Origin: a virus
Lineage: Duplodnaviria; Heunggongvirae; Uroviricota; Caudoviricetes
Length of the DNA stretch: 18,657 bases
IMG/VR virus record: IMGVR_UViG_2529293015_000004
Location: 1 to 18,657 of that record
Reading direction: 5' to 3' (one strand)
In this document: in pieces, positions 1 through 18,657 of the stretch
Layout of the letters: every line of letters starts with the position of its first letter
Position numbering within the stretch: position 1 is the first letter of the stretch
Program-made: the position numbers and the translations under genes
The notes under the pieces: generated by a model
What the model was told of the DNA's origin: nothing
What the model saw: only the letters and a program-made list of their open reading frames with translations
The model's database searches: none

Positions 1-91
1 GAAAAGGTTAAGTACAGCCGCATCAGTTACGCGCAGCCGTAAAACCAAGAAGGGGCAGCCAGTAAACGACAACCCCGAAAGCGCGCAATAA
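1..91 (+). CDS. 3' end of a plus-strand CDS whose start lies upstream of the window (last 29 codons ...RSRKTKKGQPVNDNPESAQ, stop TAA 89-91)
   Basis: Open frame from the window edge to TAA at 89-91; convergent with the minus-strand gene ending at 124, with a hairpin between them. Identity cannot be settled from 29 codons. Confidence 0.3.
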   Translation, partial: KRLSTAASVTRSRKTKKGQPVNDNPESAQ

Positions 92-96
92 ATTAT

Positions 97-114
97 GCCC
101 GGCATCAACCGGGC
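97..114. terminator. GC hairpin (gcccgg-catcaa-ccgggc) between convergent gene ends; candidate bidirectional terminator
   Basis: Perfect 6-bp stem with 6-nt loop; A/T-rich flanks on both sides. Confidence 0.35.
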
Positions 115-123
115 ATTCTTCCA

Positions 124-1236
124 TTATTCAGCCGCCACCGGTTTTAACAAGCCAGCATCGAGCAGTTTACGCGTCAACCACTGCTGGCCTTTACCCGTTA
201 ATTGAGGCGTCAACCGTATCTGGTAGCCATCTTCATCATCCAGCACCACTTCTTTCACCGTGAAATACCCCGCGGTGATGTACTGCTGGAACGGCACATT
301 TTTACGTCCGCCGGACGCAATCAGGATGCCGTTCTCCCGTAACCAGGCAAACAGCGCGTTTTGCTTAAGTCCAACAACCTTTGCAAAATTCCCAATCAGG
401 ATCCCTTTAGCTACTGATACCCGGTCGGCAAAATCGACTTTAGGAGCGGCGGCCACCAGCTGCTGATTTAGCTGGTGGGCTTTCTGTTCCAGAAGCTGCT
501 TTTGTTCAGCCAGTTCGGCAGCCAGGCGCAGAGCTTCTGGAAGCGTCTGGGGGATTGCAACCGGTTGCTGTTCTTTTTGCCGGAAGTAGCTGTCTTCCAG
601 TTTTTCAAAGAATGCCCATGCTTCATTTGTGTCCACGATCTTAGACATGCGTGCAGCGCCGCGCTCTGTCCAGAGTGTAAGGCTTCTGGCGTTCTTACCA
701 ACAGAGTAACTTCCGGTTACTCTGTTCTTAAATTCTCTTAATTTTAAACCAGTTAGAAGAAAGTAATGCTTACCTTCTTCAAAGCGGTCAAGGTTGCGAG
801 ACAAATTGTTACGAATATTGGCTTCATCGACCCCATACCCTCTAGCAAGAGTTTCGGTTGTCACGACACGTACTCCCTGCCATTCCAGAACGGGAATTTC
901 ATCCGGCTGATTCTGAACAACCACCAGTTCCGATTCCTGAACTGAAGGTGCATAAATTTTTTCTGATTTAACGTTAGTTGCTTTCATTCTGTGTGCCTCC
1001 TTGCGTGCTTCGGCTGCGACGGTTGCGTAATTCAGATGCCCCTGTTCGAGCAGGTATTCGCGGATATCAGACAGCAGGATACGGTGAACCGCGTTCTTGT
1101 CCTTTCTCCGGTAAAGTTGTTTGGTGATCATGAAGTAGTTGGCAATAACGCCAGGTATATCCCTGGTACTGATACAGGCAGTGTGCTGTTCAATTGCCTC
1201 GATCATCTCTTCACGGGTAACTAACGATGTTCTCAT
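124..1236 (-). CDS. ant: Phage antirepressor (370 aa), KilAC-type C-terminal domain; Ant1-like
   Basis: 370-aa ORF; C-terminal region (...NVPFQQYITAGYFTVKEV...KGQQWL) resembles the antirepressor KilAC domain; central DNA-binding-like region; start ATG overlaps the stop of the upstream 73-codon gene (ATGA); size matches P1 Ant1 as recalled. Confidence 0.6.
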   Translation of the reverse strand: MRTSLVTREEMIEAIEQHTACISTRDIPGVIANYFMITKQLYRRKDKNAVHRILLSDIREYLLEQGHLNYATVAAEARKEAHRMKATNVKSEKIYAPSVQESELVVVQNQPDEIPVLEWQGVRVVTTETLARGYGVDEANIRNNLSRNLDRFEEGKHYFLLTGLKLREFKNRVTGSYSVGKNARSLTLWTERGAARMSKIVDTNEAWAFFEKLEDSYFRQKEQQPVAIPQTLPEALRLAAELAEQKQLLEQKAHQLNQQLVAAAPKVDFADRVSVAKGILIGNFAKVVGLKQNALFAWLRENGILIASGGRKNVPFQQYITAGYFTVKEVVLDDEDGYQIRLTPQLTGKGQQWLTRKLLDAGLLKPVAAE

Positions 1237-1454
1237 AGTCCCTCCTGAGCAGAAGCGTTAACAGGGAGGCACCAGTAACTGAGAGAATTGCGTGAATCAG
1301 TGGAAAAACGGGCAGAGAAAATACATGGGGCGTCAGGAAGCTGAGAACGTGCCTCATCTTCTGTCGGTGCAATAACGAAGTGATAGTGACGTTTTTGGCA
1401 GGAGTAAAAGCGCCAGATAAATTCAGGATGAGCAGGGGTAGGGATAGTAGCCAC
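1233..1454 (-). CDS. icd: Small protein (73 codons, GTG start) translationally coupled to ant; Icd-like by size and position
   Basis: GTG start 8 nt downstream of AGGAGG; stop overlaps the ant start; 73 codons matches P1 Icd as recalled. An alternative 81-codon TTG-start frame (1211-1456) overlaps, so the frame choice is not certain. Confidence 0.4.
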   Translation of the reverse strand: MATIPTPAHPEFIWRFYSCQKRHYHFVIAPTEDEARSQLPDAPCIFSARFSTDSRNSLSYWCLPVNASAQEGL

Positions 1455-1479
1455 AATGGCAGCCTCCTTTTGCTAATTT

Positions 1480-1570
1480 AAGGAGCTACCGCGTGAGGTC
1501 TCAATCTCAATGGCGGTAGCACTGACTGGGTTGAGACTACCGGCGCAAAAGGGAACCGGCCTGCCTTTCG
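1480..1570 (-). ncRNA. Structured leader upstream of icd/ant with antisense elements; candidate c4-like antisense RNA
   Basis: Nested inverted repeats (gctaccgc 1485-1492 / gcggtagc 1513-1520; ggtctcaatc 1495-1504 / ttgagac 1531-1537); 1545-1566 (gcaaaagggaaccggcctgcc) is near-complementary, in the transcript, to the icd ribosome-binding region (1460-1475); a second direct copy of ggtctcaatc lies at 1687-1696. Boundaries are approximate. Confidence 0.3.
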
Positions 1571-1639
1571 GCAGCCCAGCCAGCACTACCATTGATCTCT
1601 GAGCTAAACGCTACGTATGGCTGTGCGATGGCATGACAC

Positions 1640-1663
1640 AAAAAAAAGACGCTTTTGGCGTCT
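1640..1663 (-). terminator. Rho-independent terminator downstream of pacB
   Basis: On the minus strand: stem agacgc/gcgtct with 5-nt loop, followed by a run of 8 U (complement of A8 at 1640-1647). Confidence 0.5.
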
Positions 1664-1794
1664 GTGTCGCCTTTTGCATTATCCGGGGTCTCAATCCCGG
1701 CACCCATTTTAATGAGGTGCCTGATAAGCATAAACCGAAAATGCCTCAAGGCGCAAGAGGTCAGGTTCAATGTAACATCGGCAGTTAAAAAACA

Positions 1795-1811
1795 CAATTT
1801 ATTAGAGCAAA
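1795..1811 (-). promoter_or_regulatory. C1-type operator-like site (15/17 to ATTGCTCTAATAAATTT) at the pacB stop, upstream of the antirepressor module
   Basis: Plus strand reads caatttattagagcaaa, which is the reverse complement of the consensus with two edge mismatches. Confidence 0.45.
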
Positions 1812-1814
1812 TAT

Positions 1815-3299
1815 TCATTCATTAAGCCATGCCAGAGCTTCATCAACCTGCGCTTCGTCTTCGACGCTAAGCACTTCATCCTGGGGAACATAATCCGCCA
1901 GCATAGCGAAACAATATGTATCCCAATGGTCTGGTGAGTGCAGGTTGAGTTTTTTCTTCATATCCTCCTTACTCATCACCTTCCATTGACCTGCGGAGTT
2001 AATCCCTACAGGGATTTTCGACGCTTCCTCAATAGTTTCATTACCCTTATCCAGTCTCATACGACCAGATTTTACGGCCTCTGCGGCTTGAACGTTGGCA
2101 TAAGCACGTTTATCAAAGTACAGGCTCTTATCTTCACGGCTATGCATCTTTTTACCCCAGCGTATACGCTGTACGGTAATACCATAATACTCGTACATCA
2201 GATCCGCCGTTGCTTTACCCAGGCCATCGCCGTCTATCGCTATGGTGATATTTGGGAATCGCTCAGGATTACATTCTGCGAAAATTTTGGCGGCAAGCTG
2301 CGTTTCTGTAACGTCTGTGTATTCCAGCATTCGATAGTTGATTACACGGCGTTTATTTCGCTGGCCGGACACCATCATGATATTGATAACGGACTTATCC
2401 CGTCCCGTACCACCAGCAACGTCCACACATGCAAGCCAGCCCCATCCTTTGGCAATCTTGACTTTCCGCCGCGTTGCGCGTTCAACCTCATCACGTCCAA
2501 GAAGGAAGCCATCCTGTGATTTAGGGAATAGGCCGCGTACCTTAATCATGTACATAGGGTTATCACGCCCGCCGTACTCCGCCAGCTTCATTTTGATAAA
2601 TGCTGGCGTTACCAGCGGTGATTCCTCACTGTTAAGCGTGATCGCCGTATAAACGCCATCAGGGTTACCAGGACGCTTGGCCAGTTTATGGTGTGTATCG
2701 TAGAAATAGCCGCTTGGGCGTGTAGGCTGTGACAGCAATAAGATGCGGTTATCCTGTCCAGTAAGAGCACCGGTGATGATACCGAAAGCTCTATCACTGA
2801 CACCGGAGGCTTCATCGATAATATACAGAAGATGATCTGCGTGTTCACCGGCGAGAGCTTCTTCACTTCCCAGACGAAAGCCCTTCGGTACTACAGTCCA
2901 TACACCTTTACCAGTAACCTCATAGAAAGCGGTTTCTGTCAGAACAAAATAATCAGCAAGCCATGGGAAACGGCTGGTGGCAGTAGCCCAGTTTATCTTG
3001 ATGTACTTGAATATACCGGTCATTACCTGCTGAATTTTGTTCGCAACGATAATAGCGCGGGCACCGGGATACATGATTATGAACAACATGATCATGATAG
3101 AAGTCATGTCTGATTTCCCGGTACCGTGACCAGACGAAACAGATGTCTTGCTACCCTGTTCCTGCACAGACTCAATAATCAGATCCTGCTGCCAGGTAGG
3201 TGTTTTGCCGAACAAAACATCAGCGGCCGCAATCCAGTCATAACGATATAGCGCCACCAGCTCGCGCCAACGTGGATCCGTTACGCAACTTCTGGCCAT
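1815..3299 (-). CDS. pacB: Terminase large subunit (PacB-like, 494 aa)
   Basis: 494-aa ORF immediately downstream of and overlapping pacA (ATGA at 3299); position and size match P1 PacB as recalled; no terminase motifs were individually verified. Confidence 0.8.
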
Positions 3300-4492
3300 T
3301 AATCATCATCCCCGTATAGCTTGCGGGTAACTTCTTCGTCTTCCTCCTCGTCTTCGTCCAAGTCTTGTTCCAGCCATGGGTCGTTTGATACACCTTCAGT
3401 ATCAACATCTCCATAACCGCCTGTATCAACGATATCGGCGATTTCTTCCCTACGCTGCTCAATCCACAATGCGGCATCGGCGCGGCGGTTGGCGGCCCGT
3501 TCTCGCGCAACTTTGTCCAGATCTTCAAGAGAAGGGCCACCGACGGCTGTTTGCCTTTCCTCATCATCGGTATTTGTCTTAGGAGCACGCAGATCGGCTT
3601 TGATTTGCTCCAGCATCAGGGGCGGCACTTTTCCACCATGCGCCTCGATGAATTCAGCTGCTTCCAGCACTGACCAGTTATTTTCACGCTTTCGTTCGTA
3701 TGCCAGCTTAACAATGCCAGCTTGCCCCATAGACAAAGCGTGCTTTTCCGCCTCCCGGCTTTCTTTTCGATAGTTATTCCGGATGCTGTAAATGGTGTTG
3801 ATCAGGCTGCTTATCTGCGCGGAACAGCTGTTTAGCATGCTCGCGATACGGTATTCAGGCGGAGTACCTTCTTCATCGTCTTTTTGCTGATCGCGCATTT
3901 CCTGCACCAGGCGAATACACGTATCCCTGGCGTTCTCCAGCATAAGGAGATGAGAAAGAGACTTTTCAAGAAGAGTGGTTTCCAGAACATCGGCCCCGGA
4001 CCGACGCAACATAGCGCGCGCGGCCTTCCGCGCTTCAACGTTATCTATCAGGTAATCGCCAGCTTCGAATTCAAAGCGTTCACCATCATCATCCAGGGTG
4101 TCGCGTTCCAGGCGATCACGTAAGGTCCGGTGGGCGCGGGTGATCACGTCATGATCATCTGAACGATCATTTATGCGCTTATTTTGGCGCTTCGCATTCT
4201 CGACTGCGGCACTGACAACGGCATTAACTCTCTGTTTTTCCGCTATTTCAGCCGCAATATGATCACCTGCATGTTGATCATTAGAGTGATCAATGATCAT
4301 GCTTTTTAGTGGCTTCCTGACTGGCTTATTTGGCTTGCGGCTGTCCGCAGTCCTAGTGTCTTCTTTGAAGGCACGGAGATAACGACGTGCGGTATTAGGG
4401 TTAAGATTAAACTCGGCGGCATACTGTGCGATGGTGTAACCACCATCTCGCGCCAGGCGAGCAAAATTCTTCTTGTGATCGTCCCAGGTCAC
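3299..4492 (-). CDS. pacA: Terminase small / pac-recognition subunit (PacA-like, 397 aa)
   Basis: 397-aa ORF with an N-terminal HTH-like segment ([21 protein letters not shown]) and acidic C-terminus; contains the pac-like hexamer clusters internally; size matches P1 PacA as recalled. Confidence 0.75.
4141..4299. other. pac-like packaging site: seven TGATCA/GATC hexamers in clusters of 3 (4141-4170) and 4 (4260-4299)
   Basis: Hexamers at 4141, 4152 and 4164 on one side and 4260, 4275, 4287 and 4294 on the other, about 90 bp apart, inside pacA; the span (~159 bp) and 3+4 arrangement match the described P1 pac site. Confidence 0.6.
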
Positions 4493-4577
4493 TTATGCTT
4501 CCTTTCGTAAAAACTCTTTTTGACGCGAGGGTAACGAAAGTCACATGTCAAAAGGCCCGGAACGGGCAAGCAATCAA

Positions 4578-5030
4578 TCAGATACGTGCGGATGTGGCAT
4601 TACCGTAATGACGGTGCTGACGGGCCACCTTATTGAAAAGTTGACGCGCCATTACCCAAGGCTGGTGCTCCCGGCGTTCCTTTTCGTCCTGCGTCATATA
4701 GAGTTCGTTCTGGAGTTTTTCATCAAACCGGCGCGGCGCGCGGCTGCGGCGAAAGAATTCAGGATTCAAAGAGTGGATCTGAAATCTACGTGGGCGTGTA
4801 CTGTCATCAATCAAAACAGACGAATACTTAGACACAGCGATAGCCTTTAAGCGCAGATAAACGTCGCGCTTATCGACATCCAGATGCGGGTATTCCTTTT
4901 CAAGGATTGCTGCGAGTTCTTTCGCTGATAGAAGAGACTTAGTGCGGATCATGTAATCCGCAATCTCATACGATGTTATTCGTGAGTGATTTATTTCCAT
5001 GAAGTGGCGTCCCTGCCAGTTAAGTAACAT
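4578..5030 (-). CDS. 150-aa phage protein in the position of the P1 late-promoter activator (Lpa / gene 10)
   Basis: ORF directly upstream of pacA on the same strand, with an operator-like site upstream; assignment is by synteny and size only. Confidence 0.4.
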   Translation of the reverse strand: MLLNWQGRHFMEINHSRITSYEIADYMIRTKSLLSAKELAAILEKEYPHLDVDKRDVYLRLKAIAVSKYSSVLIDDSTRPRRFQIHSLNPEFFRRSRAPRRFDEKLQNELYMTQDEKERREHQPWVMARQLFNKVARQHRHYGNATSARI

Positions 5031-5100
5031 CCTGTCACCTACTGATTAGCCCATGTCAACTAATCAACGTGGAATATAATACCCTCTATTAAATAAATAG

Positions 5101-5117
5101 CAACACATTAGAGCAAT
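5101..5117 (-). promoter_or_regulatory. C1-type operator-like site (13/17; core ATTGCTCTAAT exact) upstream of the Lpa-like gene
   Basis: Plus strand caacacattagagcaat; lies about 70-90 bp upstream of the 4578-5030 gene start. Confidence 0.4.
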
Positions 5118-5118
5118 T

Positions 5119-6162
5119 TTATCTAACGCTCGACGAATGACTTGTGATAACGCCGACTCCAAGCGCGTAATCAAAGAACAATCGTTGATGCATCGCCAGC
5201 CTACCGTGCGTCTTCTCCCAATTATCGCGGTCACGCTCAATATCACGCTGGCATGACTGGCACAGAGGAATTGCGTAAATGTCATGCGCGCATAATCGAC
5301 TATGACGAACGATATAAGGCGTAATGTGAGCGCCAGCTCCCGCCGCTCCACACCCACAACATGGACGTGAAGCAACAAAGTCCATGTACTCAGGTAATTT
5401 TAGCGATTGCAGTTTTGGTATTTTGAAATGCGCCATGCCAGGGTCGGAGTCAACATCCACAGGGCATACTTTTGCACGCATCGGCGCGGCGCGTTCTTCC
5501 ATCATCTGAACATATGCTGTAGCGCGATCGTCATACGGGCGAATATCCGCCTCTTTCAGAGGCCCGCTATCCTGCGTTGCAGTCTTAATCTTATTTATTG
5601 ATATACGGCAGACTTCTTCCGGCATCAGGTGCATCATGTCGCGCATGAAAGCCCACCAGCACAGTTCCTGAATACTTAAATCATGGCCATCTGAAAACCC
5701 CATTTCCTGACGGGCGACATCCAGTATCCAGTTAACGCGATTATTATGCAGCGTTTCTTTCAGCTCATTAAAACCACGCATCCGGTAATGGTTATCGTGA
5801 TGCCAGCACAACAACACCGCGCTATTGTCTCGTTCAGCGTGGACAATATGGTTGTCACACCAACTACGATCTGCGGTCTGGCATTGCCCCTCTTTCCTGC
5901 GCAACCACGCCACCAGCGAGTCAATTCCACCAATACGGCGAAACAGTTCATCGCTGTTAAAAAACGGCTGCAACGCCTCATTTGTTGCCATGGTTTGCTC
6001 GGAAACAACGAGGCCGTCGTCCATGTGCTCGATCAACTCACGCGGCACCGGCTCCATAATAAATTTACGGCCAGCCTCCACCAGCTTTCTGACTTCCTGA
6101 TCCACTTTGAATGTGGCGACGCCAAGCTCTTTTTGTACAAAGGGAGTAATTACGGCTTTCAC
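5119..6162 (-). CDS. 347-aa phage protein with HNH-like motif and Cys-rich C-terminus (PdcB-like position)
   Basis: Motif ...[25 protein letters not shown]... resembles an HNH nuclease core; C-terminus has ...RPCCGCG...H...C..C..C. Confidence 0.5.
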
Positions 6163-6189
6163 ATCACACCTTTCATCACTGATTGGGCT

Positions 6190-6369
6190 TTATCTGCTGC
6201 CCGGCATTCTCTGTTTAAGCACAACCATTTCCTGACGGCATAACACAGCAATAGCGGTCCTGGCACCAATTTGCTTACCAACCAGGTATTGCTTTACCTC
6301 GCGGCGACTCACGCCATCAAGAAGCATCTTTAACGCTTCACGGGACAACTTGTTGTATTTACGTGCCAT
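6190..6369 (-). CDS. Small protein (~59 aa from the ATG at 6369; PdcA-like position)
   Basis: ORF between doc and the 347-aa gene; the ATG at 6369-6367 avoids overlap with doc; basic, possibly HTH-like. Confidence 0.35.
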   Translation of the reverse strand: MARKYNKLSREALKMLLDGVSRREVKQYLVGKQIGARTAIAVLCRQEMVVLKQRMPGSR

Positions 6370-6373
6370 TAAT

Positions 6374-6754
6374 CTACTCCGCAGAACCATACAATCTACG
6401 TAACGTGTCGGCGACAGAAGATACAGATATCTCTCCGGTCGCAGCCTCTACGGTAAGGTCTGCCAGTTCAGGTGAATCAAATACCTGCACCCCATTACGG
6501 CGTAGAAATAGCAGCGCACTGTTTAGCGCGGTACGCTTATTGGCATCATTGAATATATGCCCTCTCGCTGTAGCCACCAGGTAGGTGGCAGAGACTTCGA
6601 AAAGGTCGGTGATCTCTTCGTAGGCAACTCTGGCCTGAACTCTCCCGATAATGGCCTCTGCCCTACCCGGATCTGACATTCCCGGCAGGCCGCCGTAGCG
6701 GCTTATATTCGCATCATGAAGCGCAATAAGTTCTTCCGGTGATATATGCCTCAT
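6374..6754 (-). CDS. doc: Doc toxin (Fic/Doc family kinase), 126 aa
   Basis: 126 aa with the Doc/Fic motif HIFNDANKR; immediately downstream of and overlapping the 73-aa Phd-like gene; sequence is recognised as essentially P1 Doc (from memory). Confidence 0.9.
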
Positions 6755-6975
6755 TATCGGTTAACCAGTTCCTTGTTGGTGGAGTCCAGGGTGTCAAACA
6801 GGGATGCAAATTCAGCATCCAGCGCCGCTTTTTTGTAGGCTTCGAAAGTAGCCTTGCTGACAATTACTGCTGGCTCACGGCCTCTGCGGGTGATTTCAAC
6901 CTCTTCCCCGGCCTCAACATTGTTGAGCACTTCAGAAAGATTGCCGCGCGCGGTACGGAAGTTAATGGATTGCAT
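6754..6975 (-). CDS. phd: Phd antitoxin, 73 aa
   Basis: 73-aa [44 protein letters not shown]..., recognised as Phd; GAGG Shine-Dalgarno 6 nt upstream; stop overlaps doc start. Confidence 0.85.
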
Positions 6976-6984
6976 AAATACCTC

Positions 6985-7012
6985 GTGTACTCGTTATGTG
7001 TACACAATTATA
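6985..7012 (-). promoter_or_regulatory. phd-doc promoter/operator: -10 TATAAT (rev-comp of 7007-7012) followed by palindrome TGTGTACACA (6997-7006) and a GTGTAC half-site (6985-6990)
   Basis: Perfect 10-bp palindrome between the -10 hexamer and the Shine-Dalgarno, a typical autorepression operator position. Confidence 0.45.
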
Positions 7013-7151
7013 AACTTCACAGGCATAAAGCACCAGCACTTTGCGGCTTAACAAAACTCCAGGCAGGTCATTCATAGCCTAATGTCTGAACTGTTAAAGC
7101 CACCAAGTTGTTGTAGAATCACATCCAATTACATAAGCCTGAAATAAGTGG

Positions 7152-8714
7152 ATGAAAATGACAAGTATTCAACAACGTGCAGAGCTTCATCGTCAAATCT
7201 GGCAAATTGCTAACGATGTCAGGGGTTCGGTCGATGGATGGGATTTTAAGCAATACGTTCTGGGCGCACTTTTCTACCGTTTTATCAGCGAAAATTTTTC
7301 CAGCTATATTGAAGCCGGTGATGACAGTATCTGTTATGCGAAACTGGATGACAGCGTAATTACTGATGACATTAAAGACGATGCCATCAAAACCAAAGGC
7401 TACTTCATCTATCCAAGCCAGCTTTTCTGCAACGTAGCTGCGAAAGCAAATACCAATGACAGACTGAATGCAGATTTAAACAGTATCTTCGTTGCTATCG
7501 AAAGTTCTGCTTACGGTTATCCTTCAGAAGCTGACATCAAAGGTTTGTTTGCTGATTTCGATACCACCAGTAACCGCCTGGGTAACACCGTTAAAGATAA
7601 AAATGCCCGCCTGGCTGCGGTTCTGAAAGGGGTTGAAGGGTTAAAACTTGGTGACTTCAACGAACATCAGATTGACCTGTTCGGTGATGCCTATGAGTTC
7701 CTGATTTCTAACTATGCGGCAAATGCCGGTAAGTCAGGCGGTGAGTTCTTTACACCGCAGCACGTCTCTAAGCTGATTGCACAACTGGCTATGCACGGGC
7801 AGACCAGCGTTAACAAAATCTACGACCCGGCAGCGGGTTCCGGCTCACTGTTGTTGCAGGCGAAAAAACAGTTTGATAACCACATCATCGAAGAAGGCTT
7901 TTTCGGTCAGGAAATCAACCATACGACCTATAACCTGGCGCGTATGAACATGTTTTTGCACAATATCAACTACGACAAGTTTGATATCAAGCTGGGTAAT
8001 ACACTGACTGAGCCGCACTTCAGAGATGAAAAACCGTTTGACGCCATCGTATCTAACCCACCGTATTCGGTGAAATGGATTGGCAGCGATGACCCGACGC
8101 TGATTAACGATGAACGTTTTGCCCCGGCTGGCGTTCTGGCCCCCAAATCCAAAGCTGACTTTGCGTTTGTACTACATGCGCTGAACTATCTTTCGGCCAA
8201 AGGTCGTGCTGCGATTGTCTGCTTCCCGGGTATTTTTTACCGTGGCGGCGCAGAGCAGAAAATCCGTCAGTATCTGGTCGATAATAACTATGTCGAAACC
8301 ATAATTTCACTGGCACCGAACCTGTTCTTTGGCACCACCATTGCAGTAAACATTCTGGTGCTGTCTAAGCATAAAACGGATACCAAAGTTCAGTTTATTG
8401 ACGCCAGCGAACTGTTCAAAAAAGAGACTAACAACAATATCCTGACCGACGCCCATATCGAACAGATTATGCAGGTATTTGCCAGCAAGGAAGATGTTGC
8501 TCATCTGGCGAAATCTGTCGCGTTTGAAGCCGTTGTAGCGAATGACTATAACCTGTCGGTGAGCAGTTATGTGGAAGTGAAAGATAACCGCGAAATTATC
8601 GATATTGCTGAGCTGAATGCGGAACTGAAAACCACGGTCAGCAAAATCGACCAGTTGCGTAAAGATATTGATGCGATTGTAGCTGAAATTGAAGGCTGCG
8701 AGGTGCAGAAATGA
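7152..8714 (+). CDS. hsdM: Type I R-M DNA methyltransferase subunit HsdM (520 aa)
   Basis: AdoMet motif [10 protein letters not shown] and catalytic NPPY (VSNPPYS); stop overlaps the hsdS start (ATGA at 8711-8714). Confidence 0.9.
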
Positions 8715-9913
8715 GCGAGTTAAGTTATCTGGAAAAATTGCTGGATGGGATTGAGGTTGAGTGGAAAACACTAGGCAGTATAGCTGAACTAAAGCGAGGC
8801 ACATCAATTACAAAAAAAGATGTTATTGATGGAACCATCCCCGTAGTCGCTGGCGGACGTACACCAGCTTATTATCATAATACTAGTAATCGCGACGGAC
8901 AAACAATTGTTATCGCAGGTTCTGGTGCGTATGCGGGATTCGTTAGTTGGTGGGAGGAACCAATTTTCGTATCGGATGCATTTACTGTAAAACCTCATAA
9001 TATTTTGTTACCACGATATTGCTATCATTTTTTGATGAATATGCAACAACAACTCCATGAGTTTAAGAGTGGTGGTGGTGTTCCGCATGTTTATCCACGT
9101 GATGTATCACCTATTTTGATACCAATCCCCTGCCCGGATACCCCAGAAAAATCCCTTGCCATCCAGTCTGAAATCGTGCGGATTCTGGATAAATTTACTG
9201 CACTTACCGCTGAGCTTACCGCTGAGCTTAACATGCGTAAAAAACAGTACAACTACTATCGTGACCAGTTGTTGAGTTTTAAAGAGGGTGAGGTTGAGTG
9301 GAAGACTTTGGGGGAAATTGGAGATTTTACATATGGATATGCAGCCAAAGCCATGGATTCAGGAGATGCCCGTTTCGTGAGAATTACTGACATAAATAAA
9401 GACGGGAAGCTATCGAAAGAAAACCCAATGTACGTTGAATTAAATGAGGAAAATGAGAAATATACCTTAGACAAAAATGATTTACTCATGGCAAGAACTG
9501 GGGCAACCTTTGGTAAAACAATGATTTTTGAAGAAGATTATCCAGCAGTATACGCTGGTTTTTTAATAAAGTTGAACCTAAATAAAACGATTATTAATGC
9601 CAAATATTACTGGCACTTTGCACAAAGTGATTTTTTTTGGGAACAGGCTAATAAATTAGTATCTGGTGGTGGGCAACCACAGTTTAATGCTAATGCACTG
9701 AAACAAGTCAGAGTACCTATTCCATACCCATCTCACCCTCAAAAATCTTTAGACGAACAGGGGCGTATTGTGGATATTCTGGATAAGTTTGATGCAATCG
9801 CAGCTTCCATCACCGAAGGTCTCCCGCGTGAAATCGAGTTGCGCCAGAAACAATACGAGTACTATCGTGATTTACTGTTCAGTTTCCCAAAACCTGAAAC
9901 TGTCAGTAATTAA
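8711..9913 (+). CDS. hsdS: Type I R-M specificity subunit HsdS (400 aa), two target-recognition domains
   Basis: Duplicated conserved regions (ILDKF...[15 protein letters not shown] and ILDKF...[15 protein letters not shown]); repeated EVEWKTLG at the start of each half; central TAELTAEL repeat. Confidence 0.85.
9203..9226 (+). repeat. Two tandem copies of 12-bp unit CTTACCGCTGAG (plus a 4-nt partial third copy to 9230) in the hsdS central conserved region, encoding LTAE-LTAE
   Basis: Read directly: cttaccgctgag cttaccgctgag ctta. Confidence 0.85.
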
Positions 9914-10034
9914 TTGACCGTTGCTACCGACCGGGCCACCTTAACATCCGGTCTGTATATAGACTATTTTTTACGCGCCGGAAGTCACTCTTAACGCCCT
10001 TCCGGCCCTTGCCAGACGGCACAAAGGATGCGCT

Positions 10035-13000
10035 ATGACTCATCAGACACACACCATTGCTGAATCCAATAACTTTATCGTCCTTGATAAGTACATCAAA
10101 GCTGAGCAAACAGGCGACAGCTATCAGAGCGAATCGGACCTGGAACGTGAACTAATTCAGGACCTGCGGAATCAGGGCTATGAATTTATACCCGTAAAAT
10201 CACAGTCAGCGATGCTGGCCAACGTTCGGGAACAGCTTCAGAACCTCAATGGTGTGGTGTTTAATGACAGCGAGTGGCGGCGTTTCACGGAGCAATATCT
10301 GGACAACCCGAGTGATGGTATTCTGGATAAAACCCGTAAAATCCATATCGACTATATCTGCGACTTTATTTTTGACGACGGGCGTCTTGAGAACATCTAT
10401 CTGATCGATAAAAAGAATCTCATGCGCAACAAAGTGCAGATTATCCAGCAGTTTGAACAGGCAGGTTCTCACGCTAACCGTTATGACGTAACTATCCTGG
10501 TTAATGGCTTGCCTCTGGTACAAATCGAACTGAAAAAGCGCGGCGTGGCGATTCGTGAGGCTTTCAACCAGATACATCGTTACAGTAAAGAGAGTTTTAA
10601 CAGCGAAAATTCCCTGTTTAAATATCTGCAACTGTTTGTCATTTCTAATGGCACCGATACCCGTTACTTTGCCAACACCACAAAGCGCGATAAAAATAGT
10701 TTTGACTTCACCATGAACTGGGCGAAATCAGACAACACGCTGATTAAAGACCTCAACGACTTTACCGCTACCTTTTTCCAGAAACATACTCTGCTGAATG
10801 TTCTGGTGAACTACAGCGTGTTTGACAGTAGTCAGACGCTACTGGTGATGCGACCGTACCAGATTGCAGCTACCGAACGAATCTTATGGAAAATCAACAG
10901 CTCCTATAAAGCGAAAAACTGGTCTAACCCCGAAAGCGGTGGCTTTATCTGGCACACCACTGGTTCCGGTAAAACACTGACCAGCTTTAAAGCCGCGCGT
11001 CTGGCAACTGAACTGGACTTTATTGATAAAGTCTTCTTCGTGGTCGACAGGAAAGACCTCGATTACCAGACGATGAAGGAATATCAGCGTTTTTCGCCAG
11101 ATAGTGTTAACGGCTCGGAAAATACAGCAGGTCTTAAACGAAATCTGGATAAGGACGATAACAAAATTATCGTCACCACTATTCAGAAACTTAATAACCT
11201 GATGAAAGCAGAAAGCGACCTGCCTGTATACAATCAGCAAGTGGTGTTTATATTTGATGAATGCCACCGCAGCCAGTTTGGAGAAGCGCAGAAAAACCTG
11301 AAGAAGAAATTCAAACGCTATTATCAGTTTGGTTTTACCGGCACACCTATTTTCCCGGAAAACGCTTTAGGCTCAGAAACAACCGCCAGCGTATTTGGTC
11401 GTGAATTGCATTCGTATGTAATTACCGATGCGATTCGTGACGAAAAAGTGCTCAAATTCAAGGTGGACTACAACGATGTGCGGCCACAGTTTAAGTCTTT
11501 AGAGACAGAAACTGACGAGAAAAAACTGAGTGCGGCTGAAAATCAGCAGGCGTTTCTTCATCCCATGCGTATTCAGGAAATCACGCAATATATCCTGAAC
11601 AACTTCCGCCAGAAAACCCACCGTACTTTCCCTGGTTCCAAAGGTTTTAATGCCATGCTGGCAGTAAGCAGCGTGGATGCTGCAAAAGCCTATTATGCGA
11701 CGTTTAAACGGTTACAAGAGGAAGCCGCTAATAAATCGGCTACCTATAAACCGCTGCGTATTGCGACAATCTTCTCCTTTGCCGCCAATGAAGAACAAAA
11801 TGCCATTGGTGAAATTTCCGATGAAACTTTTGATACCAGCGCAATGGACAGCAGTGCTAAAGAGTTTCTGGACGCTGCAATTCGTGAATATAACAGCCAT
11901 TTTAAAACTAACTTTAGCACCGACAGTAACGGTTTTCAGAACTACTATCGTGATTTAGCCCAGCGGGTTAAAAATCAGGATATCGATCTGCTAATTGTCG
12001 TGGGGATGTTCTTAACCGGCTTCGATGCTCCAACATTGAACACGCTATTCGTCGATAAAAACTTACGTTATCACGGCCTGATGCAGGCATTTTCCCGCAC
12101 TAACCGCATTTATGACGCCACTAAAACCTTCGGTAATATCGTCACTTTCCGGGATCTGGAACGCTCAACTATTGATGCCATAACGCTGTTTGGTGACAAA
12201 AACACCAAAAATGTGGTGTTAGAAAAGAGTTATACAGAGTATATGGAAGGCTTTACTGATGCTGCTACAGGTGAAGCTAAACGCGGCTTCATGACAGTAG
12301 TTTCAGAACTGGAACAACGGTTCCCTGACCCTACCAGTATTGAAAGTGAAAAAGAGAAGAAAGACTTCGTTAAACTGTTTGGCGAATACCTGCGTGCCGA
12401 GAACATCCTGCAAAACTATGATGAATTTGCCACGCTAAAAGCCCTGCAACAAATCGATCTTAGCGATCCTGTTGCGGTAGAAAAATTCAAAGCAGAACAT
12501 TATGTGGATGATGAAAAGTTCGCTGAATTGCAAACAATTCGTCTCCCTGCTGATCGCAAGATTCAGGATTATCGTTCTGCCTATAACGATATTCGCGACT
12601 GGCAGCGCCGTGAGAAAGAAGCTGAGAAAAAAGAGAAATCAACCACTGACTGGGATGACGTAGTTTTTGAGGTCGATTTGCTGAAGTCTCAGGAAATAAA
12701 CCTGGATTATATCCTTGGACTGATTTTCGAACACAACAGACAAAATAAAGGCAAGGGCGAAATGATCGAAGAGGTCAAACGCTTAATTCGTTCAAGTCTA
12801 GGGAACCGTGCTAAAGAGGGCCTGGTGGTCGATTTTATTCAGCAAACGAACCTGGATGATTTACCGGACAAAGCCAGCATCATTGACGCATTCTTTACGT
12901 TTGCTCAACGCGAACAGAAACGTGAAGCAGAAGCATTGATAAAAGAAGAAAATCTCAATGAAGAGGCGGCGAAACGCTATATTCGCACATCTTTAAAACG

Positions 13001-13151
13001 CGAATACGCCACCGAAAATGGTACAGGATTAAATGATACATTACCAAAACTTAGTCCGTTAAATCCGCAATATAAAACGAAAAAACAGACGGTTTTCCAG
13101 AAAATCGTCTCGTTTATTGAGAAGTTTAAAGGCGTAGGCGGAAAAATATAG
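10035..13151 (+). CDS. hsdR: Type I R-M restriction subunit HsdR (1038 aa)
   Basis: N-terminal PD-(D/E)xK-like region ([19 protein letters not shown]); helicase motifs [32 protein letters not shown]; separated from hsdS by 121 bp, consistent with its own promoter. Confidence 0.9.
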
Positions 13152-13230
13152 CCCAATTCGTGTTTTTCTTGCGGGTTCTTAATTAAACCCGCAAGAGCTC
13201 GTGGGGTTCCAAATGGCTAATATACTCCCC

Positions 13231-13317
13231 TTACCCATGCGCGACGATGCCGCCAAAAGTGATAGAGAACAGCCAGAAATAGATCGCGGCCATAATGATT
13301 TTGAATGCCGTGTTCAT
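13231..13317 (-). CDS. Candidate small hydrophobic peptide (28 aa, MNTAFKIIMAAIYFWLFSITFGGIVAHG)
   Basis: ATG preceded by AGGAG at 8-nt spacing; single predicted transmembrane-like helix; operator-like site and promoter-like elements ~85 bp upstream; below the ORF-track size cut-off. Confidence 0.3.
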   Translation of the reverse strand: MNTAFKIIMAAIYFWLFSITFGGIVAHG

Positions 13318-13345
13318 ATTTTCAGCTCCTGTGATTGATTGGATA

Positions 13346-13376
13346 CATGCCGCGTCTTGCGGCATGTTTTTATTTT
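13346..13376 (+). terminator. Rho-independent terminator (stem catgccgc/gcggcatg, loop gtctt, then tttttatttt); probably ends the hsdR transcript
   Basis: 8-bp perfect stem followed by a T-run on the plus strand, ~195 bp after the hsdR stop; lies in the 5' leader of the minus-strand peptide ORF. Confidence 0.5.
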
Positions 13377-13399
13377 CACTTTCTCTGTTTTAAAAATCA

Positions 13400-13416
13400 A
13401 GATTTATTAGGGCAAT
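13400..13416 (-). promoter_or_regulatory. C1-type operator-like site (15/17) overlapping the stop of the HAD-like gene, upstream of the small peptide ORF
   Basis: Plus strand agatttattagggcaat; on the minus strand ATTGCCCTAATAAATCT, followed 17 bp later by TAAAAC (possible -10). Confidence 0.4.
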
Positions 13417-13922
13417 TATTGTTGATGGAGAAGCGCATTTTCATACTCCCTGACCATTAACGTAAGTACGCCGTGTCTCCTGAAAACACGCGCCACTTCA
13501 ATCTTATCTTCCAGCGCGAACGCAATTTTACTTAGACCAATTTTCTTAAGGAGATCAATCTTTGCTGGGCCGTCATTTCTGTCATCGGTGGCAGGACGCA
13601 TAGATAGCAAAGGCTCAGCCCCATTTGTTACGTGCTTACGCAACCAAGCTCGTGTTTTATCCCTGGCTATCTCACAGCGCCCGGTTACAAACCAGAGCGT
13701 GTAAATGCCGGACAACTGGCGCACCATATCAATAACTGGAGTGATGGGAGCATCAGTGTCACAGGCAAGGTTAAACTCGTTCCAGTGCTCTGTTAATGCA
13801 CCTTTGCCAGGTGGTGGAAGTAAATGCAGCCTGTCTTCCGTTGCCTCTGATATCGTTCCATCAATATCTACTATGACGATGTACGGACGTTCCTGGTGTG
13901 CGTGTTTATTGAAAATACTCAA
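13416..13922 (-). CDS. HAD-superfamily phosphatase-like protein (168 aa)
   Basis: HAD motif I DIDGT near the N-terminus (IVIVDIDGTISE), downstream T and K motifs (FVTGR, KIDLLKK). Confidence 0.55.
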   Translation of the reverse strand: MSIFNKHAHQERPYIVIVDIDGTISEATEDRLHLLPPPGKGALTEHWNEFNLACDTDAPITPVIDMVRQLSGIYTLWFVTGRCEIARDKTRAWLRKHVTNGAEPLLSMRPATDDRNDGPAKIDLLKKIGLSKIAFALEDKIEVARVFRRHGVLTLMVREYENALLHQQ

Positions 13923-13994
13923 ATGCCCTCCTCATTGGACGAAAAAAATGCTGGTGGGCGCACTCCACCAGCATTAAAAGTGACACTGTAACTG

Positions 13995-15257
13995 TCAGCG
14001 AACATAAATAGTGCCGCCGTTCTCTTTTTCCCATGCATCGCTACGTGCATAGCAAACATCGAGAAGTCTTCTTGCCGCTGTTTCCTCTAAACCCAATTCG
14101 ACAACCAACTGCTCATGACGGCGGGTAACCACATCAAACAGGGTATGCAGCCCTTTAGCTGCCAGATCATCAATAAATTCCGGTTCGAACGGCAGCTCTG
14201 CCTCTGCCAACATAACCTCTTGCGCCCACTCAACTCGACGGACCAGTTCCGGGCGGCGGCTTTCCATCTCTTTACAGATCAATTCATGGAAGAACTCTAC
14301 CCAACCTTCCGGCTGGAACTCGCGGAAAATGGCCAACGGCTGGAAGTTTGGCATCAACCATTCGTTGATCCGGATATCAATGGCATAGCCCATGTCGCAG
14401 CAGAACTGATAAGCAAAGTCCAGCTTAGAAACGATATAAGGACGCTCGTTATTGAACTCTTTAGGCGATGAGATCCCATAAGCCAGGAGGCGCGGGAAGA
14501 AGGAGATTTGCCCTAACGTCGGATGAAGTTTGCTTGCAGGGAAACGGCGCTCAGTAATGCCATACATTTCCTTCTTGAGCGTCGCAAATTTGGCATTCTC
14601 ATTAACCAGCGCGGTAACCTCTGCTTTTTTATTAGCAAATGCCACGCGCGCCTCGCTTGCATCTTTAATAGTTTTTTTGAGCTGTTGGTTAAGGTCGGCG
14701 ACCTGCTTACGCAGTTCCTGTCGCTCGCTTTTAGCTTTGTTATAGCGTTTCTCAAGGTTAAAAGGATCAAGTTTCATGATCTCTTTATATTGAGATTTTA
14801 GCGTTGAAATCTGTGAGTTCCGCAGTTCAACCATCGCGGTCATTTCATTGAGTTTTGTTTCCAGCTCAATGCTTATACGTTCGGCATTATCAGCACGCTG
14901 GTTGGCGTCATGCGTCGCATCGTCGATCGCGTCCTGTTGCTGGCGTTTCAAATGTTCAATTTCCAGCTGAAGCTCTTCAATTTCTTTACCCTTCAGACCG
15001 AGATCCAACTGCATATTTTCAGCTGCATCTACCAGGGAGTTATGGCTATCAGCTTCTGCGTTATAAACATCAATAAGCTGTGCGTGAAGCATCTCCGCTG
15101 ACTGAACCGCATTATCAAAAAAACGTGCTGTGAGGTCATCACAACTAACGCGGCGTTGCGCGGCCCGGATGTTCTGGATAATGGCCGGGATACCGGCATT
15201 CAGGACATCAGGGATACATACATTTTCGATTGATTGGTTTTGTGCTGAAGTGCTCAT
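13995..15257 (-). CDS. Hypothetical protein (420 aa): long central coiled-coil-like region and a C-terminal domain of unknown function
   Basis: Long ORF translationally coupled to the upstream 72-aa gene (TGAaATG); heptad-like charged segments at roughly residues 80-220; no recognisable catalytic motif. Confidence 0.6.
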   Translation of the reverse strand: MSTSAQNQSIENVCIPDVLNAGIPAIIQNIRAAQRRVSCDDLTARFFDNAVQSAEMLHAQLIDVYNAEADSHNSLVDAAENMQLDLGLKGKEIEELQLEIEHLKRQQQDAIDDATHDANQRADNAERISIELETKLNEMTAMVELRNSQISTLKSQYKEIMKLDPFNLEKRYNKAKSERQELRKQVADLNQQLKKTIKDASEARVAFANKKAEVTALVNENAKFATLKKEMYGITERRFPASKLHPTLGQISFFPRLLAYGISSPKEFNNERPYIVSKLDFAYQFCCDMGYAIDIRINEWLMPNFQPLAIFREFQPEGWVEFFHELICKEMESRRPELVRRVEWAQEVMLAEAELPFEPEFIDDLAAKGLHTLFDVVTRRHEQLVVELGLEETAARRLLDVCYARSDAWEKENGGTIYVR

Positions 15258-15258
15258 T

Positions 15259-15477
15259 TCAAAGTTCCGTATTAGCTTGTGCTTCGGTCATTTTTCCTAA
15301 GTATGAAGGAGGAAGGACTACGCAATTTGTATCCAGTCCCTCACCTATGGCAGCCTGTAAAATTCTGGCTAAGGTGAGTCTCTTGTTGCGATACCTGGTG
15401 ATGACATGCCTGATACCGCCGGTCGGCGTAACAAAGGCGATCAGCCAGTAGTGATATTTCCGTCGGAATGGCCACAT
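15259..15477 (-). CDS. Hypothetical small protein (72 aa), first gene of an operator-controlled operon
   Basis: ATG preceded by AAGGTG at 5 nt; operator-like site immediately upstream; stop adjacent to the start of the 420-aa gene. Confidence 0.5.
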   Translation of the reverse strand: MWPFRRKYHYWLIAFVTPTGGIRHVITRYRNKRLTLARILQAAIGEGLDTNCVVLPPSYLGKMTEAQANTEL

Positions 15478-15490
15478 AGTGCACCTTGTA

Positions 15491-15507
15491 GATTGCTCTA
15501 ATAAAAA
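15491..15507 (+). promoter_or_regulatory. C1-type operator-like site (14/17: attgctctaataaaaaa)
   Basis: Directly upstream of the Shine-Dalgarno/ATG of the 72-aa gene; forms an inverted pair with the site at 15541-15557. Confidence 0.45.
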
Positions 15508-15527
15508 ACGTGATGAGTGTACATCAC
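15502..15527 (-). terminator. Rho-independent terminator (stem cgtgatg/catcacg, 6-nt loop, U6) ending the upstream operon
   Basis: On the minus strand the 7-bp perfect stem is followed by a run of 6 U; lies between the two operator-like sites. Confidence 0.5.
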
Positions 15528-15540
15528 GCTTTAAAAATAT

Positions 15541-15557
15541 GGAATTATTAGAGCAAT
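15541..15557 (-). promoter_or_regulatory. C1-type operator-like site (14/17), inverted relative to 15491-15507
   Basis: Plus strand ggaattattagagcaat; on the minus strand ATTGCTCTAATAATTCC, then a 17-bp spacer and TAAAGC. Confidence 0.45.
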
Positions 15558-15558
15558 A

Positions 15559-16260
15559 TTATTCTGATTCTCGCTCAAAAAATGAGCTGATAAGGGGAAG
15601 CCAATCCTCTGACACTTCGCGAGGTCGCGGTTTGCCGTGGAAAAAGATTATTCGGCAGTCTTTTGGTAATGCCCCATTCCCCCTGGAGTAACGCGCGCTC
15701 GCATATTTTGAACCAGGTTCCACAACATCGGCCTTGTAACTTACAAACCATCCTGGATACAGATCCTGAAATGCTGGTGTATCATCGCCCATAACCTTTC
15801 GTAAGAACCCCTGGTCACCCCAACACTCAGTAGTGACACAACGAGAAATCCAACCTTCCGGATCTTGCCAGAATGAACTCCAGATATGCGCTTTAACACT
15901 ATTTGGTATCCACAGGGCACCGCTGCCACGATATTGTGGATGGTAAAAATCCCTAAGCATGGTGAAGCTGGTTGGTGGATGCTCTAGGATTGGGCGTATA
16001 TCACCGGCAATAACCGTGTCCAAATCCAGATAGAACAGATCATCGGTTATATCCGGTCGGAACAACTCGATTTTCGCCCACCAGCCACGGCACTTTTGCC
16101 ACTGGTTGATCAATGGGACAACTTTGACGCCAGGTACATGTAAACGCTTCAGGTCTGTCAGGCAAATAATTTCATAGCCTTTTGGCAGTTGATTAACCAG
16201 CCACTGCACATCGGAAGCGTTATAGTCACCACCAGAGCGAAAAACTAAAGCAATCTTCAT
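15559..16260 (-). CDS. Putative GT-A fold glycosyltransferase-like protein (233 aa)
   Basis: DxD motif in a hydrophobic context ([13 protein letters not shown]) and a C-terminal FHGKPRP resembling the GT8 H-x-G-x-x-KPW region; ATGA coupling to the upstream phosphatase gene. Confidence 0.5.
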
Positions 16261-16934
16261 TCTGCACCATCACCTTTCACTTTCATCAATGTCAGGTTTC
16301 CGCAAAATACGGCACCAGTGTCGATATACTGCTGATTCCAGAATGTCTTCGGGCTTTTCACCGGAGTGTGACCAAAGATAAAACGATCTGCGCCCGAAAT
16401 TTCGCCACCAATATCATCCATCGAATCACTGATACGCTCGCGCGCCCAGACAACGTTGAAAAGCGGCACCTCCTTACCGAATTGGTATTCATTATCCGGA
16501 TAGTCGGCATGGGCTATAACGATAGTTTCTTGCCCGGTGTTCAACTCAATGATATAGGGCAGACGCTTTACCAGCTCCACCAGCGCCCAGGCTAATATTT
16601 CCTGATCAGTGTCCAGCATGAAGAACCATTGTCCGCCATTCATTAGCCAGTTATTCACGTTGCCATCTGGACTTAACGCATCAATCATCAGCCGCTCATG
16701 GTTCCCCATCACTGCCCTGAACCAGGGCATCTGCAATAGTTCCAGACATTCGACATTTTCAGTACCGCGATCGATAAGGTCGCCGACCGATATCAGTAAA
16801 TCCTGCGCCGGGTCAAAATCCACACGATGGAGTTCGGACATCAGTCTGGTGTAGCAACCATGCAGATCACCAACAACCCAGACATTCCTGTATTTGGTAC
16901 CGTCGATACGGTGATAAATTGTGGGTGCCATCAT
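16257..16934 (-). CDS. ppp: Lambda-type Ser/Thr protein phosphatase (metallophosphoesterase), about 225 aa
   Basis: Motifs GDLHG, GDLIDRG, GNHE; the likely start is one of the tandem ATGs at 16934/16931, which overlap the upstream gene's TGA (ATGATGG). Confidence 0.85.
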
Positions 16935-17557
16935 GTATTCTTCAGCCATTCTTTAAGAGTCATCTGCGGAATACCTCCCATTTTCCCGCATGAAACAACG
17001 TCAATCCGTTCACGCGCAGACTGGAATAACAAAGGCAGGTGACTTAGATTTTTTGGCGTGCCGCCGGAGTGAACGCGTGGTTCTTGTGTAGCGTCAACGC
17101 CCACCAGGGCGACATGTTTGAATCCGATATGGAAAGCCAGGTTCAGAGCACCATATGCACTATTGCCGCTGGCAATTTCATTCTCATCTTCGCAAAGTCC
17201 GAAATGAGCGGACCAGCGCCACGCCCACCACTCGGGAGAATTCGTATTTTTTGGCTCCATGCCGCGTTCAGCCACACGACGGAAGCACAGAACGCCATCT
17301 CTGACTTCACGTTCTTTAACATCGGGTAGTGCCATGCAATAACAAACACCACGGCGACGGCGGCCACGACCAACGCGCCGCATATTGTCTGGGGATGGAT
17401 CAAGGGTGAAAAAATAAGAAGCGCGGTTAAGCCAGTCGATGGCCCCATTGACCGCTATAATCGGCACTCCGCGCGGCGCAACAAAGTTTGCGGCGCTTGG
17501 GCCACTGCCGACGATAATAACGCGATCACTGCCTCTAAATTTATTCTTGGGAAACAT
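16931..17557 (-). CDS. Cst-II/MptE-like Rossmann-fold protein (208 aa), paralog B
   Basis: Motifs [27 protein letters not shown]...VALVGVD, paralleling sialyltransferase Cst-II (GNGPSL ... CN ... SG...LSGID) and MptE/DUF115-type proteins. Confidence 0.55.
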
Positions 17558-18117
17558 TGAATTGCACTGCTCCTACTTGCATTCAAAATATGTAAATCTG
17601 CGTGTTTTTTGCGGGTATCCAGGAACTGCTGTTGCCATTTTGAAATAGACACCTGCGTTGGATTCCGTAGTGCTTGAGGGTGCGCGCCATGCCAATGAAG
17701 GCCGTTTTGCAGAGAACAGTCATAGCCGACTAATACCACTACTTCAGCCCCTGATTCAGCAGCCAGACTGATAGCCTGCGCGCCGCTATTTACCCCTTCC
17801 GCCGGTCCACAATATCGCCTGTACTCCAACGAAAATGATTTCGCCGCCGCCAGGTTGGCTGTCACTTTGCGGAATCTCCCTCCCGGTATGGTGGATCCGT
17901 ATTGCTTCCACCATGACAAATCACCGGCGTATAAGGCATAAATGTCATCGAACATCTGCCAGGAATTGTTAACCGCGATGATTGAACAGCCAGTTTTTTC
18001 TATAGCAGCACAGTCCTCACGAGTGAGTGACGGACCGCTACCGACACAAAAAACAGTCCTAGTCGCCCTGGGTGGTATGTTCATTCTCAGCTGCAAATTC
18101 AGCCTCCAGGCGAGCAT
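17455..18117 (-). CDS. Cst-II/MptE-like Rossmann-fold protein, paralog A (start uncertain: 18117 or internal ATG at 18084)
   Basis: Motifs VFCVGSGPSL, IIAVNN, NSGAQAISLAAESGAEVVVLVGYD; overlaps paralog B by about 100 nt. Confidence 0.55.
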   Translation of the reverse strand: MLAWRLNLQLRMNIPPRATRTVFCVGSGPSLTREDCAAIEKTGCSIIAVNNSWQMFDDIYALYAGDLSWWKQYGSTIPGGRFRKVTANLAAAKSFSLEYRRYCGPAEGVNSGAQAISLAAESGAEVVVLVGYDCSLQNGLHWHGAHPQALRNPTQVSISKWQQQFLDTRKKHADLHILNASRSSAIQCFPRINLEAVIALLSSAVAQAPQTLLRRAECRL

Positions 18118-18214
18118 TCATTTCAGCGATTACCGGGTCCACTACAGCATCTGTTTCCTGTTCATTACGCGGCATGATCGATGCCAGCGATTCATAATTA
18201 GCCTTGGATGACAC
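18059..18214 (-). CDS. Candidate small acidic protein (~51 aa, GTG start)
   Basis: GGGAGA Shine-Dalgarno 7 nt upstream of GTG at 18214; below the ORF-track cut-off; overlaps the longest version of paralog A. Confidence 0.25.
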   Translation of the reverse strand: MSSKANYESLASIMPRNEQETDAVVDPVIAEMNARLEAEFAAENEHTTQGD

Positions 18215-18280
18215 GATTATTCTCCCGATGTTAATGTGCGCTATATCAAATGGCGCATATGCACTAATTAATTTATTATT

Positions 18281-18613
18281 TTAAGCAGCATACAACCACT
18301 TGTCGCCGTTCAATACATGCTCAATAGCCTCACCCTTTTTAAGGCTTATGTATTCCAGGATGGCGGTTATCGCTTGTTCTGCACCATACGCAAGAACGAC
18401 GTAGTAACCTTCCTCTCTAAGCCTGCGCATCCAGGCGATCTGCTCTTTCGTCGGGGCTTTACCATTTGGTTCTTTAAGCTCAATTCGCATGCCGTGATAA
18501 ATACCGCATGCTTTATCGAGACTCATGTCCGGATAACCTTTTTTCTGTCCTTCAGCCTTCATTTTCCCGGCGGTTGCTTTTGAACGTTTCCCTCCGTTAG
18601 GCGTTGCATGCAA
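18281..18613 (-). CDS. VRR-NUC-like (PD-(D/E)xK) nuclease domain protein, 110 aa
   Basis: G-YPD ... IELK ... EQIAWMRRL pattern typical of VRR-NUC domains. Confidence 0.5.
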   Translation of the reverse strand: MHATPNGGKRSKATAGKMKAEGQKKGYPDMSLDKACGIYHGMRIELKEPNGKAPTKEQIAWMRRLREEGYYVVLAYGAEQAITAILEYISLKKGEAIEHVLNGDKWLYAA

Positions 18614-18657
18614 CAGCTCATAGATGTCAGGGTGCTTGCGTTCGAAGTAATCAAAAA

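Follow-up and report, generated by a model that had tools for sequence, protein, structure and literature searches.

An immunity I-type C4 antisense module with its own pairing specificity between pacB and c1 of a P1-like phage-plasmid

The region at 1455-1815 of the window (the whole 18,657-nt stretch analysed, from IMG/VR record IMGVR_UViG_2529293015_000004), together with the icd and ant genes that follow it, is a real P1-type "immunity I" (immI) switch, of the kind that keeps an antirepressor from being made by means of a small antisense RNA. The module is an ordinary member of the well-described C4 RNA family, placed at a second site and equipped with its own pairing specificity. We put at roughly 85% the probability that it is a complete immI-type switch for the antirepressor, belongs to a P1-like phage-plasmid of the RCS47/JL22 type and would work as proposed below. 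The basis in this analysis is family membership, anatomy, complementarity with covariation, orthogonal duplex energies and protein homology.

The gene list and the Rfam matches place the whole module on the minus strand, and a plus-strand reading was ruled out, every RNA match and every gene lying on the other strand. In the minus-strand direction, the pacB stop codon (1815) is followed by the operator, an IsrK-like RNA, C4, the icd-like gene, ant and the convergent c1 gene (Table 1). An earlier, sequence-only reading had placed the module beside the packaging genes, and it does lie directly after pacB, between that gene and c1. The same reading recognised the logic of P1 immI and proposed a comparison of the two loci. 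In that comparison the operator, promoter, a1/b1 leader, c4, a2/b2, icd and ant all fall in the order annotated in NC_005856, and the proteins are homologous: Icd is 81% identical to P1 Icd (NCBIfam phage_ICD_like, 49.8 bits versus a cut-off of 25), and Ant is 57% identical to P1 Ant1.

The c4-like antisense region that had been proposed upstream of icd-ant is borne out by the covariance-model search and the RNA folding suggested as checks. The Rfam C4 model is matched over its full length (1-87) with 75 bits, the gathering score being 45. The fold has an energy of -46.4 kcal/mol (z = -5.6), and none of 200 shuffles was as stable. The minimum-free-energy fold is the family structure, with a long closing stem, two hairpins and a single strand 3' of hairpin 2. 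By homology to the annotated 77-nt C4 of P1, the mature RNA probably spans about 1590..1512.

The leader upstream of C4 matches a second RNA family. Rfam isrK (RF01394) is matched over its full model (1-77) with 57.9 bits against a gathering score of 50, and in its predicted fold the RNA has the two 5' hairpins and the Rho-independent terminator of that family. The terminator, a stem-loop at 1663..1647 followed by a run of eight U, forms the 3' end of the IsrK-like RNA and is the sole good intrinsic terminator within the leader. The model for the corresponding P1 element, c4-a1b1 (RF03163), does not reach its cut-off on the window leader (22.6 bits versus 46.7, at 1733..1680, E = 0.0016). The P1 leader gives the mirror pattern, with 51 bits for c4-a1b1 and 35 bits for isrK, and the Gifsy-1 leader lies above the cut-offs of both models. 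By sequence, the window leader is the homologue of P1 a1/b1 in place and parts, yet of IsrK class, and Rfam IsrK and P1 a1/b1 are, judged by these matches, one element, so that the experiments on Gifsy-1 IsrK bear on P1-type immunity. The upstream repeat copies lie within this separate, terminated small RNA, which had gone unrecognised in the sequence-only reading. That reading had also begun the leader at a pacB terminator; there is none between the pacB stop codon (1815) and the operator (1811). A terminator-like site at 1910..1894, considered for that role, lies inside pacB and is weak.

Table 1. Features of the module in the window, listed in minus-strand order
Feature	Position	Strand	Description
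C1-operator-like site	1795..1811	(-)	TTTGCTCTAATAAATTG; 3 nt past pacB stop codon; predicted
Putative promoter, operator-overlapped	1769..1797	(-)	-35 TTGTGT 1797..1792; 17-nt spacer; extended -10 TGtTACATT (hexamer 1774..1769)
Putative second promoter	1727..1756	(-)	-35 TTGCGC 1756..1751; 18-nt spacer; -10 TATGCT 1732..1727
IsrK-type leader RNA	1642..1720	(-)	two hairpins, linker, intrinsic terminator
a1 target/decoy site	1687..1696	(-)	GAUUGAGACC; loop of IsrK-like hairpin 2; exact complement of C4 a'
b1 target/decoy site	1670..1677	(-)	GCAAAAGG; single-stranded linker before terminator; exact complement of C4 b'
C4 antisense RNA gene	1509..1596	(-)	Rfam RF01695 model span
b' recognition sequence	1545..1552	(-)	CCUUUUGC; loop of C4 hairpin 2
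a' recognition sequence	1531..1537	(-)	GUCUCAA; single strand between hairpin 2 and C4 closing stem
a2 target site	1497..1506	(-)	GAUUGAGACC; 3 nt past C4 model end; exact complement of a'; predicted mostly unpaired
b2 target	1463..1473	(-)	GCAAAAGG at 1473..1466, overlapping icd Shine-Dalgarno AAGGAGG 1469..1463; exact complement of b'
icd-like gene	1233..1454	(-)	73 aa; GTG start; stop overlaps ant start (ATGA)
ant gene	124..1236	(-)	370 aa; Ant1-like
GC-rich hairpin	95..116		between convergent ant (stop 124) and c1 (stop 91); read from sequence

The heart of the switch is the complementarity of two C4 segments to sites on both sides of the C4 gene. A sequence able to pair with the icd ribosome-binding region had been described only loosely; it is C4 b', the exact complement of b2. 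On the plus strand, the GCAAAAGG within C4 (1545-1552) has its complement, CCTTTTGC, at both 1466-1473 and 1670-1677, and the complements are exact at all four sites (7 nt, or 10 nt with flanks, and 8 nt). The inverted element ttgagac is present at 1531-1537, as had been reported. Of the two direct copies of ggtctcaatc said to flank it, the one at 1687-1696 stands; the other had been given as 1495-1504 and lies 2 nt away, at 1497-1506, and the window holds exactly these two. The count of this 10-mer is not significant by itself, being equalled in 48 of 200 shuffles in a one-mismatch search, and the full pattern was therefore tested by shuffling the flanks. Two separate C4 segments that are each complementary to both flanks arose in only 4 of 20,000 dinucleotide shuffles.

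The pairing is also conserved. Loss of the complementarity in related elements had been named as an observation that would speak against a c4-like region; what is found instead is compensatory change at all three sites of each set. Three-site complementarity is kept in 14 diverse modules, including those of P1, P7, D6, RCS47, phiP27, Ss-VASD, APSE-7 and P4, and in 67 of the 68 IMG/VR loci that share the window's C4 scaffold. Those loci carry two b' and two a' alleles in all four combinations, with a1 covarying with a' and a2, and b1 with b' and b2. Across 21 distinct pacB-context leaders, only the four allele-defining bases vary within the 88-nt C4 gene. The RCS47 copy has another b allele, in which CCUUUGAC is paired with GUCAAAGG. 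Such matched changes indicate continued selection on pairing.

This evidence also bears on the notion that the module is an inactive leftover of recombination, a redundant duplicate of immI without present function. Related plasmids do carry a canonical immI as well, and in NZ_CP101271.1 the antirepressor of the third module is truncated. Nevertheless, the parts in the window are intact (both RNAs above their Rfam cut-offs, full-length icd and ant, a conserved internal start), the junction from pacB to ant recurs in at least 307 PLSDB plasmids, and selection on pairing has evidently continued in the matched loci. An inert duplicate seems very improbable.

Relative to the immI modules of P1 and P7, the window module shares a great deal: the order of operator, promoters, a1/b1, c4, a2/b2, icd and ant1/ant2; the C4 Rfam family; the position of b2 on the icd ribosome-binding site; the ATGA overlap of icd and ant; the internal Ant2 start; and a C1 operator (predicted in the window) that overlaps the upstream promoter. 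The differences are of several kinds. First, the window module lies between pacB and c1 rather than between sim and kilA/repL. Second, its leader belongs to the IsrK and not to the c4-a1b1 class. Third, its recognition sequences (a'/b') are GUCUCAA/CCUUUUGC, in contrast to CUGUCAA/CACUAAC in P1 and CUGCUAA/CACAAUC in P7.

The third difference is reflected in predicted duplex energies. Cognate duplexes come to about -12 and -9 kcal/mol, whereas window-type RNAs against P1-, P7- and third-type (mod2) targets give -1 to -6 kcal/mol. On these calculations, the module is predicted to be orthogonal to modules of the P1, P7 and third types, and, because its a' and b' are unlike those of P1, P7 and other modules in the same plasmids, it should form an independent, heteroimmune channel. 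Between alternative alleles of the same scaffold the separation is less sharp: window a' against the non-cognate a2 (GUUCCAA/UUGGAAC) still reaches a predicted -7.8 kcal/mol, through G-U pairs.

The start of the module carries likely control elements for transcription. The operator-like site that had been noted at 1795-1811 lies on the minus strand and matches the P1 C1 operator consensus ATTGCTCTAATAAATTT at 15 of 17 positions. The window holds four such sites against an expectation of 0.14, a number that none of 200 shuffles attained. The site aligns with Oc4/Op51 of P1, and every IMG/VR locus of the pacB context keeps it, about 214 nt ahead of the C4 start; C1 would be expected to bind there, at 1811..1795. 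The promoters are less conspicuous. A consensus promoter scan left 1769..1797 below its threshold, and both candidates are weak consensus matches that the scan missed. The first nevertheless aligns hexamer for hexamer with the annotated P2c4 (P51a) promoter of P1, of which it may be the counterpart. The second matches P1c4 (P51b) in position and would start an RNA at about 1720, which is where the IsrK-like RNA begins; its -10 hexamer ends 7 nt ahead of the first isrK model position, and P4 shows a matching geometry between an annotated -10 (408-413) and its IsrK-like element (isrK at 420-497). TATCAG, which aligns to P1 P51b, was considered as the -10 and set aside: it lacks the conserved final T, and TATGCT, 6 nt upstream, suits the IsrK start better, although both are putative.

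The working that we infer for the window module, from promoter use and processing to C1 binding, repression in vivo and a decoy role, would be as follows. Transcription would begin just past pacB, at the operator-overlapped promoter and probably also at the second promoter some 45 nt downstream. Most transcripts would stop at the intrinsic terminator, yielding an IsrK-like RNA of about 80 nt that carries a1 and b1, and those that read through would carry c4, a2/b2, icd and ant. C4 would then be excised from the read-through RNA; in P1, RNase P performs this excision and releases an RNA of 77 nt. The freed C4 would pair in trans with a2 and b2 on the mRNA, through its b' loop and its a' 3' single strand. 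Because b2 overlaps the icd ribosome-binding site, icd would stay untranslated; in P1, an untranslated icd permits premature termination before ant. With ant coupled to icd through the ATGA overlap, Ant1/Ant2, the C1 antirepressor, would therefore not be made. The a1 and b1 sites on the short RNA would offer C4 a second, competing partner and, by analogy with Gifsy-1 IsrK, the short IsrK-like RNA likely acts as an anti-C4 decoy able to switch ant on. For P1, this account draws on the notes of the NC_005856 record, on PMC8546580 and on general background. According to the NC_005856 notes, C4 at a2/b2 represses translation of icd-ant, and icd is apparently required for ant expression.

It is less clear, however, that C4 alone keeps the mRNA silent. 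The icd Shine-Dalgarno, 8 nt ahead of the GTG at 1454, is predicted to be paired even without C4 (unpaired probability 0 to 0.1), and b2 itself, by the same prediction, is caught in a local hairpin, with its 5' half displayed in the loop. C4 may therefore not be the sole block, and an activating step may be needed. An activating circuit is described for Gifsy-1 of Salmonella. The IsrK-orf45(STnc1160)-AnrP locus of that prophage shares with the window an IsrK RNA with a terminator, then a C4-family RNA (at orf45/STnc1160), an antirepressor gene and a1/b1-type sites in IsrK that are complementary to the C4 part. There, read-through of the terminator makes the mRNA, and the short form of IsrK switches on its translation in trans, raising that of the antirepressor gene anrP more than 100-fold (PMC4825925). 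This action of the short form, together with Hfq association, is a Gifsy-1 result; for the window, it is the complementarity of a1/b1 to C4 that has been demonstrated.

The window could work mainly as an activator circuit of this kind rather than by trans-repression through C4. The read-through RNA would be translationally closed in cis, the short IsrK-like RNA would pair with a' and b' and open C4, and translation of a small ORF overlapping C4 would unlock icd and ant by coupling. The window has a candidate for such an ORF, of 39 codons, with its start at 1592 in C4 and its stop at 1475..1473 in the loop of the Shine-Dalgarno hairpin, and the leader is indeed an IsrK-family RNA with a terminator. 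But the AUG of this ORF falls within the C4 closing stem, and family members do not share the frame: it has 14 codons in P1 and 15 in APSE-7, and elsewhere it is fused in frame to the next gene. Further, the window has a P1-type icd, which Gifsy-1 lacks; orf45 overlaps the C4-like RNA and is coupled directly to anrP. Gifsy-1, whose control is described as trans-activation by short IsrK, also has no C1 operator and is a chromosomal lambdoid prophage. Finally, a precursor closed in cis, in which the C4 5' strand pairs with the icd start region, is almost equal in predicted energy to one with the native C4 fold (-69.4 versus -69.0 kcal/mol); this closed form was set aside, and its pairing also looked poorly conserved in the start regions of RCS47 and D6. 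We regard predominant activation of this type as possible, though doubtful, and it could coexist with repression by C4. The 39-aa ORF (1592..1473) matches Pfam PF10554 (Ash) at 29.1 bits (cut-off 26), the match being confined to profile positions 49-87. As the ORF lies over the C4 RNA and its frame is not kept across the C4 family, it most likely reflects conservation of the RNA and not a real "ash family" gene, but orf45, its counterpart in Gifsy-1, does undergo translation (PMC4825925).

A second alternative to C4 repression of icd translation comes from the satellite phage P4, in which control is transcriptional. P4 shares the pair of IsrK-like and C4-family RNAs, and its processed RNA, CI, has one complement upstream and one downstream; CI pairs with seqA and seqC and thereby terminates transcription (PMC4825925). 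By analogy, C4 might cause premature termination on the nascent transcript in the window, and the overlap of b2 with the ribosome-binding site would be secondary. In favour of this, the a1 and b1 sites stand directly 5' of the terminator hairpin. Against it, b2 sits on the icd Shine-Dalgarno in exactly the P1 arrangement, the P1 record (NC_005856) describes repression of translation, the icd homologue with its ATGA coupling to ant is the P1 design, and a terminator scan found no terminator-like site between a2/b2 and ant. P4 itself (CI; seqA, seqB, seqC) differs in that CI prematurely terminates transcription of replication genes, neither an antirepressor nor a C1 operator is present, and the "ash" frame continues across the region. 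Thus, control of the P4 kind seems unlikely here, and repression of icd translation by C4 remains the preferred reading.

The module also occurs in closer relatives. RCS47 and JL22 carry the window's very module after pacB. D6 has an IsrK-like/C4/icd leader that is 92% identical and of the same a'/b' allele, but there the module is found close to ref, its antirepressor is of the Rha/Roi type and its operator of the D6 type. The presence of ant and two short ORFs in the interval from pacB to c1 has been noted (PMC6906374), as has a second c4 and icd region in a D6-like plasmid (PMC6799933), whereas the JL22 paper (PMC9603915) leaves ant, icd and immunity unmentioned. In this literature on the modules (PMC6906374, PMC6799933, PMC9603915), the RNA parts at the pacB site are not described.

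The related complete phage-plasmids also hold a canonical immI, so that RCS47 and JL22 have two modules each, and one plasmid has three C4 modules. We tentatively suggest, at somewhat short of even odds, that P1-like phage-plasmids run several orthogonal C4 "locks" at once (immI, pacB-c1 and sometimes a third). The pacB-c1 lock would come in four interchangeable key types, made by matched changes at six interleaved sites, an extension that we hold with the same reserve. Equally tentative is its last element, that the IsrK-like RNA made from the same promoter would be the decoy of C4 and set the threshold for escape of the antirepressor, whose gene lies beside c1 and which would inactivate the c1 product. 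If this is true, the locus would be a multi-channel system that recognises and counter-induces related co-infecting plasmids, and P1 a1/b1, Gifsy-1 IsrK and P4 seqA would form one class of anti-antisense RNA.

Such circuits matter because of the elements that carry them. In E. coli and Salmonella, resistance genes are commonly carried by P1-like phage-plasmids, whose immunity circuits govern plasmid stability, coexistence and mutual exclusion. The module described here adds a second C1-antirepressor switch beside c1, apparently independent of the canonical one. Since plasmids that are nearly identical in other respects differ in the specificity of this module, it should help decide superinfection, induction and displacement among P1-like elements. 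In addition, two lines of work that are usually cited apart, on the P1 a1/b1 sites (termed "putative") and on the IsrK small RNA of Salmonella Gifsy-1, are now linked as concerning one element, and trans-activation of antirepressor synthesis by IsrK becomes a testable hypothesis for P1-type immunity.

The antirepressor is a further point at which the window differs from P1. The N-terminus and the KilAC C-terminus of Ant are conserved relative to P1 Ant1, but its middle is an ORF6N domain, of which Pfam finds none in P1 Ant1; the target of the protein could therefore differ from C1. An internal start of Ant2 type lies at 987 with AAGGAGG ahead of it, in a context nearly identical to that of P1 ant2. 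At the far end of the module, the hairpin at 95..116 is probably a two-way terminator for ant and c1.

The leader between pacB and the icd-like gene carries a module of the same kind as P1 immI, the immunity operon in which the C4 antisense RNA blocks icd and hence the antirepressor ant. A C4 antisense RNA is called there at 75 bits (Rfam gathering score 45). Its predicted fold (-46.4 kcal/mol, z = -5.6), a long closing stem enclosing two hairpins, is the structure of the family. Upstream lies an IsrK-like RNA (57.9 bits against a gathering score of 50), predicted to form two hairpins, then a linker and then a terminator. Two exposed C4 segments, a' and b', have complements both upstream within the IsrK-like RNA (a1 and b1) and downstream (a2 and b2). 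The annotated P1 operon (NC_005856) runs Oc4/Op51, P2c4/P51a, P1c4/P51b, a1, b1, c4, a2, b2, icd, ant1/ant2, and the window has the same layout. The two regions align, icd being the best-conserved part: Icd is 81% identical to its P1 counterpart, and Ant is 57% identical to Ant1, with the N terminus and KilAC C terminus conserved and an ORF6N domain between them. Conservation extends to the internal start of Ant2 with its Shine-Dalgarno sequence. Family match, fold and element order agree with the immI-like logic proposed in the sequence-only reading.

Positions of the module, its neighbors and related sites (window coordinates unless a plasmid is named)
Feature	Position	Strand	Remark
pacA	4492..3299	-	
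pacB	3299..1815	-	upstream neighbor of module
Putative promoter	-35 1797..1792, -10 1774..1769	-	operator-overlapped; aligns with P1 P51a
Putative second promoter	-10 1732..1727	-	predicted RNA start ~1720
IsrK-like RNA	1720..1642	-	
a1			GAUUGAGACC; loop of IsrK-like hairpin 2
b1			GCAAAAGG; linker of IsrK-like RNA
Intrinsic terminator	1663..1647 + U-run	-	sole convincing one
C4 RNA	1596..1509	-	
b'			CCUUUUGC; loop of C4 hairpin 2
a'			GUCUCAA; single strand between C4 hairpin 2 and closing stem
a2	1506..1497	-	3 nt downstream of C4
b2	1473..1466	-	overlaps AAGGAGG, 8 nt before icd GTG
icd-like	1454..1233	-	GTG start
ant	1236..124	-	
c1	last 91 bases in window	+	convergent to ant
C1-operator-like site	13400-13416	-	2-3 mismatches to consensus
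C1-operator-like site	15492-15508	+	2-3 mismatches to consensus
C1-operator-like site	15541-15557	-	2-3 mismatches to consensus
NZ_CP101271.1 C4 genes	14898-14983 of one segment; 8157-8242, 15348-15435 of another	-	

That reading holds with small corrections to its observations, and its interpretation is supported. The inverted element ttgagac is at 1531-1537 as described. The window holds exactly two copies of ggtctcaatc, one at 1687-1696 and the other at 1497-1506, 2 bases away from the 1495-1504 first given. GCAAAAGG (plus strand, 1545-1552) is the sequence said to pair at the icd ribosome-binding region; its complement, CCTTTTGC, lies on the icd Shine-Dalgarno at 1466-1473 and occurs a second time at 1670-1677. 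At 1795-1811 the operator-like site has the minus-strand sequence TTTGCTCTAATAAATTG, matching the P1 C1 operator consensus at 15 of 17 positions. No terminator was found for pacB, which had been credited with one; the operator starts 3 nt past the pacB stop codon. C1-operator-like sites number four in the window, with 0.14 expected, and two of the three others point towards each other a short way upstream of the gene at 15559..16260. The 10-mer repeat by itself is not significant against chance; the full pattern, a pair of C4 segments that each have complements in both flanks, appeared in only 4 of 20,000 dinucleotide-shuffled versions of the flanks.

Covariation supports the pairing. Across 14 modules (P1, P7, two in D6, RCS47, 673R5, phiP27, Ss-VASD, APSE-7, P4 and three in NZ_CP101271.1), a' and b' vary, and nearly all have exact complements, 7 nt or longer, upstream and downstream at matching relative positions. 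At that length, only a1 was found in 673R5, and b1 was not found in phiP27 or Ss-VASD. A scan of IMG/VR with the invariant part of the window C4 scaffold gave 70 loci, 68 with enough flank, and in 67 of these a1, b1, a2 and b2 all match C4 exactly. The complementarity is conserved in related elements; a lack of such conservation is what the sequence-only reading had named as refuting it. Here b' is CCUUUUGC or CCUUUGAC and a' is GUCUCAA or GUUCCAA, in all four combinations, the pacB site included; in the 21 distinct leaders from pacB contexts, the four allele bases are the only variable positions of the 88-nt C4 gene. Because the sites are interleaved on the RNA (a1, b1, b', a', a2, b2), a single crossover could not produce these combinations, an argument that matched sets are under selection. 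About one-third of the loci have the pacB context with a C1 operator and the others a D6-type operator or none; the RNA cassette thus moves between phage types. The allelic difference, two bases per site, is the same size as that between P1 and P7. The heteroimmunity of P1 and P7 rests on c4-target differences. It has also been ascribed to minor nucleotide differences in ImmI (PMC6906374). The analysis thus establishes the anatomy, the family membership, and the complementarity with its covariation.

A second relationship concerns the upstream RNA. In the P1 leader, c4-a1b1 scores 51 bits and isrK, at the same place, a sub-threshold 35 bits; the window leader has the reverse pattern, with c4-a1b1 at 22.6 bits. 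Salmonella Gifsy-1, from which IsrK was first defined, has above-threshold hits for both families at a single place. Judged by these family matches, IsrK and P1 a1/b1 are one element. Gifsy-1 also has a C4-family RNA (69 bits) 25 nt downstream of IsrK, the whole locus spanning 34131-34329 (minus strand), at the position where orf45 and the processed RNA STnc1160 have been placed (PMC4825925). The published Gifsy-1 IsrK circuit is therefore an immI-type module without icd. The same study likened IsrK to P4 seqA and STnc1160 to P4 CI (PMC4825925). The pair also occurs in D6, phiP27, Ss-VASD, APSE-7 and P4, and for APSE-7 the two RNAs are already annotated in the deposited records. Shigella phage Ss-VASD additionally has an sRNA-Xcc1 family RNA (79.6 bits, 2524-2607, plus strand) just upstream of a second antirepressor gene and ~0.9 kb downstream of its IsrK/C4 pair.

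How might such a module act? The P1 mechanism of C4, icd and Ant is reportedly also described by Citron and Schuster (1990/1992), Biere et al. (1992) and Hartmann et al. (1995). In P1, C4 is processed out of the operon transcript and pairs with a2/b2, stopping icd translation and thereby preventing expression of ant, whose products Ant1/Ant2 inactivate C1 (NC_005856 notes; PMC8546580). In the window, most transcripts would stop at the terminator and yield the IsrK-like RNA, and read-through would yield c4-icd-ant. In the short RNA, a1/b1 are no less exposed than a2/b2, and this RNA should therefore compete for C4. Its Gifsy-1 homologue, short IsrK, acts in trans to increase antirepressor translation by more than 100-fold (PMC4825925). 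A hairpin and a small ORF suggest an extra control layer. The icd Shine-Dalgarno is predicted to lie in a local hairpin whose loop displays the 5' half of b2 and holds the stop codon (UAG, 1475..1473) of a 39-codon ORF (1473-1592, minus strand; "ash family protein" in RefSeq plasmids) that starts within C4. Other family members have a short version of this frame or one that runs into the following gene; the ORF is thus not conserved across the family and is a lead only.

The RNA family, operon logic and protein families are already known, and a C4 module in a P1-like element will not surprise a specialist. An ant gene and two short ORFs between pacB and c1 were noted in pTZ20_1P and RCS47 (PMC6906374), as was a second c4 and icd region in a D6-like plasmid (PMC6799933). 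We found no published account of the RNA elements in the pacB-c1 module, of its allelic series or of the equivalence of IsrK and P1 a1/b1. The IsrK link and the picture of several modules and alleles seem the most worthwhile parts.

Several genomes (RCS47, JL22, D6 and 673R5) carry a canonical P1-type c4-icd plus a second module. NZ_CP101271.1 has three C4 genes, at the canonical site (P7 type), near mat and between pacB and c1, the last in a module 99.9% identical to the window. Each comes with a separate icd and a separate a1/b1 or IsrK-type element upstream, and the b' sequences all differ (CACAAUC, CAUGUAC and CCUUUUGC); in the middle module the antirepressor is truncated. Predicted cognate duplexes reach about -12 (b) and -9 kcal/mol (a), and cross-duplexes of window-type RNAs with P1-, P7- and third-type (near mat) targets -1 to -6 kcal/mol; energies for the two alternative alleles assume the window's flanking bases.

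By sequence identity, the window is part of an RCS47/JL22-type P1-like phage-plasmid. Over 801 bases around the module, it shares 95-98% identity with phages RCS47 and JL22 and 99.9% with several E. coli IncY plasmids. A single match spans 80% or more of the pacB-to-ant stretch in at least 307 PLSDB records, and 158 plasmids match at least 80% of the full 18.6 kb. Minus-strand order is phd-doc, a DUF968 gene, lpa, pacA, pacB, the module, icd-like and ant. NZ_CP101271.1, a related plasmid, has an S24 peptidase gene and others in place of 7152-13151 (plus strand). The convergent ant and c1 genes have 33 nt between their stop codons, and a GC-rich hairpin there (atgcccgg/ccgggcat, 95-116) probably terminates transcription from both sides and so limits antisense transcription into c1.

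Three further features were seen around the RNAs. First, the leader upstream of where the IsrK-like RNA starts holds, at 1750-1760 (minus strand), a sequence close to the C4 b' region (CCUCUUGCGCC versus CCUUUUGCGCC); only transcripts of the putative operator-proximal promoter would carry it, and in the predicted leader fold this stretch pairs with the b1 region. Second, the closing stem of C4 has a 3' strand (GCUACCGC, 1513-1520) with a perfect downstream partner, GCGGUAGC, at 1485-1492, a pairing that would place a2 in a hairpin loop; P4, Ss-VASD and 673R5 have the equivalent in different sequence. Third, the C4 5' strand (1585-1594) is predicted to pair alternatively with the icd start region (1454-1463), and this precursor fold and the native one have equal predicted energy.

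Follow-up and report, generated by a model that had tools for sequence, protein, structure and literature searches.

The operators of the P1 C1 repressor are asymmetric, 17 bp long and overlapping or adjacent to sigma-70 promoters; C1 binding to them is enhanced by Lxc/Bof, and in the P1 lysogen it shuts off dispersed early and lytic operons. A consensus for these operators, ATTGCTCTAATAAATTT, is given together with the dispersed-operator model in PMC8546580, and the P1 record AF234172 annotates Oppp, OpmgRa, OpmgRb, OpmgT and Olpa as 'phage repressor C1' sites with overlapping promoters. The immI locus of P1 and P7 is located between sim and kilA and runs in the order Op51/Oc4, P51a, P51b, a1/b1, c4, a2/b2, icd and ant1/ant2. 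For the isrK-orf45-anrP locus of the Salmonella prophage Gifsy-1, Hershko-Shalev et al. 2016 (PMC4825925) describe a terminated isrK RNA, a small ORF and an antirepressor gene, with the short terminated RNA acting in trans on the read-through mRNA and controlling translation. Venturini et al. 2019 (PMC6906374) describe that pTZ20_1P and RCS47 have ant inserted between pacB and c1; the passages on this insertion do not mention C4 or isrK RNAs, their target sites or specificity variants, and the word 'operator' is absent from the paper.

The window analysed here, a stretch of 18,657 nt, belongs to a Punavirus (P1-like) phage-plasmid and is reversed in orientation relative to P1. P1 covers 58% of it with 95.6% identity there, and the blastn blocks have identities of 92.5% and 98.5%. 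Of c1 only the 3' end is inside the window, where positions 2-90 are 94% identical to P1 93319-93232. Its translation ends in SVTRSRKTKKGQPVNDNPESAQ followed by the stop codon, the same as the C-terminus of P1 C1, and the final 25 residues are those of P1; just before this identical tail the window reads KRLSTAAS where P1 has KKVKSAAS. JL22 and RCS47, the closest relatives, encode a C1 that shares 281-282 of 283 residues with that of P1 (about 99%).

The initial annotation had listed six dispersed matches to the C1 operator consensus and read them as a putative lysogeny repressor regulon. These six sites very probably serve as operators for the C1 immunity repressor that a P1-like phage-plasmid encodes. 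The same six are all of the matches to ATTGCTCTAATAAATTT with at most four mismatches in the window, compared to 0.95 +/- 0.96 expected; shuffled windows gave a maximum of five, and six was reached in 0 of 300. With at most three mismatches there were four matches and 0.14 expected (four reached in 0 of 200 shuffles), while with at most five the window had no excess (8 observed, 7.0 expected). At the four-mismatch level the motif is commoner than chance, and all six sites are intergenic, as had been stated, in a window where intergenic DNA amounts to 1372 nt or 7.4%.

Scoring with a weight matrix derived from 20 annotated P1 operator half-sites, the scan that had been proposed as a check, gave at least 19 bits for five of the six sites (Table 1). 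Five sites reached 14 bits or more when 0.12 were expected and the shuffle maximum was two. A second matrix, made from 15 P1 operators without homology to the window sites, returned the same five sites at 19.9-21.7 bits. Accepted P1 operators score between 14 and 28 bits, with the exception of the Oc1b half-site (5-8 bits), and the five window sites (19.5-22.7 bits) fall within this range. The site at 18258-18274 had been called the weaker one, but on the matrix it is strong (19.5-20.1 bits) because real operators tolerate the deviations that it has. The weakest site by matrix is 5101-5117, which scores only 9-13 bits because of the substitution A14G; this is under most accepted P1 operators and over Oc1b, and the assignment of the site stands on its positional homology to Op94 and not on its score. 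The site originally placed at 15491-15507 had to be shifted to 15492-15508.

Table 1. Predicted C1 operators and associated features of the window, with scores on the matrix of 20 P1 half-sites.
Feature	Position	Strand	Matrix score (bits)	Details
c1 repressor gene, 3' end	1..91	+		most of gene outside window
ant1, antirepressor gene, 370 aa	124..1236	-		57% identity to P1 Ant1, E = 1e-130
icd-like gene, 73 aa, GTG start	1233..1454	-		81% identity to P1 Icd, E = 1e-40
C4 target b2, GCAAAAGG	1473-1466	-		overlaps icd AAGGAGG ribosome-binding site
C4 target a2, TTGAGAC	1504-1498	-
C4 antisense RNA gene	1509..1596	-		Rfam RF01695 75 bits (gathering 45), E = 2.4e-13
isrK-like leader RNA	1642..1720	-		Rfam isrK 57.9 bits, gathering score 50
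C4 target b1, GCAAAAGG	1677-1670	-		in isrK-like leader
C4 target a1, TTGAGAC	1694-1688	-		in isrK-like leader
Predicted second promoter, P51b equivalent	1727..1756	-		-35 TTGCGC, 18 bp, -10 TATGCT
Predicted C1-controlled promoter, P51a equivalent	1769..1797	-		-35 TTGTGT (1797-1792), 17 bp, -10 TACATT (1774-1769)
Sixth predicted operator, Op51-like, TTTGCTCTAATAAATTG	1795..1811	-	21.9	heads second immI-type module
Olpa (formerly Op94), ATTGCTCTAATGTGTTG	5101..5117	-	12.7	upstream of lpa (4578-5030)
28-aa hydrophobic ORF, MNTAFKIIMAAIYFWLFSITFGGIVAHG	13231..13317	-		AGGAG ribosome-binding site
OpmgT (formerly Op88), ATTGCCCTAATAAATCT	13400..13416	-	20.0	P2pmgT -35 (TTGCCC) inside operator
OpmgRb (formerly Op86b), ATTGCTCTAATAAAAAA	15492..15508	+	21.5	inverted, between PpmgR -10 and pmgR start
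OpmgRa (formerly Op86a), ATTGCTCTAATAATTCC	15541..15557	-	22.7	PpmgR -35 (TTGCTC) inside operator
Oppp (formerly Op83), TATGCACTAATTAATTT	18258..18274	+	19.5	pmgN-pmgO-pmgP-ppp-pmgQ control region

Five of the sites align base for base with the C1 binding sites of AF234172, with no more than one substitution each, and share position, orientation and promoter overlaps with P1 Op83, Op86a/b, Op88 and Op94. OpmgRa and OpmgRb are the same as P1 82152-82168 and 82201-82217, and the positional orthologs of Oppp, OpmgT and Olpa are P1 79435-79451 (substitution C1T), 84293-84309 (T6C) and 89904-89920 (A14G). A14G was absent from all 19 relatives sampled; T6C, which hits the otherwise invariant operator core, and an A-to-G change in the PpmgR -10 were likewise seen only in the window among the sampled relatives. 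Repression may be weakened by A14G in Olpa or by T6C in OpmgT. The idea that the operator hexamer doubles as a -35 proved correct at two sites, where P2pmgT (TTGCCC, 17 bp, TAAAAC at 13415-13387) and PpmgR (TTGCTC, 17 bp, TAAAGC at 15556-15528) match the promoters annotated in P1. The predicted Plpa -35 (TTGCTA, 5103-5098) overlaps the 3' end of Olpa, and Op86b and Op83 are each downstream of a -10. The promoters are predictions, apart from those that the P1 record calls established.

With five sites orthologous to annotated P1 operators and a P1-like C1 in the relatives, the proposal of one C1 regulon is supported, including its suggested members. Olpa/Op94 controls lpa in P1, and here it would govern a gene for an activator of late promoters whose product matches Pfam BPP1_LPA at 193 bits. 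The operon of 72 and 420 aa is pmgR (15259-15477) and pmgS (13995-15257), which would be under both OpmgRa (Op86a) and OpmgRb (Op86b), as in P1, and Op83 would control the pmgN-pmgO-pmgP-ppp-pmgQ operon (minus strand, from 18214 to 15559). Op88 would act on the promoter that drives pmgT in P1. In the window the genes from pmgT to humD have given way to a convergent type I hsdMSR cassette, so this promoter reads only the 28-aa ORF, which is the small peptide that had been assigned to the regulon and the last ORF remaining between Op88 and the cassette junction at 13227. Its DNA is 100% identical to P1 84392-84478, where it is unannotated, and tblastn finds the ORF in 873 plasmids. As it has no substantial operon downstream, Op88 may be a relic. 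Its promoter is convergent with hsdR, and induction of the prophage might through it be coupled to an antisense effect that interferes with the restriction subunit. We infer that C1 binds the window sites, that the promoters are active and in which direction regulation goes. Rather than a putative new regulon, this is the P1 C1 regulon already described, essentially textbook biology; what appears to be undescribed so far is limited to the sixth operator and its RNA content.

The sixth operator (15/17 consensus match; 21.7-21.9 bits) begins 4 nt past the stop codon of pacB and stands at the head of a 1.7-kb insertion that separates pacB from c1 and is lacking in P1. It has no P1 counterpart at that place; the region around it aligns with the Op51/P51a region of P1. 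The -35 of the predicted P51a-like promoter overlaps its 3' end, which is the geometry of P1 P2c4/P51a, where the -35 overlaps Oc4. The second predicted promoter, the putative equivalent of P51b, precedes the isrK match and ends 7 nt from its 5' end. Phage D6 shares its TTGCGC and the position of its -10 (TATATT in D6), whereas the region upstream of the D6 promoter is unrelated to the operator region of the window. The hexamers of both Pa and Pb match only weakly, and a generic promoter scan of the window did not list them. The operator sequence is unchanged in JL22, RCS47 and 673R5. All 22 pacB-linked IMG/VR loci have the operator at a fixed distance, in three variants of 19.9-23.6 bits; it is absent from two D6-like loci that have the same RNA module. 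Its core TTGCTCTAAT is invariant in 23 copies, and only positions 1 and 12 vary, which are likewise variable among real P1 operators. The full 150-nt control region is highly conserved among the 23 pacB-linked copies, and the sixth operator is therefore not demonstrably more constrained than its flanks.

The antirepressor module, which had also been placed under C1 and is indeed headed by this Op51-like operator, forms, by its predicted parts, a complete immunity switch of the c4/icd/ant kind that has an antisense RNA of its own. The order of parts is that of P1/P7 immI, with the operator over the first promoter -35, a second promoter, an a1/b1 leader, a C4 RNA, a2/b2 at the icd ribosome-binding site, an icd stop that overlaps the ant start (ATGA) and an internal Ant2 start, conserved at Met84 (ATG 987-985, AAGGAGG 8 nt upstream). 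The leader ends in an intrinsic terminator (stem 1663-1647, then a T-run) and passes the gathering threshold as isrK rather than c4-a1b1; the leader of P1 itself scores 51 bits as c4-a1b1 and 35 bits as isrK. The C4 RNA has a' = AGUCUCAA and the b' loop CCCUUUUGC, its fold is the one expected for C4 (-46.4 kcal/mol), and all four target sites have 7-8 nt of Watson-Crick complementarity to its a'/b'. Ant1 has the Pfam domains ANT/KilAC (107.6 bits) and ORF6N (66.6 bits), the latter swapped in for the central domain, unlike P1 Ant1. About 450 plasmid records contain the module, and in JL22, RCS47 and 673R5 it is present on top of the canonical immI. Across four specificity types (window/JL22/D6, RCS47, 673R5 and P1) the b' loop covaries with both b1 and b2, and in 673R5 the a' loop covaries with a1/a2; the triple covariation of b', b1 and b2 shows that the RNA circuit downstream of the sixth operator is under clear selection. 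At least three b'-loop specificity types of the second module are in circulation. The a'/b' of the window C4 match neither P1 nor the P7-like canonical immI of JL22, thus no cross-pairing is expected.

By analogy with P1 immI, C1 at 1795-1811 would block the P51a-like promoter, while the P51b-like promoter downstream would go on making the leader and C4 RNA. By pairing with a2 and b2 over the ribosome-binding site of icd, C4 would prevent translation of icd and the coupled ant1/ant2. If C4 control failed, Ant would be made and C1 would be inactivated.

Other explanations of the sites have to be weighed against C1 operators. The matches could be chance AT-rich 17-mers in AT-rich intergenic DNA, without regulatory meaning, and two results would fit this: the count at five mismatches equals expectation, and the 5101 site, taken by itself, does not exceed the range of the shuffled maxima (12.7 bits compared to a mean shuffle maximum of 10.5). 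However, the excess at four mismatches, five sites of at least 19 bits when hardly any was expected even at the lower 14-bit threshold, the purely intergenic placement and the exact coincidence of five sites with annotated P1 operators refute a chance occurrence by both statistics and orthology, and we give it practically no weight. It is also very improbable that the sites are bound by a repressor of altered specificity instead of a P1-type C1, which would make the P1 operator set non-transferable. The window has no more of c1 than its last ~30 codons, and immediately ahead of the identical tail its residues are not those of P1, but relatives with the same module have a nearly unchanged P1 C1, the window operators are themselves nearly identical to those of P1, and D6, which has a different immunity, is without these C1 operator sites.

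An explanation that concerns the sixth site only is that 1795-1811 is an inert remnant of a recombined immI fragment, with the module unexpressed or run independently of C1 from its own promoter. The promoter-like element common to D6, where no C1 operator exists, the equal conservation of operator and flanks among close relatives and the weak Pa hexamers all point that way. Yet the core has stayed invariant with variation confined to positions 1 and 12, the overlap of operator and -35 has been kept as in Op51/P51a, the RNA circuit downstream is under selection and the module is widespread among plasmids, so we consider an inert remnant unlikely.

The module also resembles the Gifsy-1 isrK locus. 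Both have an isrK-family RNA with its own terminator before a small ORF and an antirepressor gene, but the module of the window is in a P1-like plasmid prophage, is headed by a predicted C1 operator and has a C4 RNA among its parts. By this analogy the terminated isrK-like RNA with its decoy a1/b1 might serve as a C4 sponge in trans, in the manner of Gifsy-1 IsrK. Many P1-like phage-plasmids could carry two C1-operated c4/icd/ant switches, the canonical immI and the one between pacB and c1, with antisense RNAs that do not cross-pair. If this is true, C1 could be inactivated by two routes with independent gating, and there would be a second axis of heteroimmunity.

Judged by its alignments, the window comes from a P1-like phage-plasmid (Punavirus) and runs in the orientation opposite to that of P1. 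The P1 genome (AF234172) covers 58% of it at 95.6% identity, and 95-98% of it is matched at about 97% by phage vB_EcoM-673R5 and by many plasmids of E. coli, Salmonella and Klebsiella. Mapping of collinearity with P1 by local blastn leaves two non-collinear blocks, 91-1816 and 7052-13226. The former is an insertion that separates the stop codons of pacB and c1, where P1 has a gap of only 25 bp; of c1 itself only the tail lies in the window.

The initial annotation had claimed six matches to the consensus operator of C1, the P1 lysogeny repressor, all of them intergenic, and both parts of this claim were borne out. With at most three mismatches to the consensus ATTGCTCTAATAAATTT the whole window holds 4 matches where 0.14 are expected, and with at most four it holds 6, the same six, where 0.95 are expected and none of 300 dinucleotide shuffles reaches 6. 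All six are intergenic in a window of which 7.4% is intergenic. A weight matrix was also derived from the P1 record, which annotates 20 operator half-sites; the strand of Omat (AF234172 2628-2645, locus L003) was first corrected, since the record has it on the minus strand but the consensus is matched by the plus strand alone (CATGCACTAATAAATAT). On this matrix five window sites score 19.5-22.7 bits, accepted operators ranging from 14 to 28 bits, and the chance expectation for sites of at least 14 bits is 0.12 per window. The result was unchanged when the five homologous P1 operators were left out, so the test is not circular. A chance origin of the matches is ruled out by the shuffles, at several thresholds, together with the independent matrix. 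Except for an inverted half-site at 18269-18285, the matrix scan gave no further operators above chance. Two details of the annotation need correction: the match placed at 15491-15507 lies at 15492-15508, and the site at 18258-18274, which had been called weaker, is strong on the matrix, where the weakest is 5101-5117.

On the alignment with P1, five of the six sites are a re-finding of the long-established P1 C1 regulon in a P1-like plasmid. Taking the GenBank annotation of AF234172 as the operator reference, the binding sites for 'phage repressor C1' sit at exactly homologous positions and differ from the window sites by 0-1 substitution each, so the five-site finding is biology already known. 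The suggestion of a regulon under one repressor is supported by these matches, and its parts can be named: the "Lpa-like gene" corresponds to lpa (Pfam BPP1_LPA, 193 bits), the "72/420-aa operon" to pmgR/pmgS, and the proposed -35 hexamer TTGC(T/C)C, with TAAA(A/G)C at a distance of 17 bp, agrees with the annotated P1 promoters PpmgR and P2pmgT. By orthology with P1, where this is established, C1 on promoter-overlapping operators would repress lpa, pmgR-pmgS, the Op88 promoter and the pmgN-pmgQ operon. A generic sigma-70 scan picked up Plpa and a promoter resembling PpmgN, but missed both the operator-embedded promoters annotated in P1 and the P51a- and P51b-like promoters (Pa and Pb) proposed here for the insertion. 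Its total of 26 promoters is no higher than the 27.7 expected from shuffles, and thus the scan has no discriminating power here.

Features of the window and their P1 equivalents
Feature	Window	Strand	P1 (AF234172)	Remark
c1 3' end	2-90		93319-93232	blastn block
pacB, pacA, lpa, pdcB, pdcA, doc, phd	1817-7051		93204-87970	blastn block
pap, pmgS, pmgR, pmgQ, ppp, pmgP, pmgO, pmgN, part of pmgM	13227-18657		84482-79052	blastn block
Antirepressor gene	1236-124	-		ATGA overlap with icd-like ORF
icd-like ORF	1454-1233	-		81% identity to P1 Icd
b2	1473-1466	-		overlaps icd ribosome-binding site
a2	1504-1498	-		C4 a' complement
C4 antisense RNA	1596-1509	-		Rfam 75 bits
isrK-family RNA	1720-1642	-		Rfam 57.9 bits; intrinsic terminator at end
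b1	1677-1670	-		within isrK-like RNA
a1	1694-1688	-		within isrK-like RNA
Sixth site	1795-1811	-		TTTGCTCTAATAAATTG
Olpa (Op94)	5101-5117		89904-89920	
hsdM	7152-8714	+		
hsdS	8711-9913	+		
hsdR	10035-13151	+		EcoR124-type C-terminal domain (Pfam)
OpmgT (Op88)	13400-13416		84293-84309	
OpmgRb (Op86b)	15492-15508		82201-82217	
OpmgRa (Op86a)	15541-15557		82152-82168	
Oppp (Op83)	18258-18274	+	79435-79451	

The sixth site (21.9 bits) starts 4 nt past the pacB stop codon and heads the 1.7-kb insertion between pacB and c1. From its surroundings we read it as a putative operator of the Op51 type, belonging to an additional immI module with a C4 unlike that of the first. Alignment with the Op51/P51a region of P1 extends past the operator into the control region and, as in P1, a predicted -35 (TTGTGT) overlaps the operator 3' end. 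Another promoter-like element, TTGCGC and TATGCT with an 18 bp spacer, stops 7 nt short of the isrK start, and P51b of P1 is placed likewise relative to the P1 leader. Given that this leader matches the Rfam family c4-a1b1 at 51 bits and isrK at a sub-threshold 35 bits, the isrK-like element of the window is taken as the counterpart of the a1/b1 leader. The antirepressor at the far end is 57% identical to P1 Ant1, has a KilAC domain and retains both the internal start for Ant2 and the ribosome-binding site that serves it. Between the convergent ant (stop 124) and c1 (stop ~89-91) lies a GC-rich hairpin, ATGCCCGGTTGATGCCGGGCAT (95-116), which is probably a terminator sparing c1 from antisense ant transcription.

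The single-stranded a' of C4 (AGUCUCAA) and its b' loop (CCCUUUUGC) are complementary to two site pairs, a1/b1 and a2/b2, and the loop covaries with both b sites across variants. In the window, in the P1-like relative JL22 and in phage D6 the b' loop CCUUUUGC faces the b1/b2 target GCAAAAGG; the corresponding pairs are CCUUUGAC and GUCAAAGG in RCS47, CCUUGGAC and GUCUAAGG (one G-U pair) in 673R5, and UCACUAAC and GUUAGUG(C/A) in P1. In 673R5 a' and a1/a2 covary too. The immI specificities of P1 and P7 differ by matched loop and target changes of this type. Complementarity and loop-target covariation are evidence, at the level of sequence, for a functional module. For the pacB-c1 module the C4 specificity types number at least three: differences between RCS47 (L005 ~2848-3100) and the window are confined to the b' loop, b1 and b2, and in 673R5 (L002 ~2930-3120) the C4 stem has diverged strongly, compensatory changes included, and the a and b sites are new.

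Using the conserved core of isrK as an anchor we collected 25 IMG/VR loci, 24 of which have upstream sequence sufficient for the test. In 22 of these the module comes after the pacB end with the operator at an exactly constant distance, in three variants of 19.9-23.6 bits; these are distinguished by positions 1 and 12 alone, both of which are variable among real operators too. The two loci without a preceding pacB have no such operator, the best upstream matrix score being -5 bits. Similarly, the isrK/C4/icd region of D6 is 92% identical to the window, its upstream region is unrelated, and a matrix scan across 5.4 kb of D6 found no site of at least 10 bits. This distribution is evidence that the sixth operator belongs to the P1 background. 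Phylogenetic footprinting did not make the operator stand out from its flanks, since the 23 pacB-linked copies are too alike across the whole 150-nt region for the comparison to be informative. The informative contrast is context, the operator being present following pacB but absent in D6-like loci.

JL22, RCS47 and 673R5 each have the pacB-c1 module plus a canonical immI. The canonical copy of JL22 comes with a separate operator, TCTGCTCTAATAAATTT (21.5 bits), and with a C4 of the P7 type; the b targets of this C4 (GATTGTG) do not match the sites of the second module. From these comparisons, the pacB-c1 insertion is a complete immI-type switch with its own predicted C1 operator and a C4 a'/b' unlike those of the JL22 canonical immI. 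C1 at 1795-1811 would block the P51a-like promoter, and the P51b-like promoter would supply the leader and C4 RNA. Pairing of C4 with a2 and b2 would block icd/ant translation, and loss of C4 control would release Ant, which would inactivate C1. In the available part of Venturini et al. 2019 (PMC6906374) the insertion is described as 'two short hypothetical orfs and ... ant', with no mention of C4 or isrK RNAs; the word 'operator' is absent from that paper.

The known sites also show changes and additional elements. With A14G, Olpa drops from 20.0 to 13.1 bits on the matrix; 17 of 19 sampled relatives keep the P1-type Olpa and none has A14G. The T6C change of OpmgT hits an otherwise invariant core and is found in none of four sampled relatives, and the PpmgR -10 (15528-15533) is TAAAAC in P1 and TAAAGC in the window. 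With these three changes, control by C1 or the strength of the promoter could be reduced in this element. At Oppp, the inverted second half-site (CTTAAAATAATAAATTA, 18269-18285, minus strand, 10-12 bits) overlaps the operator at an 11 bp offset; P1 has the identical sequence at 79424-79440, and its record lists Oppp as a monovalent operator. The overlap geometry is that of the bivalent operators Obanab and Oc1ab; Oc1b, the weak half of Oc1ab, reaches only 5-8 bits on the matrix. A predicted -10 (TAAAAT, 18283-18278) falls within this half-site. Between Op86a and Op86b there is a stable hairpin with a U-run (AAAGCGUGAUG...CAUCACGUUUUUU, ~15532-15502, minus strand; -15.7 kcal/mol for the folded 58-nt stretch, z = -3.4), its U-tract overlapped by Op86b. 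Because the predicted PpmgR start falls inside the stem, the hairpin most likely serves as terminator for the pmgN-pmgQ operon upstream, squeezed in between both Op86 operators.

The other non-collinear block is a plus-strand type I hsdM/hsdS/hsdR cassette, with junctions near 7051 and 13227, in opposite orientation to the pmgT-through-humD segment that P1 has there. This leaves the Op88 promoter, which is under C1 control, aimed at the hsdR 3' end, and a terminator scan found no minus-strand terminator between the two. At 13345-13367, a hairpin and its T-run are predicted to stop plus-strand transcripts from hsdR. Between Op88 and the cassette junction lies a 28-aa hydrophobic ORF, MNTAFKIIMAAIYFWLFSITFGGIVAHG (13231-13317, minus strand), with an AGGAG ribosome-binding site. 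Its DNA is 100% identical in P1 (84392-84478), where it is unannotated, and the P1 record (AF234172) notes 98% identity between this stretch and the region that lies downstream of hsdR on plasmid R124/3. By tblastn the ORF is present in 873 plasmids, 198 of these conjugative, among which variation is too small for a test of coding selection.

The overall picture is mostly unchanged and the added value modest, five of the six sites being the known P1 regulon. The second module gives a concrete picture of how the immunity/induction circuit has diversified in P1-like plasmids, a group that includes carriers of resistance genes. Together with the canonical immI it would provide a natural set of antisense/target pairs that are predicted from sequence not to cross-pair.

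Follow-up and report, generated by a model that had tools for sequence, protein, structure and literature searches.

Which restriction-modification (R-M) system breaks the run of P1-like genes in this stretch of DNA, is it intact, and what kind of element carries it? The window analyzed here, meaning the whole stretch of 18,657 nt, had been described in an earlier note as holding a type I hsdM-hsdS-hsdR cassette of the type IC (EcoR124-like) family, carried as cargo within a P1-like genome. Combining protein family models, structural homologues, pairwise alignment with P1 and a survey of sequenced plasmids, we arrive at the same reading and put its probability at about 0.93: the window holds an intact EcoR124-family type IC system, carried by a P1-like phage-plasmid between phd-doc and pap. 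This arrangement is already known, and the intact system, while real, is ordinary.

Organization and Integrity of the hsd Genes

Identification of the open reading frames (ORFs) of the window by Pfam and NCBIfam models yielded the three subunits of a type I enzyme:

7152-8714, plus strand: hsdM, N6-adenine methyltransferase subunit of 520 aa (ORF list; TIGR00497, 648 bits)
8711-9913, plus strand: hsdS, specificity subunit of 400 aa (ORF list; Methylase_S in two stretches)
10035-13151, plus strand: hsdR, restriction and translocase subunit of 1038 aa (ORF list; TIGR00348, 764 bits)

According to the ORF list, gene order and subunit sizes are as had been noted; hsdM and hsdS overlap (by 4 bp), and hsdR stands apart from this pair behind a gap of 121 bp (9914-10034), in the type IC order hsdM-hsdS-hsdR. 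This order is common to EcoR124I and EcoR124II, the type IC archetype (plasmids R124 and R124/3), whose HsdM and HsdR are equal in length to those of the window (520 and 1038 aa), whereas the EcoR124 HsdS is slightly longer (404 vs. 400 aa). There is no extra gene within the operon in the ORF list, in contrast to EcoprrI, which has the prrC anticodon nuclease inside its operon (PMC3874165).

Over their full lengths, all three products can be aligned with EcoR124 subunits from PDB, and no truncation or frameshift of hsdM, hsdS or hsdR was found in these alignments, so that the system is complete, as claimed, and passes the check for damaged genes that had been proposed for it. HsdM differs from the EcoR124 HsdM (7bst_D, residues 1-520 on 1-520) in only 5 of 520 residues (99% identity) and keeps both the DPAAGSG and the NPPY motifs. 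HsdR (residues 1-1038 on 2w00_A 1-1038, 2278 bits) shows 14 differences from the EcoR124 HsdR within the first 1010 residues (identity ~98.6%), and its Pfam domains are HSDR_N, SWI2_SNF2, a T1R_D3-like domain and, at the C-terminus, EcoR124_C (PF12008, 241 bits). The HsdR motifs found (D151, E165, K167, QIHRY179, GSGKT310 and DECH408) cover the PD-(D/E)xK, QxxxY and DEAD-box motor elements, and every catalytic motif checked is present in HsdM and HsdR. With type IC membership defined as high sequence identity to EcoR124I HsdM and HsdR, the family assignment is confirmed, and the window system is a near-identical relative of EcoR124.

Insertion Slot and Junctions with P1

The immediate surroundings of the hsd genes, as resolved by domain models and alignment with P1, are as follows:

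6374-6754, minus strand: doc of the P1 addiction module (Pfam, NCBIfam, P1 annotation)
6754-6975, minus strand: phd of the P1 addiction module (Pfam, NCBIfam, P1 annotation)
~7007-7035: Pphd promoter (position by offset from the P1 alignment)
7051/7052: left junction, where P1 homology ends at 7051 (...GCGGCTTAA; pairwise alignment with P1)
13226/13227: right junction, where P1 homology restarts at 13227 (CCCCTTACCC...), corresponding to P1 84482 (alignment)
13416-13922, minus strand: pap of P1, a HAD/PNKP-type phosphatase of 168 aa (Pfam PF25109, P1 annotation)

Thus, the neighbors named in the earlier note, a phd-doc module and a HAD-like phosphatase gene, are the P1 phd-doc and P1 pap genes, and alignment with P1, suggested there as a means of defining the insertion boundaries, has placed these at 7051/7052 and 13226/13227. 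The cassette between them (7052-13226, 6175 bp) stands in place of the P1 pmgT-pmgU-pmgV-upfMNO-hot-lxr-humD block, and its left junction lies just past the humD stop codon (approximately P1 87969-87970). The full order in the window is pacB-pacA-lpa-pdcB-pdcA-doc-phd, hsd, pap-pmgS-pmgR-pmgQ-ppp-pmgP-pmgO. Within the window, every called flanking gene reads from the minus strand and the hsd genes from the plus strand, in line with the opposite orientation reported for them. On alignment the flanking genes proved to be those of P1, with a nucleotide identity of about 95-98%, and outside the cassette the nucleotide identity to P1, P7, RCS47, SJ46 and JL22 is about 95.5-98.4%. The replaced pmgT-humD block has been published as "variable region 8" of P1-like phage-plasmids, which bears out the proposed cargo exchange at a variable region.

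A transposon-like or site-specific insertion was considered and rejected, since no direct or inverted repeats of at least 8 bases common to both junctions were found.

The same slot is recorded in the annotation of P1 itself. In the P1 GenBank record, a misc_feature at 87969-88647 is labeled "upstream of EcoDXXI hsd locus", and two others, "downstream of EcoDXXI hsd locus" (homology over 84263-84482) and "R124/3 sequence downstream of hsdR", share an endpoint at 84482. The right junction of the window coincides with this annotated EcoDXXI and R124/3 flank limit, and the left junction falls within about one base of its counterpart. Indeed, the EcoDXXI and EcoprrI loci, like the window, have hsd flanked by phd-doc on one side and pap-side P1 DNA on the other, phd-doc being the conserved left neighbor of type IC hsd loci, and EcoR124 (R124/3) shares the downstream junction with P1 DNA. 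The window, unlike R124, has complete P1 flanks on both sides; R124 is said to be without most of the downstream P1 DNA, by way of an IS1-associated deletion. Tyndall et al. (1997, Mol Microbiol 23:729) state the linkage between type IC hsd loci and P1 DNA in their title, and P1-like plasmids that have a type I R-M system in place of pmg genes, and no res-mod, have been published. Among these relatives, pSvP1 and Escherichia phage vB_EcoM-673R5 have the backbone, the slot and the absence of res-mod in common with the window and differ from it in their hsdS recognition-domain alleles.

The Source Element

The window is 100% identical to part of an E. coli contig, JH590659.1 (100,856 bp), which continues into c1, coi, cre, mat, lxc, ulx and darB and encodes a DarB of 2255 aa. 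The source element is P1-sized and has the c1 immunity, cre and dar genes expected of a Punavirus, and it may be competent as a phage. The type III res-mod system of P1 is absent from this contig, which runs mat-lxc-ulx-darB. EcoP1I, as that system is called, is likewise R-M cargo in a variable region of a P1-type phage-plasmid, but of another enzyme class and at another locus, between mat and lxc, in agreement with the earlier remark that the type III system of P1 lies elsewhere than the hsd slot. The lineage of the window has type IC in place of the EcoP1I type III system rather than beside it.

It is improbable that the window is instead a P1-derived remnant in some other replicon, as at the R124, EcoDXXI and prr loci. 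Some phd-doc-hsd blocks do have incomplete P1 flanks, many matches belong to chromosomes, conjugative plasmids or large cointegrates, and an hsdS 98.7% identical to that of the window resides on an IncI conjugative plasmid, where P1 DNA stops after pdcA beside an IS5. Against this stand the P1 late and packaging genes, syntenic and unbroken over 7 kb on one side of the cassette and 5.4 kb on the other, the P1 size of JH590659.1 together with its c1-to-darB gene set, and the best full-window matches, which include several plasmids of 85-104 kb beside larger records of 134-187 kb. The 1997 linkage implies a P1-type phage-plasmid with a type IC locus as the natural vehicle, and the window, read as a P1-like phage-plasmid, provides a clean, intact case of one.

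Distribution and Direction of the Exchange

In PLSDB, 501 plasmids have at least 80% of the phd-hsd-pap stretch, 158 have at least 80% of the whole window and 528 have the backbone flank, and the same cassette is carried by the isolated Punavirus vB_EcoM-673R5. The pmgT-humD block of P1 is present at a level of at least 80% in only 4 plasmids, and parts of it are present in 723. The hsd arrangement is therefore far more common than P1's own block at this slot among sequenced P1-like plasmids.

These counts bear on the direction of the exchange. Conceivably, though we consider it rather unlikely, the slot was held earlier, or is held more commonly, by the hsd cassette, and the pmgT-humD block of laboratory P1 is the unusual replacement. 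The ratio of whole hsd arrangements to near-complete P1 blocks (158 vs. 4) speaks for such a reversal, as do junctions that lie at gene ends with no common repeats, a pattern that fits a reciprocal swap of modules, through recombination within the conserved flanks, better than it fits insertion in one direction. The GC content of the cassette, however, is below that of the backbone (43.5% vs. 48-49%, with 49.2% and 47.9% in the two flanks), as would be the case for acquired DNA, and the scattering of parts of the P1 block over so many plasmids implies that many other variants occupy the slot. P1's own block is also low in GC in parts (down to 38.6%), which tempers the argument from the GC content of the cassette.

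Recognition Domains and the Predicted Target

In contrast to the two other subunits, HsdS is conserved only in part: its type IC conserved regions are nearly identical to those of the EcoR124 HsdS in the alignment, and both target recognition domains (TRDs) are divergent. Three features of hsdS are relevant to its specificity:

~8776-9118, plus strand: TRD1, HsdS residues ~22-136, followed by the central conserved region (BLAST break-points against relatives)
~9312-9804, plus strand: TRD2, HsdS residues ~201-365, followed by the conserved C-terminal region (BLAST break-points against relatives)
9206-9229, plus strand: two perfect 12-bp repeats (ACCGCTGAGCTT, twice), encoding TAEL-TAEL (translation and DNA sequence)

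The TAEL motifs are at HsdS residues 166 and 170. In type IC HsdS, the number of TAEL repeats acts as a ruler of spacer length: EcoR124I has two copies and an N6 spacer, and EcoDXXI and EcoprrI, unlike the window allele with its two, have three repeats and N7 spacers (PMC3874165). The two repeats of the window HsdS hence predict a non-specific spacer of 6 bp. Since both TRDs are unlike those of EcoR124I, this HsdS is expected to recognize a sequence other than GAA(N6)RTCG, the target of that enzyme.

The exact match of this HsdS is WP_001293039.1. Its homologues include no named or characterized HsdS, all being entered under the generic name "restriction endonuclease subunit S", and no papers mentioning their accessions were found in a literature search. 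The exact pairing of TRD1 with TRD2 is rare, with matches in three plasmids and one chromosome at 96.6-98.7% identity.

Proposed Function and Coexistence with Dar

By analogy with EcoR124I, HsdS and two HsdM subunits would form an M2S methyltransferase acting on a bipartite target, and addition of HsdR would convert it into an ATP-driven translocating endonuclease cutting unmethylated incoming DNA. We infer that the system is enzymatically active and has a role in defense. In a lysogen, it would guard both host and prophage from other phages and plasmids, with the resident prophage shielded by its own methylation. Elements of this kind exchange the P1 type III system for type I systems of varied specificities and would thereby alter which DNA is accepted by lysogens, a feature of possible relevance for the spread of resistance-bearing P1-like plasmids.

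A conflict between the Dar functions and the resident type I enzyme was considered and rejected, because Dar, as published, works in cis, on packaged DNA, and darB coexists with hsd on JH590659.1; the coexistence anticipated in the earlier note is seen for the genes on this one contig. A literature search returned no report of Dar assayed against type IC enzymes.

Transcription Signals and the State of the System

Scans for promoters and terminators, along with the P1 annotation moved over via alignment, gave four features around hsdR:

9941-9970, plus strand: promoter-like site (TTAACA, 18 nt, TATTTT), a candidate separate hsdR promoter (consensus scan)
13345-13367, plus strand: intrinsic-terminator-like hairpin with T-run, in the P1-derived flank and conserved in P1 (terminator scan)
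13372-13416 region, minus strand: PpmgT promoters, retained from P1 (P1 annotation via alignment)
13400-13416, minus strand: C1 operator Op88, with one base unlike P1 (P1 annotation via alignment)

The density of sites in the promoter scan was not above that of shuffled sequence, which makes the site at 9941-9970 a weak one, and upstream of hsdM no site passed the threshold of the consensus scan. As the scan was not enriched over shuffles, the transcription units, hsdMS and hsdR, are assumed to be those of EcoR124. The conserved hairpin is a candidate terminator, placed to end read-through from hsdR before pap.

The lack of clearly supported promoters in the scan could be taken to mean that the hsd genes survive here as a relic, silent or in part disabled (modification-only or unexpressed, for instance), and such decay might also be read from the nearest phage record, vB_EcoM-673R5, in which hsdM and hsdR are annotated as split fragments, and from IS insertions within the cassette in some PLSDB plasmids. 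We consider this explanation highly improbable for the window, in which the hsd genes are of full length, align with EcoR124 subunits of crystallized and cryo-EM structures and keep their motifs. The 98.6-99% identity of HsdM and HsdR to EcoR124 and the presence of the block in hundreds of plasmids fit purifying selection. Moreover, vB_EcoM-673R5 also has pacA, c1 and darB split, and so many split genes suggest sequencing errors rather than real decay.

The retained PpmgT promoters offer a possible connection to the phage cycle, as they point antisense toward the 3' end of hsdR. Two readings are long shots: that C1-controlled PpmgT transcription runs antisense into hsdR on derepression, which could tie restriction to the lysogenic or lytic state, and that the rare TRD pairing specifies an uncatalogued target. 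In the first case, antisense transcription from PpmgT could, for instance, damp HsdR in lytic growth and let unmodified progeny or transduced DNA escape.

Identity and Integrity of the hsd Genes

The analysis shows that the hsd genes are intact, to which family they belong and where they sit in the genome; for this cassette the earlier note was correct in its observation and largely correct in its interpretation. The positions, sizes, hsdM/hsdS overlap and 121-bp hsdS-to-hsdR gap that it reported are matched exactly in the ORF list, where the overlap measures 4 bp, and gene calls place the plus-strand hsd set among minus-strand neighbors (doc, phd and a phosphatase gene).

Features of the cassette and its borders (window coordinates)
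6374-6754, minus: doc, left neighbor of the cassette
6754-6975, minus: phd, left neighbor of the cassette
7051: left junction, where P1 homology stops (...GCGGCTTAA) just beyond the humD stop codon (pairwise P1 alignment)
7152-8714, plus: hsdM, 520 aa; N6_Mtase and HsdM_N (Pfam), TIGR00497 at 648 bits (NCBIfam)
8711-9913, plus: hsdS, 400 aa; Methylase_S, two stretches
10035-13151, plus: hsdR, 1038 aa; HSDR_N, SWI2_SNF2, T1R_D3-like and EcoR124_C, TIGR00348 at 764 bits
13227: right junction, where P1 homology restarts (CCCCTTACCC...) (pairwise P1 alignment)
13416-13922, minus: HAD/PNKP-type phosphatase (pap), right neighbor of the cassette

All three products align end to end with the EcoR124 subunits, confirming that the genes are complete. 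HsdM (1-520) shows 5 differences from EcoR124 HsdM (7bst_D, 1-520) and keeps the DPAAGSG and NPPY motifs, while HsdR residues 1-1038 align with residues 1-1038 of EcoR124 HsdR (2w00_A; 2278 bits, Protein Data Bank search), with 14 differences counted over the first 1010 aligned residues and with the nuclease residues D151, E165 and K167, QIHRY, the GSGKT Walker A motif and DECH all present. The system is thus more than "type IC-like", as it was initially assigned: it is very closely related to EcoR124, the archetype of type IC. In public annotations the hsdM start is set at 7158 (518 aa); EcoR124 HsdM in solved structures begins two codons earlier (MKMTS..., 520 aa), which corresponds to the ATG at 7152.

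Junctions and Flanks

Outside the cassette, the window is 95.5-98.4% identical to P1, P7, RCS47, SJ46, JL22 and other Punavirus records, in line with the claim of P1-like flanks. The insertion boundaries fall where homology to P1 ends (7051) and resumes (13227), and the cassette therefore spans 7052-13226 (6175 bp), with a GC content of 43.5% vs. 49.2% and 47.9% in the flanks. No repeats of at least 8 bases common to both junctions were found, which fits module exchange via recombination in conserved flanks, not transposition. The P1 record NC_005856 already carries misc_features that mark P1 stretches as homologous to the sequences upstream (P1 87969-88647, 98% identity) and downstream (P1 84263-84482, 96% identity) of the EcoDXXI hsd locus, and to the R124/3 sequence downstream of hsdR (P1 84399-84482, 98% identity); the right junction coincides with the end of the EcoDXXI and R124/3 features at P1 84482, and the left junction lies about 1 base from P1 87969.

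Two small elements were also noted near the right junction. One is a 28-aa hydrophobic ORF (MNTAFKIIMAAIYFWLFSITFGGIVAHG; 13231-13317, minus strand), which has an AGGAG ribosome-binding site and stops 4 nt away from the junction; it is conserved in P1, lying between pap and pmgT, where NC_005856 leaves it unannotated. The other, a strong hairpin (CTTGCGGGTT-cttaatt-AAACCCGCAAG; 13166-13197), lies directly past the hsdR stop, within the cassette, with no T-run on either strand.

Prevalence and Relatives

The hsd-in-P1 arrangement is already known, being documented since 1997, annotated in the GenBank record of P1 and present in hundreds of sequenced plasmids. According to the 1997 abstract of Tyndall et al., the upstream homology reportedly includes functional phd and doc, and the downstream P1 sequence is said to start at one identical place in all systems. 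Of the PLSDB plasmid records, 501 contain at least 80% of phd-hsdMSR-pap; by the same cutoff, 158 contain the entire 18.7-kb window, 528 the pap-to-pmgM backbone flank and only 4 the pmgT-humD block of P1 itself. The P1-like plasmid pSvP1 has a type I R-M system in place of pmg genes (PMC6906374), and in the isolated phage vB_EcoM-673R5 the cassette sits at the corresponding position, with other target-recognition domains (TRDs). The window matches the NCBI contig JH590659.1 (GCA_000242015.1, 100,856 bp) at 100% identity.

Related loci were also seen in other settings. The IncI conjugative plasmid NZ_CP081888.1 bears a 98.7%-identical hsdS plus hsdM and phd-doc-pdcA, its P1 DNA ending past pdcA next to IS5 and metabolic genes; this locus is a modern counterpart of the R124/EcoDXXI-type P1 remnant. 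The Klebsiella phage vB_KpnS_p4727 (PQ492289.1, 110 kb) shows 82.8% identity to the hsd genes at 7158-13143, and the P1 flanks of the window have no match in PQ492289.1, so type IC cassettes travel in another phage-plasmid group as well. HsdR is among the pKpn-group genes listed by Pfeifer et al.

HsdS and Its Predicted Target

Window HsdS (1-400; WP_001293039.1, labelled "restriction endonuclease subunit S") aligns with the full length of EcoR124 HsdS (1-404), but near-identity is confined to the conserved regions (N-terminal, central and C-terminal), and both TRDs are divergent. The central region contains TAEL-TAEL, encoded by two perfect 12-bp repeats (9206-9229); two such repeats specify an N6 spacer (EcoR124I) and three an N7 spacer (EcoR124II, EcoDXXI, EcoprrI) (PMC3874165). 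Because of the two repeats and the divergent TRDs, the target is predicted to be bipartite, its half-sites differing from GAA and RTCG and separated by a 6-bp spacer. The TRD1+TRD2 pairing of this allele is seldom seen (3 plasmids and 1 chromosome, 96.6-98.7% identity), TRD2 by itself is common, and of 5426 complete E. coli genomes, 1279 contain type IC hsdS-like sequence; reassorted TRDs are the usual picture in type IC systems (PMC3874165).

Type III System and Dar Functions

As the earlier note stated, the type III res-mod locus of P1 lies elsewhere, in variable region 1, apart from the hsd slot. The source contig JH590659.1 has the gene order c1-coi-cra-cre ... mat-lxc-ulx-darB and contains no res or mod gene, with nothing between mat and the lxc, ulx and darB genes (L010 14548-21113, outside the window); res-mod is likewise absent from vB_EcoM-673R5. 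Thus, this lineage has a type IC system in place of, not alongside, the type III system. Absence of res-mod was also described for three P1 variants of the pSvP1 study (PMC6906374). The res-mod slot is occupied by a RelA/SpoT-family gene in vB_EcoM-673R5 and by other cargo in two related contigs, L009 and L011, examples being a protein of the YaaC family and a faint match to DUF2971.

JH590659.1 encodes a full-length DarB (2255 aa) together with hsd, and Dar and the type I system therefore coexist, as had been anticipated. Dar proteins are packaged in the virion and act only in cis on co-packaged DNA (PMC12707154). A conflict between Dar and the resident type I enzyme was considered and rejected, since Dar is cis-acting and the resident prophage's own modification would shield it. 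Establishment of type IC enzymes in naive hosts reportedly depends on assembly control, not ClpXP proteolysis (PMC12707154); in the literature searched, we found no report of Dar tested against type IC enzymes.

Proposed Activity and Expression

By homology to EcoR124I, M2S would methylate the bipartite target, and R2M2S would translocate on, then cleave, unmodified DNA. By the same analogy, hsdR is probably transcribed separately from hsdMS; the hsdS-hsdR gap holds a single promoter-like site (9941-9970), in a scan not enriched over chance. A terminator-like hairpin in the P1-derived flank (13345-13367, plus strand) could halt read-through out of hsdR. The P1 PpmgT promoters and C1 operator Op88 are kept at 13372-13416 (minus strand), now directed antisense into hsdR, and we speculate that they may couple restriction to prophage state.

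Antirepressor Module Near c1

Between pacB and c1, where P1 has nothing, lies an antirepressor module (124-1818, minus strand) that encodes an ORF6N+ANT protein of 370 aa, an icd-like ORF of 73 aa and one further small ORF. The source contig has another copy beyond cre in inverted orientation (the two copies compared being L010 9771-11124 and 15090-16752), with arms of 634 and 560 nt that are 91-94% identical. Together the copies form a large inverted repeat around the c1-coi-lox-cre segment, which could permit its inversion.

Follow-up and report, generated by a model that had tools for sequence, protein, structure and literature searches.

A two-unit TAEL repeat in the specificity subunit of a type IC restriction-modification system on a P1-like phage-plasmid

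We analysed 18,657 nt of a P1-like (Punavirus) phage-plasmid, referred to below as the window, and found that a 12-bp tandem repeat in its hsdS gene is very probably the TAEL ruler of a type IC specificity subunit, the length of which can be changed by replication slippage or unequal crossing-over. The two-unit tract is a slow evolutionary polymorphism and not a demonstrated phase-variable switch. The ruler itself is an already known, textbook feature, because the repeat region of the window is identical to that of the prototype of a paradigm published in 1987–1992. The only new element is the uncharacterised pair of recognition domains on either side of it.

RESULTS

An intact hsdMSR operon of the EcoR124 family

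The repeat is located in a cassette with the gene order hsdM-hsdS-hsdR, in which all three open reading frames are intact and the stop codon of hsdM overlaps the start codon of hsdS (ATGA). The features of the cassette are listed here, with TRD standing for target-recognition domain.

7152..8714, plus strand: hsdM, methyltransferase subunit, 520 aa (Pfam N6_Mtase and HsdM_N)
8711..9913, plus strand: hsdS, specificity subunit, 400 aa, intact (open reading frame, Pfam Methylase_S in two stretches, match to 7bst_A)
8711..8776, plus strand: conserved N-terminal region of HsdS (almost the same sequence as at the start of 7bst_A; direct repeat D4 recurs where the central region ends)
8777..9130, plus strand: TRD1, the N-terminal target-recognition domain, different from that of EcoR124I (poor conservation against 7bst_A)
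9131..9322, plus strand: central conserved region, residues 141–204, holding the TAEL units (7bst_A alignment)
9203..9230, plus strand: CTTACCGCTGAG twice plus 4 nt, encoding TAEL-TAEL (Tandem Repeats Finder, shuffles, reading frame, primer identity with EcoR124II)
9323..9724, plus strand: TRD2, the C-terminal target-recognition domain (variable against 7bst_A; database comparison)
9725..9910, plus strand: conserved C-terminal region, paralogous to the central one (internal direct repeats)
9941..9970, plus strand: candidate promoter-like site between hsdS and hsdR, which are 121 nt apart (9 of 12 positions match in a consensus scan)
10035..13151, plus strand: hsdR, restriction/translocase subunit, 1038 aa, intact (Pfam HSDR_N, SWI2_SNF2, T1R_D3-like and EcoR124_C)

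The three subunits matched the solved EcoR124 chains over their full lengths: HsdM the EcoR124II M protein (7bst_D, residues 1–520, 1155.6 bits), HsdR the EcoR124 HsdR (2w00_A, residues 1–1038, 2277.8 bits) and HsdS the EcoR124 HsdS chain (7bst_A, E = 3e-78). A protein identical to the HsdS of the window (P0001) is annotated in E. coli. The criteria that define type I families are complementation, antibody cross-reaction and sequence; by the last of these, which we applied to the window, the system is a type IC restriction-modification system of the EcoR124 family, with the subunit sequences, the HsdS layout, the in-frame TAEL units and the gene order of that family all found. An earlier note on this DNA had called the gene a type IC hsdS, a call borne out by the full-length matches of HsdM and HsdR to EcoR124 chains and by the identity of the HsdS central region. 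Type IC hsdR genes have a separate promoter. The gap upstream of hsdR holds the promoter-like site listed above, which is a weak candidate, as such sites were no more numerous in the region than in shuffles.

Within HsdS, we found the type IC layout of a conserved N-terminal end, TRD1, a central region, TRD2 and a C-terminal region, the central region resembling the C-terminal one. Type IC HsdS subunits start and finish within the second conserved helix. The conserved N-terminal, central and C-terminal regions were essentially identical to those of 7bst_A, whereas both TRDs were dissimilar. Indeed, in the HMMER alignment residues ∼145–204 were residue-identical to EcoR124 7bst_A, including both copies of TAEL, which sit between TRD1 and TRD2 inside the central conserved region.

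The two recognition domains differed in how widely they occur. TRD2 was combined with 25 different TRD1 clusters across 96 database proteins and is thus a widely shuffled module, whereas TRD1 was present at >85% identity in nine database proteins with other TRD2s, and together with only two other TRD2 clusters. By eye, TRD1 of the window also resembles TRD2 of the NT1F10 HsdS (L002; ...RGTAITQKQ..IPVVANG...IVIARSGAYAGYVSFW..PIFLTDAFSV...), a resemblance which suggests that related recognition domains may be used at either HsdS position.

Two perfect in-frame units in the central helix

Tandem Repeats Finder (TRF) described positions 9203–9230 as a repeat of period 12 with 2.3 copies, 100% match, no indels and the consensus CTTACCGCTGAG. 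Read in order, the region is gca CTTACCGCTGAG CTTACCGCTGAG CTTA ac, so that two units are followed by the opening 4 nt of another. Codon 165 of the 400-codon open reading frame begins at position 9203, and the repeat is therefore in frame, translating as L-T-A-E / L-T-A-E / L (residues 165–173) or, in the conventional register, TAEL twice. What the earlier note had given as position, unit, copy number and translation was correct in every respect by TRF and the frame check. Furthermore, published primers for removing one TAEL unit from EcoR124II matched the window exactly at 9198 and 9218, and the repeat and its flanks thus equal EcoR124II at the DNA level too.

With repeat strength set at ≥16 matching positions for any period of 4–30, the tract was the sole perfect tandem repeat of this strength in the 18.6-kb window, and none of 200 mononucleotide shuffles of the window gave a repeat as strong. 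The same two-unit sequence was present in hundreds of independent complete genomes as well as in the solved EcoR124 chain, and its 28 nt are far shorter than sequencing reads. That the repeat arose by chance or is an assembly artefact, and is functionally meaningless, can on these grounds be given next to no weight. TRF also reported further weak 12-bp or 6-bp tandem repeats at 3333–3366, 4169–4192 and 12611–12633 (scores 34–39, 80–90% match), located in the pacA region and in hsdR.

The paralogy of the central and C-terminal regions allowed the two helices to be compared in length. Direct-repeat families D2 and D1, which flank the tract, recur at spacings of 594 and 606 nt, respectively (9173–9279 versus 9767–9885). 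This shift in offset across the repeat means that the central helix, with its two units, falls short of its partner by exactly one unit (12 nt, 4 aa), and the distance from ILDKF to YYRD is 19 residues in the central region versus 23 in the C-terminal region. Judging from these distances, three units would equalise the central and C-terminal helix lengths. The C-terminal helix of the window, longer by one unit, agrees with the view that three units are the apparent optimum (PMC3874165); how the coiled coil accommodates an extra turn in one helix only has been described as unclear (PMC3874165).

The published rule and the spacing predicted for the window

EcoR124I (GAAN6RTCG) has two copies of the 12-bp sequence in its first conserved helix and EcoR124II (GAAN7RTCG) has three; each copy specifies TAEL, slightly more than one turn of the helix, and the one extra unit in EcoR124II lengthens the spacer by 1 bp (PMC3874165). 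The rule survives TRD swaps, as the hybrids EcoDR2/RD2 have N6 and EcoDR3/RD3 have N7 spacers, and in total two units give N6 and three give N7 for EcoR124I/II and four EcoR124/EcoDXXI hybrid domain combinations (PMC3874165).

Among the named systems, EcoR124I is the type IC prototype, from plasmid R124: its HsdM and HsdR are near-identical to those of the window over their full lengths, and the HsdS central and terminal conserved regions, the two TAEL units, the unit DNA and the gene order are as in the window. Both TRDs, in contrast, differ (weak similarity), and the carrier is a conjugative plasmid, whereas that of the window is a P1-like phage-plasmid. EcoR124II (also EcoR124/3) is the same system with the same 12-bp unit, but has three units versus the two of the window. 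EcoDXXI (TCAN7RTTC) and EcoprrI (CCAN7RTGC) are likewise type IC systems with the TAEL ruler of the window, but with three units and other TRDs. Beyond these, NgoAV is a type IC system which, like the window, has 4-residue repeats in the HsdS central region, although the repeat sequence and the host differ. In natural isolates of Neisseria gonorrhoeae, the number of its LEAT/EATL repeats tracks N6 versus N7 motifs (PMC6789123); unlike in the window, a frameshift by which HsdS is truncated also determines NgoAV specificity.

By the same logic, each 12-bp unit in the window would lengthen the central conserved helix by four residues, or about one turn. Paired with the C-terminal conserved helix in an antiparallel coiled coil, the central helix would set the distance and twist between the recognition domains. 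With its two units, the window enzyme is predicted to recognise a bipartite site with EcoR124I-type spacing, in which the methylated adenines would be 7 nt apart. This interval would correspond to N6 with one half-site of 3 bp and the other of 4 bp, and the number of Ns could differ otherwise. The half-sites themselves would be set by the two recognition domains and, because both differ from those of EcoR124I, should not be GAA and RTCG. The claim of the earlier note that repeat number sets the spacer is thus consistent with the published EcoR124I/II rule (PMC3874165), given the identical central region and unit DNA.

Because the units are perfect direct repeats, one of them could be removed or another added. 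Either replication slippage or unequal crossing-over may bring this about, and the spacer would then shift by one base pair; in natural populations, such gain and loss would be rare but recurrent.

Unit number in relatives of the window allele

To see how unit number varies in nature, we compared the window allele with its database relatives. All 14 protein clusters at ≥96% identity to it were 400 aa long and had two units. In the wider set of 239 proteins that share a TRD with either the window or the E2348/69 allele, 231 had two units, four had three, three had one and one was diverged, and we conclude from the 231 that a change in unit number is rare. About 97% of the related protein clusters had the same length. 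Carriers of the window TRD2 (n = 96) gave a similar picture, with two full units in 93, a second unit of unchanged length but with a point mutation in one and a single unit in two. A static structural element, in which two units are fixed in the lineage and never act as a switch during the life of the plasmid, would account for the 14 uniform clusters, for the 231 of 239 relatives and for the near-constant two units of the window TRD2 across its 25 TRD1 clusters.

The same relatives nevertheless included alleles that speak against such fixation. The HsdS of pYLPD4a (406 aa, three units) was 98.8% identical to P0037 (402 aa, two units), and from the repeat onwards to the 3′ end the pYLPD4a DNA did not differ from that of the window, with 100% DNA identity in TRD2. 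We rejected a strict link between unit number and the window TRD2, as both pYLPD4a and the elppa10 plasmid combine the same TRD2 DNA with three units. Similarly, the HsdS of E2348/69 (L004, hsdS at 1985–3211), with three TAEL units in several assemblies (H51, H62, H167 and H195), was 99% identical to P0122, which was present in 143 contigs and has two units, the number that this allele carries in most other genomes. At the lower end, the one-unit proteins P0110 and P0119 were 98.6–99% identical to the two-unit proteins P0071 and P0081, and the hsdMSR operons around two one-unit alleles (P0110 and P0155) are complete. By these comparisons, natural alleles with the same domains carry one, two or three units, and the laboratory pair EcoR124I/II has natural E. 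coli counterparts. E2348/69, the EPEC reference, and P0122 form a ready natural pair for a comparison of N7 with N6.

Among 20,395 records of complete E. coli genomes, about 1300 (1302) carried the HsdS central region. Record spans in 60 of the 1302 records, sampled across the ranking, indicated two units in ∼31, three in ∼25, four in one and five in one.

Units within an allele are alike

Five synonymous versions of the unit were present between alleles (CTTACCGCTGAG, CTTACAGCAGAG, CTTACAGCTGAG, CTGACAGCAGAG and CTTACAGCTGAA), three of which were seen with both two and three units. Within alleles, on the other hand, all units were identical in 17 of the 18 that we read (window 9203–9226 compared with L007 3052–3075 and L010–L017); the exception was NT1F10, whose first unit ends in GAA instead of GAG. 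This was also evident in HH107, which carries the window allele at 98% identity and in which both units were altered at the same two synonymous sites. Homogeneity within alleles in spite of synonymous divergence between them points to repeated contraction and re-duplication, or to conversion, and the TAEL units thus evolve in concert.

Tracts of four or more units

Longer tracts were gathered from the record spans and by scanning metagenome contigs for an exact 48-nt match. Strain 33-6 had eight units, the NT1F10 lineage and plasmid C of S30 had five each, and the P1-like plasmid of ETEC1701 had four; in addition, four metagenome contigs carried four to six units. The same exact 48-nt (four-unit) scan of viral contigs gave no match. 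The long TAEL tracts were located as follows.

L001, 2561–2656: long TAEL tract
L002, 2561–2620: long TAEL tract
L003, 2561–2608: long TAEL tract
L008, 3061–3120: long TAEL tract
L020, 4799–4870, minus strand: long TAEL tract
L021, 658–705: long TAEL tract
L022, 3793–3852: long TAEL tract

Most of these loci were damaged. In 33-6 and S30, IS1 is inserted in hsdS and hsdM is truncated; in NT1F10, hsdM is truncated and adjoins IS2; and in ETEC1701, IS3 lies inside hsdS. L020 has a DDE transposase in place of hsdM and the 5′ end of hsdS, and L022 has a stop in TRD2, 12 nt before the end of the contig. Only L021, with four units, had an intact hsdS among the long-tract loci, in the part that is sequenced. 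Operons broken by an IS or a truncation thus made up 5–6 of the 7 assessable loci with four to eight units versus 1 of 14 with two or three units, the latter being the elppa10 plasmid (Fisher p 0.0009–0.002, a value that ignores relatedness in a sample that is small, non-random and partly made up of incomplete contigs).

It is possible, though on balance doubtful, that growth of the TAEL tract past three units goes together with the demise of type IC systems in nature. Long tracts could relax the spacing that the enzyme accepts, so that it attacks its own host; selection would then favour inactivation by an IS. Four-unit enzymes have been described as promiscuous, although the comparison of loci does not draw on this. 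Alternatively, the tract may drift upward after selection has been lost.

Slow polymorphism rather than demonstrated switch

The earlier note had described the repeat as a built-in specificity switch that gains or loses units by slipped-strand events. On an evolutionary time scale this was supported, as pairs of alleles with the same domains do differ by one unit and one-unit variants exist in nature; for the window allele itself, all 14 clusters had two units. As for the mutational route, a review ascribes changes in unit number to unequal crossing-over and not to slippage (PMC3874165). Slippage and unequal crossing-over cannot be told apart from these sequences, and we infer both the mechanism and the rate of unit change.

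A far stronger form of switching would make the tract a high-frequency phase-variable locus of the phasevarion type, with the rates of a contingency locus and mixed methylomes in every culture. The perfect repeat is in frame, so that the protein would stay intact when the tract changes in length, and a survey has raised the idea for tracts adjoining TAEL (PMC7383803). However, two 12-bp units are short for efficient slippage, the database copies of the window allele showed no length heterogeneity, and the equal length of ∼97% of related clusters points to rare events. Nor did we find the long tract and the length heterogeneity in close relatives by which simple-sequence phase-variable type I systems are recognised, and active switching in the window allele was not evident from its 14 database clusters. 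We regard high-frequency phase variation as very improbable here.

The static element described above fares better, but is still rather unlikely. Against it stand the three units next to the same TRD2 on pYLPD4a and the elppa10 plasmid, the same-domain pairs that differ by exactly one unit, the homogenisation of units within alleles, which requires loss and re-duplication or conversion, and the existence of tracts of one to eight units. Taken from comparisons among alleles, these observations support a length polymorphism that would result from recurrent but rare gain and loss of units on an evolutionary time scale.

The phage-plasmid setting

In the window, the hsd cassette lies between phd/doc and pmgS (flanks 6374–7151 and 13152–15257) and is surrounded by pacA/pacB, lpa, pdcA/pdcB, doc/phd, pmgS and hdmD. 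P1, which is without the hsd cassette, covers only 58% of the window. One contig encoding the identical HsdS (P0001) showed the same doc/phd-hsdMSR arrangement. In pHH107-1, pYLPD4a and elppa10 (L005–L007, 1–1000), it is hot (DNA polymerase III theta) that lies directly upstream of hsdM, next to humD, as opposed to phd/doc here, and the upstream neighbourhood of the cassette therefore varies among P1-like elements. A literature search on type I systems of P1-like phage-plasmids found nothing relevant.

DISCUSSION

For the window, the analysis predicts EcoR124I-type spacing for an intact type IC system that is carried by a P1-like phage-plasmid and has a TRD pair unlike that of EcoR124I. For the family, the comparison of unit numbers leaves existing knowledge unchanged and provides useful background for predicting methylation motifs from hsdS sequences.

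Follow-up and report, generated by a model that had tools for sequence, protein, structure and literature searches.

A probable C1-controlled membrane microprotein gene at the border of a variable region in P1-like phage-plasmids

Is a reading frame of only 28 codons, lying between a phosphatase gene and the end of a convergent restriction gene, a gene at all, and what might its product do? This question is raised by a minus-strand segment of the viral DNA analyzed here (18,657 nucleotides, IMG/VR record IMGVR_UViG_2529293015_000004; in the following, the window). An initial annotation, made from the sequence alone, had described the frame as an unannotated gene for a hydrophobic single-helix peptide with a good Shine-Dalgarno sequence and its own operator-like promoter, had likened it to type I toxins, and had proposed to check its conservation in related elements. 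An open frame of 28 codons alone is not beyond chance ((61/64)^28, or ~0.26 by our own arithmetic), and the significance of this ORF therefore derives from its conservation and not from its openness. Comparison with related sequences makes it quite probable that the ORF is a real protein-coding gene, namely that of a lineage-specific single-pass inner-membrane microprotein, which would form the promoter-proximal cistron of a P1 early operon under the C1 operator Op88/OpmgT. The features of the locus are listed in Table 1.

Table 1. Features around the 28-codon ORF and of the neighboring hsd cassette, in window coordinates.
Feature	Position	Strand	Remarks
pap	13416..13922	-	168 aa; 3′-phosphatase / HAD_PNKP; upstream of the operator, same strand as the ORF
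C1 repressor operator OpmgT (former Op88)	13400..13416	-	ATTGCCCTAATAAATCT; 17 bp; 83-99 nt 5′ of the ATG
P2pmgT, predicted alternative promoter	13387..13415	-	-35 TTGCCC 13415-13410; -10 TAAAAC 13392-13387; annotation only
P1pmgT, predicted sigma-70 promoter	13372..13400	-	-35 TTGATT 13400-13395; -10 GAAAAT 13377-13372
Leader hairpin	13345..13367	-	ACAUGCCGC-AAGAC-GCGGCAUGU; 9 bp, GC-rich; at or near the 5′ end of the predicted P1pmgT transcript
Leader motif	13331..13342	-	CCAATCAATCAC; between hairpin and ribosome-binding site
Shine-Dalgarno sequence	13326..13330	-	AGGAG; 8 nt 5′ of the ATG; GGAG kept in all lineages
28-codon ORF and TAA stop	13231..13317	-	MNTAFKIIMAAIYFWLFSITFGGIVAHG; translation exact
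Mosaic junction	13227..13233	-	TAAGGGG; P1 homology ends at 13227, 4 nt past the stop codon
Hairpin just 3′ of hsdR	13167..13196		11 bp; no U-tract on either strand; part of the hsd cassette; no canonical terminator
hsdR	10035..13151	+	1038 aa; type IC restriction-modification; convergent with the peptide gene
hsdS	8711-9913		type IC cassette
hsdM	7152-8714		type IC cassette

The reading frame and its operator

The frame and its Shine-Dalgarno sequence were found as first described, translation from 13317 down to 13231 giving exactly the 28 residues listed in Table 1. The mean Kyte-Doolittle hydropathy of residues 7-25 is 2.10, and an AF2 model of a 53-aa homologue contains a confident N-terminal helix (residues 2-23, pLDDT ~90). 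The 28-aa peptide is predicted to form a single transmembrane helix, which is flanked by positive residues on both sides, so that its topology is ambiguous. An N-in/C-out topology deduced from the net charge of the tail was withdrawn for this reason.

The description of the ORF as unannotated holds for the reference records of P1 and P7, from which the 28-aa ORF is absent, but not beyond them. PGAP predicts a longer, 44-aa version (13231-13365) in the nearest relative as well as in other records, the record of phage SJ46 lists the ORF as “membrane protein,” and the exact 28-aa form is present in nr (P0008). The 44-aa model was rejected, as its ATG at 13365 lies inside the stem of the leader hairpin and lacks a ribosome-binding site. 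In relatives, its frame is moreover broken upstream of the 28 codons by the loss of 4 nt and by the insertion of 2 nt in the loop, which identifies the 28-aa form as the conserved one, and the diverged lineages carry an in-frame stop just 5′ of the homologous ATG. A 45-aa ORF on the opposite strand (13201-13338, plus strand) was likewise discarded, its frame being interrupted by stops in four of eight lineages.

The operator-like site and promoter hexamers noted upstream of the ORF are indeed present, at a distance of 55-99 nt, and they correspond to annotated elements of phage P1, namely Op88/OpmgT, P1pmgT and P2pmgT. The promoters were placed by mapping the P1 GenBank annotation onto the window (window coordinate = L004 coordinate + 9726). 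The operator differs at two positions from the asymmetric 17-bp consensus of P1 C1 operators, ATTGCTCTAATAAATTT, to which the window contains four matches where 0.14 would be expected by chance. It overlaps both predicted promoters as well as the stop codon of pap, and it is kept in all aligned lineages. Its common form is ATTGCTCTAATAAATMT, whereas the window carries the variant ATTGCCCTAATAAATCT with a rare T-to-C exchange at position 6 (C6 in 2 of 55 haplotypes). The hexamers of P1pmgT and their 17-nt spacing are kept in relatives, diverged lineages included. The locus thereby shows two sequence features of a C1-controlled early operon, an operator that matches the consensus and its overlap with a predicted sigma-70 promoter for the downstream gene.

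These correspondences are part of a longer stretch of homology. Positions 13227-13950 of the window are 96.4% identical to positions 83759-84482 of P1, with operator, both predicted promoters and pap mapping one-to-one; the ATG of the ORF (window 13317) corresponds to position 84392 of AF234172. The window represents a phage-plasmid of the P1-like (IncY) type. The segment is thus the same DNA as the P1 operator OpmgT with P1pmgT and P2pmgT, which heads pmgT-pmgU-pmgV (AF234172; this record also points to the deposited Op88 sequences X98146 and M25414); in P7, the operator is named Op(hea) (AF503408). The records of P1 and P7 show the 170 bp from the operator to pmgT as an untranslated leader, while in the window pmgT and all genes downstream of it are gone.

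Conservation in P1-like elements and in diverged relatives

The conservation check gave a clear result, since the 28 codons contain neither a stop nor a frameshift in any of 84 loci from P1-like elements (55 haplotypes; one of the loci lacks the stop-codon region, and one further partial match, rearranged after codon 19, was set aside). Within the ORF, 16 of 84 alignment columns are variable, compared with 52 of 115 upstream. RefSeq and PLSDB hold ~900 copies of the locus.

A tblastn search of phages with the 28-aa peptide yielded near-identical P1-like copies only. Diverged homologues were reached via synteny with pap and then with the peptide of Cronobacter phage JK004 as query. These positional homologues of 46-65 aa occur in JK004, in Salmonella phage-plasmids and in metagenomic contigs, where they follow ppp-pmgQ-pmgR-pmgS(-pap), the operator and the hairpin, the same position as that of the P1 ORF. 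The start codon and the ribosome-binding site are the same as well, and in the ORF listing of JK004 and the Salmonella plasmids the homologous ATG is the first possible start. M1, K6, A11, and W15 are invariant among the homologues. In all 36 pairs pN (0.00-0.49) is lower than pS (0.13-1.0), the variable columns are distributed over codon positions 1, 2, and 3 as 19, 10, and 22 (of 24 each), with position 2 the least variable, and the sense frame is the sole frame that is open in all eight lineages. The retention of frame, start codon and ribosome-binding site across diverged relatives, together with purifying selection, is what would be expected of a coding gene. The reading as a gene for a small hydrophobic single-helix protein with its own repressor-controlled promoter is thus supported, at the level of sequence, by conservation and by the annotated P1 operator.

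The P1-type form lacks the 20-37-aa tail of the other lineages and could be a truncated remnant. Only the 53-aa (C) type shows good conservation of this tail, which there reads SFKPDANMKASR.LGNLS.SYDCDQQ.

The family is narrow. P1-like members were all that an exhaustive HMM search, run over 1.84 billion representatives, returned, a scan of genome contigs with a Pap alignment found only two loci, both from close relatives, and a scan of metagenome contigs with the pattern of leader and ribosome-binding site gave 62 matches with one true family member. Searches of the peptide family against Pfam, PHROGs, NCBIfam, and PADLOC yielded nothing meaningful, with no PHROG match at E < 0.01 (the best, at 0.039, being to families of unknown function). 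This narrowness limits the depth available for tests of covariation and selection, and the sequences are not independent of each other.

Genomic context and the leader hairpin

Comparison with P1 indicates that the region from pmgT to humD (variable region 8) is replaced in the window by the convergent type IC hsdMSR genes, which leaves the peptide gene as a monocistronic orphan; the convergent position of hsdR is thus a secondary replacement within P1 variable region 8. In the ancestral contexts, represented by P1, P7, JK004, and the Salmonella plasmids, no convergent gene is found, and the ORF is the first gene of an operon whose members all point in one direction. Type IC hsd loci flanked by P1 DNA have been described before (Tyndall et al., 1997, Mol Microbiol 23:729, as cited in PMC12707154), and the misc_features of the P1 GenBank record (AF234172) note 96-98% identity to the DNA downstream of the EcoDXXI and R124/3 hsdR genes. 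The window shows the same arrangement as the type IC loci in P1 DNA (EcoR124, EcoDXXI, EcoprrI), with hsdMSR bordered by phd/doc on one side and by the Op88 segment on the other. A coding sequence in the right-hand hsd flank is mentioned neither in the notes of the P1 record nor in the searchable literature, which does not extend to Tyndall et al. (1997).

The region is known to be variable (PMC9603915), and the ORF marks the left border of its hyper-variable cargo. Other downstream modules, of which there are at least four different ones, join at ...GGGTA, and stop-loss variants exist in which the ORF is fused to further sequence (HGY...). In the eight homologues of 48-65 aa the stop codon shares bases with the following start (ATGA or TGATG), in the three 46-aa Salmonella loci the two are separated by a gap of 4 nt, and in P1 and P7 the distance from the ORF to the pmgT start is 9 nt, the ribosome-binding site of the next gene overlapping the ORF stop. 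The product predicted to be co-translated with the long forms is a winged-helix protein of 104 aa.

Between the predicted promoter and the ribosome-binding site lies the leader hairpin, which had initially been taken for the terminator of hsdR. On the plus strand, hairpin and a following T-run (TTTTTATTTTC) are present and score as terminator-like, but the hairpin is ancestral to P1, where there is no hsdR at that place. It is found at the same place, with a different sequence, in every lineage, and three of its pairs show compensatory changes on both sides among six genuine non-P1 rows of the alignment; a seventh row (P1), misaligned with an artificially padded loop, was left out of this count. 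The T-run occurs in the P1 type only and is missing from relatives outside it. From these alignments, it is only in P1-type sequences that the hairpin looks like a terminator on the strand of hsdR. The hairpin begins 194 nt past the hsdR stop. A match of positions 13290-13373 (plus strand) to the GcvB family was taken as chance (score 20.9 bits; gathering score 42; E = 0.072).

The hairpin starts 4-7 nt past the predicted -10 hexamer in most lineages and 10-11 nt past it in two (L175 and L182). Downstream of it, the last seven bases of the leader motif (CAATCAC/T) are found in 14 of 14 aligned leaders; the full CAATCAATCA is present in eleven, while the remaining three (L179, L180, L183) carry ACCAATCA. 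In centroid folds the ribosome-binding site is unpaired, and in one minimum-free-energy fold, with a frequency of 0.0007, it is weakly paired. Stem-loops at the 5′ terminus, such as that of the ompA 5′ UTR, stabilize mRNAs. The arrangement resembles this type, a hairpin being located at or near the transcript 5′ end in every lineage when the start site is taken as predicted.

Possible function of the peptide and competing readings

Taken together, these features suggest the following mode of action. In a lysogen, C1 bound to the operator across both predicted promoters would keep the peptide gene switched off, the operator being identified here as that of P1, and its repression following from the P1 literature as recorded in GenBank. 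Upon induction or infection the promoter would fire, and the transcript would start at or beside the conserved stem-loop, which probably shields its 5′ end. The exposed GGAG and ATG would then permit translation of the peptide and, judging from its hydrophobicity and the AF2 model, its insertion into the inner membrane. In the non-P1 lineages, where the stop overlaps or abuts the next start, translation of the peptide may in addition feed the downstream cistron. By analogy with other single-helix proteins of up to 50 aa, the peptide probably binds a membrane protein of host or phage. Its function is likely accessory, since pap and pmgT-pmgV are non-essential (PMC10695390) and the genes 3′ of the ORF are freely replaced among relatives. 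As for the window, the P1 leader hairpin together with the A-rich -10 region resembles a terminator for hsdR read-through only incidentally.

Among known small proteins, several offer points of comparison. AcrZ, MgrB, MgtS, KdpF, and CydX are single-helix microproteins that act by binding larger membrane proteins. The ORF family is generally similar to them in size (28-53 aa), in its one transmembrane helix and in the aromatic and charged residues that are conserved close to the ends of the helix, but it has no sequence relationship to them, is phage-borne and stands under the control of a lytic repressor. P1 LydA, lambda S, and T4 Imm, taken from the holins and the membrane proteins of superinfection exclusion, are comparable as small phage-encoded inner-membrane proteins. 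Holins are expressed late beside an endolysin gene and have at least one transmembrane domain, a charged C-terminal tail and usually 60 aa or more. A holin was rejected as candidate, because the ORF is flanked by pap and by pmgT or hsdR, lysis genes or an endolysin being absent from its neighborhood, and because its 28-aa product, shorter than any holin class, has no charged tail; the operon is moreover an early C1-controlled and not a late Lpa-dependent one.

The type I toxin likeness drawn in the initial annotation would imply a membrane-depolarizing peptide whose mRNA is neutralized by an antisense RNA, either the hsdR 3′ UTR or a different one. With its short, hydrophobic sequence the peptide does resemble type I toxins (~20-60 aa, one transmembrane helix). 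The hairpin right after hsdR has no U-tract, so read-through is plausible, and a read-through transcript ending at the terminator-like hairpin at 13345-13367 would be antisense to the whole ORF with its ribosome-binding site and start codon. To this extent the proposed antisense relationship stands for the window, but it does not extend to the ancestral contexts described above, in which the ORF heads an ordinary operon, and the T-run on which the plus-strand terminator depends is specific to the P1 type. With hok/sok, ldr/rdl, tisB/istR-1, ibs/sib, and shoB/ohsC the ORF shares a hydrophobic peptide of <50 aa and, in the window only, a possible antisense overlap. It differs from them in lacking both homology and an antisense RNA gene of its own: no plus-strand promoter-like site was found in 12900-14100, no Rfam family reached its threshold in the search, the toxin families of Pfam, NCBIfam, PHROG, and PADLOC gave no match (in Pfam and NCBIfam, none relevant at E of 1 or below), and the peptide does not belong to any of the known toxin families (Hok/Gef, Ldr, TisB, Ibs, ShoB, Fst, and others). 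Control is furthermore exerted by a protein repressor on the promoter, and the ribosome-binding site, open in the centroid folds, appears not to be stably occluded. A type I toxin-antitoxin-like module is therefore highly improbable, and the toxin-like geometry with hsdR is a by-product of the known capture of a type IC restriction locus by P1 DNA.

Two further readings concern the question of whether the peptide itself matters. If the ORF were a cis-acting leader, its translation would serve to block Rho termination or to deliver ribosomes to the next cistron, and the peptide would be functionless. The promoter-proximal position, the close spacing to the next start and the tolerance of the C-terminal end toward stop loss and fusion to unrelated tails are in line with such a role, and amino-acid conservation of the ORF could partly reflect selection merely for a translatable hydrophobic leader. 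We nevertheless regard a purely cis-acting role as improbable, as K6, A11, W15, Y/F13, and the hydrophobic pattern have been kept in spite of saturation at synonymous sites, the 53-aa subfamily has conserved its tail as well, and the ORF remains intact in many elements that have no downstream cistron left. The other reading is restricted to the window, where the ORF might be a decaying relic, devoid of current function and left behind after the hsd cassette had replaced the operon. In the pmgT context, an identical peptide is encoded in 56 of 58 loci (four synonymous and two non-synonymous alleles), whereas in the hsd context, to which the window belongs, the consensus peptide is found in 9 of 20 loci, with nine non-synonymous (including G22D, G23D, and G28R) against five synonymous alleles, and several of the altered peptides carry radical exchanges; the hsd-context loci are few, are not phylogenetically independent and may include duplicates. 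By these counts the ORF sequence looks less constrained across elements with the hsd arrangement. In IncF plasmids with hsdR-proximal DNA the ORF has been cut after codon 3 by IS1, and another plasmid carries an IS903B insertion upstream of it. Still, none of the 20 hsd-context loci has a stop or frameshift in the ORF, and the window copy encodes the consensus peptide behind an intact ribosome-binding site, hairpin and promoter, with an operator that has two mismatches, one of them the rare C6. A functionless relic thus seems somewhat unlikely, and the window copy may be drifting toward a pseudogene although it is intact and of consensus sequence.

Returning to the preferred reading of a C1-controlled membrane microprotein gene, a more far-reaching proposal can be attached to it, which we consider very doubtful. 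The unit of operator, hairpin and microprotein would constitute a fixed, C1-gated “expression head” for exchangeable cargo, the microprotein would act as an early membrane effector (e.g., kil-like or in exclusion), and in the hsd variants peptide gene and hsdR would form a mutual antisense pair. If this were true, hsdR read-through would damp leaky expression of the peptide in lysogens, while upon induction transcription from Op88 would continue without termination into hsdR in the antisense direction, and restriction would be reduced as the phage replicates lytically.

For P1, which has classical status as a model phage and serves as prototype for a large phage-plasmid group that disseminates resistance and defense genes, the analysis provides a corrected gene model, given that the pipelines calling this gene use the wrong 44-aa start. 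Recognition of the ORF would offer a handle on cargo expression in the variable region as well as a new microprotein family.

The 28-codon frame, its control region and its annotation

About 900 E. coli plasmids match the window at at least 95% identity, with pET6.1-IncY as the best match (99.8%), and by the annotation of this relative the window is a P1-like phage-plasmid. Beyond the hsd cassette, the minus strand carries, in order of window position, the small ORF, pap, pmgS, pmgR, pmgQ and ppp, and alignment of window positions 13227-13950 with P1 (AF234172) 83759-84482 showed 96.4% identity.

Features of the window around the ORF
Feature	Position	Strand	Remark	Basis
phd/doc	doc 6374-6754	minus	adjoins hsdM on its upstream side	annotation of relative
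hsdM-hsdS-hsdR, type IC cassette	7152-13151	plus		annotation of relative
11-bp hairpin directly 3′ of hsdR stop	13167-13196		strong; T-run ahead, no U-tract after on either strand	
28-aa ORF	13317-13231	minus		translation
Leader motif	13331-13342		just 5′ of GGAG	
Leader hairpin	13345-13367		plus-strand T-run	
Predicted promoter P1pmgT	-35 13395-13400; -10 13372-13377			P1 record
Predicted promoter P2pmgT	-35 13410-13415; -10 13387-13392			P1 record
OpmgT (former Op88)	13400-13416		monovalent C1 operator	P1 record AF234172 mapped to window
pap	13416-13922	minus		annotation of relative
Op86b of P1	15492-15508		operator site	
Op86a of P1	15541-15557		operator site	

Translation of the ORF gave exactly the peptide written in the initial annotation, and the good Shine-Dalgarno sequence reported there is AGGAG, 8 nt 5′ of the ATG. 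The site described as operator-like is ATTGCCCTAATAAATCT (13416-13400), which departs from the C1 operator consensus at two positions and proved to be the annotated operator OpmgT of P1 (Op(hea) in P7); the promoter hexamers are likewise annotated in P1, as predictions. With the ORF, AGGAG, the operator match and a hairpin observed, every feature described is therefore present. The window holds four C1 operator matches versus 0.14 expected by chance, and two of the other three correspond to Op86a and Op86b of P1. A C1-operator-like site, TTTGCTCTAATAAATTG (1795-1811, minus strand; two mismatches to the consensus), lies between ORFs 1537-1818 and 1815-3299. At operator position 6 (window 13411), the window and its nearest relative read ATTGCCC..., nearly all other copies ATTGCTC...; this T-to-C change is rare (2 of 55 haplotypes) and might weaken C1 binding.

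The description of the ORF as unannotated holds for the P1 and P7 records, in which the stretch from the operator to pmgT is annotated as non-coding (the P1 copy, located by tblastn at AF234172 84392-84475, carries no annotation), but not throughout: PGAP calls a 44-aa version in some records, and that of phage SJ46 lists a 'membrane protein'. In relatives, two indels ahead of the ribosome-binding site (4 nt lost, 2 nt gained) break the 44-aa frame. A literature search found no paper describing the 28-aa ORF.

Conservation among P1-like elements

Taken alone, an open frame of 28 codons is not unusual, its chance being (61/64)^28, or ~0.26, by our own arithmetic. Comparison with related elements, suggested initially as a check, bore the ORF out, as the frame is intact in close relatives and kept in diverged lineages. 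The 28 codons are free of stops and frameshifts in 84 P1-like loci (55 haplotypes), apart from one locus that no longer has the stop-codon region and one, a partial match, that is rearranged after codon 19; variable columns amounted to 16/84 in the ORF versus 52/115 upstream. With the 78 scorable loci grouped by downstream neighbour, the consensus peptide was encoded by 56 of 58 loci of pmgT-type context (two non-synonymous and four synonymous alleles) and by 9 of 20 loci of the window's hsd-type context (nine non-synonymous alleles, including G22D, G23D, G28R and S18F, and five synonymous ones), which, in a small sample of phylogenetically non-independent loci, suggests that constraint is relaxed in the hsd context after operon loss. 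In the window itself the gene is intact and encodes the consensus peptide.

The decisive evidence that the ORF is a gene comes from diverged relatives. Cronobacter phage JK004 was reached by pap synteny (Pap 72% identical), its peptide as query led to Salmonella phage-plasmids without pap, and further members were added by leader pattern and an alignment query. All of them share the order operator, -35/-10, hairpin, CAATCA-ending motif, GGAG and ATG of a hydrophobic ORF, with an operator of the form ATTG(C/T)TCTAATAAAT(A/C)T. The leader motif ends in CAATCA(C/T) in all lineages despite diverged flanking leader, occurs in full as CAATCAATCA in most lineages (11 of 14 aligned leaders), and could be a translational enhancer or protein-binding site. 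In the pap-less Salmonella plasmids (loci L172/L173, 2334-2500) the operator-leader-ORF unit comes directly after pmgS, so it is independent of pap.

The peptides comprise 28 aa in the P1 type, 46-65 aa in the B type (e.g., MHTVFKLAMAAFYIWIFTIVFTGIAKATPVN...) and 53 aa in the C type (e.g., MHLIFKLAITAFYAWMLTVVITSFKPDANMKASRYLGNLSASYDCDQQGDDSL), with M1, K6, A11 and W15 invariant. pN was below pS in 36/36 pairs, with synonymous sites saturated (pS 0.13-1.0), and variable columns at codon positions 1, 2 and 3 numbered 19, 10 and 22 of 24. Only the sense frame is open across all eight lineages, and in JK004 and the Salmonella plasmids no start further upstream is possible. AF2, given the family alignment, predicted a confident helix at residues 2-23; topology is not callable from charge because positive residues lie on both sides of it. 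When 1.84 billion representatives were searched exhaustively with a profile, only members of this P1-like family came up, and the peptide matched no curated family.

The leader hairpin and the type I toxin reading

The initial annotation had placed the hsdR terminator hairpin in the ORF leader. A hairpin that, with its plus-strand T-run, scores as terminator-like is indeed there. A hairpin of differing sequence occupies the same leader position in every lineage, with stems ACAUGCCGC/GCGGCAUGU, AGGCCAC/GUGGCCU, GGCCGC/GCGGCC, AGCCGC/GCGGCU, GGGCACU/AGUGCCC and a longer one containing GGCGGUCGC/GUGACCGCC with a G-U pair; in six non-P1 rows the consensus pairs are standard (6/6), with both-sided changes in three. 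In most lineages the stem starts 4-7 nt past the conserved -10 hexamer, and in loci L175/L182 it starts 10-11 nt past it; the hairpin therefore lies at or adjoining the predicted 5′ end of the transcript. The upstream A-run is found only in the P1 type, as part of its GAAAAT -10 region, and accounts for the opposite-strand T-run, which is not present in relatives outside this type. With the T-run thus confined and the hairpin in every lineage, the presumed terminator is an ancestral sense-strand leader structure, whose terminator look on the hsdR strand appears, from this comparison, to be incidental; it may nonetheless work as a terminator for that strand.

The ORF had also been likened to type I toxin or small membrane modulator genes, with the hsdR 3′ UTR antisense to it. 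Lacking a U-tract, the hairpin after the hsdR stop is no canonical terminator in either direction, and hsdR transcripts may therefore reach ~13375 and so, in the window, overlap the ORF in antisense. No terminator was found for the transcript from Op88 before its antisense entry into hsdR, and in the window it would run into that gene. Such overlap is, however, a matter of the hsd arrangement only, the ancestral one having no convergent transcript. Moreover, no antisense promoter was detected within 12900-14100 and no RNA family reached threshold, family searches with the peptide yielded no toxin homology, predicted folds showed no stable occlusion of the ribosome-binding site, and the promoter is controlled by a protein repressor. 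All this argues against a type I toxin module, while the small membrane protein stands, so that the initial interpretation is supported in part.

Downstream exchange and the proposed role

What follows the ORF in the B and C types is a tightly linked gene for a conserved winged-helix protein of 102-105 aa (90 aa, truncated, in one locus) with weak MarR/TrmB/HTH_24 matches (the 104-aa protein; loci L089 3745-4059, L172 2646-2918 and L179-L183 4159-4473). The ORF stop overlaps the next start (ATGA or TGATG) in the C type and 48-65-aa B-type loci, is separated from the next gene by 4 nt in three 46-aa Salmonella loci, and lies 9 nt ahead of pmgT or upf86.8 in P1 and P7. The P1 type appears to have lost the winged-helix gene and the C-terminal tail of the peptide.

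The ORF of the window has no co-directional gene after it; P1 homology stops at 13227 (TAAGGGG), where the hsd cassette joins in convergent orientation. The cassette region (6975-13227) takes the exact place of variable region 8 (pmgT to humD; PMC9603915) in P1, with phd/doc on one side and the Op88 leader on the other. Downstream modules of at least four unrelated kinds (pmgT/upf86.8, hsdR, a 214-aa gene cluster and a DUF551 tail) share the junction ...CATGGGTA at the ORF end (window 13227-13233; loci L211 and L213, 3080-3090), which is thus a recurrent left border, or recombination boundary, of this region. Several modules at the ...GGGTA point remove the stop codon, giving 'HGY...' fusion tails (database proteins P0009-P0013). 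According to the P1 GenBank notes, the Op88 flank is 96-98% identical to the sequence 3′ of hsdR in EcoDXXI and R124/3, and the humD/phd side shows the same level of identity to the sequence 5′ of hsd in EcoDXXI. This fits the title of a 1997 paper by Tyndall et al. (cited in PMC12707154). In IncF plasmids with hsdR-proximal DNA, IS1 cuts the ORF after codon 3 (e.g., L007, pKP164_NDM1, 4001-4111), and a 111-bp remnant of the P1 segment is common to many of them (matches H81-H98). Fragments of this P1 segment occur in conjugative and other plasmids; in pFLI21_1 (L008, 3001-3165) an IS903B separates pap from the ORF.

As the likeliest mechanism, we propose that C1 would repress the gene, which would be expressed early after derepression from a transcript headed by a protective stem-loop. 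Translation from the open ribosome-binding site would yield a predicted single-pass inner-membrane microprotein and, in most lineages, hand ribosomes on to the next cistron. The microprotein is probably accessory, to judge from its surroundings: pap and pmgT-pmgV, on either side of it, can be dispensed with (PMC10695390), and relatives freely exchange the genes downstream. Both the regulatory parts and the hsd/P1 mosaic were known before; the initial observation is confirmed, and what it adds is modest: the coding gene, which represents a new microprotein family found only in P1-like elements.

Follow-up and report, generated by a model that had tools for sequence, protein, structure and literature searches.

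The 66-bp element between the pmgQ and pmgR genes, in the 18,657-nt stretch of viral DNA analyzed here (the window), is already known as the Op86a/Op86b-PpmgR region of phage P1, an ordinary phage control region. It probably combines the terminator of the pmgN-pmgQ transcript with a nested, C1-repressed promoter of pmgR-pmgS that carries an operator at each promoter edge. The original prediction read the element essentially correctly, but did not recognize it as a known and named element of phage P1.

The element fills the pmgQ-pmgR spacer of a P1-like phage-plasmid

With ~98% identity to P1, the window belongs to a P1-like phage-plasmid. A BLAST comparison of positions 13300-16400 gave 98.3% identity to P1; the same segment shares 97.7-98.9% identity with P1, P7, SJ46, RCS47 and JL22, and 687 plasmids matched. 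The P1 annotation (AF234172/NC_005856) was placed on the window by offset (window coordinate = L001 locus + 10299). Its gene order is the same, i.e. pmgQ, element, pmgR and pmgS. The features around the element are:

15559-16260, minus strand: pmgQ (233 aa), last gene of the upstream unit (ORF list and AF234172 annotation)
15484-15487, minus strand: AAGG, a Shine-Dalgarno-like motif 6 nt ahead of the pmgR ATG (sequence reading)
15259-15477, minus strand: pmgR (72 aa), first gene of the controlled unit (ORF, annotation, knockout and complementation)
13995-15257, minus strand: pmgS (420 aa, coiled coil), second gene of the pmgR-pmgS unit (ORF and annotation)
13947-13975, minus strand: terminator-like hairpin 3' of pmgS with 11 pairs, 6 of them G-C, and T5 (terminator scan)

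The knockout and complementation of P1 pmgR, an essential head-completion gene, have been published (PMC9024508). No Pfam domains were found in the 72-aa and 420-aa proteins. The idea that these tandem genes represent an int-xis/attP arrangement was dropped once BLAST identified them as P1 pmgR and pmgS. The hairpin at 13947-13975, between pmgS and pap, is probably the end of the pmgR-pmgS unit, which appears to be bounded by terminators at both ends.

The spacer between pmgQ and pmgR is 81 nt long and the element takes up nearly all of it. The pmgQ stop codon (TAA) is at 15561-15559 and the first operator begins 1 nt further on; at the other end, 14 nt including the AAGG motif lie between the last base of the element (15492) and the pmgR ATG. 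Several plasmids match the query only to ~15736 inside pmgQ (query positions 1-507 of 571); these alignment ends indicate a putative recombination breakpoint within pmgQ among P1-like plasmids.

Two inverted C1 operators delimit the element

The ends of the element form a perfect 13-nt inverted repeat, ATTGCTCTAATAA at 15492-15504 and TTATTAGAGCAAT at 15545-15557, with 40 nt separating the arms. The original prediction had placed the element at 15491-15557; the element is real, but it starts 1 nt later, at 15492. The two inverted operator-like sites that were described in it turned out to be identical to annotated operators of P1:

15541-15557, minus strand: operator a, ATTGCTCTAATAATTCC, which is P1 OpmgRa (formerly Op86a), a C1 site (identical to the annotated P1 feature; consensus match)
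15492-15508, plus strand: operator b, ATTGCTCTAATAAAAAA, which is P1 OpmgRb (formerly Op86b), an inverted C1 site (identical to the annotated P1 feature; consensus match)

Both 17-mers agree with the C1 consensus ATTGCTCTAATAAATTT at 14 of 17 positions, and positions 1-13 match perfectly. PMC8546580 is the source of this consensus and gives 22 as the number of such operators in P1. The window contains 4 matches to this consensus, compared to 0.14 expected, and none of 200 shuffles reached 4. In AF234172 OpmgRa and OpmgRb are labeled "monovalent C1-controlled operators" and OpmgRa is said to control expression of pmgR and pmgS. The annotation together with the identity in sequence and position establishes that both sites are P1-type C1 operators. 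By the same token C1 would be expected to occupy the two sites in lysogens; no c1 gene was identified within the 18.7-kb window. A text search of the literature for Op86, OpmgR and PpmgR returned nothing relevant.

The 66-bp element differs from that of P1 at one base, where the window has a G at 15529 and P1 an A (TAAAGC vs TAAAAC). The operators are separated by 32 bp from edge to edge and by 49 bp from center to center, or ~4.7 helical turns.

Other segments of the window also contain C1-type operators or border on one. A complete type I restriction-modification cassette at 7152-13151 (plus strand), which encodes HsdM (520 aa), HsdS (400 aa) and HsdR (1038 aa, EcoR124_C), lies between pap/Op88 and phd-doc, where P1 carries pmgT...humD. 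The P1 record notes a resemblance of both junctions (pap/Op88 and phd-doc) to the sequences flanking the EcoDXXI and R124 hsd loci; the position thus looks like a recurrent cargo site. Next to it, at 13231-13416 (minus strand), an Op88-like operator (ATTGCCCTAATAAATCT, 13400-13416) with a promoter is followed by a hairpin and a 28-aa hydrophobic ORF; this ORF (MNTAFKIIMAAIYFWLFSITFGGIVAHG, 13231-13317, minus strand) has an AGGAG ribosome site and is followed by a terminator that is convergent with hsdR. No CDS is annotated in the homologous 180-nt gap between Op88 and pmgT in P1.

A second immI-like immunity module is located at 124-1830 (minus strand) directly after pacB. Phages JL22 and RCS47 share this arrangement, and P1 has no high-coverage match to the segment. 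Its parts are:

1795-1811: C1 operator
1642-1720: isrK-like RNA
1509-1596: C4 antisense RNA
124-1236, minus strand: antirepressor with ORF6N and KilAC domains

A hairpin with a U6 tract lies downstream of the pmgQ stop codon

Read along the minus strand, operator a is followed by a 12-nt A/T-rich stretch, a hairpin and a T6 tract, after which comes ATTAGAGCAAT, whose last base is 15492. The hairpin begins 30 nt past the pmgQ stop codon and consists of the arm CGTGATG (15528-15522), the loop TACACT (15521-15516) and the arm CATCACG (15515-15509), followed by T6 (15508-15503). In plain terms:

15509-15528, minus strand: hairpin, proposed intrinsic terminator of the pmgQ transcript (fold energy, covariation)
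15503-15508, minus strand: T6 tract, U tract of the proposed terminator; its plus-strand complement, A6, forms the 3' end of operator b (sequence)

The stem has 7 bp, including 4 G-C pairs, and additional A.U and G.U pairs lengthen it to 11 bp (15505-15532). The sequence and the calculated fold agree with the 7-bp-stem hairpin and U6 tail that had been proposed for the minus strand: the RNA folds with -13.4 kcal/mol (z -5.49), a value that none of 200 shuffles matched. Folded as the plus strand, the sequence reaches only -9.1 kcal/mol (z -2.8) and is without a U tract. Hence the structure has the layout of an intrinsic terminator, with a G+C-containing stem-loop, a U tract directly behind it and a position downstream of a stop codon.

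A consensus terminator scan of the window did not list the hairpin at 15509-15528; it did list the homologous hairpin in the metagenomic lineage L211. The miss in the window can be attributed to a greedy G.T/A.T extension of the stem, which would consume the T tract. The element has no Rfam match. Although the P1 record otherwise describes the same locus, it differs from our description in having no terminator among its listed features; since no terminator feature of any kind occurs among the first 300 of the 329 features listed for the second half (47.4 kb) of that record, the silence of GenBank on this point is uninformative.

From these data we infer that the hairpin and U6 act as an intrinsic terminator that would end the pmgN-pmgQ transcript. 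The original claim that the element terminates the upstream operon is thus borne out at the level of prediction, by the position after the pmgQ stop codon, the U6 tract and the compensatory changes in relatives described below.

An RNA that reads through the whole region (15470-15570, minus strand) could fold further. In this RNA the copies of operators a and b pair and stack on the hairpin, which gives a 24-bp helix with a 12-nt bulge. The full element then reaches -30.8 kcal/mol (z -5.4), and the helix lies directly upstream of the pmgR ribosome site.

The stem of the hairpin covaries in divergent relatives

A search of genome contigs with PmgS recovered two near-identical loci, a search of viral contigs with a PmgS alignment recovered 80 near-identical loci, and a scan with the operator pattern recovered mostly identical elements. 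The close relatives are almost invariant, and their stems carry single-base variants at about the same frequency as the rest of the element; the polymorphism of these close relatives is too shallow to reveal selection. The divergent relatives came only from a protein search and contig look-ups. They comprise Cronobacter phage JK004, Salmonella plasmids (~71-75% DNA identity in this region) and three metagenomic lineages that were found via PmgS homologues with 64%, 52% and 27% identity. The set used for covariation contains eight sequences from about five lineages, including JK004, the Salmonella plasmids, L211 and L205/L207 (PmgS identity 52-71%).

The cores of both operators persist in relatives with as little as 52% PmgS identity; that of operator a is TGCTCTAAT, or TACTCTAAT in one lineage. 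The outer length of the element is exactly 66 bp in all lineages down to this level, and in L205 a +1 and a -1 indel cancel each other. The relatives have a hairpin at the same place with energies of -13 to -16.5 kcal/mol. The stem CGTGATG/CATCACG is replaced in relatives by CATGGTG/CACCATG, CATGGTG/CGCCATG and TGTGGTG/CGCCACA, meaning that three of the seven pairs are altered on both sides, and 94.6% of the cells are paired. None of 500 shuffles reached the observed covariation score, and slid registers scored far lower. Three sequences have a U.G wobble, which would be a C.A mismatch if the other strand were transcribed. Only the RNA of the minus strand can form these wobbles and accommodate the A-U to G.U changes seen in the stem extension. 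In L211 the hairpin is re-registered into an 11-bp stem.

The U tract is less uniform. T6 is kept in P1, JK004, the Salmonella plasmids and L211; its conservation as U6 in these four lineages is confounded with the conservation of operator b. In L205/L207, the lineage with 52% PmgS identity, T6 is degraded to TCTTGATT; these sequences keep the hairpin, which is then followed only by UCUUGAUU, and the scan calls no terminator there. A stem that persists without a good U tract means that the hairpin may be selected for something besides termination. It could, for example, be a DNA site for a dimeric protein that flanks the -10 box, or a 3'-end or processing structure such as an RNase III helix, and not a terminator at all. 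A palindromic protein site that co-evolves with its protein would also produce symmetric changes in the two arms, and the stability of the fold of the full element is in line with a processing structure. However, the U.G wobbles (3 lineages) and the A-U to G.U changes fit pairing in the coding-strand RNA and not DNA symmetry, and L211 has kept its hairpin by a shift in register and not by the sequence of a half-site. Furthermore, a U6 directly behind a stem that follows a stop codon is the classic layout of a terminator, and the outer helix of the full fold consists of the operators, which are conserved for protein binding. We consequently give the non-terminator explanation a small chance.

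In the most distant relative, L210 (PmgS identity 27%), the homologous spacer contains at 2701-2753 a different 18-nt inverted repeat with the core AAGATACTAATTTAT and a 17-nt gap, without a hairpin. This suggests that dual inverted repressor sites in front of pmgR may be older than the C1 operator sequence itself.

RNA-seq data from P1vir support a local early promoter

The original prediction presupposes that the downstream operon is not simply read through from upstream without a local promoter. This question can be addressed with two RNA-seq tables; both list log fold changes per gene, with uninfected cells as the baseline, and both were obtained with P1vir rather than with the present element. 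In the wild-type host at 10 min the values for pmgO, pmgP, ppp and pmgQ are 7.4, 7.0, 6.9 and 7.0 and those for pmgR and pmgS are 9.0 and 10.0 (PMC8201110, Table S1). In a dksA host the same table gives 6.2 for pmgQ compared to 9.0 for pmgR and 9.1 for pmgS. An independent P1vir data set from a wild-type host has 5.94 for pmgQ vs 7.96 for pmgR and 8.21 for pmgS at 10 min, and 8.08 vs 9.36 and 10.04, respectively, at 20 min (bioRxiv 10.64898/2025.12.28.696737). Altogether, pmgR and pmgS exceed pmgQ by ~2-3 log2 units (~4-8-fold) at 10 min in two data sets and three host backgrounds. The tables place pmgR-pmgS among the strongest early genes of P1vir.

Because read-through cannot produce a step up across the spacer, a promoter is expected in or near it. 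The same step would also result if the promoter lay within the 3' end of pmgQ. With this margin in position, the P1vir data support a local early promoter for pmgR-pmgS near the spacer and speak against simple read-through.

The alternative is that there is no local promoter and that pmgR-pmgS is expressed by regulated read-through of the hairpin, i.e. by attenuation or antitermination, with C1 acting only as a roadblock. The role of pmgR is late (head completion), the nearest annotated late promoter (LPpmgL) is upstream of pmgL, and neither candidate promoter of P1 is a strong match to the consensus; all this would suit such a scheme. Yet the excess of pmgR/pmgS RNA over pmgQ at 10 min is found in both data sets, and consensus-grade promoters are present inside the element of relatives. 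In addition, pmgQ rises ~24-fold from 10 to 30 min, whereas pmgR/pmgS do not follow this rise and increase only ~3.4-fold, similar to the 3.8-4.5-fold of the early-only genes pmgT/pmgU (PMC8201110). These rises are compatible with little late read-through; they are no proof of termination. Regulated read-through control, which had been raised in the original prediction, therefore finds no support, and we judge an arrangement of this kind extremely unlikely.

A CRISPRi screen in P1 was also considered as evidence for an independent promoter. A roadblock in pmgQ was harmless, but a guide against pmgR also scored as non-essential (PMC10695390). This evidence was set aside because the essential gene pmgR itself scored as non-essential. 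A literature search found no published TSS or Term-seq maps of P1.

The hairpin loop is a candidate -10 box

Two promoters can be placed in the element. Both overlap the hairpin and the operators, as had been anticipated for any promoter of the downstream operon:

15551-15556, minus strand: TTGCTC, -35 box of the GenBank-predicted sigma-70 promoter PpmgR, inside operator a (AF234172 by offset)
15528-15533, minus strand: TAAAGC (TAAAAC in P1), -10 box of the GenBank-predicted PpmgR, whose last base is the first base of the stem (AF234172)
15539-15544, minus strand: TTCCAT, alternative -35 box that overlaps the 3' end of operator a (weight-matrix scan; consensus scan in relatives)
15516-15521, minus strand: TACACT, the hairpin loop, candidate -10 box (TAnnnT) of the pmgR promoter (invariance, promoter scans)

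By consensus both candidates are weak in the window and in P1 (TTCCAT-17-TACACT, and TTGCTC-17-TAAAAC or TAAAGC), and a consensus promoter scan of the window called no promoter in the element. The relatives are more informative. The loop reads TACACT, TATCAT or TATTAT in the different lineages, such that T1, A2 and T6 are invariant; these positions correspond to the three strongest positions of a -10 hexamer. The homologues of TTCCAT are TTTACT, TTTAAT and TTGATT. With an approximate weight matrix the loop-centered promoter is the top candidate in every lineage, and an independent consensus scan calls it with 9 of 12 matches as TTGATT-16-TATTAT in L205 and as TTTACT-16-TATCAT in L211 and JK004. 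The comparative data favor a -10 box in the hairpin loop, with the putative -35 box at the 3' edge of operator a.

This assignment departs from AF234172, in which the -10 box is set 5' of the stem and not in the loop. If the GenBank assignment is correct, transcription would start at ~15522-15520, operator a alone would occlude the promoter, operator b would be a roadblock at ~+13 to +29, and the hairpin would still be a terminator. The GenBank promoter has the merit of being annotated, and it has parallels elsewhere in P1. Op88 (OpmgT) with its promoters P1pmgT and P2pmgT is a paralogous operator-promoter module that shares ATTGCTCTAATAA.T....ATTTTTAAAAC with the present element. It resembles the element in its location at the stop codon of the upstream gene pap, in having one predicted -35 box within the operator and another, that of P1pmgT, at the 3' edge, where it begins with the last base of the operator, and in the strongly early expression of its genes; it differs in having a single operator without an inverted partner and no hairpin between operator and gene. 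The identical pair TTGCTC-17-TAAAAC follows Op88 as P2pmgT, and pmgT/pmgU, too, are strongly early. P1ban, which is recorded without the qualifier "predicted", likewise has its -35 box at operator positions 2-7. On the other hand, the near-invariant final T is missing from the GenBank -10 box, whose sequence has also decayed in the window (TAAAGC), JK004 (TGAAGC) and L211 (TGCGGC); the TAnnnT of the loop, by contrast, does not vary. With the approximate matrix it also scores below the loop promoter in every lineage. We therefore regard the GenBank position as unlikely.

The start site would be at about 15510-15508 with the loop as -10 box. In either model transcription starts inside or after the hairpin; a local transcript would hence be without a complete stem and escape the terminator.

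Other promoters were looked for in the same region. The 9-bp -22 element (AAGTGACTT-like) of the Lpa-dependent late promoters of P1 is absent, by eye, upstream of TAnnnT in the spacer. A mirror promoter that starts from operator b on the plus strand was rejected, as sequence reading found no usable -10 box. An antisense promoter ATGATA-18-TAAAAT, which points into pmgQ, was called at L002 2788-2817 (plus strand) and L211 779-808 (minus strand). The match, in which the -35 box is the complement of the loop, is found in JK004 and L211 and is absent in P1 and in the window; it may be due to chance.

Proposed repression by occlusion at both promoter edges

In the reading we favor, the element works in three steps. 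Transcripts that arrive from pmgN-pmgQ would be stopped by the minus-strand hairpin and U6. A sigma-70 early promoter within the same element would start pmgR-pmgS. In a lysogen, C1 would bind both asymmetric 17-bp operators and shut RNA polymerase out at both edges of the promoter; operator a would cover the -35 box and the upstream edge, and operator b would cover ~+1 to +17, with its A/T-rich half being the T tract of the terminator. Inactivation of C1 would then turn on pmgR-pmgS as an early unit that is independent of the upstream operon. Repression is known for the C1 operator family and is presumed here.

The original prediction had suggested that a repressor acts by looping or by occlusion. 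Looping finds no support, and simple occlusion at both promoter edges is sufficient. Repressor sites upstream and downstream of a core promoter, as in this element, are also found at OE/OI of the gal operon. Dual operators of the gal type depend on oligomeric repressors and on in-phase looping. The present operators, in contrast, are asymmetric and spaced out of phase, and occlusion is enough by itself. The bivalent operator Obanab (Op72ab) of P1 is similar to the present arrangement in that the same repressor acts on two inverted 17-bp sites at one promoter. However, Op72a and Op72b overlap with an 11-bp offset as a near-palindrome, whereas here the sites are apart and the hairpin and the core promoter lie between them.

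Cooperative looping or bridging by C1, which would trap the promoter in a small loop between the operator centers, deserves consideration because the operators are inverted, because the 66-bp spacing is invariant across lineages and because two inverted sites occur in the corresponding spacer of the distant L210 as well. Moreover, C1-mediated looping has reportedly been seen at the Op99 operators of P1. But the distance between the centers is very short for a loop in addition to being out of phase, and the fixed spacing is already accounted for by the -35/-10/+1 geometry and the hairpin. The label "monovalent" on both operators in GenBank also speaks against looping, as does L210, where the arms are only 17 nt apart and the distance is consequently not conserved. 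Looping is thus very unlikely, and occlusion of a promoter nested in the terminator remains the reading that we prefer.

Significance

A more far-reaching version of this reading is possible, although we hold it only tentatively. It sees the element as a self-insulating promoter in which single bases have several uses: the -10 box would be the loop of the terminator, and the U tract would double as the A/T half of operator b. By binding there, C1 would block the promoter at +1 and at the same time act as a roadblock at the point of termination, which would strengthen termination in lysogens. A polymerase bound to the promoter and an elongating polymerase from upstream would interfere with each other, and a read-through RNA with its 24-bp helix could be cut by RNase III. 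Triple use of this kind, if real, would be a compact way in which nature uncouples neighboring phage operons, within 66 bp that are conserved to the base across lineages.

Our additions to the annotation of 2004 (Lobocka et al.) are minor: they are the covariation of the hairpin, the loop as a conserved -10 box and the fixed 66-bp geometry, and we found no statements of these in the accessible literature. The element has little significance beyond the biology of P1, for which it shows how a small early unit is kept independent of the adjoining upstream operon. If confirmed by transcript mapping, it would neatly illustrate how a terminator, a promoter and two operators can share the same stretch of natural DNA, and it might be of use as a compact, insulated and repressible promoter part.

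Follow-up and report, generated by a model that had tools for sequence, protein, structure and literature searches.

The window analysed here, a stretch of viral DNA of 18,657 nucleotides, contains near one end six open reading frames, all on the minus strand; each of the six named in the original prediction between positions 15,559 and 18,613 was found in place. They correspond to the P1 genes pmgM (truncated by the window end), pmgN, pmgO, pmgP, ppp and pmgQ, and the nucleotide identity of the window region to P1, P7, JL22 and RCS47 is 98.4-98.8%. Annotation of the pmgM–pmgQ region in P1 dates back two decades, and the region is not a new discovery. RefSeq and PHROGs labels are already in place for pmgO ('alpha-2,3-sialyltransferase') and pmgQ ('glycosyltransferase'). 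The features are as follows.

18281..18657, minus strand: pmgM, 3' part (124 codons), putative VRR-NUC-like PD-(D/E)xK nuclease; a neighbour outside the conserved module
18258..18306, minus strand: PpmgN promoter-like site and weak C1 operator Oppp, between pmgM and pmgN (P1 annotation, by synteny)
18059..18214, minus strand: pmgN, 51-aa ORF (PHROG 2350, E 1.2e-37)
17455..18117, minus strand: pmgO, predicted DUF115/MptE-like (Cst-II/Maf-type Rossmann) transferase, paralog of PmgP (PHROG 4603, E 4e-74)
16931..17557, minus strand: pmgP, second predicted DUF115/MptE-like transferase
16257..16949, minus strand: ppp, lambda-type PPP-family Ser/Thr phosphatase (Metallophos, 59.3 bits)
15559..16260, minus strand: pmgQ, predicted GT8-like (retaining, metal-dependent GT-A) glycosyltransferase (structure model and profile motifs)
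15492..15557, no strand: unit end, with a hairpin, a U-run and two inverted C1-operator-like 17-mers (OpmgRa/b in P1)

Stop and start codons had been said to overlap throughout, which holds for four junctions: pmgN/pmgO (59 nt, from the annotated ATG), pmgO/pmgP (103 nt, out of frame), pmgP/ppp (19 nt, or ATGA with the ATG at 16934 as the ppp start) and ppp/pmgQ (ATGA). The exception is pmgM/pmgN, which are 66 nt apart. The 'VRR-NUC' frame at 18281-18613 exists, but it represents no more than the 3' portion of pmgM, whose P1 product has 192 aa; the frame continues out of the window, and it does not start at the TTG at 18613.

The P1 record places the C1 operator Oppp in the 66-nt gap and a predicted promoter, PpmgN, inside pmgM at its 3' end; a promoter-like GCGACA-17-TAAAAT is found at 18306-18278. 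Oppp is a weak operator with 13 of 17 consensus matches, and was missed by a search allowing three mismatches because it has four. In the whole window, C1-operator-like matches (≤3 mismatches) number four against 0.14 expected. Directly 3' of the pmgQ stop codon, the unit closes with a strong hairpin and a run of T (RNA fold -26.9 kcal/mol; z -8.3 versus shuffles), flanked by inverted C1-operator-like sites at 15492-15508 (plus strand) and 15541-15557 (minus strand). In the P1 annotation, OpmgRa/b control the next unit, pmgR-pmgS. The P1 module adjoins pmgR/pmgS and is not within the head operon; a late promoter, LPpmgL, lies upstream of the module in P1, outside the window.

Folds and motifs of the encoded proteins

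PmgQ is a protein of 233 aa, and its structure model (pLDDT 94.4) retrieved mostly GT8-type enzymes among the top 50 Foldseek matches, with TM scores of 0.5-0.62. The best match was the Skp1 alpha-galactosyltransferase (6mw5; E 8e-9), others being glycogenin, GlyE, LgtC and WbbM. Profile alignments place D79-L-D81 of PmgQ on the D-A-D of Skp1 GalT and glycogenin and on the D-S-D of GlyE (the DxD metal-binding motif), G148-D-Q150 on the GDQG active-site loop of glycogenin, and F-H208-G-K-P-R-P on glycogenin V-H-F-L-G-Q-T-K-P-W, including the second metal-ligand His; the residues of these three motifs are invariant in 28 relatives. By modelled fold and motifs, PmgQ is a GT8-type GT-A glycosyltransferase, predicted to be active. 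The original prediction had called a GT-A-like protein with a DxD motif, and the GT8 fold match and the alignment with glycogenin agree with this. Neither an unrelated fold nor a misaligned motif emerged for PmgQ, and the GT8 call stands.

PmgQ has its fold in common with glycogenin, Skp1 alpha-galactosyltransferase, GlyE and LgtC, as well as the motifs DxD, GDQ and His-x-x-G-x-x-K-P, yet it is shorter than these enzymes, is only 11-17% identical to them and has no Pfam GT8 match. Indeed, PmgQ gave no Pfam match at E<0.1, so the gathering threshold of Glyco_transf_8 (24.3 bits) is not reached; a PmgQ-like fusion protein scored 15.6 bits and a second, c15-type GT8-like neighbour 20.5 bits. PmgQ thus represents a divergent GT8-like clade and not a curated member of the family. 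Several enzymes of the glycogenin, Skp1 alpha-galactosyltransferase, GlyE and LgtC group act on protein-linked glycans.

PmgO and PmgP had been described as paralogs with a Cst-II/MptE-like Rossmann signature. They are distant paralogs (hhalign of family profiles: 98%, E 2.9e-13), both match the family by profile, and PmgP is modelled with a Maf/Cst/MptE-like Rossmann-type fold, so that both parts of the description are upheld. Against PF01973 (the DUF115/MptE-like superfamily, to which GT42 Cst-II and Maf also belong), PmgO scored 23.4 bits and PmgP 21.0 bits, both below the gathering cut-off of 34.6; the family is matched at E<1e-3 by 26 of 32 PmgO relatives and 26 of 40 PmgP relatives, some of which exceed the cut-off (P0212, for example, at 44.6 bits). 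The nucleotide-binding motifs, namely an N-terminal G-x-G-P-S, an Asn after strand 2, an (N/T)-S-G helix cap and a G-x-D strand, are invariant or near-invariant in both family alignments, and the GPSL and NSG...G-Y-D motifs of the PmgO profile align with Cst-II. PmgP D53 occupies the position of Cst-II Asn51 ('TLDPS' versus 'FYNPS'), a correspondence read by eye, the computed alignment being that of PmgO alone. Invariant His residues follow the G-x-D strand (H141/H143 in PmgO, H173 in PmgP); a profile alignment of these residues to the catalytic His188 of Cst-II was sought and none was obtained. Both annotated ends of PmgO probably exceed the functional protein, since relatives span residues ~20-202.

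The closest characterized families differ from this pair in several respects. The Maf flagellin glycosyltransferases (5mu5) are ~600 aa long and carry additional domains; PmgO and PmgP, by contrast, are minimal cores of ~200 aa with 17% identity to them, and catalytic residues are not mappable between the two; to our knowledge, the Maf donors, CMP-pseudaminic and CMP-legionaminic acid, are not made by E. coli K-12. The Cst-I/Cst-II sialyltransferases of Campylobacter (CAZy GT42), whose acceptor is lipooligosaccharide, show weak sequence similarity to PmgO (profile E 0.26-0.5). The PHROG label 'alpha-2,3-sialyltransferase' for pmgO is not justified. The folds, conserved catalytic-type motifs and O/P paralogy are established here; that the three proteins are active glycosyltransferases is inferred.

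Among the neighbouring genes, the call of Ppp as a lambda-type phosphatase is borne out by a Metallophos score far above the 21.5-bit cut-off and by the motifs GDLHG, GDLIDRG and GNHE in the translation. Ppp also matches PHROG 246 (NinI-like; E 5e-113), its nearest NCBIfam models are PrpA/PrpB-type phosphatases (below equivalog cut-offs), and, according to the P1 record, it is 64% identical to the lambda phosphatase. The VRR-NUC-like call for PmgM fares less clearly. The motifs GYPD...IELK are present, and PHROG 2363 (E 1.6e-83) and PHROG 5702 ('Holliday junction resolvase'; E 1.9e-27) are matched, but the VRR_NUC scores are borderline: 22.2 bits for the truncated protein and 21.2 bits for the complete P1 protein, just below the cut-off of 23.8. 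For pmgN, no Pfam, NCBIfam or PADLOC match was found.

O-P-Q loci outside the P1 lineage

The comparison set consisted of 54 non-redundant O/P/Q loci outside the P1 lineage. All three genes occur together in 35 of these and P with Q in a further eight, most of the others being truncated by contig ends. Gene order varies across the set, and natural fusions occur as O-P (P0212), P-Q (P0221, P0289) and Q-P (P0269, P0312). PmgO, PmgP and PmgQ form a conserved module, whose linkage, fusions and genomic contexts are established here.

A SAM methyltransferase lies inside the module in 13 of the 54 loci. These methyltransferases are of small-molecule or sugar types (Methyltransf_11/23/25, TylF), and in one locus (L151) a TylF-type sugar O-methyltransferase is fused to the GT8 protein; the proteins of L153 and XacN1 ORF373, at ~430 aa, equal this fusion in length. 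Further partners are a second protein resembling GT8 and a hexapeptide acyltransferase, and no flippase, Gtr-type or other membrane-associated partner gene was seen in the modules. The named hosts are all diderm (Proteobacteria, one Bacteroidota MAG and one Gemmatimonadota MAG).

Of the 54 loci, 28 have recognizable head, neck or tail genes no more than five genes away from the module, the typical order being TerL-portal-protease-capsid-[O-P-(MTase)-Q]-connector-head completion. Gaps were checked in 19 head-embedded loci; the medians between the module and its flanking genes are 11 and -7.5 nt, and such near-zero gaps imply that the module is co-transcribed with the head genes. The set of enzymes had been described as 'not an obvious morphogenesis set'; outside P1, the opposite applies, as the transferase trio usually resides within a head-morphogenesis operon. 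In most other loci the module is found between the lysis genes and the terminase, and IME392 carries it near genes of DNA metabolism (ligase, polymerase X). In the Xanthomonas jumbo phage XacN1, the trio (ORF375-373) lies upstream of the tail-sheath cluster, and the virions of this phage contain Schiff-stained glycoproteins (PMC5852040), which is circumstantial evidence for a virion acceptor.

Chromosomal copies of O/P/Q accompany secreted Ig-like proteins and not LPS or capsule genes. In five Pseudescherichia loci (L013-L017) the three genes are interleaved with those of an inverse autotransporter (IAT_beta plus seven Big_1 domains) and other Big_1 proteins, and the invasin gene is followed after 60 nt by pmgO. 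The Serratia locus (L007) has a PmgO-like gene directly upstream of two Big_1 proteins, with P and Q ~4 kb away. The presence of adhesin loci in two enterobacterial genera independently suggests protein acceptors.

A putative role in virion-protein glycosylation

The explanation that we favour, with a probability of roughly 0.5, is that O-P-Q is a late-expressed cytoplasmic glycosylation module that acts on virion proteins, probably those of the head. Sugars on virion proteins are the most likely product because the module sits among head-assembly genes in many unrelated phages. Transcribed alongside late, morphogenetic genes, two Maf/sialyltransferase-like (DUF115/MptE-like) enzymes and one retaining GT8 glycosyltransferase would act jointly as soluble cytoplasmic proteins that build and transfer a glycan, and a short glycan would be attached to virion proteins, probably of the head, before or during assembly. 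One DUF115 enzyme may initiate on a protein side chain, as Maf does on flagellin, and the GT8 enzyme and the second DUF115 enzyme would then extend the glycan, if our presumed order is correct. Relatives may add O-methyl or acyl tailoring, and some bacteria appear to have co-opted the module to modify invasin-type Ig-like surface proteins. In the P1-like phage studied here, the module would be under its own predicted, C1-repressible promoter.

There are precedents for both contexts. AAH/TibC heptosyltransferases and HMW1C are soluble cytoplasmic glycosyltransferases encoded beside the secreted adhesin that they modify, an arrangement that resembles the Pseudescherichia and Serratia loci; their enzyme families are, however, unrelated to O/P/Q, for which the tie to adhesins is one of gene neighbourhood. 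Among phages, capsid and tail-tube glycosylation of the Che8/Corndog type has reportedly been described by Freeman et al. 2023. We know of no actinophage cassette described as having a Maf/Cst-like DUF115 pair with a GT8 enzyme. The Cluster O mycobacteriophages carry an O-methyltransferase and glycosyltransferases inside the head operon, between portal and protease (Corndog), and these enzymes, which are expressed in infected cells and absent from virions, have been suggested to modify capsid protein (PMC4351075). Relatives of O/P/Q outside P1 share this layout of glycosyltransferases and an O-methyltransferase in the head operon, but their named hosts are all diderm bacteria, a different group from those of the mycobacteriophages, and the P1 module, unlike the Cluster O cassette, stands outside the head operon. 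Co-transcription of glycosyltransferase genes with virion structural genes is thus indicated in the relatives and, in part, in P1.

PmgO, PmgP and PmgQ are absent from the virion-associated proteins described for the P1 proteome (PMC9024508), which fits enzymes and not structural parts. There is no report of a glycosylated P1 virion protein, and the text of a 2026 paper on the P1 head structure, which did not have glycosylation as its question, contains neither 'glycos' nor 'extra density'.

Some observations run against a virion acceptor. The P1 module is not beside the capsid gene and has a predicted promoter under C1 control. No plating defect results from deleting pmgO, pmgP or pmgQ singly or from knocking them down by CRISPRi, the genes being dispensable in the laboratory, and the IME392 copy is near DNA-metabolism genes. 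Head-gene gaps and the lysis-terminase junction also host unrelated phage accessory genes.

More tentatively, O-P-Q may be a dedicated and previously undescribed protein-glycosylation system that sugar-coats capsid or neck proteins and was borrowed by Enterobacteria for invasin-type Ig-like adhesins; the DUF115 pair might use a CMP-activated acidic sugar made by all LPS-producing hosts, Kdo being a candidate. If this were true, the system would occur widely among phages of Gram-negative hosts, ranging from small HK97-like prophages through P1 to jumbo phages of 300 kb, and the classic phage P1 would carry glycosylated virions that have so far gone unnoticed.

Alternative functions

The fold alone cannot choose between protein and lipid-linked acceptors, because GT8 and Cst-type enzymes also build LPS/LOS cores. 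A live alternative, though we consider it unlikely, is that during lytic growth the module modifies a glycoconjugate of the host envelope, for example the LPS core. The P1 receptor lies in the LPS core, and such a modification could make receptors on dying cells and their debris inaccessible, or else prevent superinfection. Enzymes of LOS/LPS synthesis are among the nearest relatives of known structure (LgtC and WbbM for PmgQ, the Cst-I/Cst-II LOS sialyltransferases for PmgP), every named host is diderm, and several prophages carry the module at the lysis-terminase junction, a common site of accessory genes. The proximity of head and neck genes in 28 of 54 lineages, with near-zero flanking gaps in the 19 checked, argues against this function, since embedding in a head operon implies late-only expression and leaves little time for outer-membrane remodelling. 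Furthermore, a C1 operator precedes the P1 unit, which would therefore be expected to stay silent in lysogens, and this speaks against lysogenic conversion. Neither the adhesin-linked chromosomal copies nor the lack of flippase or Gtr-type membrane partners in the modules fits an envelope target.

It is improbable that PmgO, PmgP or both belong to the pyrophosphokinases of the MptE/thiamine-pyrophosphokinase type, in a module that makes or destroys a small molecule (an activated sugar or a signalling nucleotide), possibly for host takeover or anti-defence. The namesake of PF01973, archaeal MptE (8sd5), is indeed a 6-hydroxymethyl-dihydropterin pyrophosphokinase in a folate/methanopterin context, but O/P/Q neighbourhoods, unlike that context, hold nothing related to pterins. 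The constant linkage and fusion with GT8, the sugar-tailoring partners, the by-eye placement of PmgP D53 at Cst-II Asn51 and the lack of PADLOC matches also oppose it, and it leaves the head-operon and adhesin contexts unexplained.

Little probability attaches to DNA modification, named first in the original prediction, in which the enzymes would glycosylate or otherwise hypermodify phage DNA as an anti-restriction measure. Some phages are known to glycosylate their DNA, Mom of Mu is an example of a late-expressed DNA modifier, and the module adjoins a nuclease gene in P1 and lies near ligase and polymerase X genes in IME392. P1 DNA, however, is routinely cut by ordinary restriction enzymes. 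No hmC/hmU synthase, TET or DNA-type methyltransferase accompanies the module in any of the 54 loci, and the chromosomal association with adhesins would be left unexplained. Finally, antirestriction was unchanged in published single-gene knockouts of P1 (PMC9024508), a set that includes pmgO, pmgP and pmgQ (essentiality table), which tells against the idea.

That nuclease, phosphatase, both DUF115 proteins and GT8 enzyme form a single P1-specific pathway is very improbable and appears largely refuted by comparative data: the genes are adjacent, co-oriented and mostly translationally overlapped in P1-like phages, in an order that even remote P1-like elements retain, for example in Pantoea (L011; 72% PmgP identity), but homologs of ppp, pmgM and pmgN (phmmer E<1e-5) were found within 10 kb of O/P/Q in 0 of 54 non-P1 lineages, phage D6 has ppp with no PmgP match, and the pmgM/pmgN gap with its annotated C1 operator, together with the predicted promoter in the pmgM 3' end, sets pmgM apart. 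Ppp, PmgM and PmgN are best seen as lineage-specific neighbours, presumably with roles of their own, pmgN being found in P1-like phages only and ppp lying between pmgP and pmgQ in the P1 lineage only.

The pmgM-pmgQ genes and their transcriptional setting

P1 is among the phages most used in genetics, yet no role is defined for approximately half of its genes. The window belongs to a P1-like phage or phage-plasmid: its best whole-window match is phage vB_EcoM-673R5 (95% coverage, 96.9% identity), while positions 13300-18657 align over their full length with P1, P7, JL22, RCS47 and SJ46 at 98.4-98.8% identity. Gene names were carried over by synteny from the P1 annotation, and the ORFs of the original prediction all proved to be P1-syntenic genes. 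The region has long been annotated in P1, where its 'putative morphogenetic' label derives only from its position downstream of a late promoter.

Genes of the region, named by synteny with P1
18281 to past the window end, minus strand: pmgM, represented by its last 124 codons alone
18059-18214, minus strand: pmgN
17455-18117, minus strand: pmgO
16931-17557, minus strand: pmgP
16257-16949, minus strand: ppp
15559-16260, minus strand: pmgQ

The next genes downstream of pmgQ are pmgR, pmgS and pap. Overlapping stop and start codons, initially described as running throughout the operon, are indeed present at pmgN/pmgO, pmgO/pmgP, pmgP/ppp and ppp/pmgQ (ATGA), whereas pmgM and pmgN are separated by 66 nt. 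The pmgO/pmgP overlap is unusual in that it spans 103 nt out of frame (17455-17557). Close PmgO relatives stop approximately 12 residues sooner than the PmgO of the window, and the PmgO tail in the overlap may represent non-functional read-through.

In P1, the 66-nt gap holds the annotated operator Oppp of the C1 repressor, and the predicted promoter PpmgN is located inside the 3' end of pmgM; a promoter-like site was found at 18278-18306 of the window. Directly 3' of pmgQ the transcript would form a strong hairpin (-26.9 kcal/mol, z -8.3) followed by a U-run, and this terminator-like structure is flanked by two inverted 17-mers resembling C1 operators (15492-15508 and 15541-15557). Four such 17-mers occur in the window, the others being at 1795-1811 and 13400-13416, against 0.14 expected by chance. 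With operator sites before pmgN and after pmgQ, the pmgN-pmgQ unit is therefore bracketed by repressor sites. The P1 record also places a late promoter, LPpmgL, upstream of the unit, outside the window. Lysogenic conversion was considered as a role in P1 and rejected, because the unit is predicted to be repressed by C1.

Several other features of the window deserve mention. A complete type I restriction-modification system (7152-13151, plus strand), comprising hsdM (520 aa), hsdS (400 aa) and hsdR (1038 aa, with an EcoR124-type C-terminus), replaces humD, lxr, hot, upfM-O and pmgT-V of P1, as it does in vB_EcoM-673R5. The place of the c1 immunity region of P1 is taken by a gene (124-1236, minus strand) for a 370-aa protein bearing ORF6N and ANT/KilAC antirepressor domains, which suggests that the immunity or antirepressor arrangement differs from that of P1. 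The product of pap (13416-13922) has its match in PF25109 (44.7 bits), the HAD-type phosphatase domain of polynucleotide kinase-phosphatase, and not in an 'acid phosphatase'. For the 420-aa product of pmgS (13995-15257), a coiled-coil region is annotated in P1 and all Pfam matches fall below threshold.

Published work shows that single-gene deletions in P1 cause no plaquing defect and leave antirestriction unchanged, and PmgO, PmgP and PmgQ are missing from the accompanying description of the virion proteome (PMC9024508). In a CRISPRi screen, too, pmgM, pmgO, pmgP, ppp and pmgQ scored as non-essential; the table of that paper cites the P1 deletion survey for its non-essential calls from pmgL through pmgQ (PMC10695390). 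In that screen pmgN scored as essential (EOP 1.4e-2), but its deletion and the knockdown of all downstream genes were harmless, a conflict that the authors noted and left unexplained (PMC10695390). Literature searches returned no functional study of the PmgM-PmgQ proteins, and the text of the 2026 P1 head-structure paper contains neither 'glycos' nor 'extra density'.

Folds and motifs of the encoded proteins

Ppp is unambiguously a lambda-type PPP phosphatase (Metallophos, 59 bits; NinI-like PHROG, E 5e-113) that carries the motifs GDLHG, GDLIDRG and GNHE, and it alone of the six proteins matched NCBIfam models, with scores below their equivalog cut-offs. PmgM is VRR-NUC-like at 22.2 bits against a cut-off of 23.8 (21.2 bits for the full-length P1 protein), with a resolvase PHROG match (E 2e-27) and a PD...ELK motif. 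PADLOC matched none of the six.

A Pfam search of PmgQ gave no match; its predicted structure is confident (pLDDT 94.4), and the best 50 Foldseek matches to this model are mostly GT8-type glycosyltransferases, among them Skp1 alpha-galactosyltransferase (E 8e-9), glycogenin, GlyE, LgtC and WbbM. In profile alignments, the invariant D79-L-D81 falls at the GT8 DxD position, while G148-D-Q150 and F-H208-G-K-P-R-P correspond to GDQG and H-F-L-G-x-x-K-P-W of glycogenin.

PmgO is a distant paralog of PmgP (hhalign 98%, E 2.9e-13, 162 columns), and the MptE-like family PF01973 is matched at E<1e-3 by 26 of 32 PmgO relatives and 26 of 40 PmgP relatives. The nucleotide-binding motifs GxGPS, Asn, NSG and GxD are conserved in both families, those of PmgO aligning with Cst-II. 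Against PDB sequences, single-sequence searches with either protein yielded chance matches only and a profile search with PmgP yielded none, PmgP being placed by structure comparison only. The catalytic base of PmgO and PmgP could not be mapped, and the label 'alpha-2,3-sialyltransferase' was rejected as a functional assignment since neither a mapped catalytic base nor a donor stands behind it. The folds first proposed for these proteins are nonetheless right: the searches that could have revealed unrelated folds or misaligned motifs came out in their favour.

Linkage and genomic context of the PmgO, PmgP and PmgQ families

Loci were collected from species-representative genomes, IMG/VR and contig look-ups, and were then screened with a profile for each of the three families; on metagenomic loci, genes were called simply as the longest ORFs. 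An IMG/VR scan with the first PmgP alignment brought up 80 contigs, all of them P1-like, and P1-like variants were left out of the alignment used in the rerun. With 607 representatives at E<=1e-3 among 1.84 billion cluster representatives, PmgP forms a small family, and it has relatives in prophages of many Proteobacteria.

Excluding the P1 group, 54 non-redundant lineages (90% identity) were obtained. All three genes are present in 35 of these and pmgP with pmgQ in a further 8, while most of the others are cut by contig ends. In phage loci the genes almost always share a strand, in variable order, and natural fusions join PmgO to PmgP (PmgP-family protein P0212), PmgP to PmgQ (P0221, P0289) and PmgQ to PmgP (P0269, P0312). 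It follows from this linkage and these fusions that the three proteins form one functional unit, and it is probable that they act jointly in glycan synthesis or transfer. Homologs of ppp, pmgM and pmgN were found in none of the 54 lineages, and the P1 relative D6 possesses ppp without a PmgP match. The phosphatase, the nuclease and the small ORF are P1-lineage neighbours of the trio, and a role for them in the module was rejected for want of co-occurrence outside that lineage.

Hosts of the named records are all diderm bacteria, which would fit, speculatively, a donor such as CMP-Kdo. An orphan PmgQ-like gene, named in the sources as from Candidatus Pantoea floridensis, lies between lpdA and acnB on an enterobacterial chromosome-like contig (L158, 10001-10633), with neither PmgO nor PmgP nearby.

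A SAM methyltransferase lies inside the module in 13 of the 54 lineages, and a hexapeptide acyltransferase in one rhizobial group. Extended seven-gene modules gain one more GT8-like protein, one more methyltransferase and two proteins with a weak resemblance to glycosyl- or sulfotransferases. On jumbo-phage contigs, a TylF-type sugar O-methyltransferase is fused to GT8; this fusion to PmgQ was Pfam-checked for one contig only (L151, 10603-11922), and ORF373 of Xanthomonas jumbo phage XacN1 (L154, 9630-10946) and a protein of L153 have the same length (~430 aa). Such partners constitute a toolkit for assembling and tailoring glycans.

In 28 of the 54 lineages the module has structural genes no more than five genes away, a lower bound since only recurrent neighbour families were labelled. 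These neighbours include the portal (22 loci), a gp6-like connector (20), an HK97-fold capsid protein (20), the large terminase (16), head- and tail-completion proteins (11 and 10) and the prohead protease. The usual map is TerL, portal, protease, capsid, the module (PmgO, PmgP, an optional methyltransferase, PmgQ), connector and head completion, with median gaps to the flanking genes of 11 and -7.5 nt across 19 head-operon loci. Prophages with the module between capsid and connector include the Pseudomonas locus L004 and Citrobacter phiNP, for which a virion-protein target would be most expected. In most other prophage loci the module is positioned between the lysis genes and the terminase, which is still part of the late operon; in P1 itself it is away from the capsid gene.

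Candidate acceptors and competing explanations

We favour the view, with a probability of about 0.5 for the full statement, that PmgO, PmgP and PmgQ form a cytoplasmic, late-expressed glycosylation module with a virion-protein target. The acceptors would be proteins bound for the outside world: virion proteins in phages, probably of the head, and Ig-like adhesins in a few bacteria. In five Pseudescherichia loci (L013-L017; e.g. L014, 2220-15338), the trio is interleaved with Big_1 proteins, including an invasin/intimin-type inverse autotransporter of 1166 aa (IAT_beta and seven Big_1 domains) whose gene is followed 60 nt downstream by PmgO. In Serratia plymuthica (L007, 4513-17785), a PmgO-like gene is directly upstream of two Big_1 proteins; this locus also encodes another copy of PmgO, along with a lipoxygenase. 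The Pseudescherichia and Serratia copies are apparently chromosomal and non-phage. In XacN1 the trio (ORF375-373) lies immediately upstream of large proteins and tail-sheath genes, and at least two glycoproteins of the XacN1 virion are Schiff-positive, a finding that the authors credited to other glycosyltransferases (PMC5852040). Together, the adhesin loci and the XacN1 glycoproteins point to proteins as acceptors.

Modification of LPS or another envelope glycan is the strongest competitor, albeit an unlikely one: both folds have LOS-type relatives and LPS is the P1 receptor, but the embedding in head operons, the predicted C1 repression and the adhesin loci all argue against it. The PmgO/PmgP-type fold serves pyrophosphokinases as well as CMP-sugar transferases, and a pyrophosphokinase or small-molecule role for these two proteins seems improbable. 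DNA modification, raised in the original prediction, is slightly less plausible again, given the unchanged antirestriction of the P1 deletions (PMC9024508) and the lack of base-precursor enzymes seen with the module. A single five-enzyme pathway is largely refuted, and the pathway idea is right only in part: the trio forms one unit, but the phosphatase, nuclease and small ORF do not accompany it outside the P1 lineage.

The nearest precedent for virion-protein glycosylation by such a module is found in Cluster O mycobacteriophages, whose head operons contain methyltransferase and glycosyltransferase cassettes; these enzymes are also absent from virions, and capsid modification was proposed (PMC4351075). 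Unlike those cassettes, the present module combines a Maf/Cst-like pair with a GT8 protein and is found in phages of diderm hosts.

Demonstrated cases of virion glycosylation come mainly from actinobacteriophages and giant viruses, and we know of nothing comparable to a virion-protein glycosylation cassette described for P1. What is new here is not the trio but the reading that we infer for it, a glycosylation module that is conserved, fused in some cases and associated with head operons. From five vaguely defined genes the comparison thus leads to one specific hypothesis, namely that virion proteins are glycosylated by a three-enzyme module which is shared by very different phages and lies in most cases within the head operon. 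If true, such a distinct system in Gram-negative phages would bear on phage therapy (immune recognition, serum stability and mucus adherence), on the reading of cryo-EM and proteomic data for virions, and on the glyco-engineering of phage particles, while the link to invasin-type adhesins would indicate an unrecognised bacterial route of protein glycosylation. Should it fail, the region would amount to dispensable accessory enzymes of a well-known phage. Finally, in several head operons (L130-L132, L138 and L143; e.g. L130, 5814-6203), a conserved Ser/Thr/Ala/Asp-rich protein of 125-129 aa, for which a Pfam search gave no match, is encoded between the capsid gene and PmgO, and could be a decoration protein and candidate glycosylation substrate.
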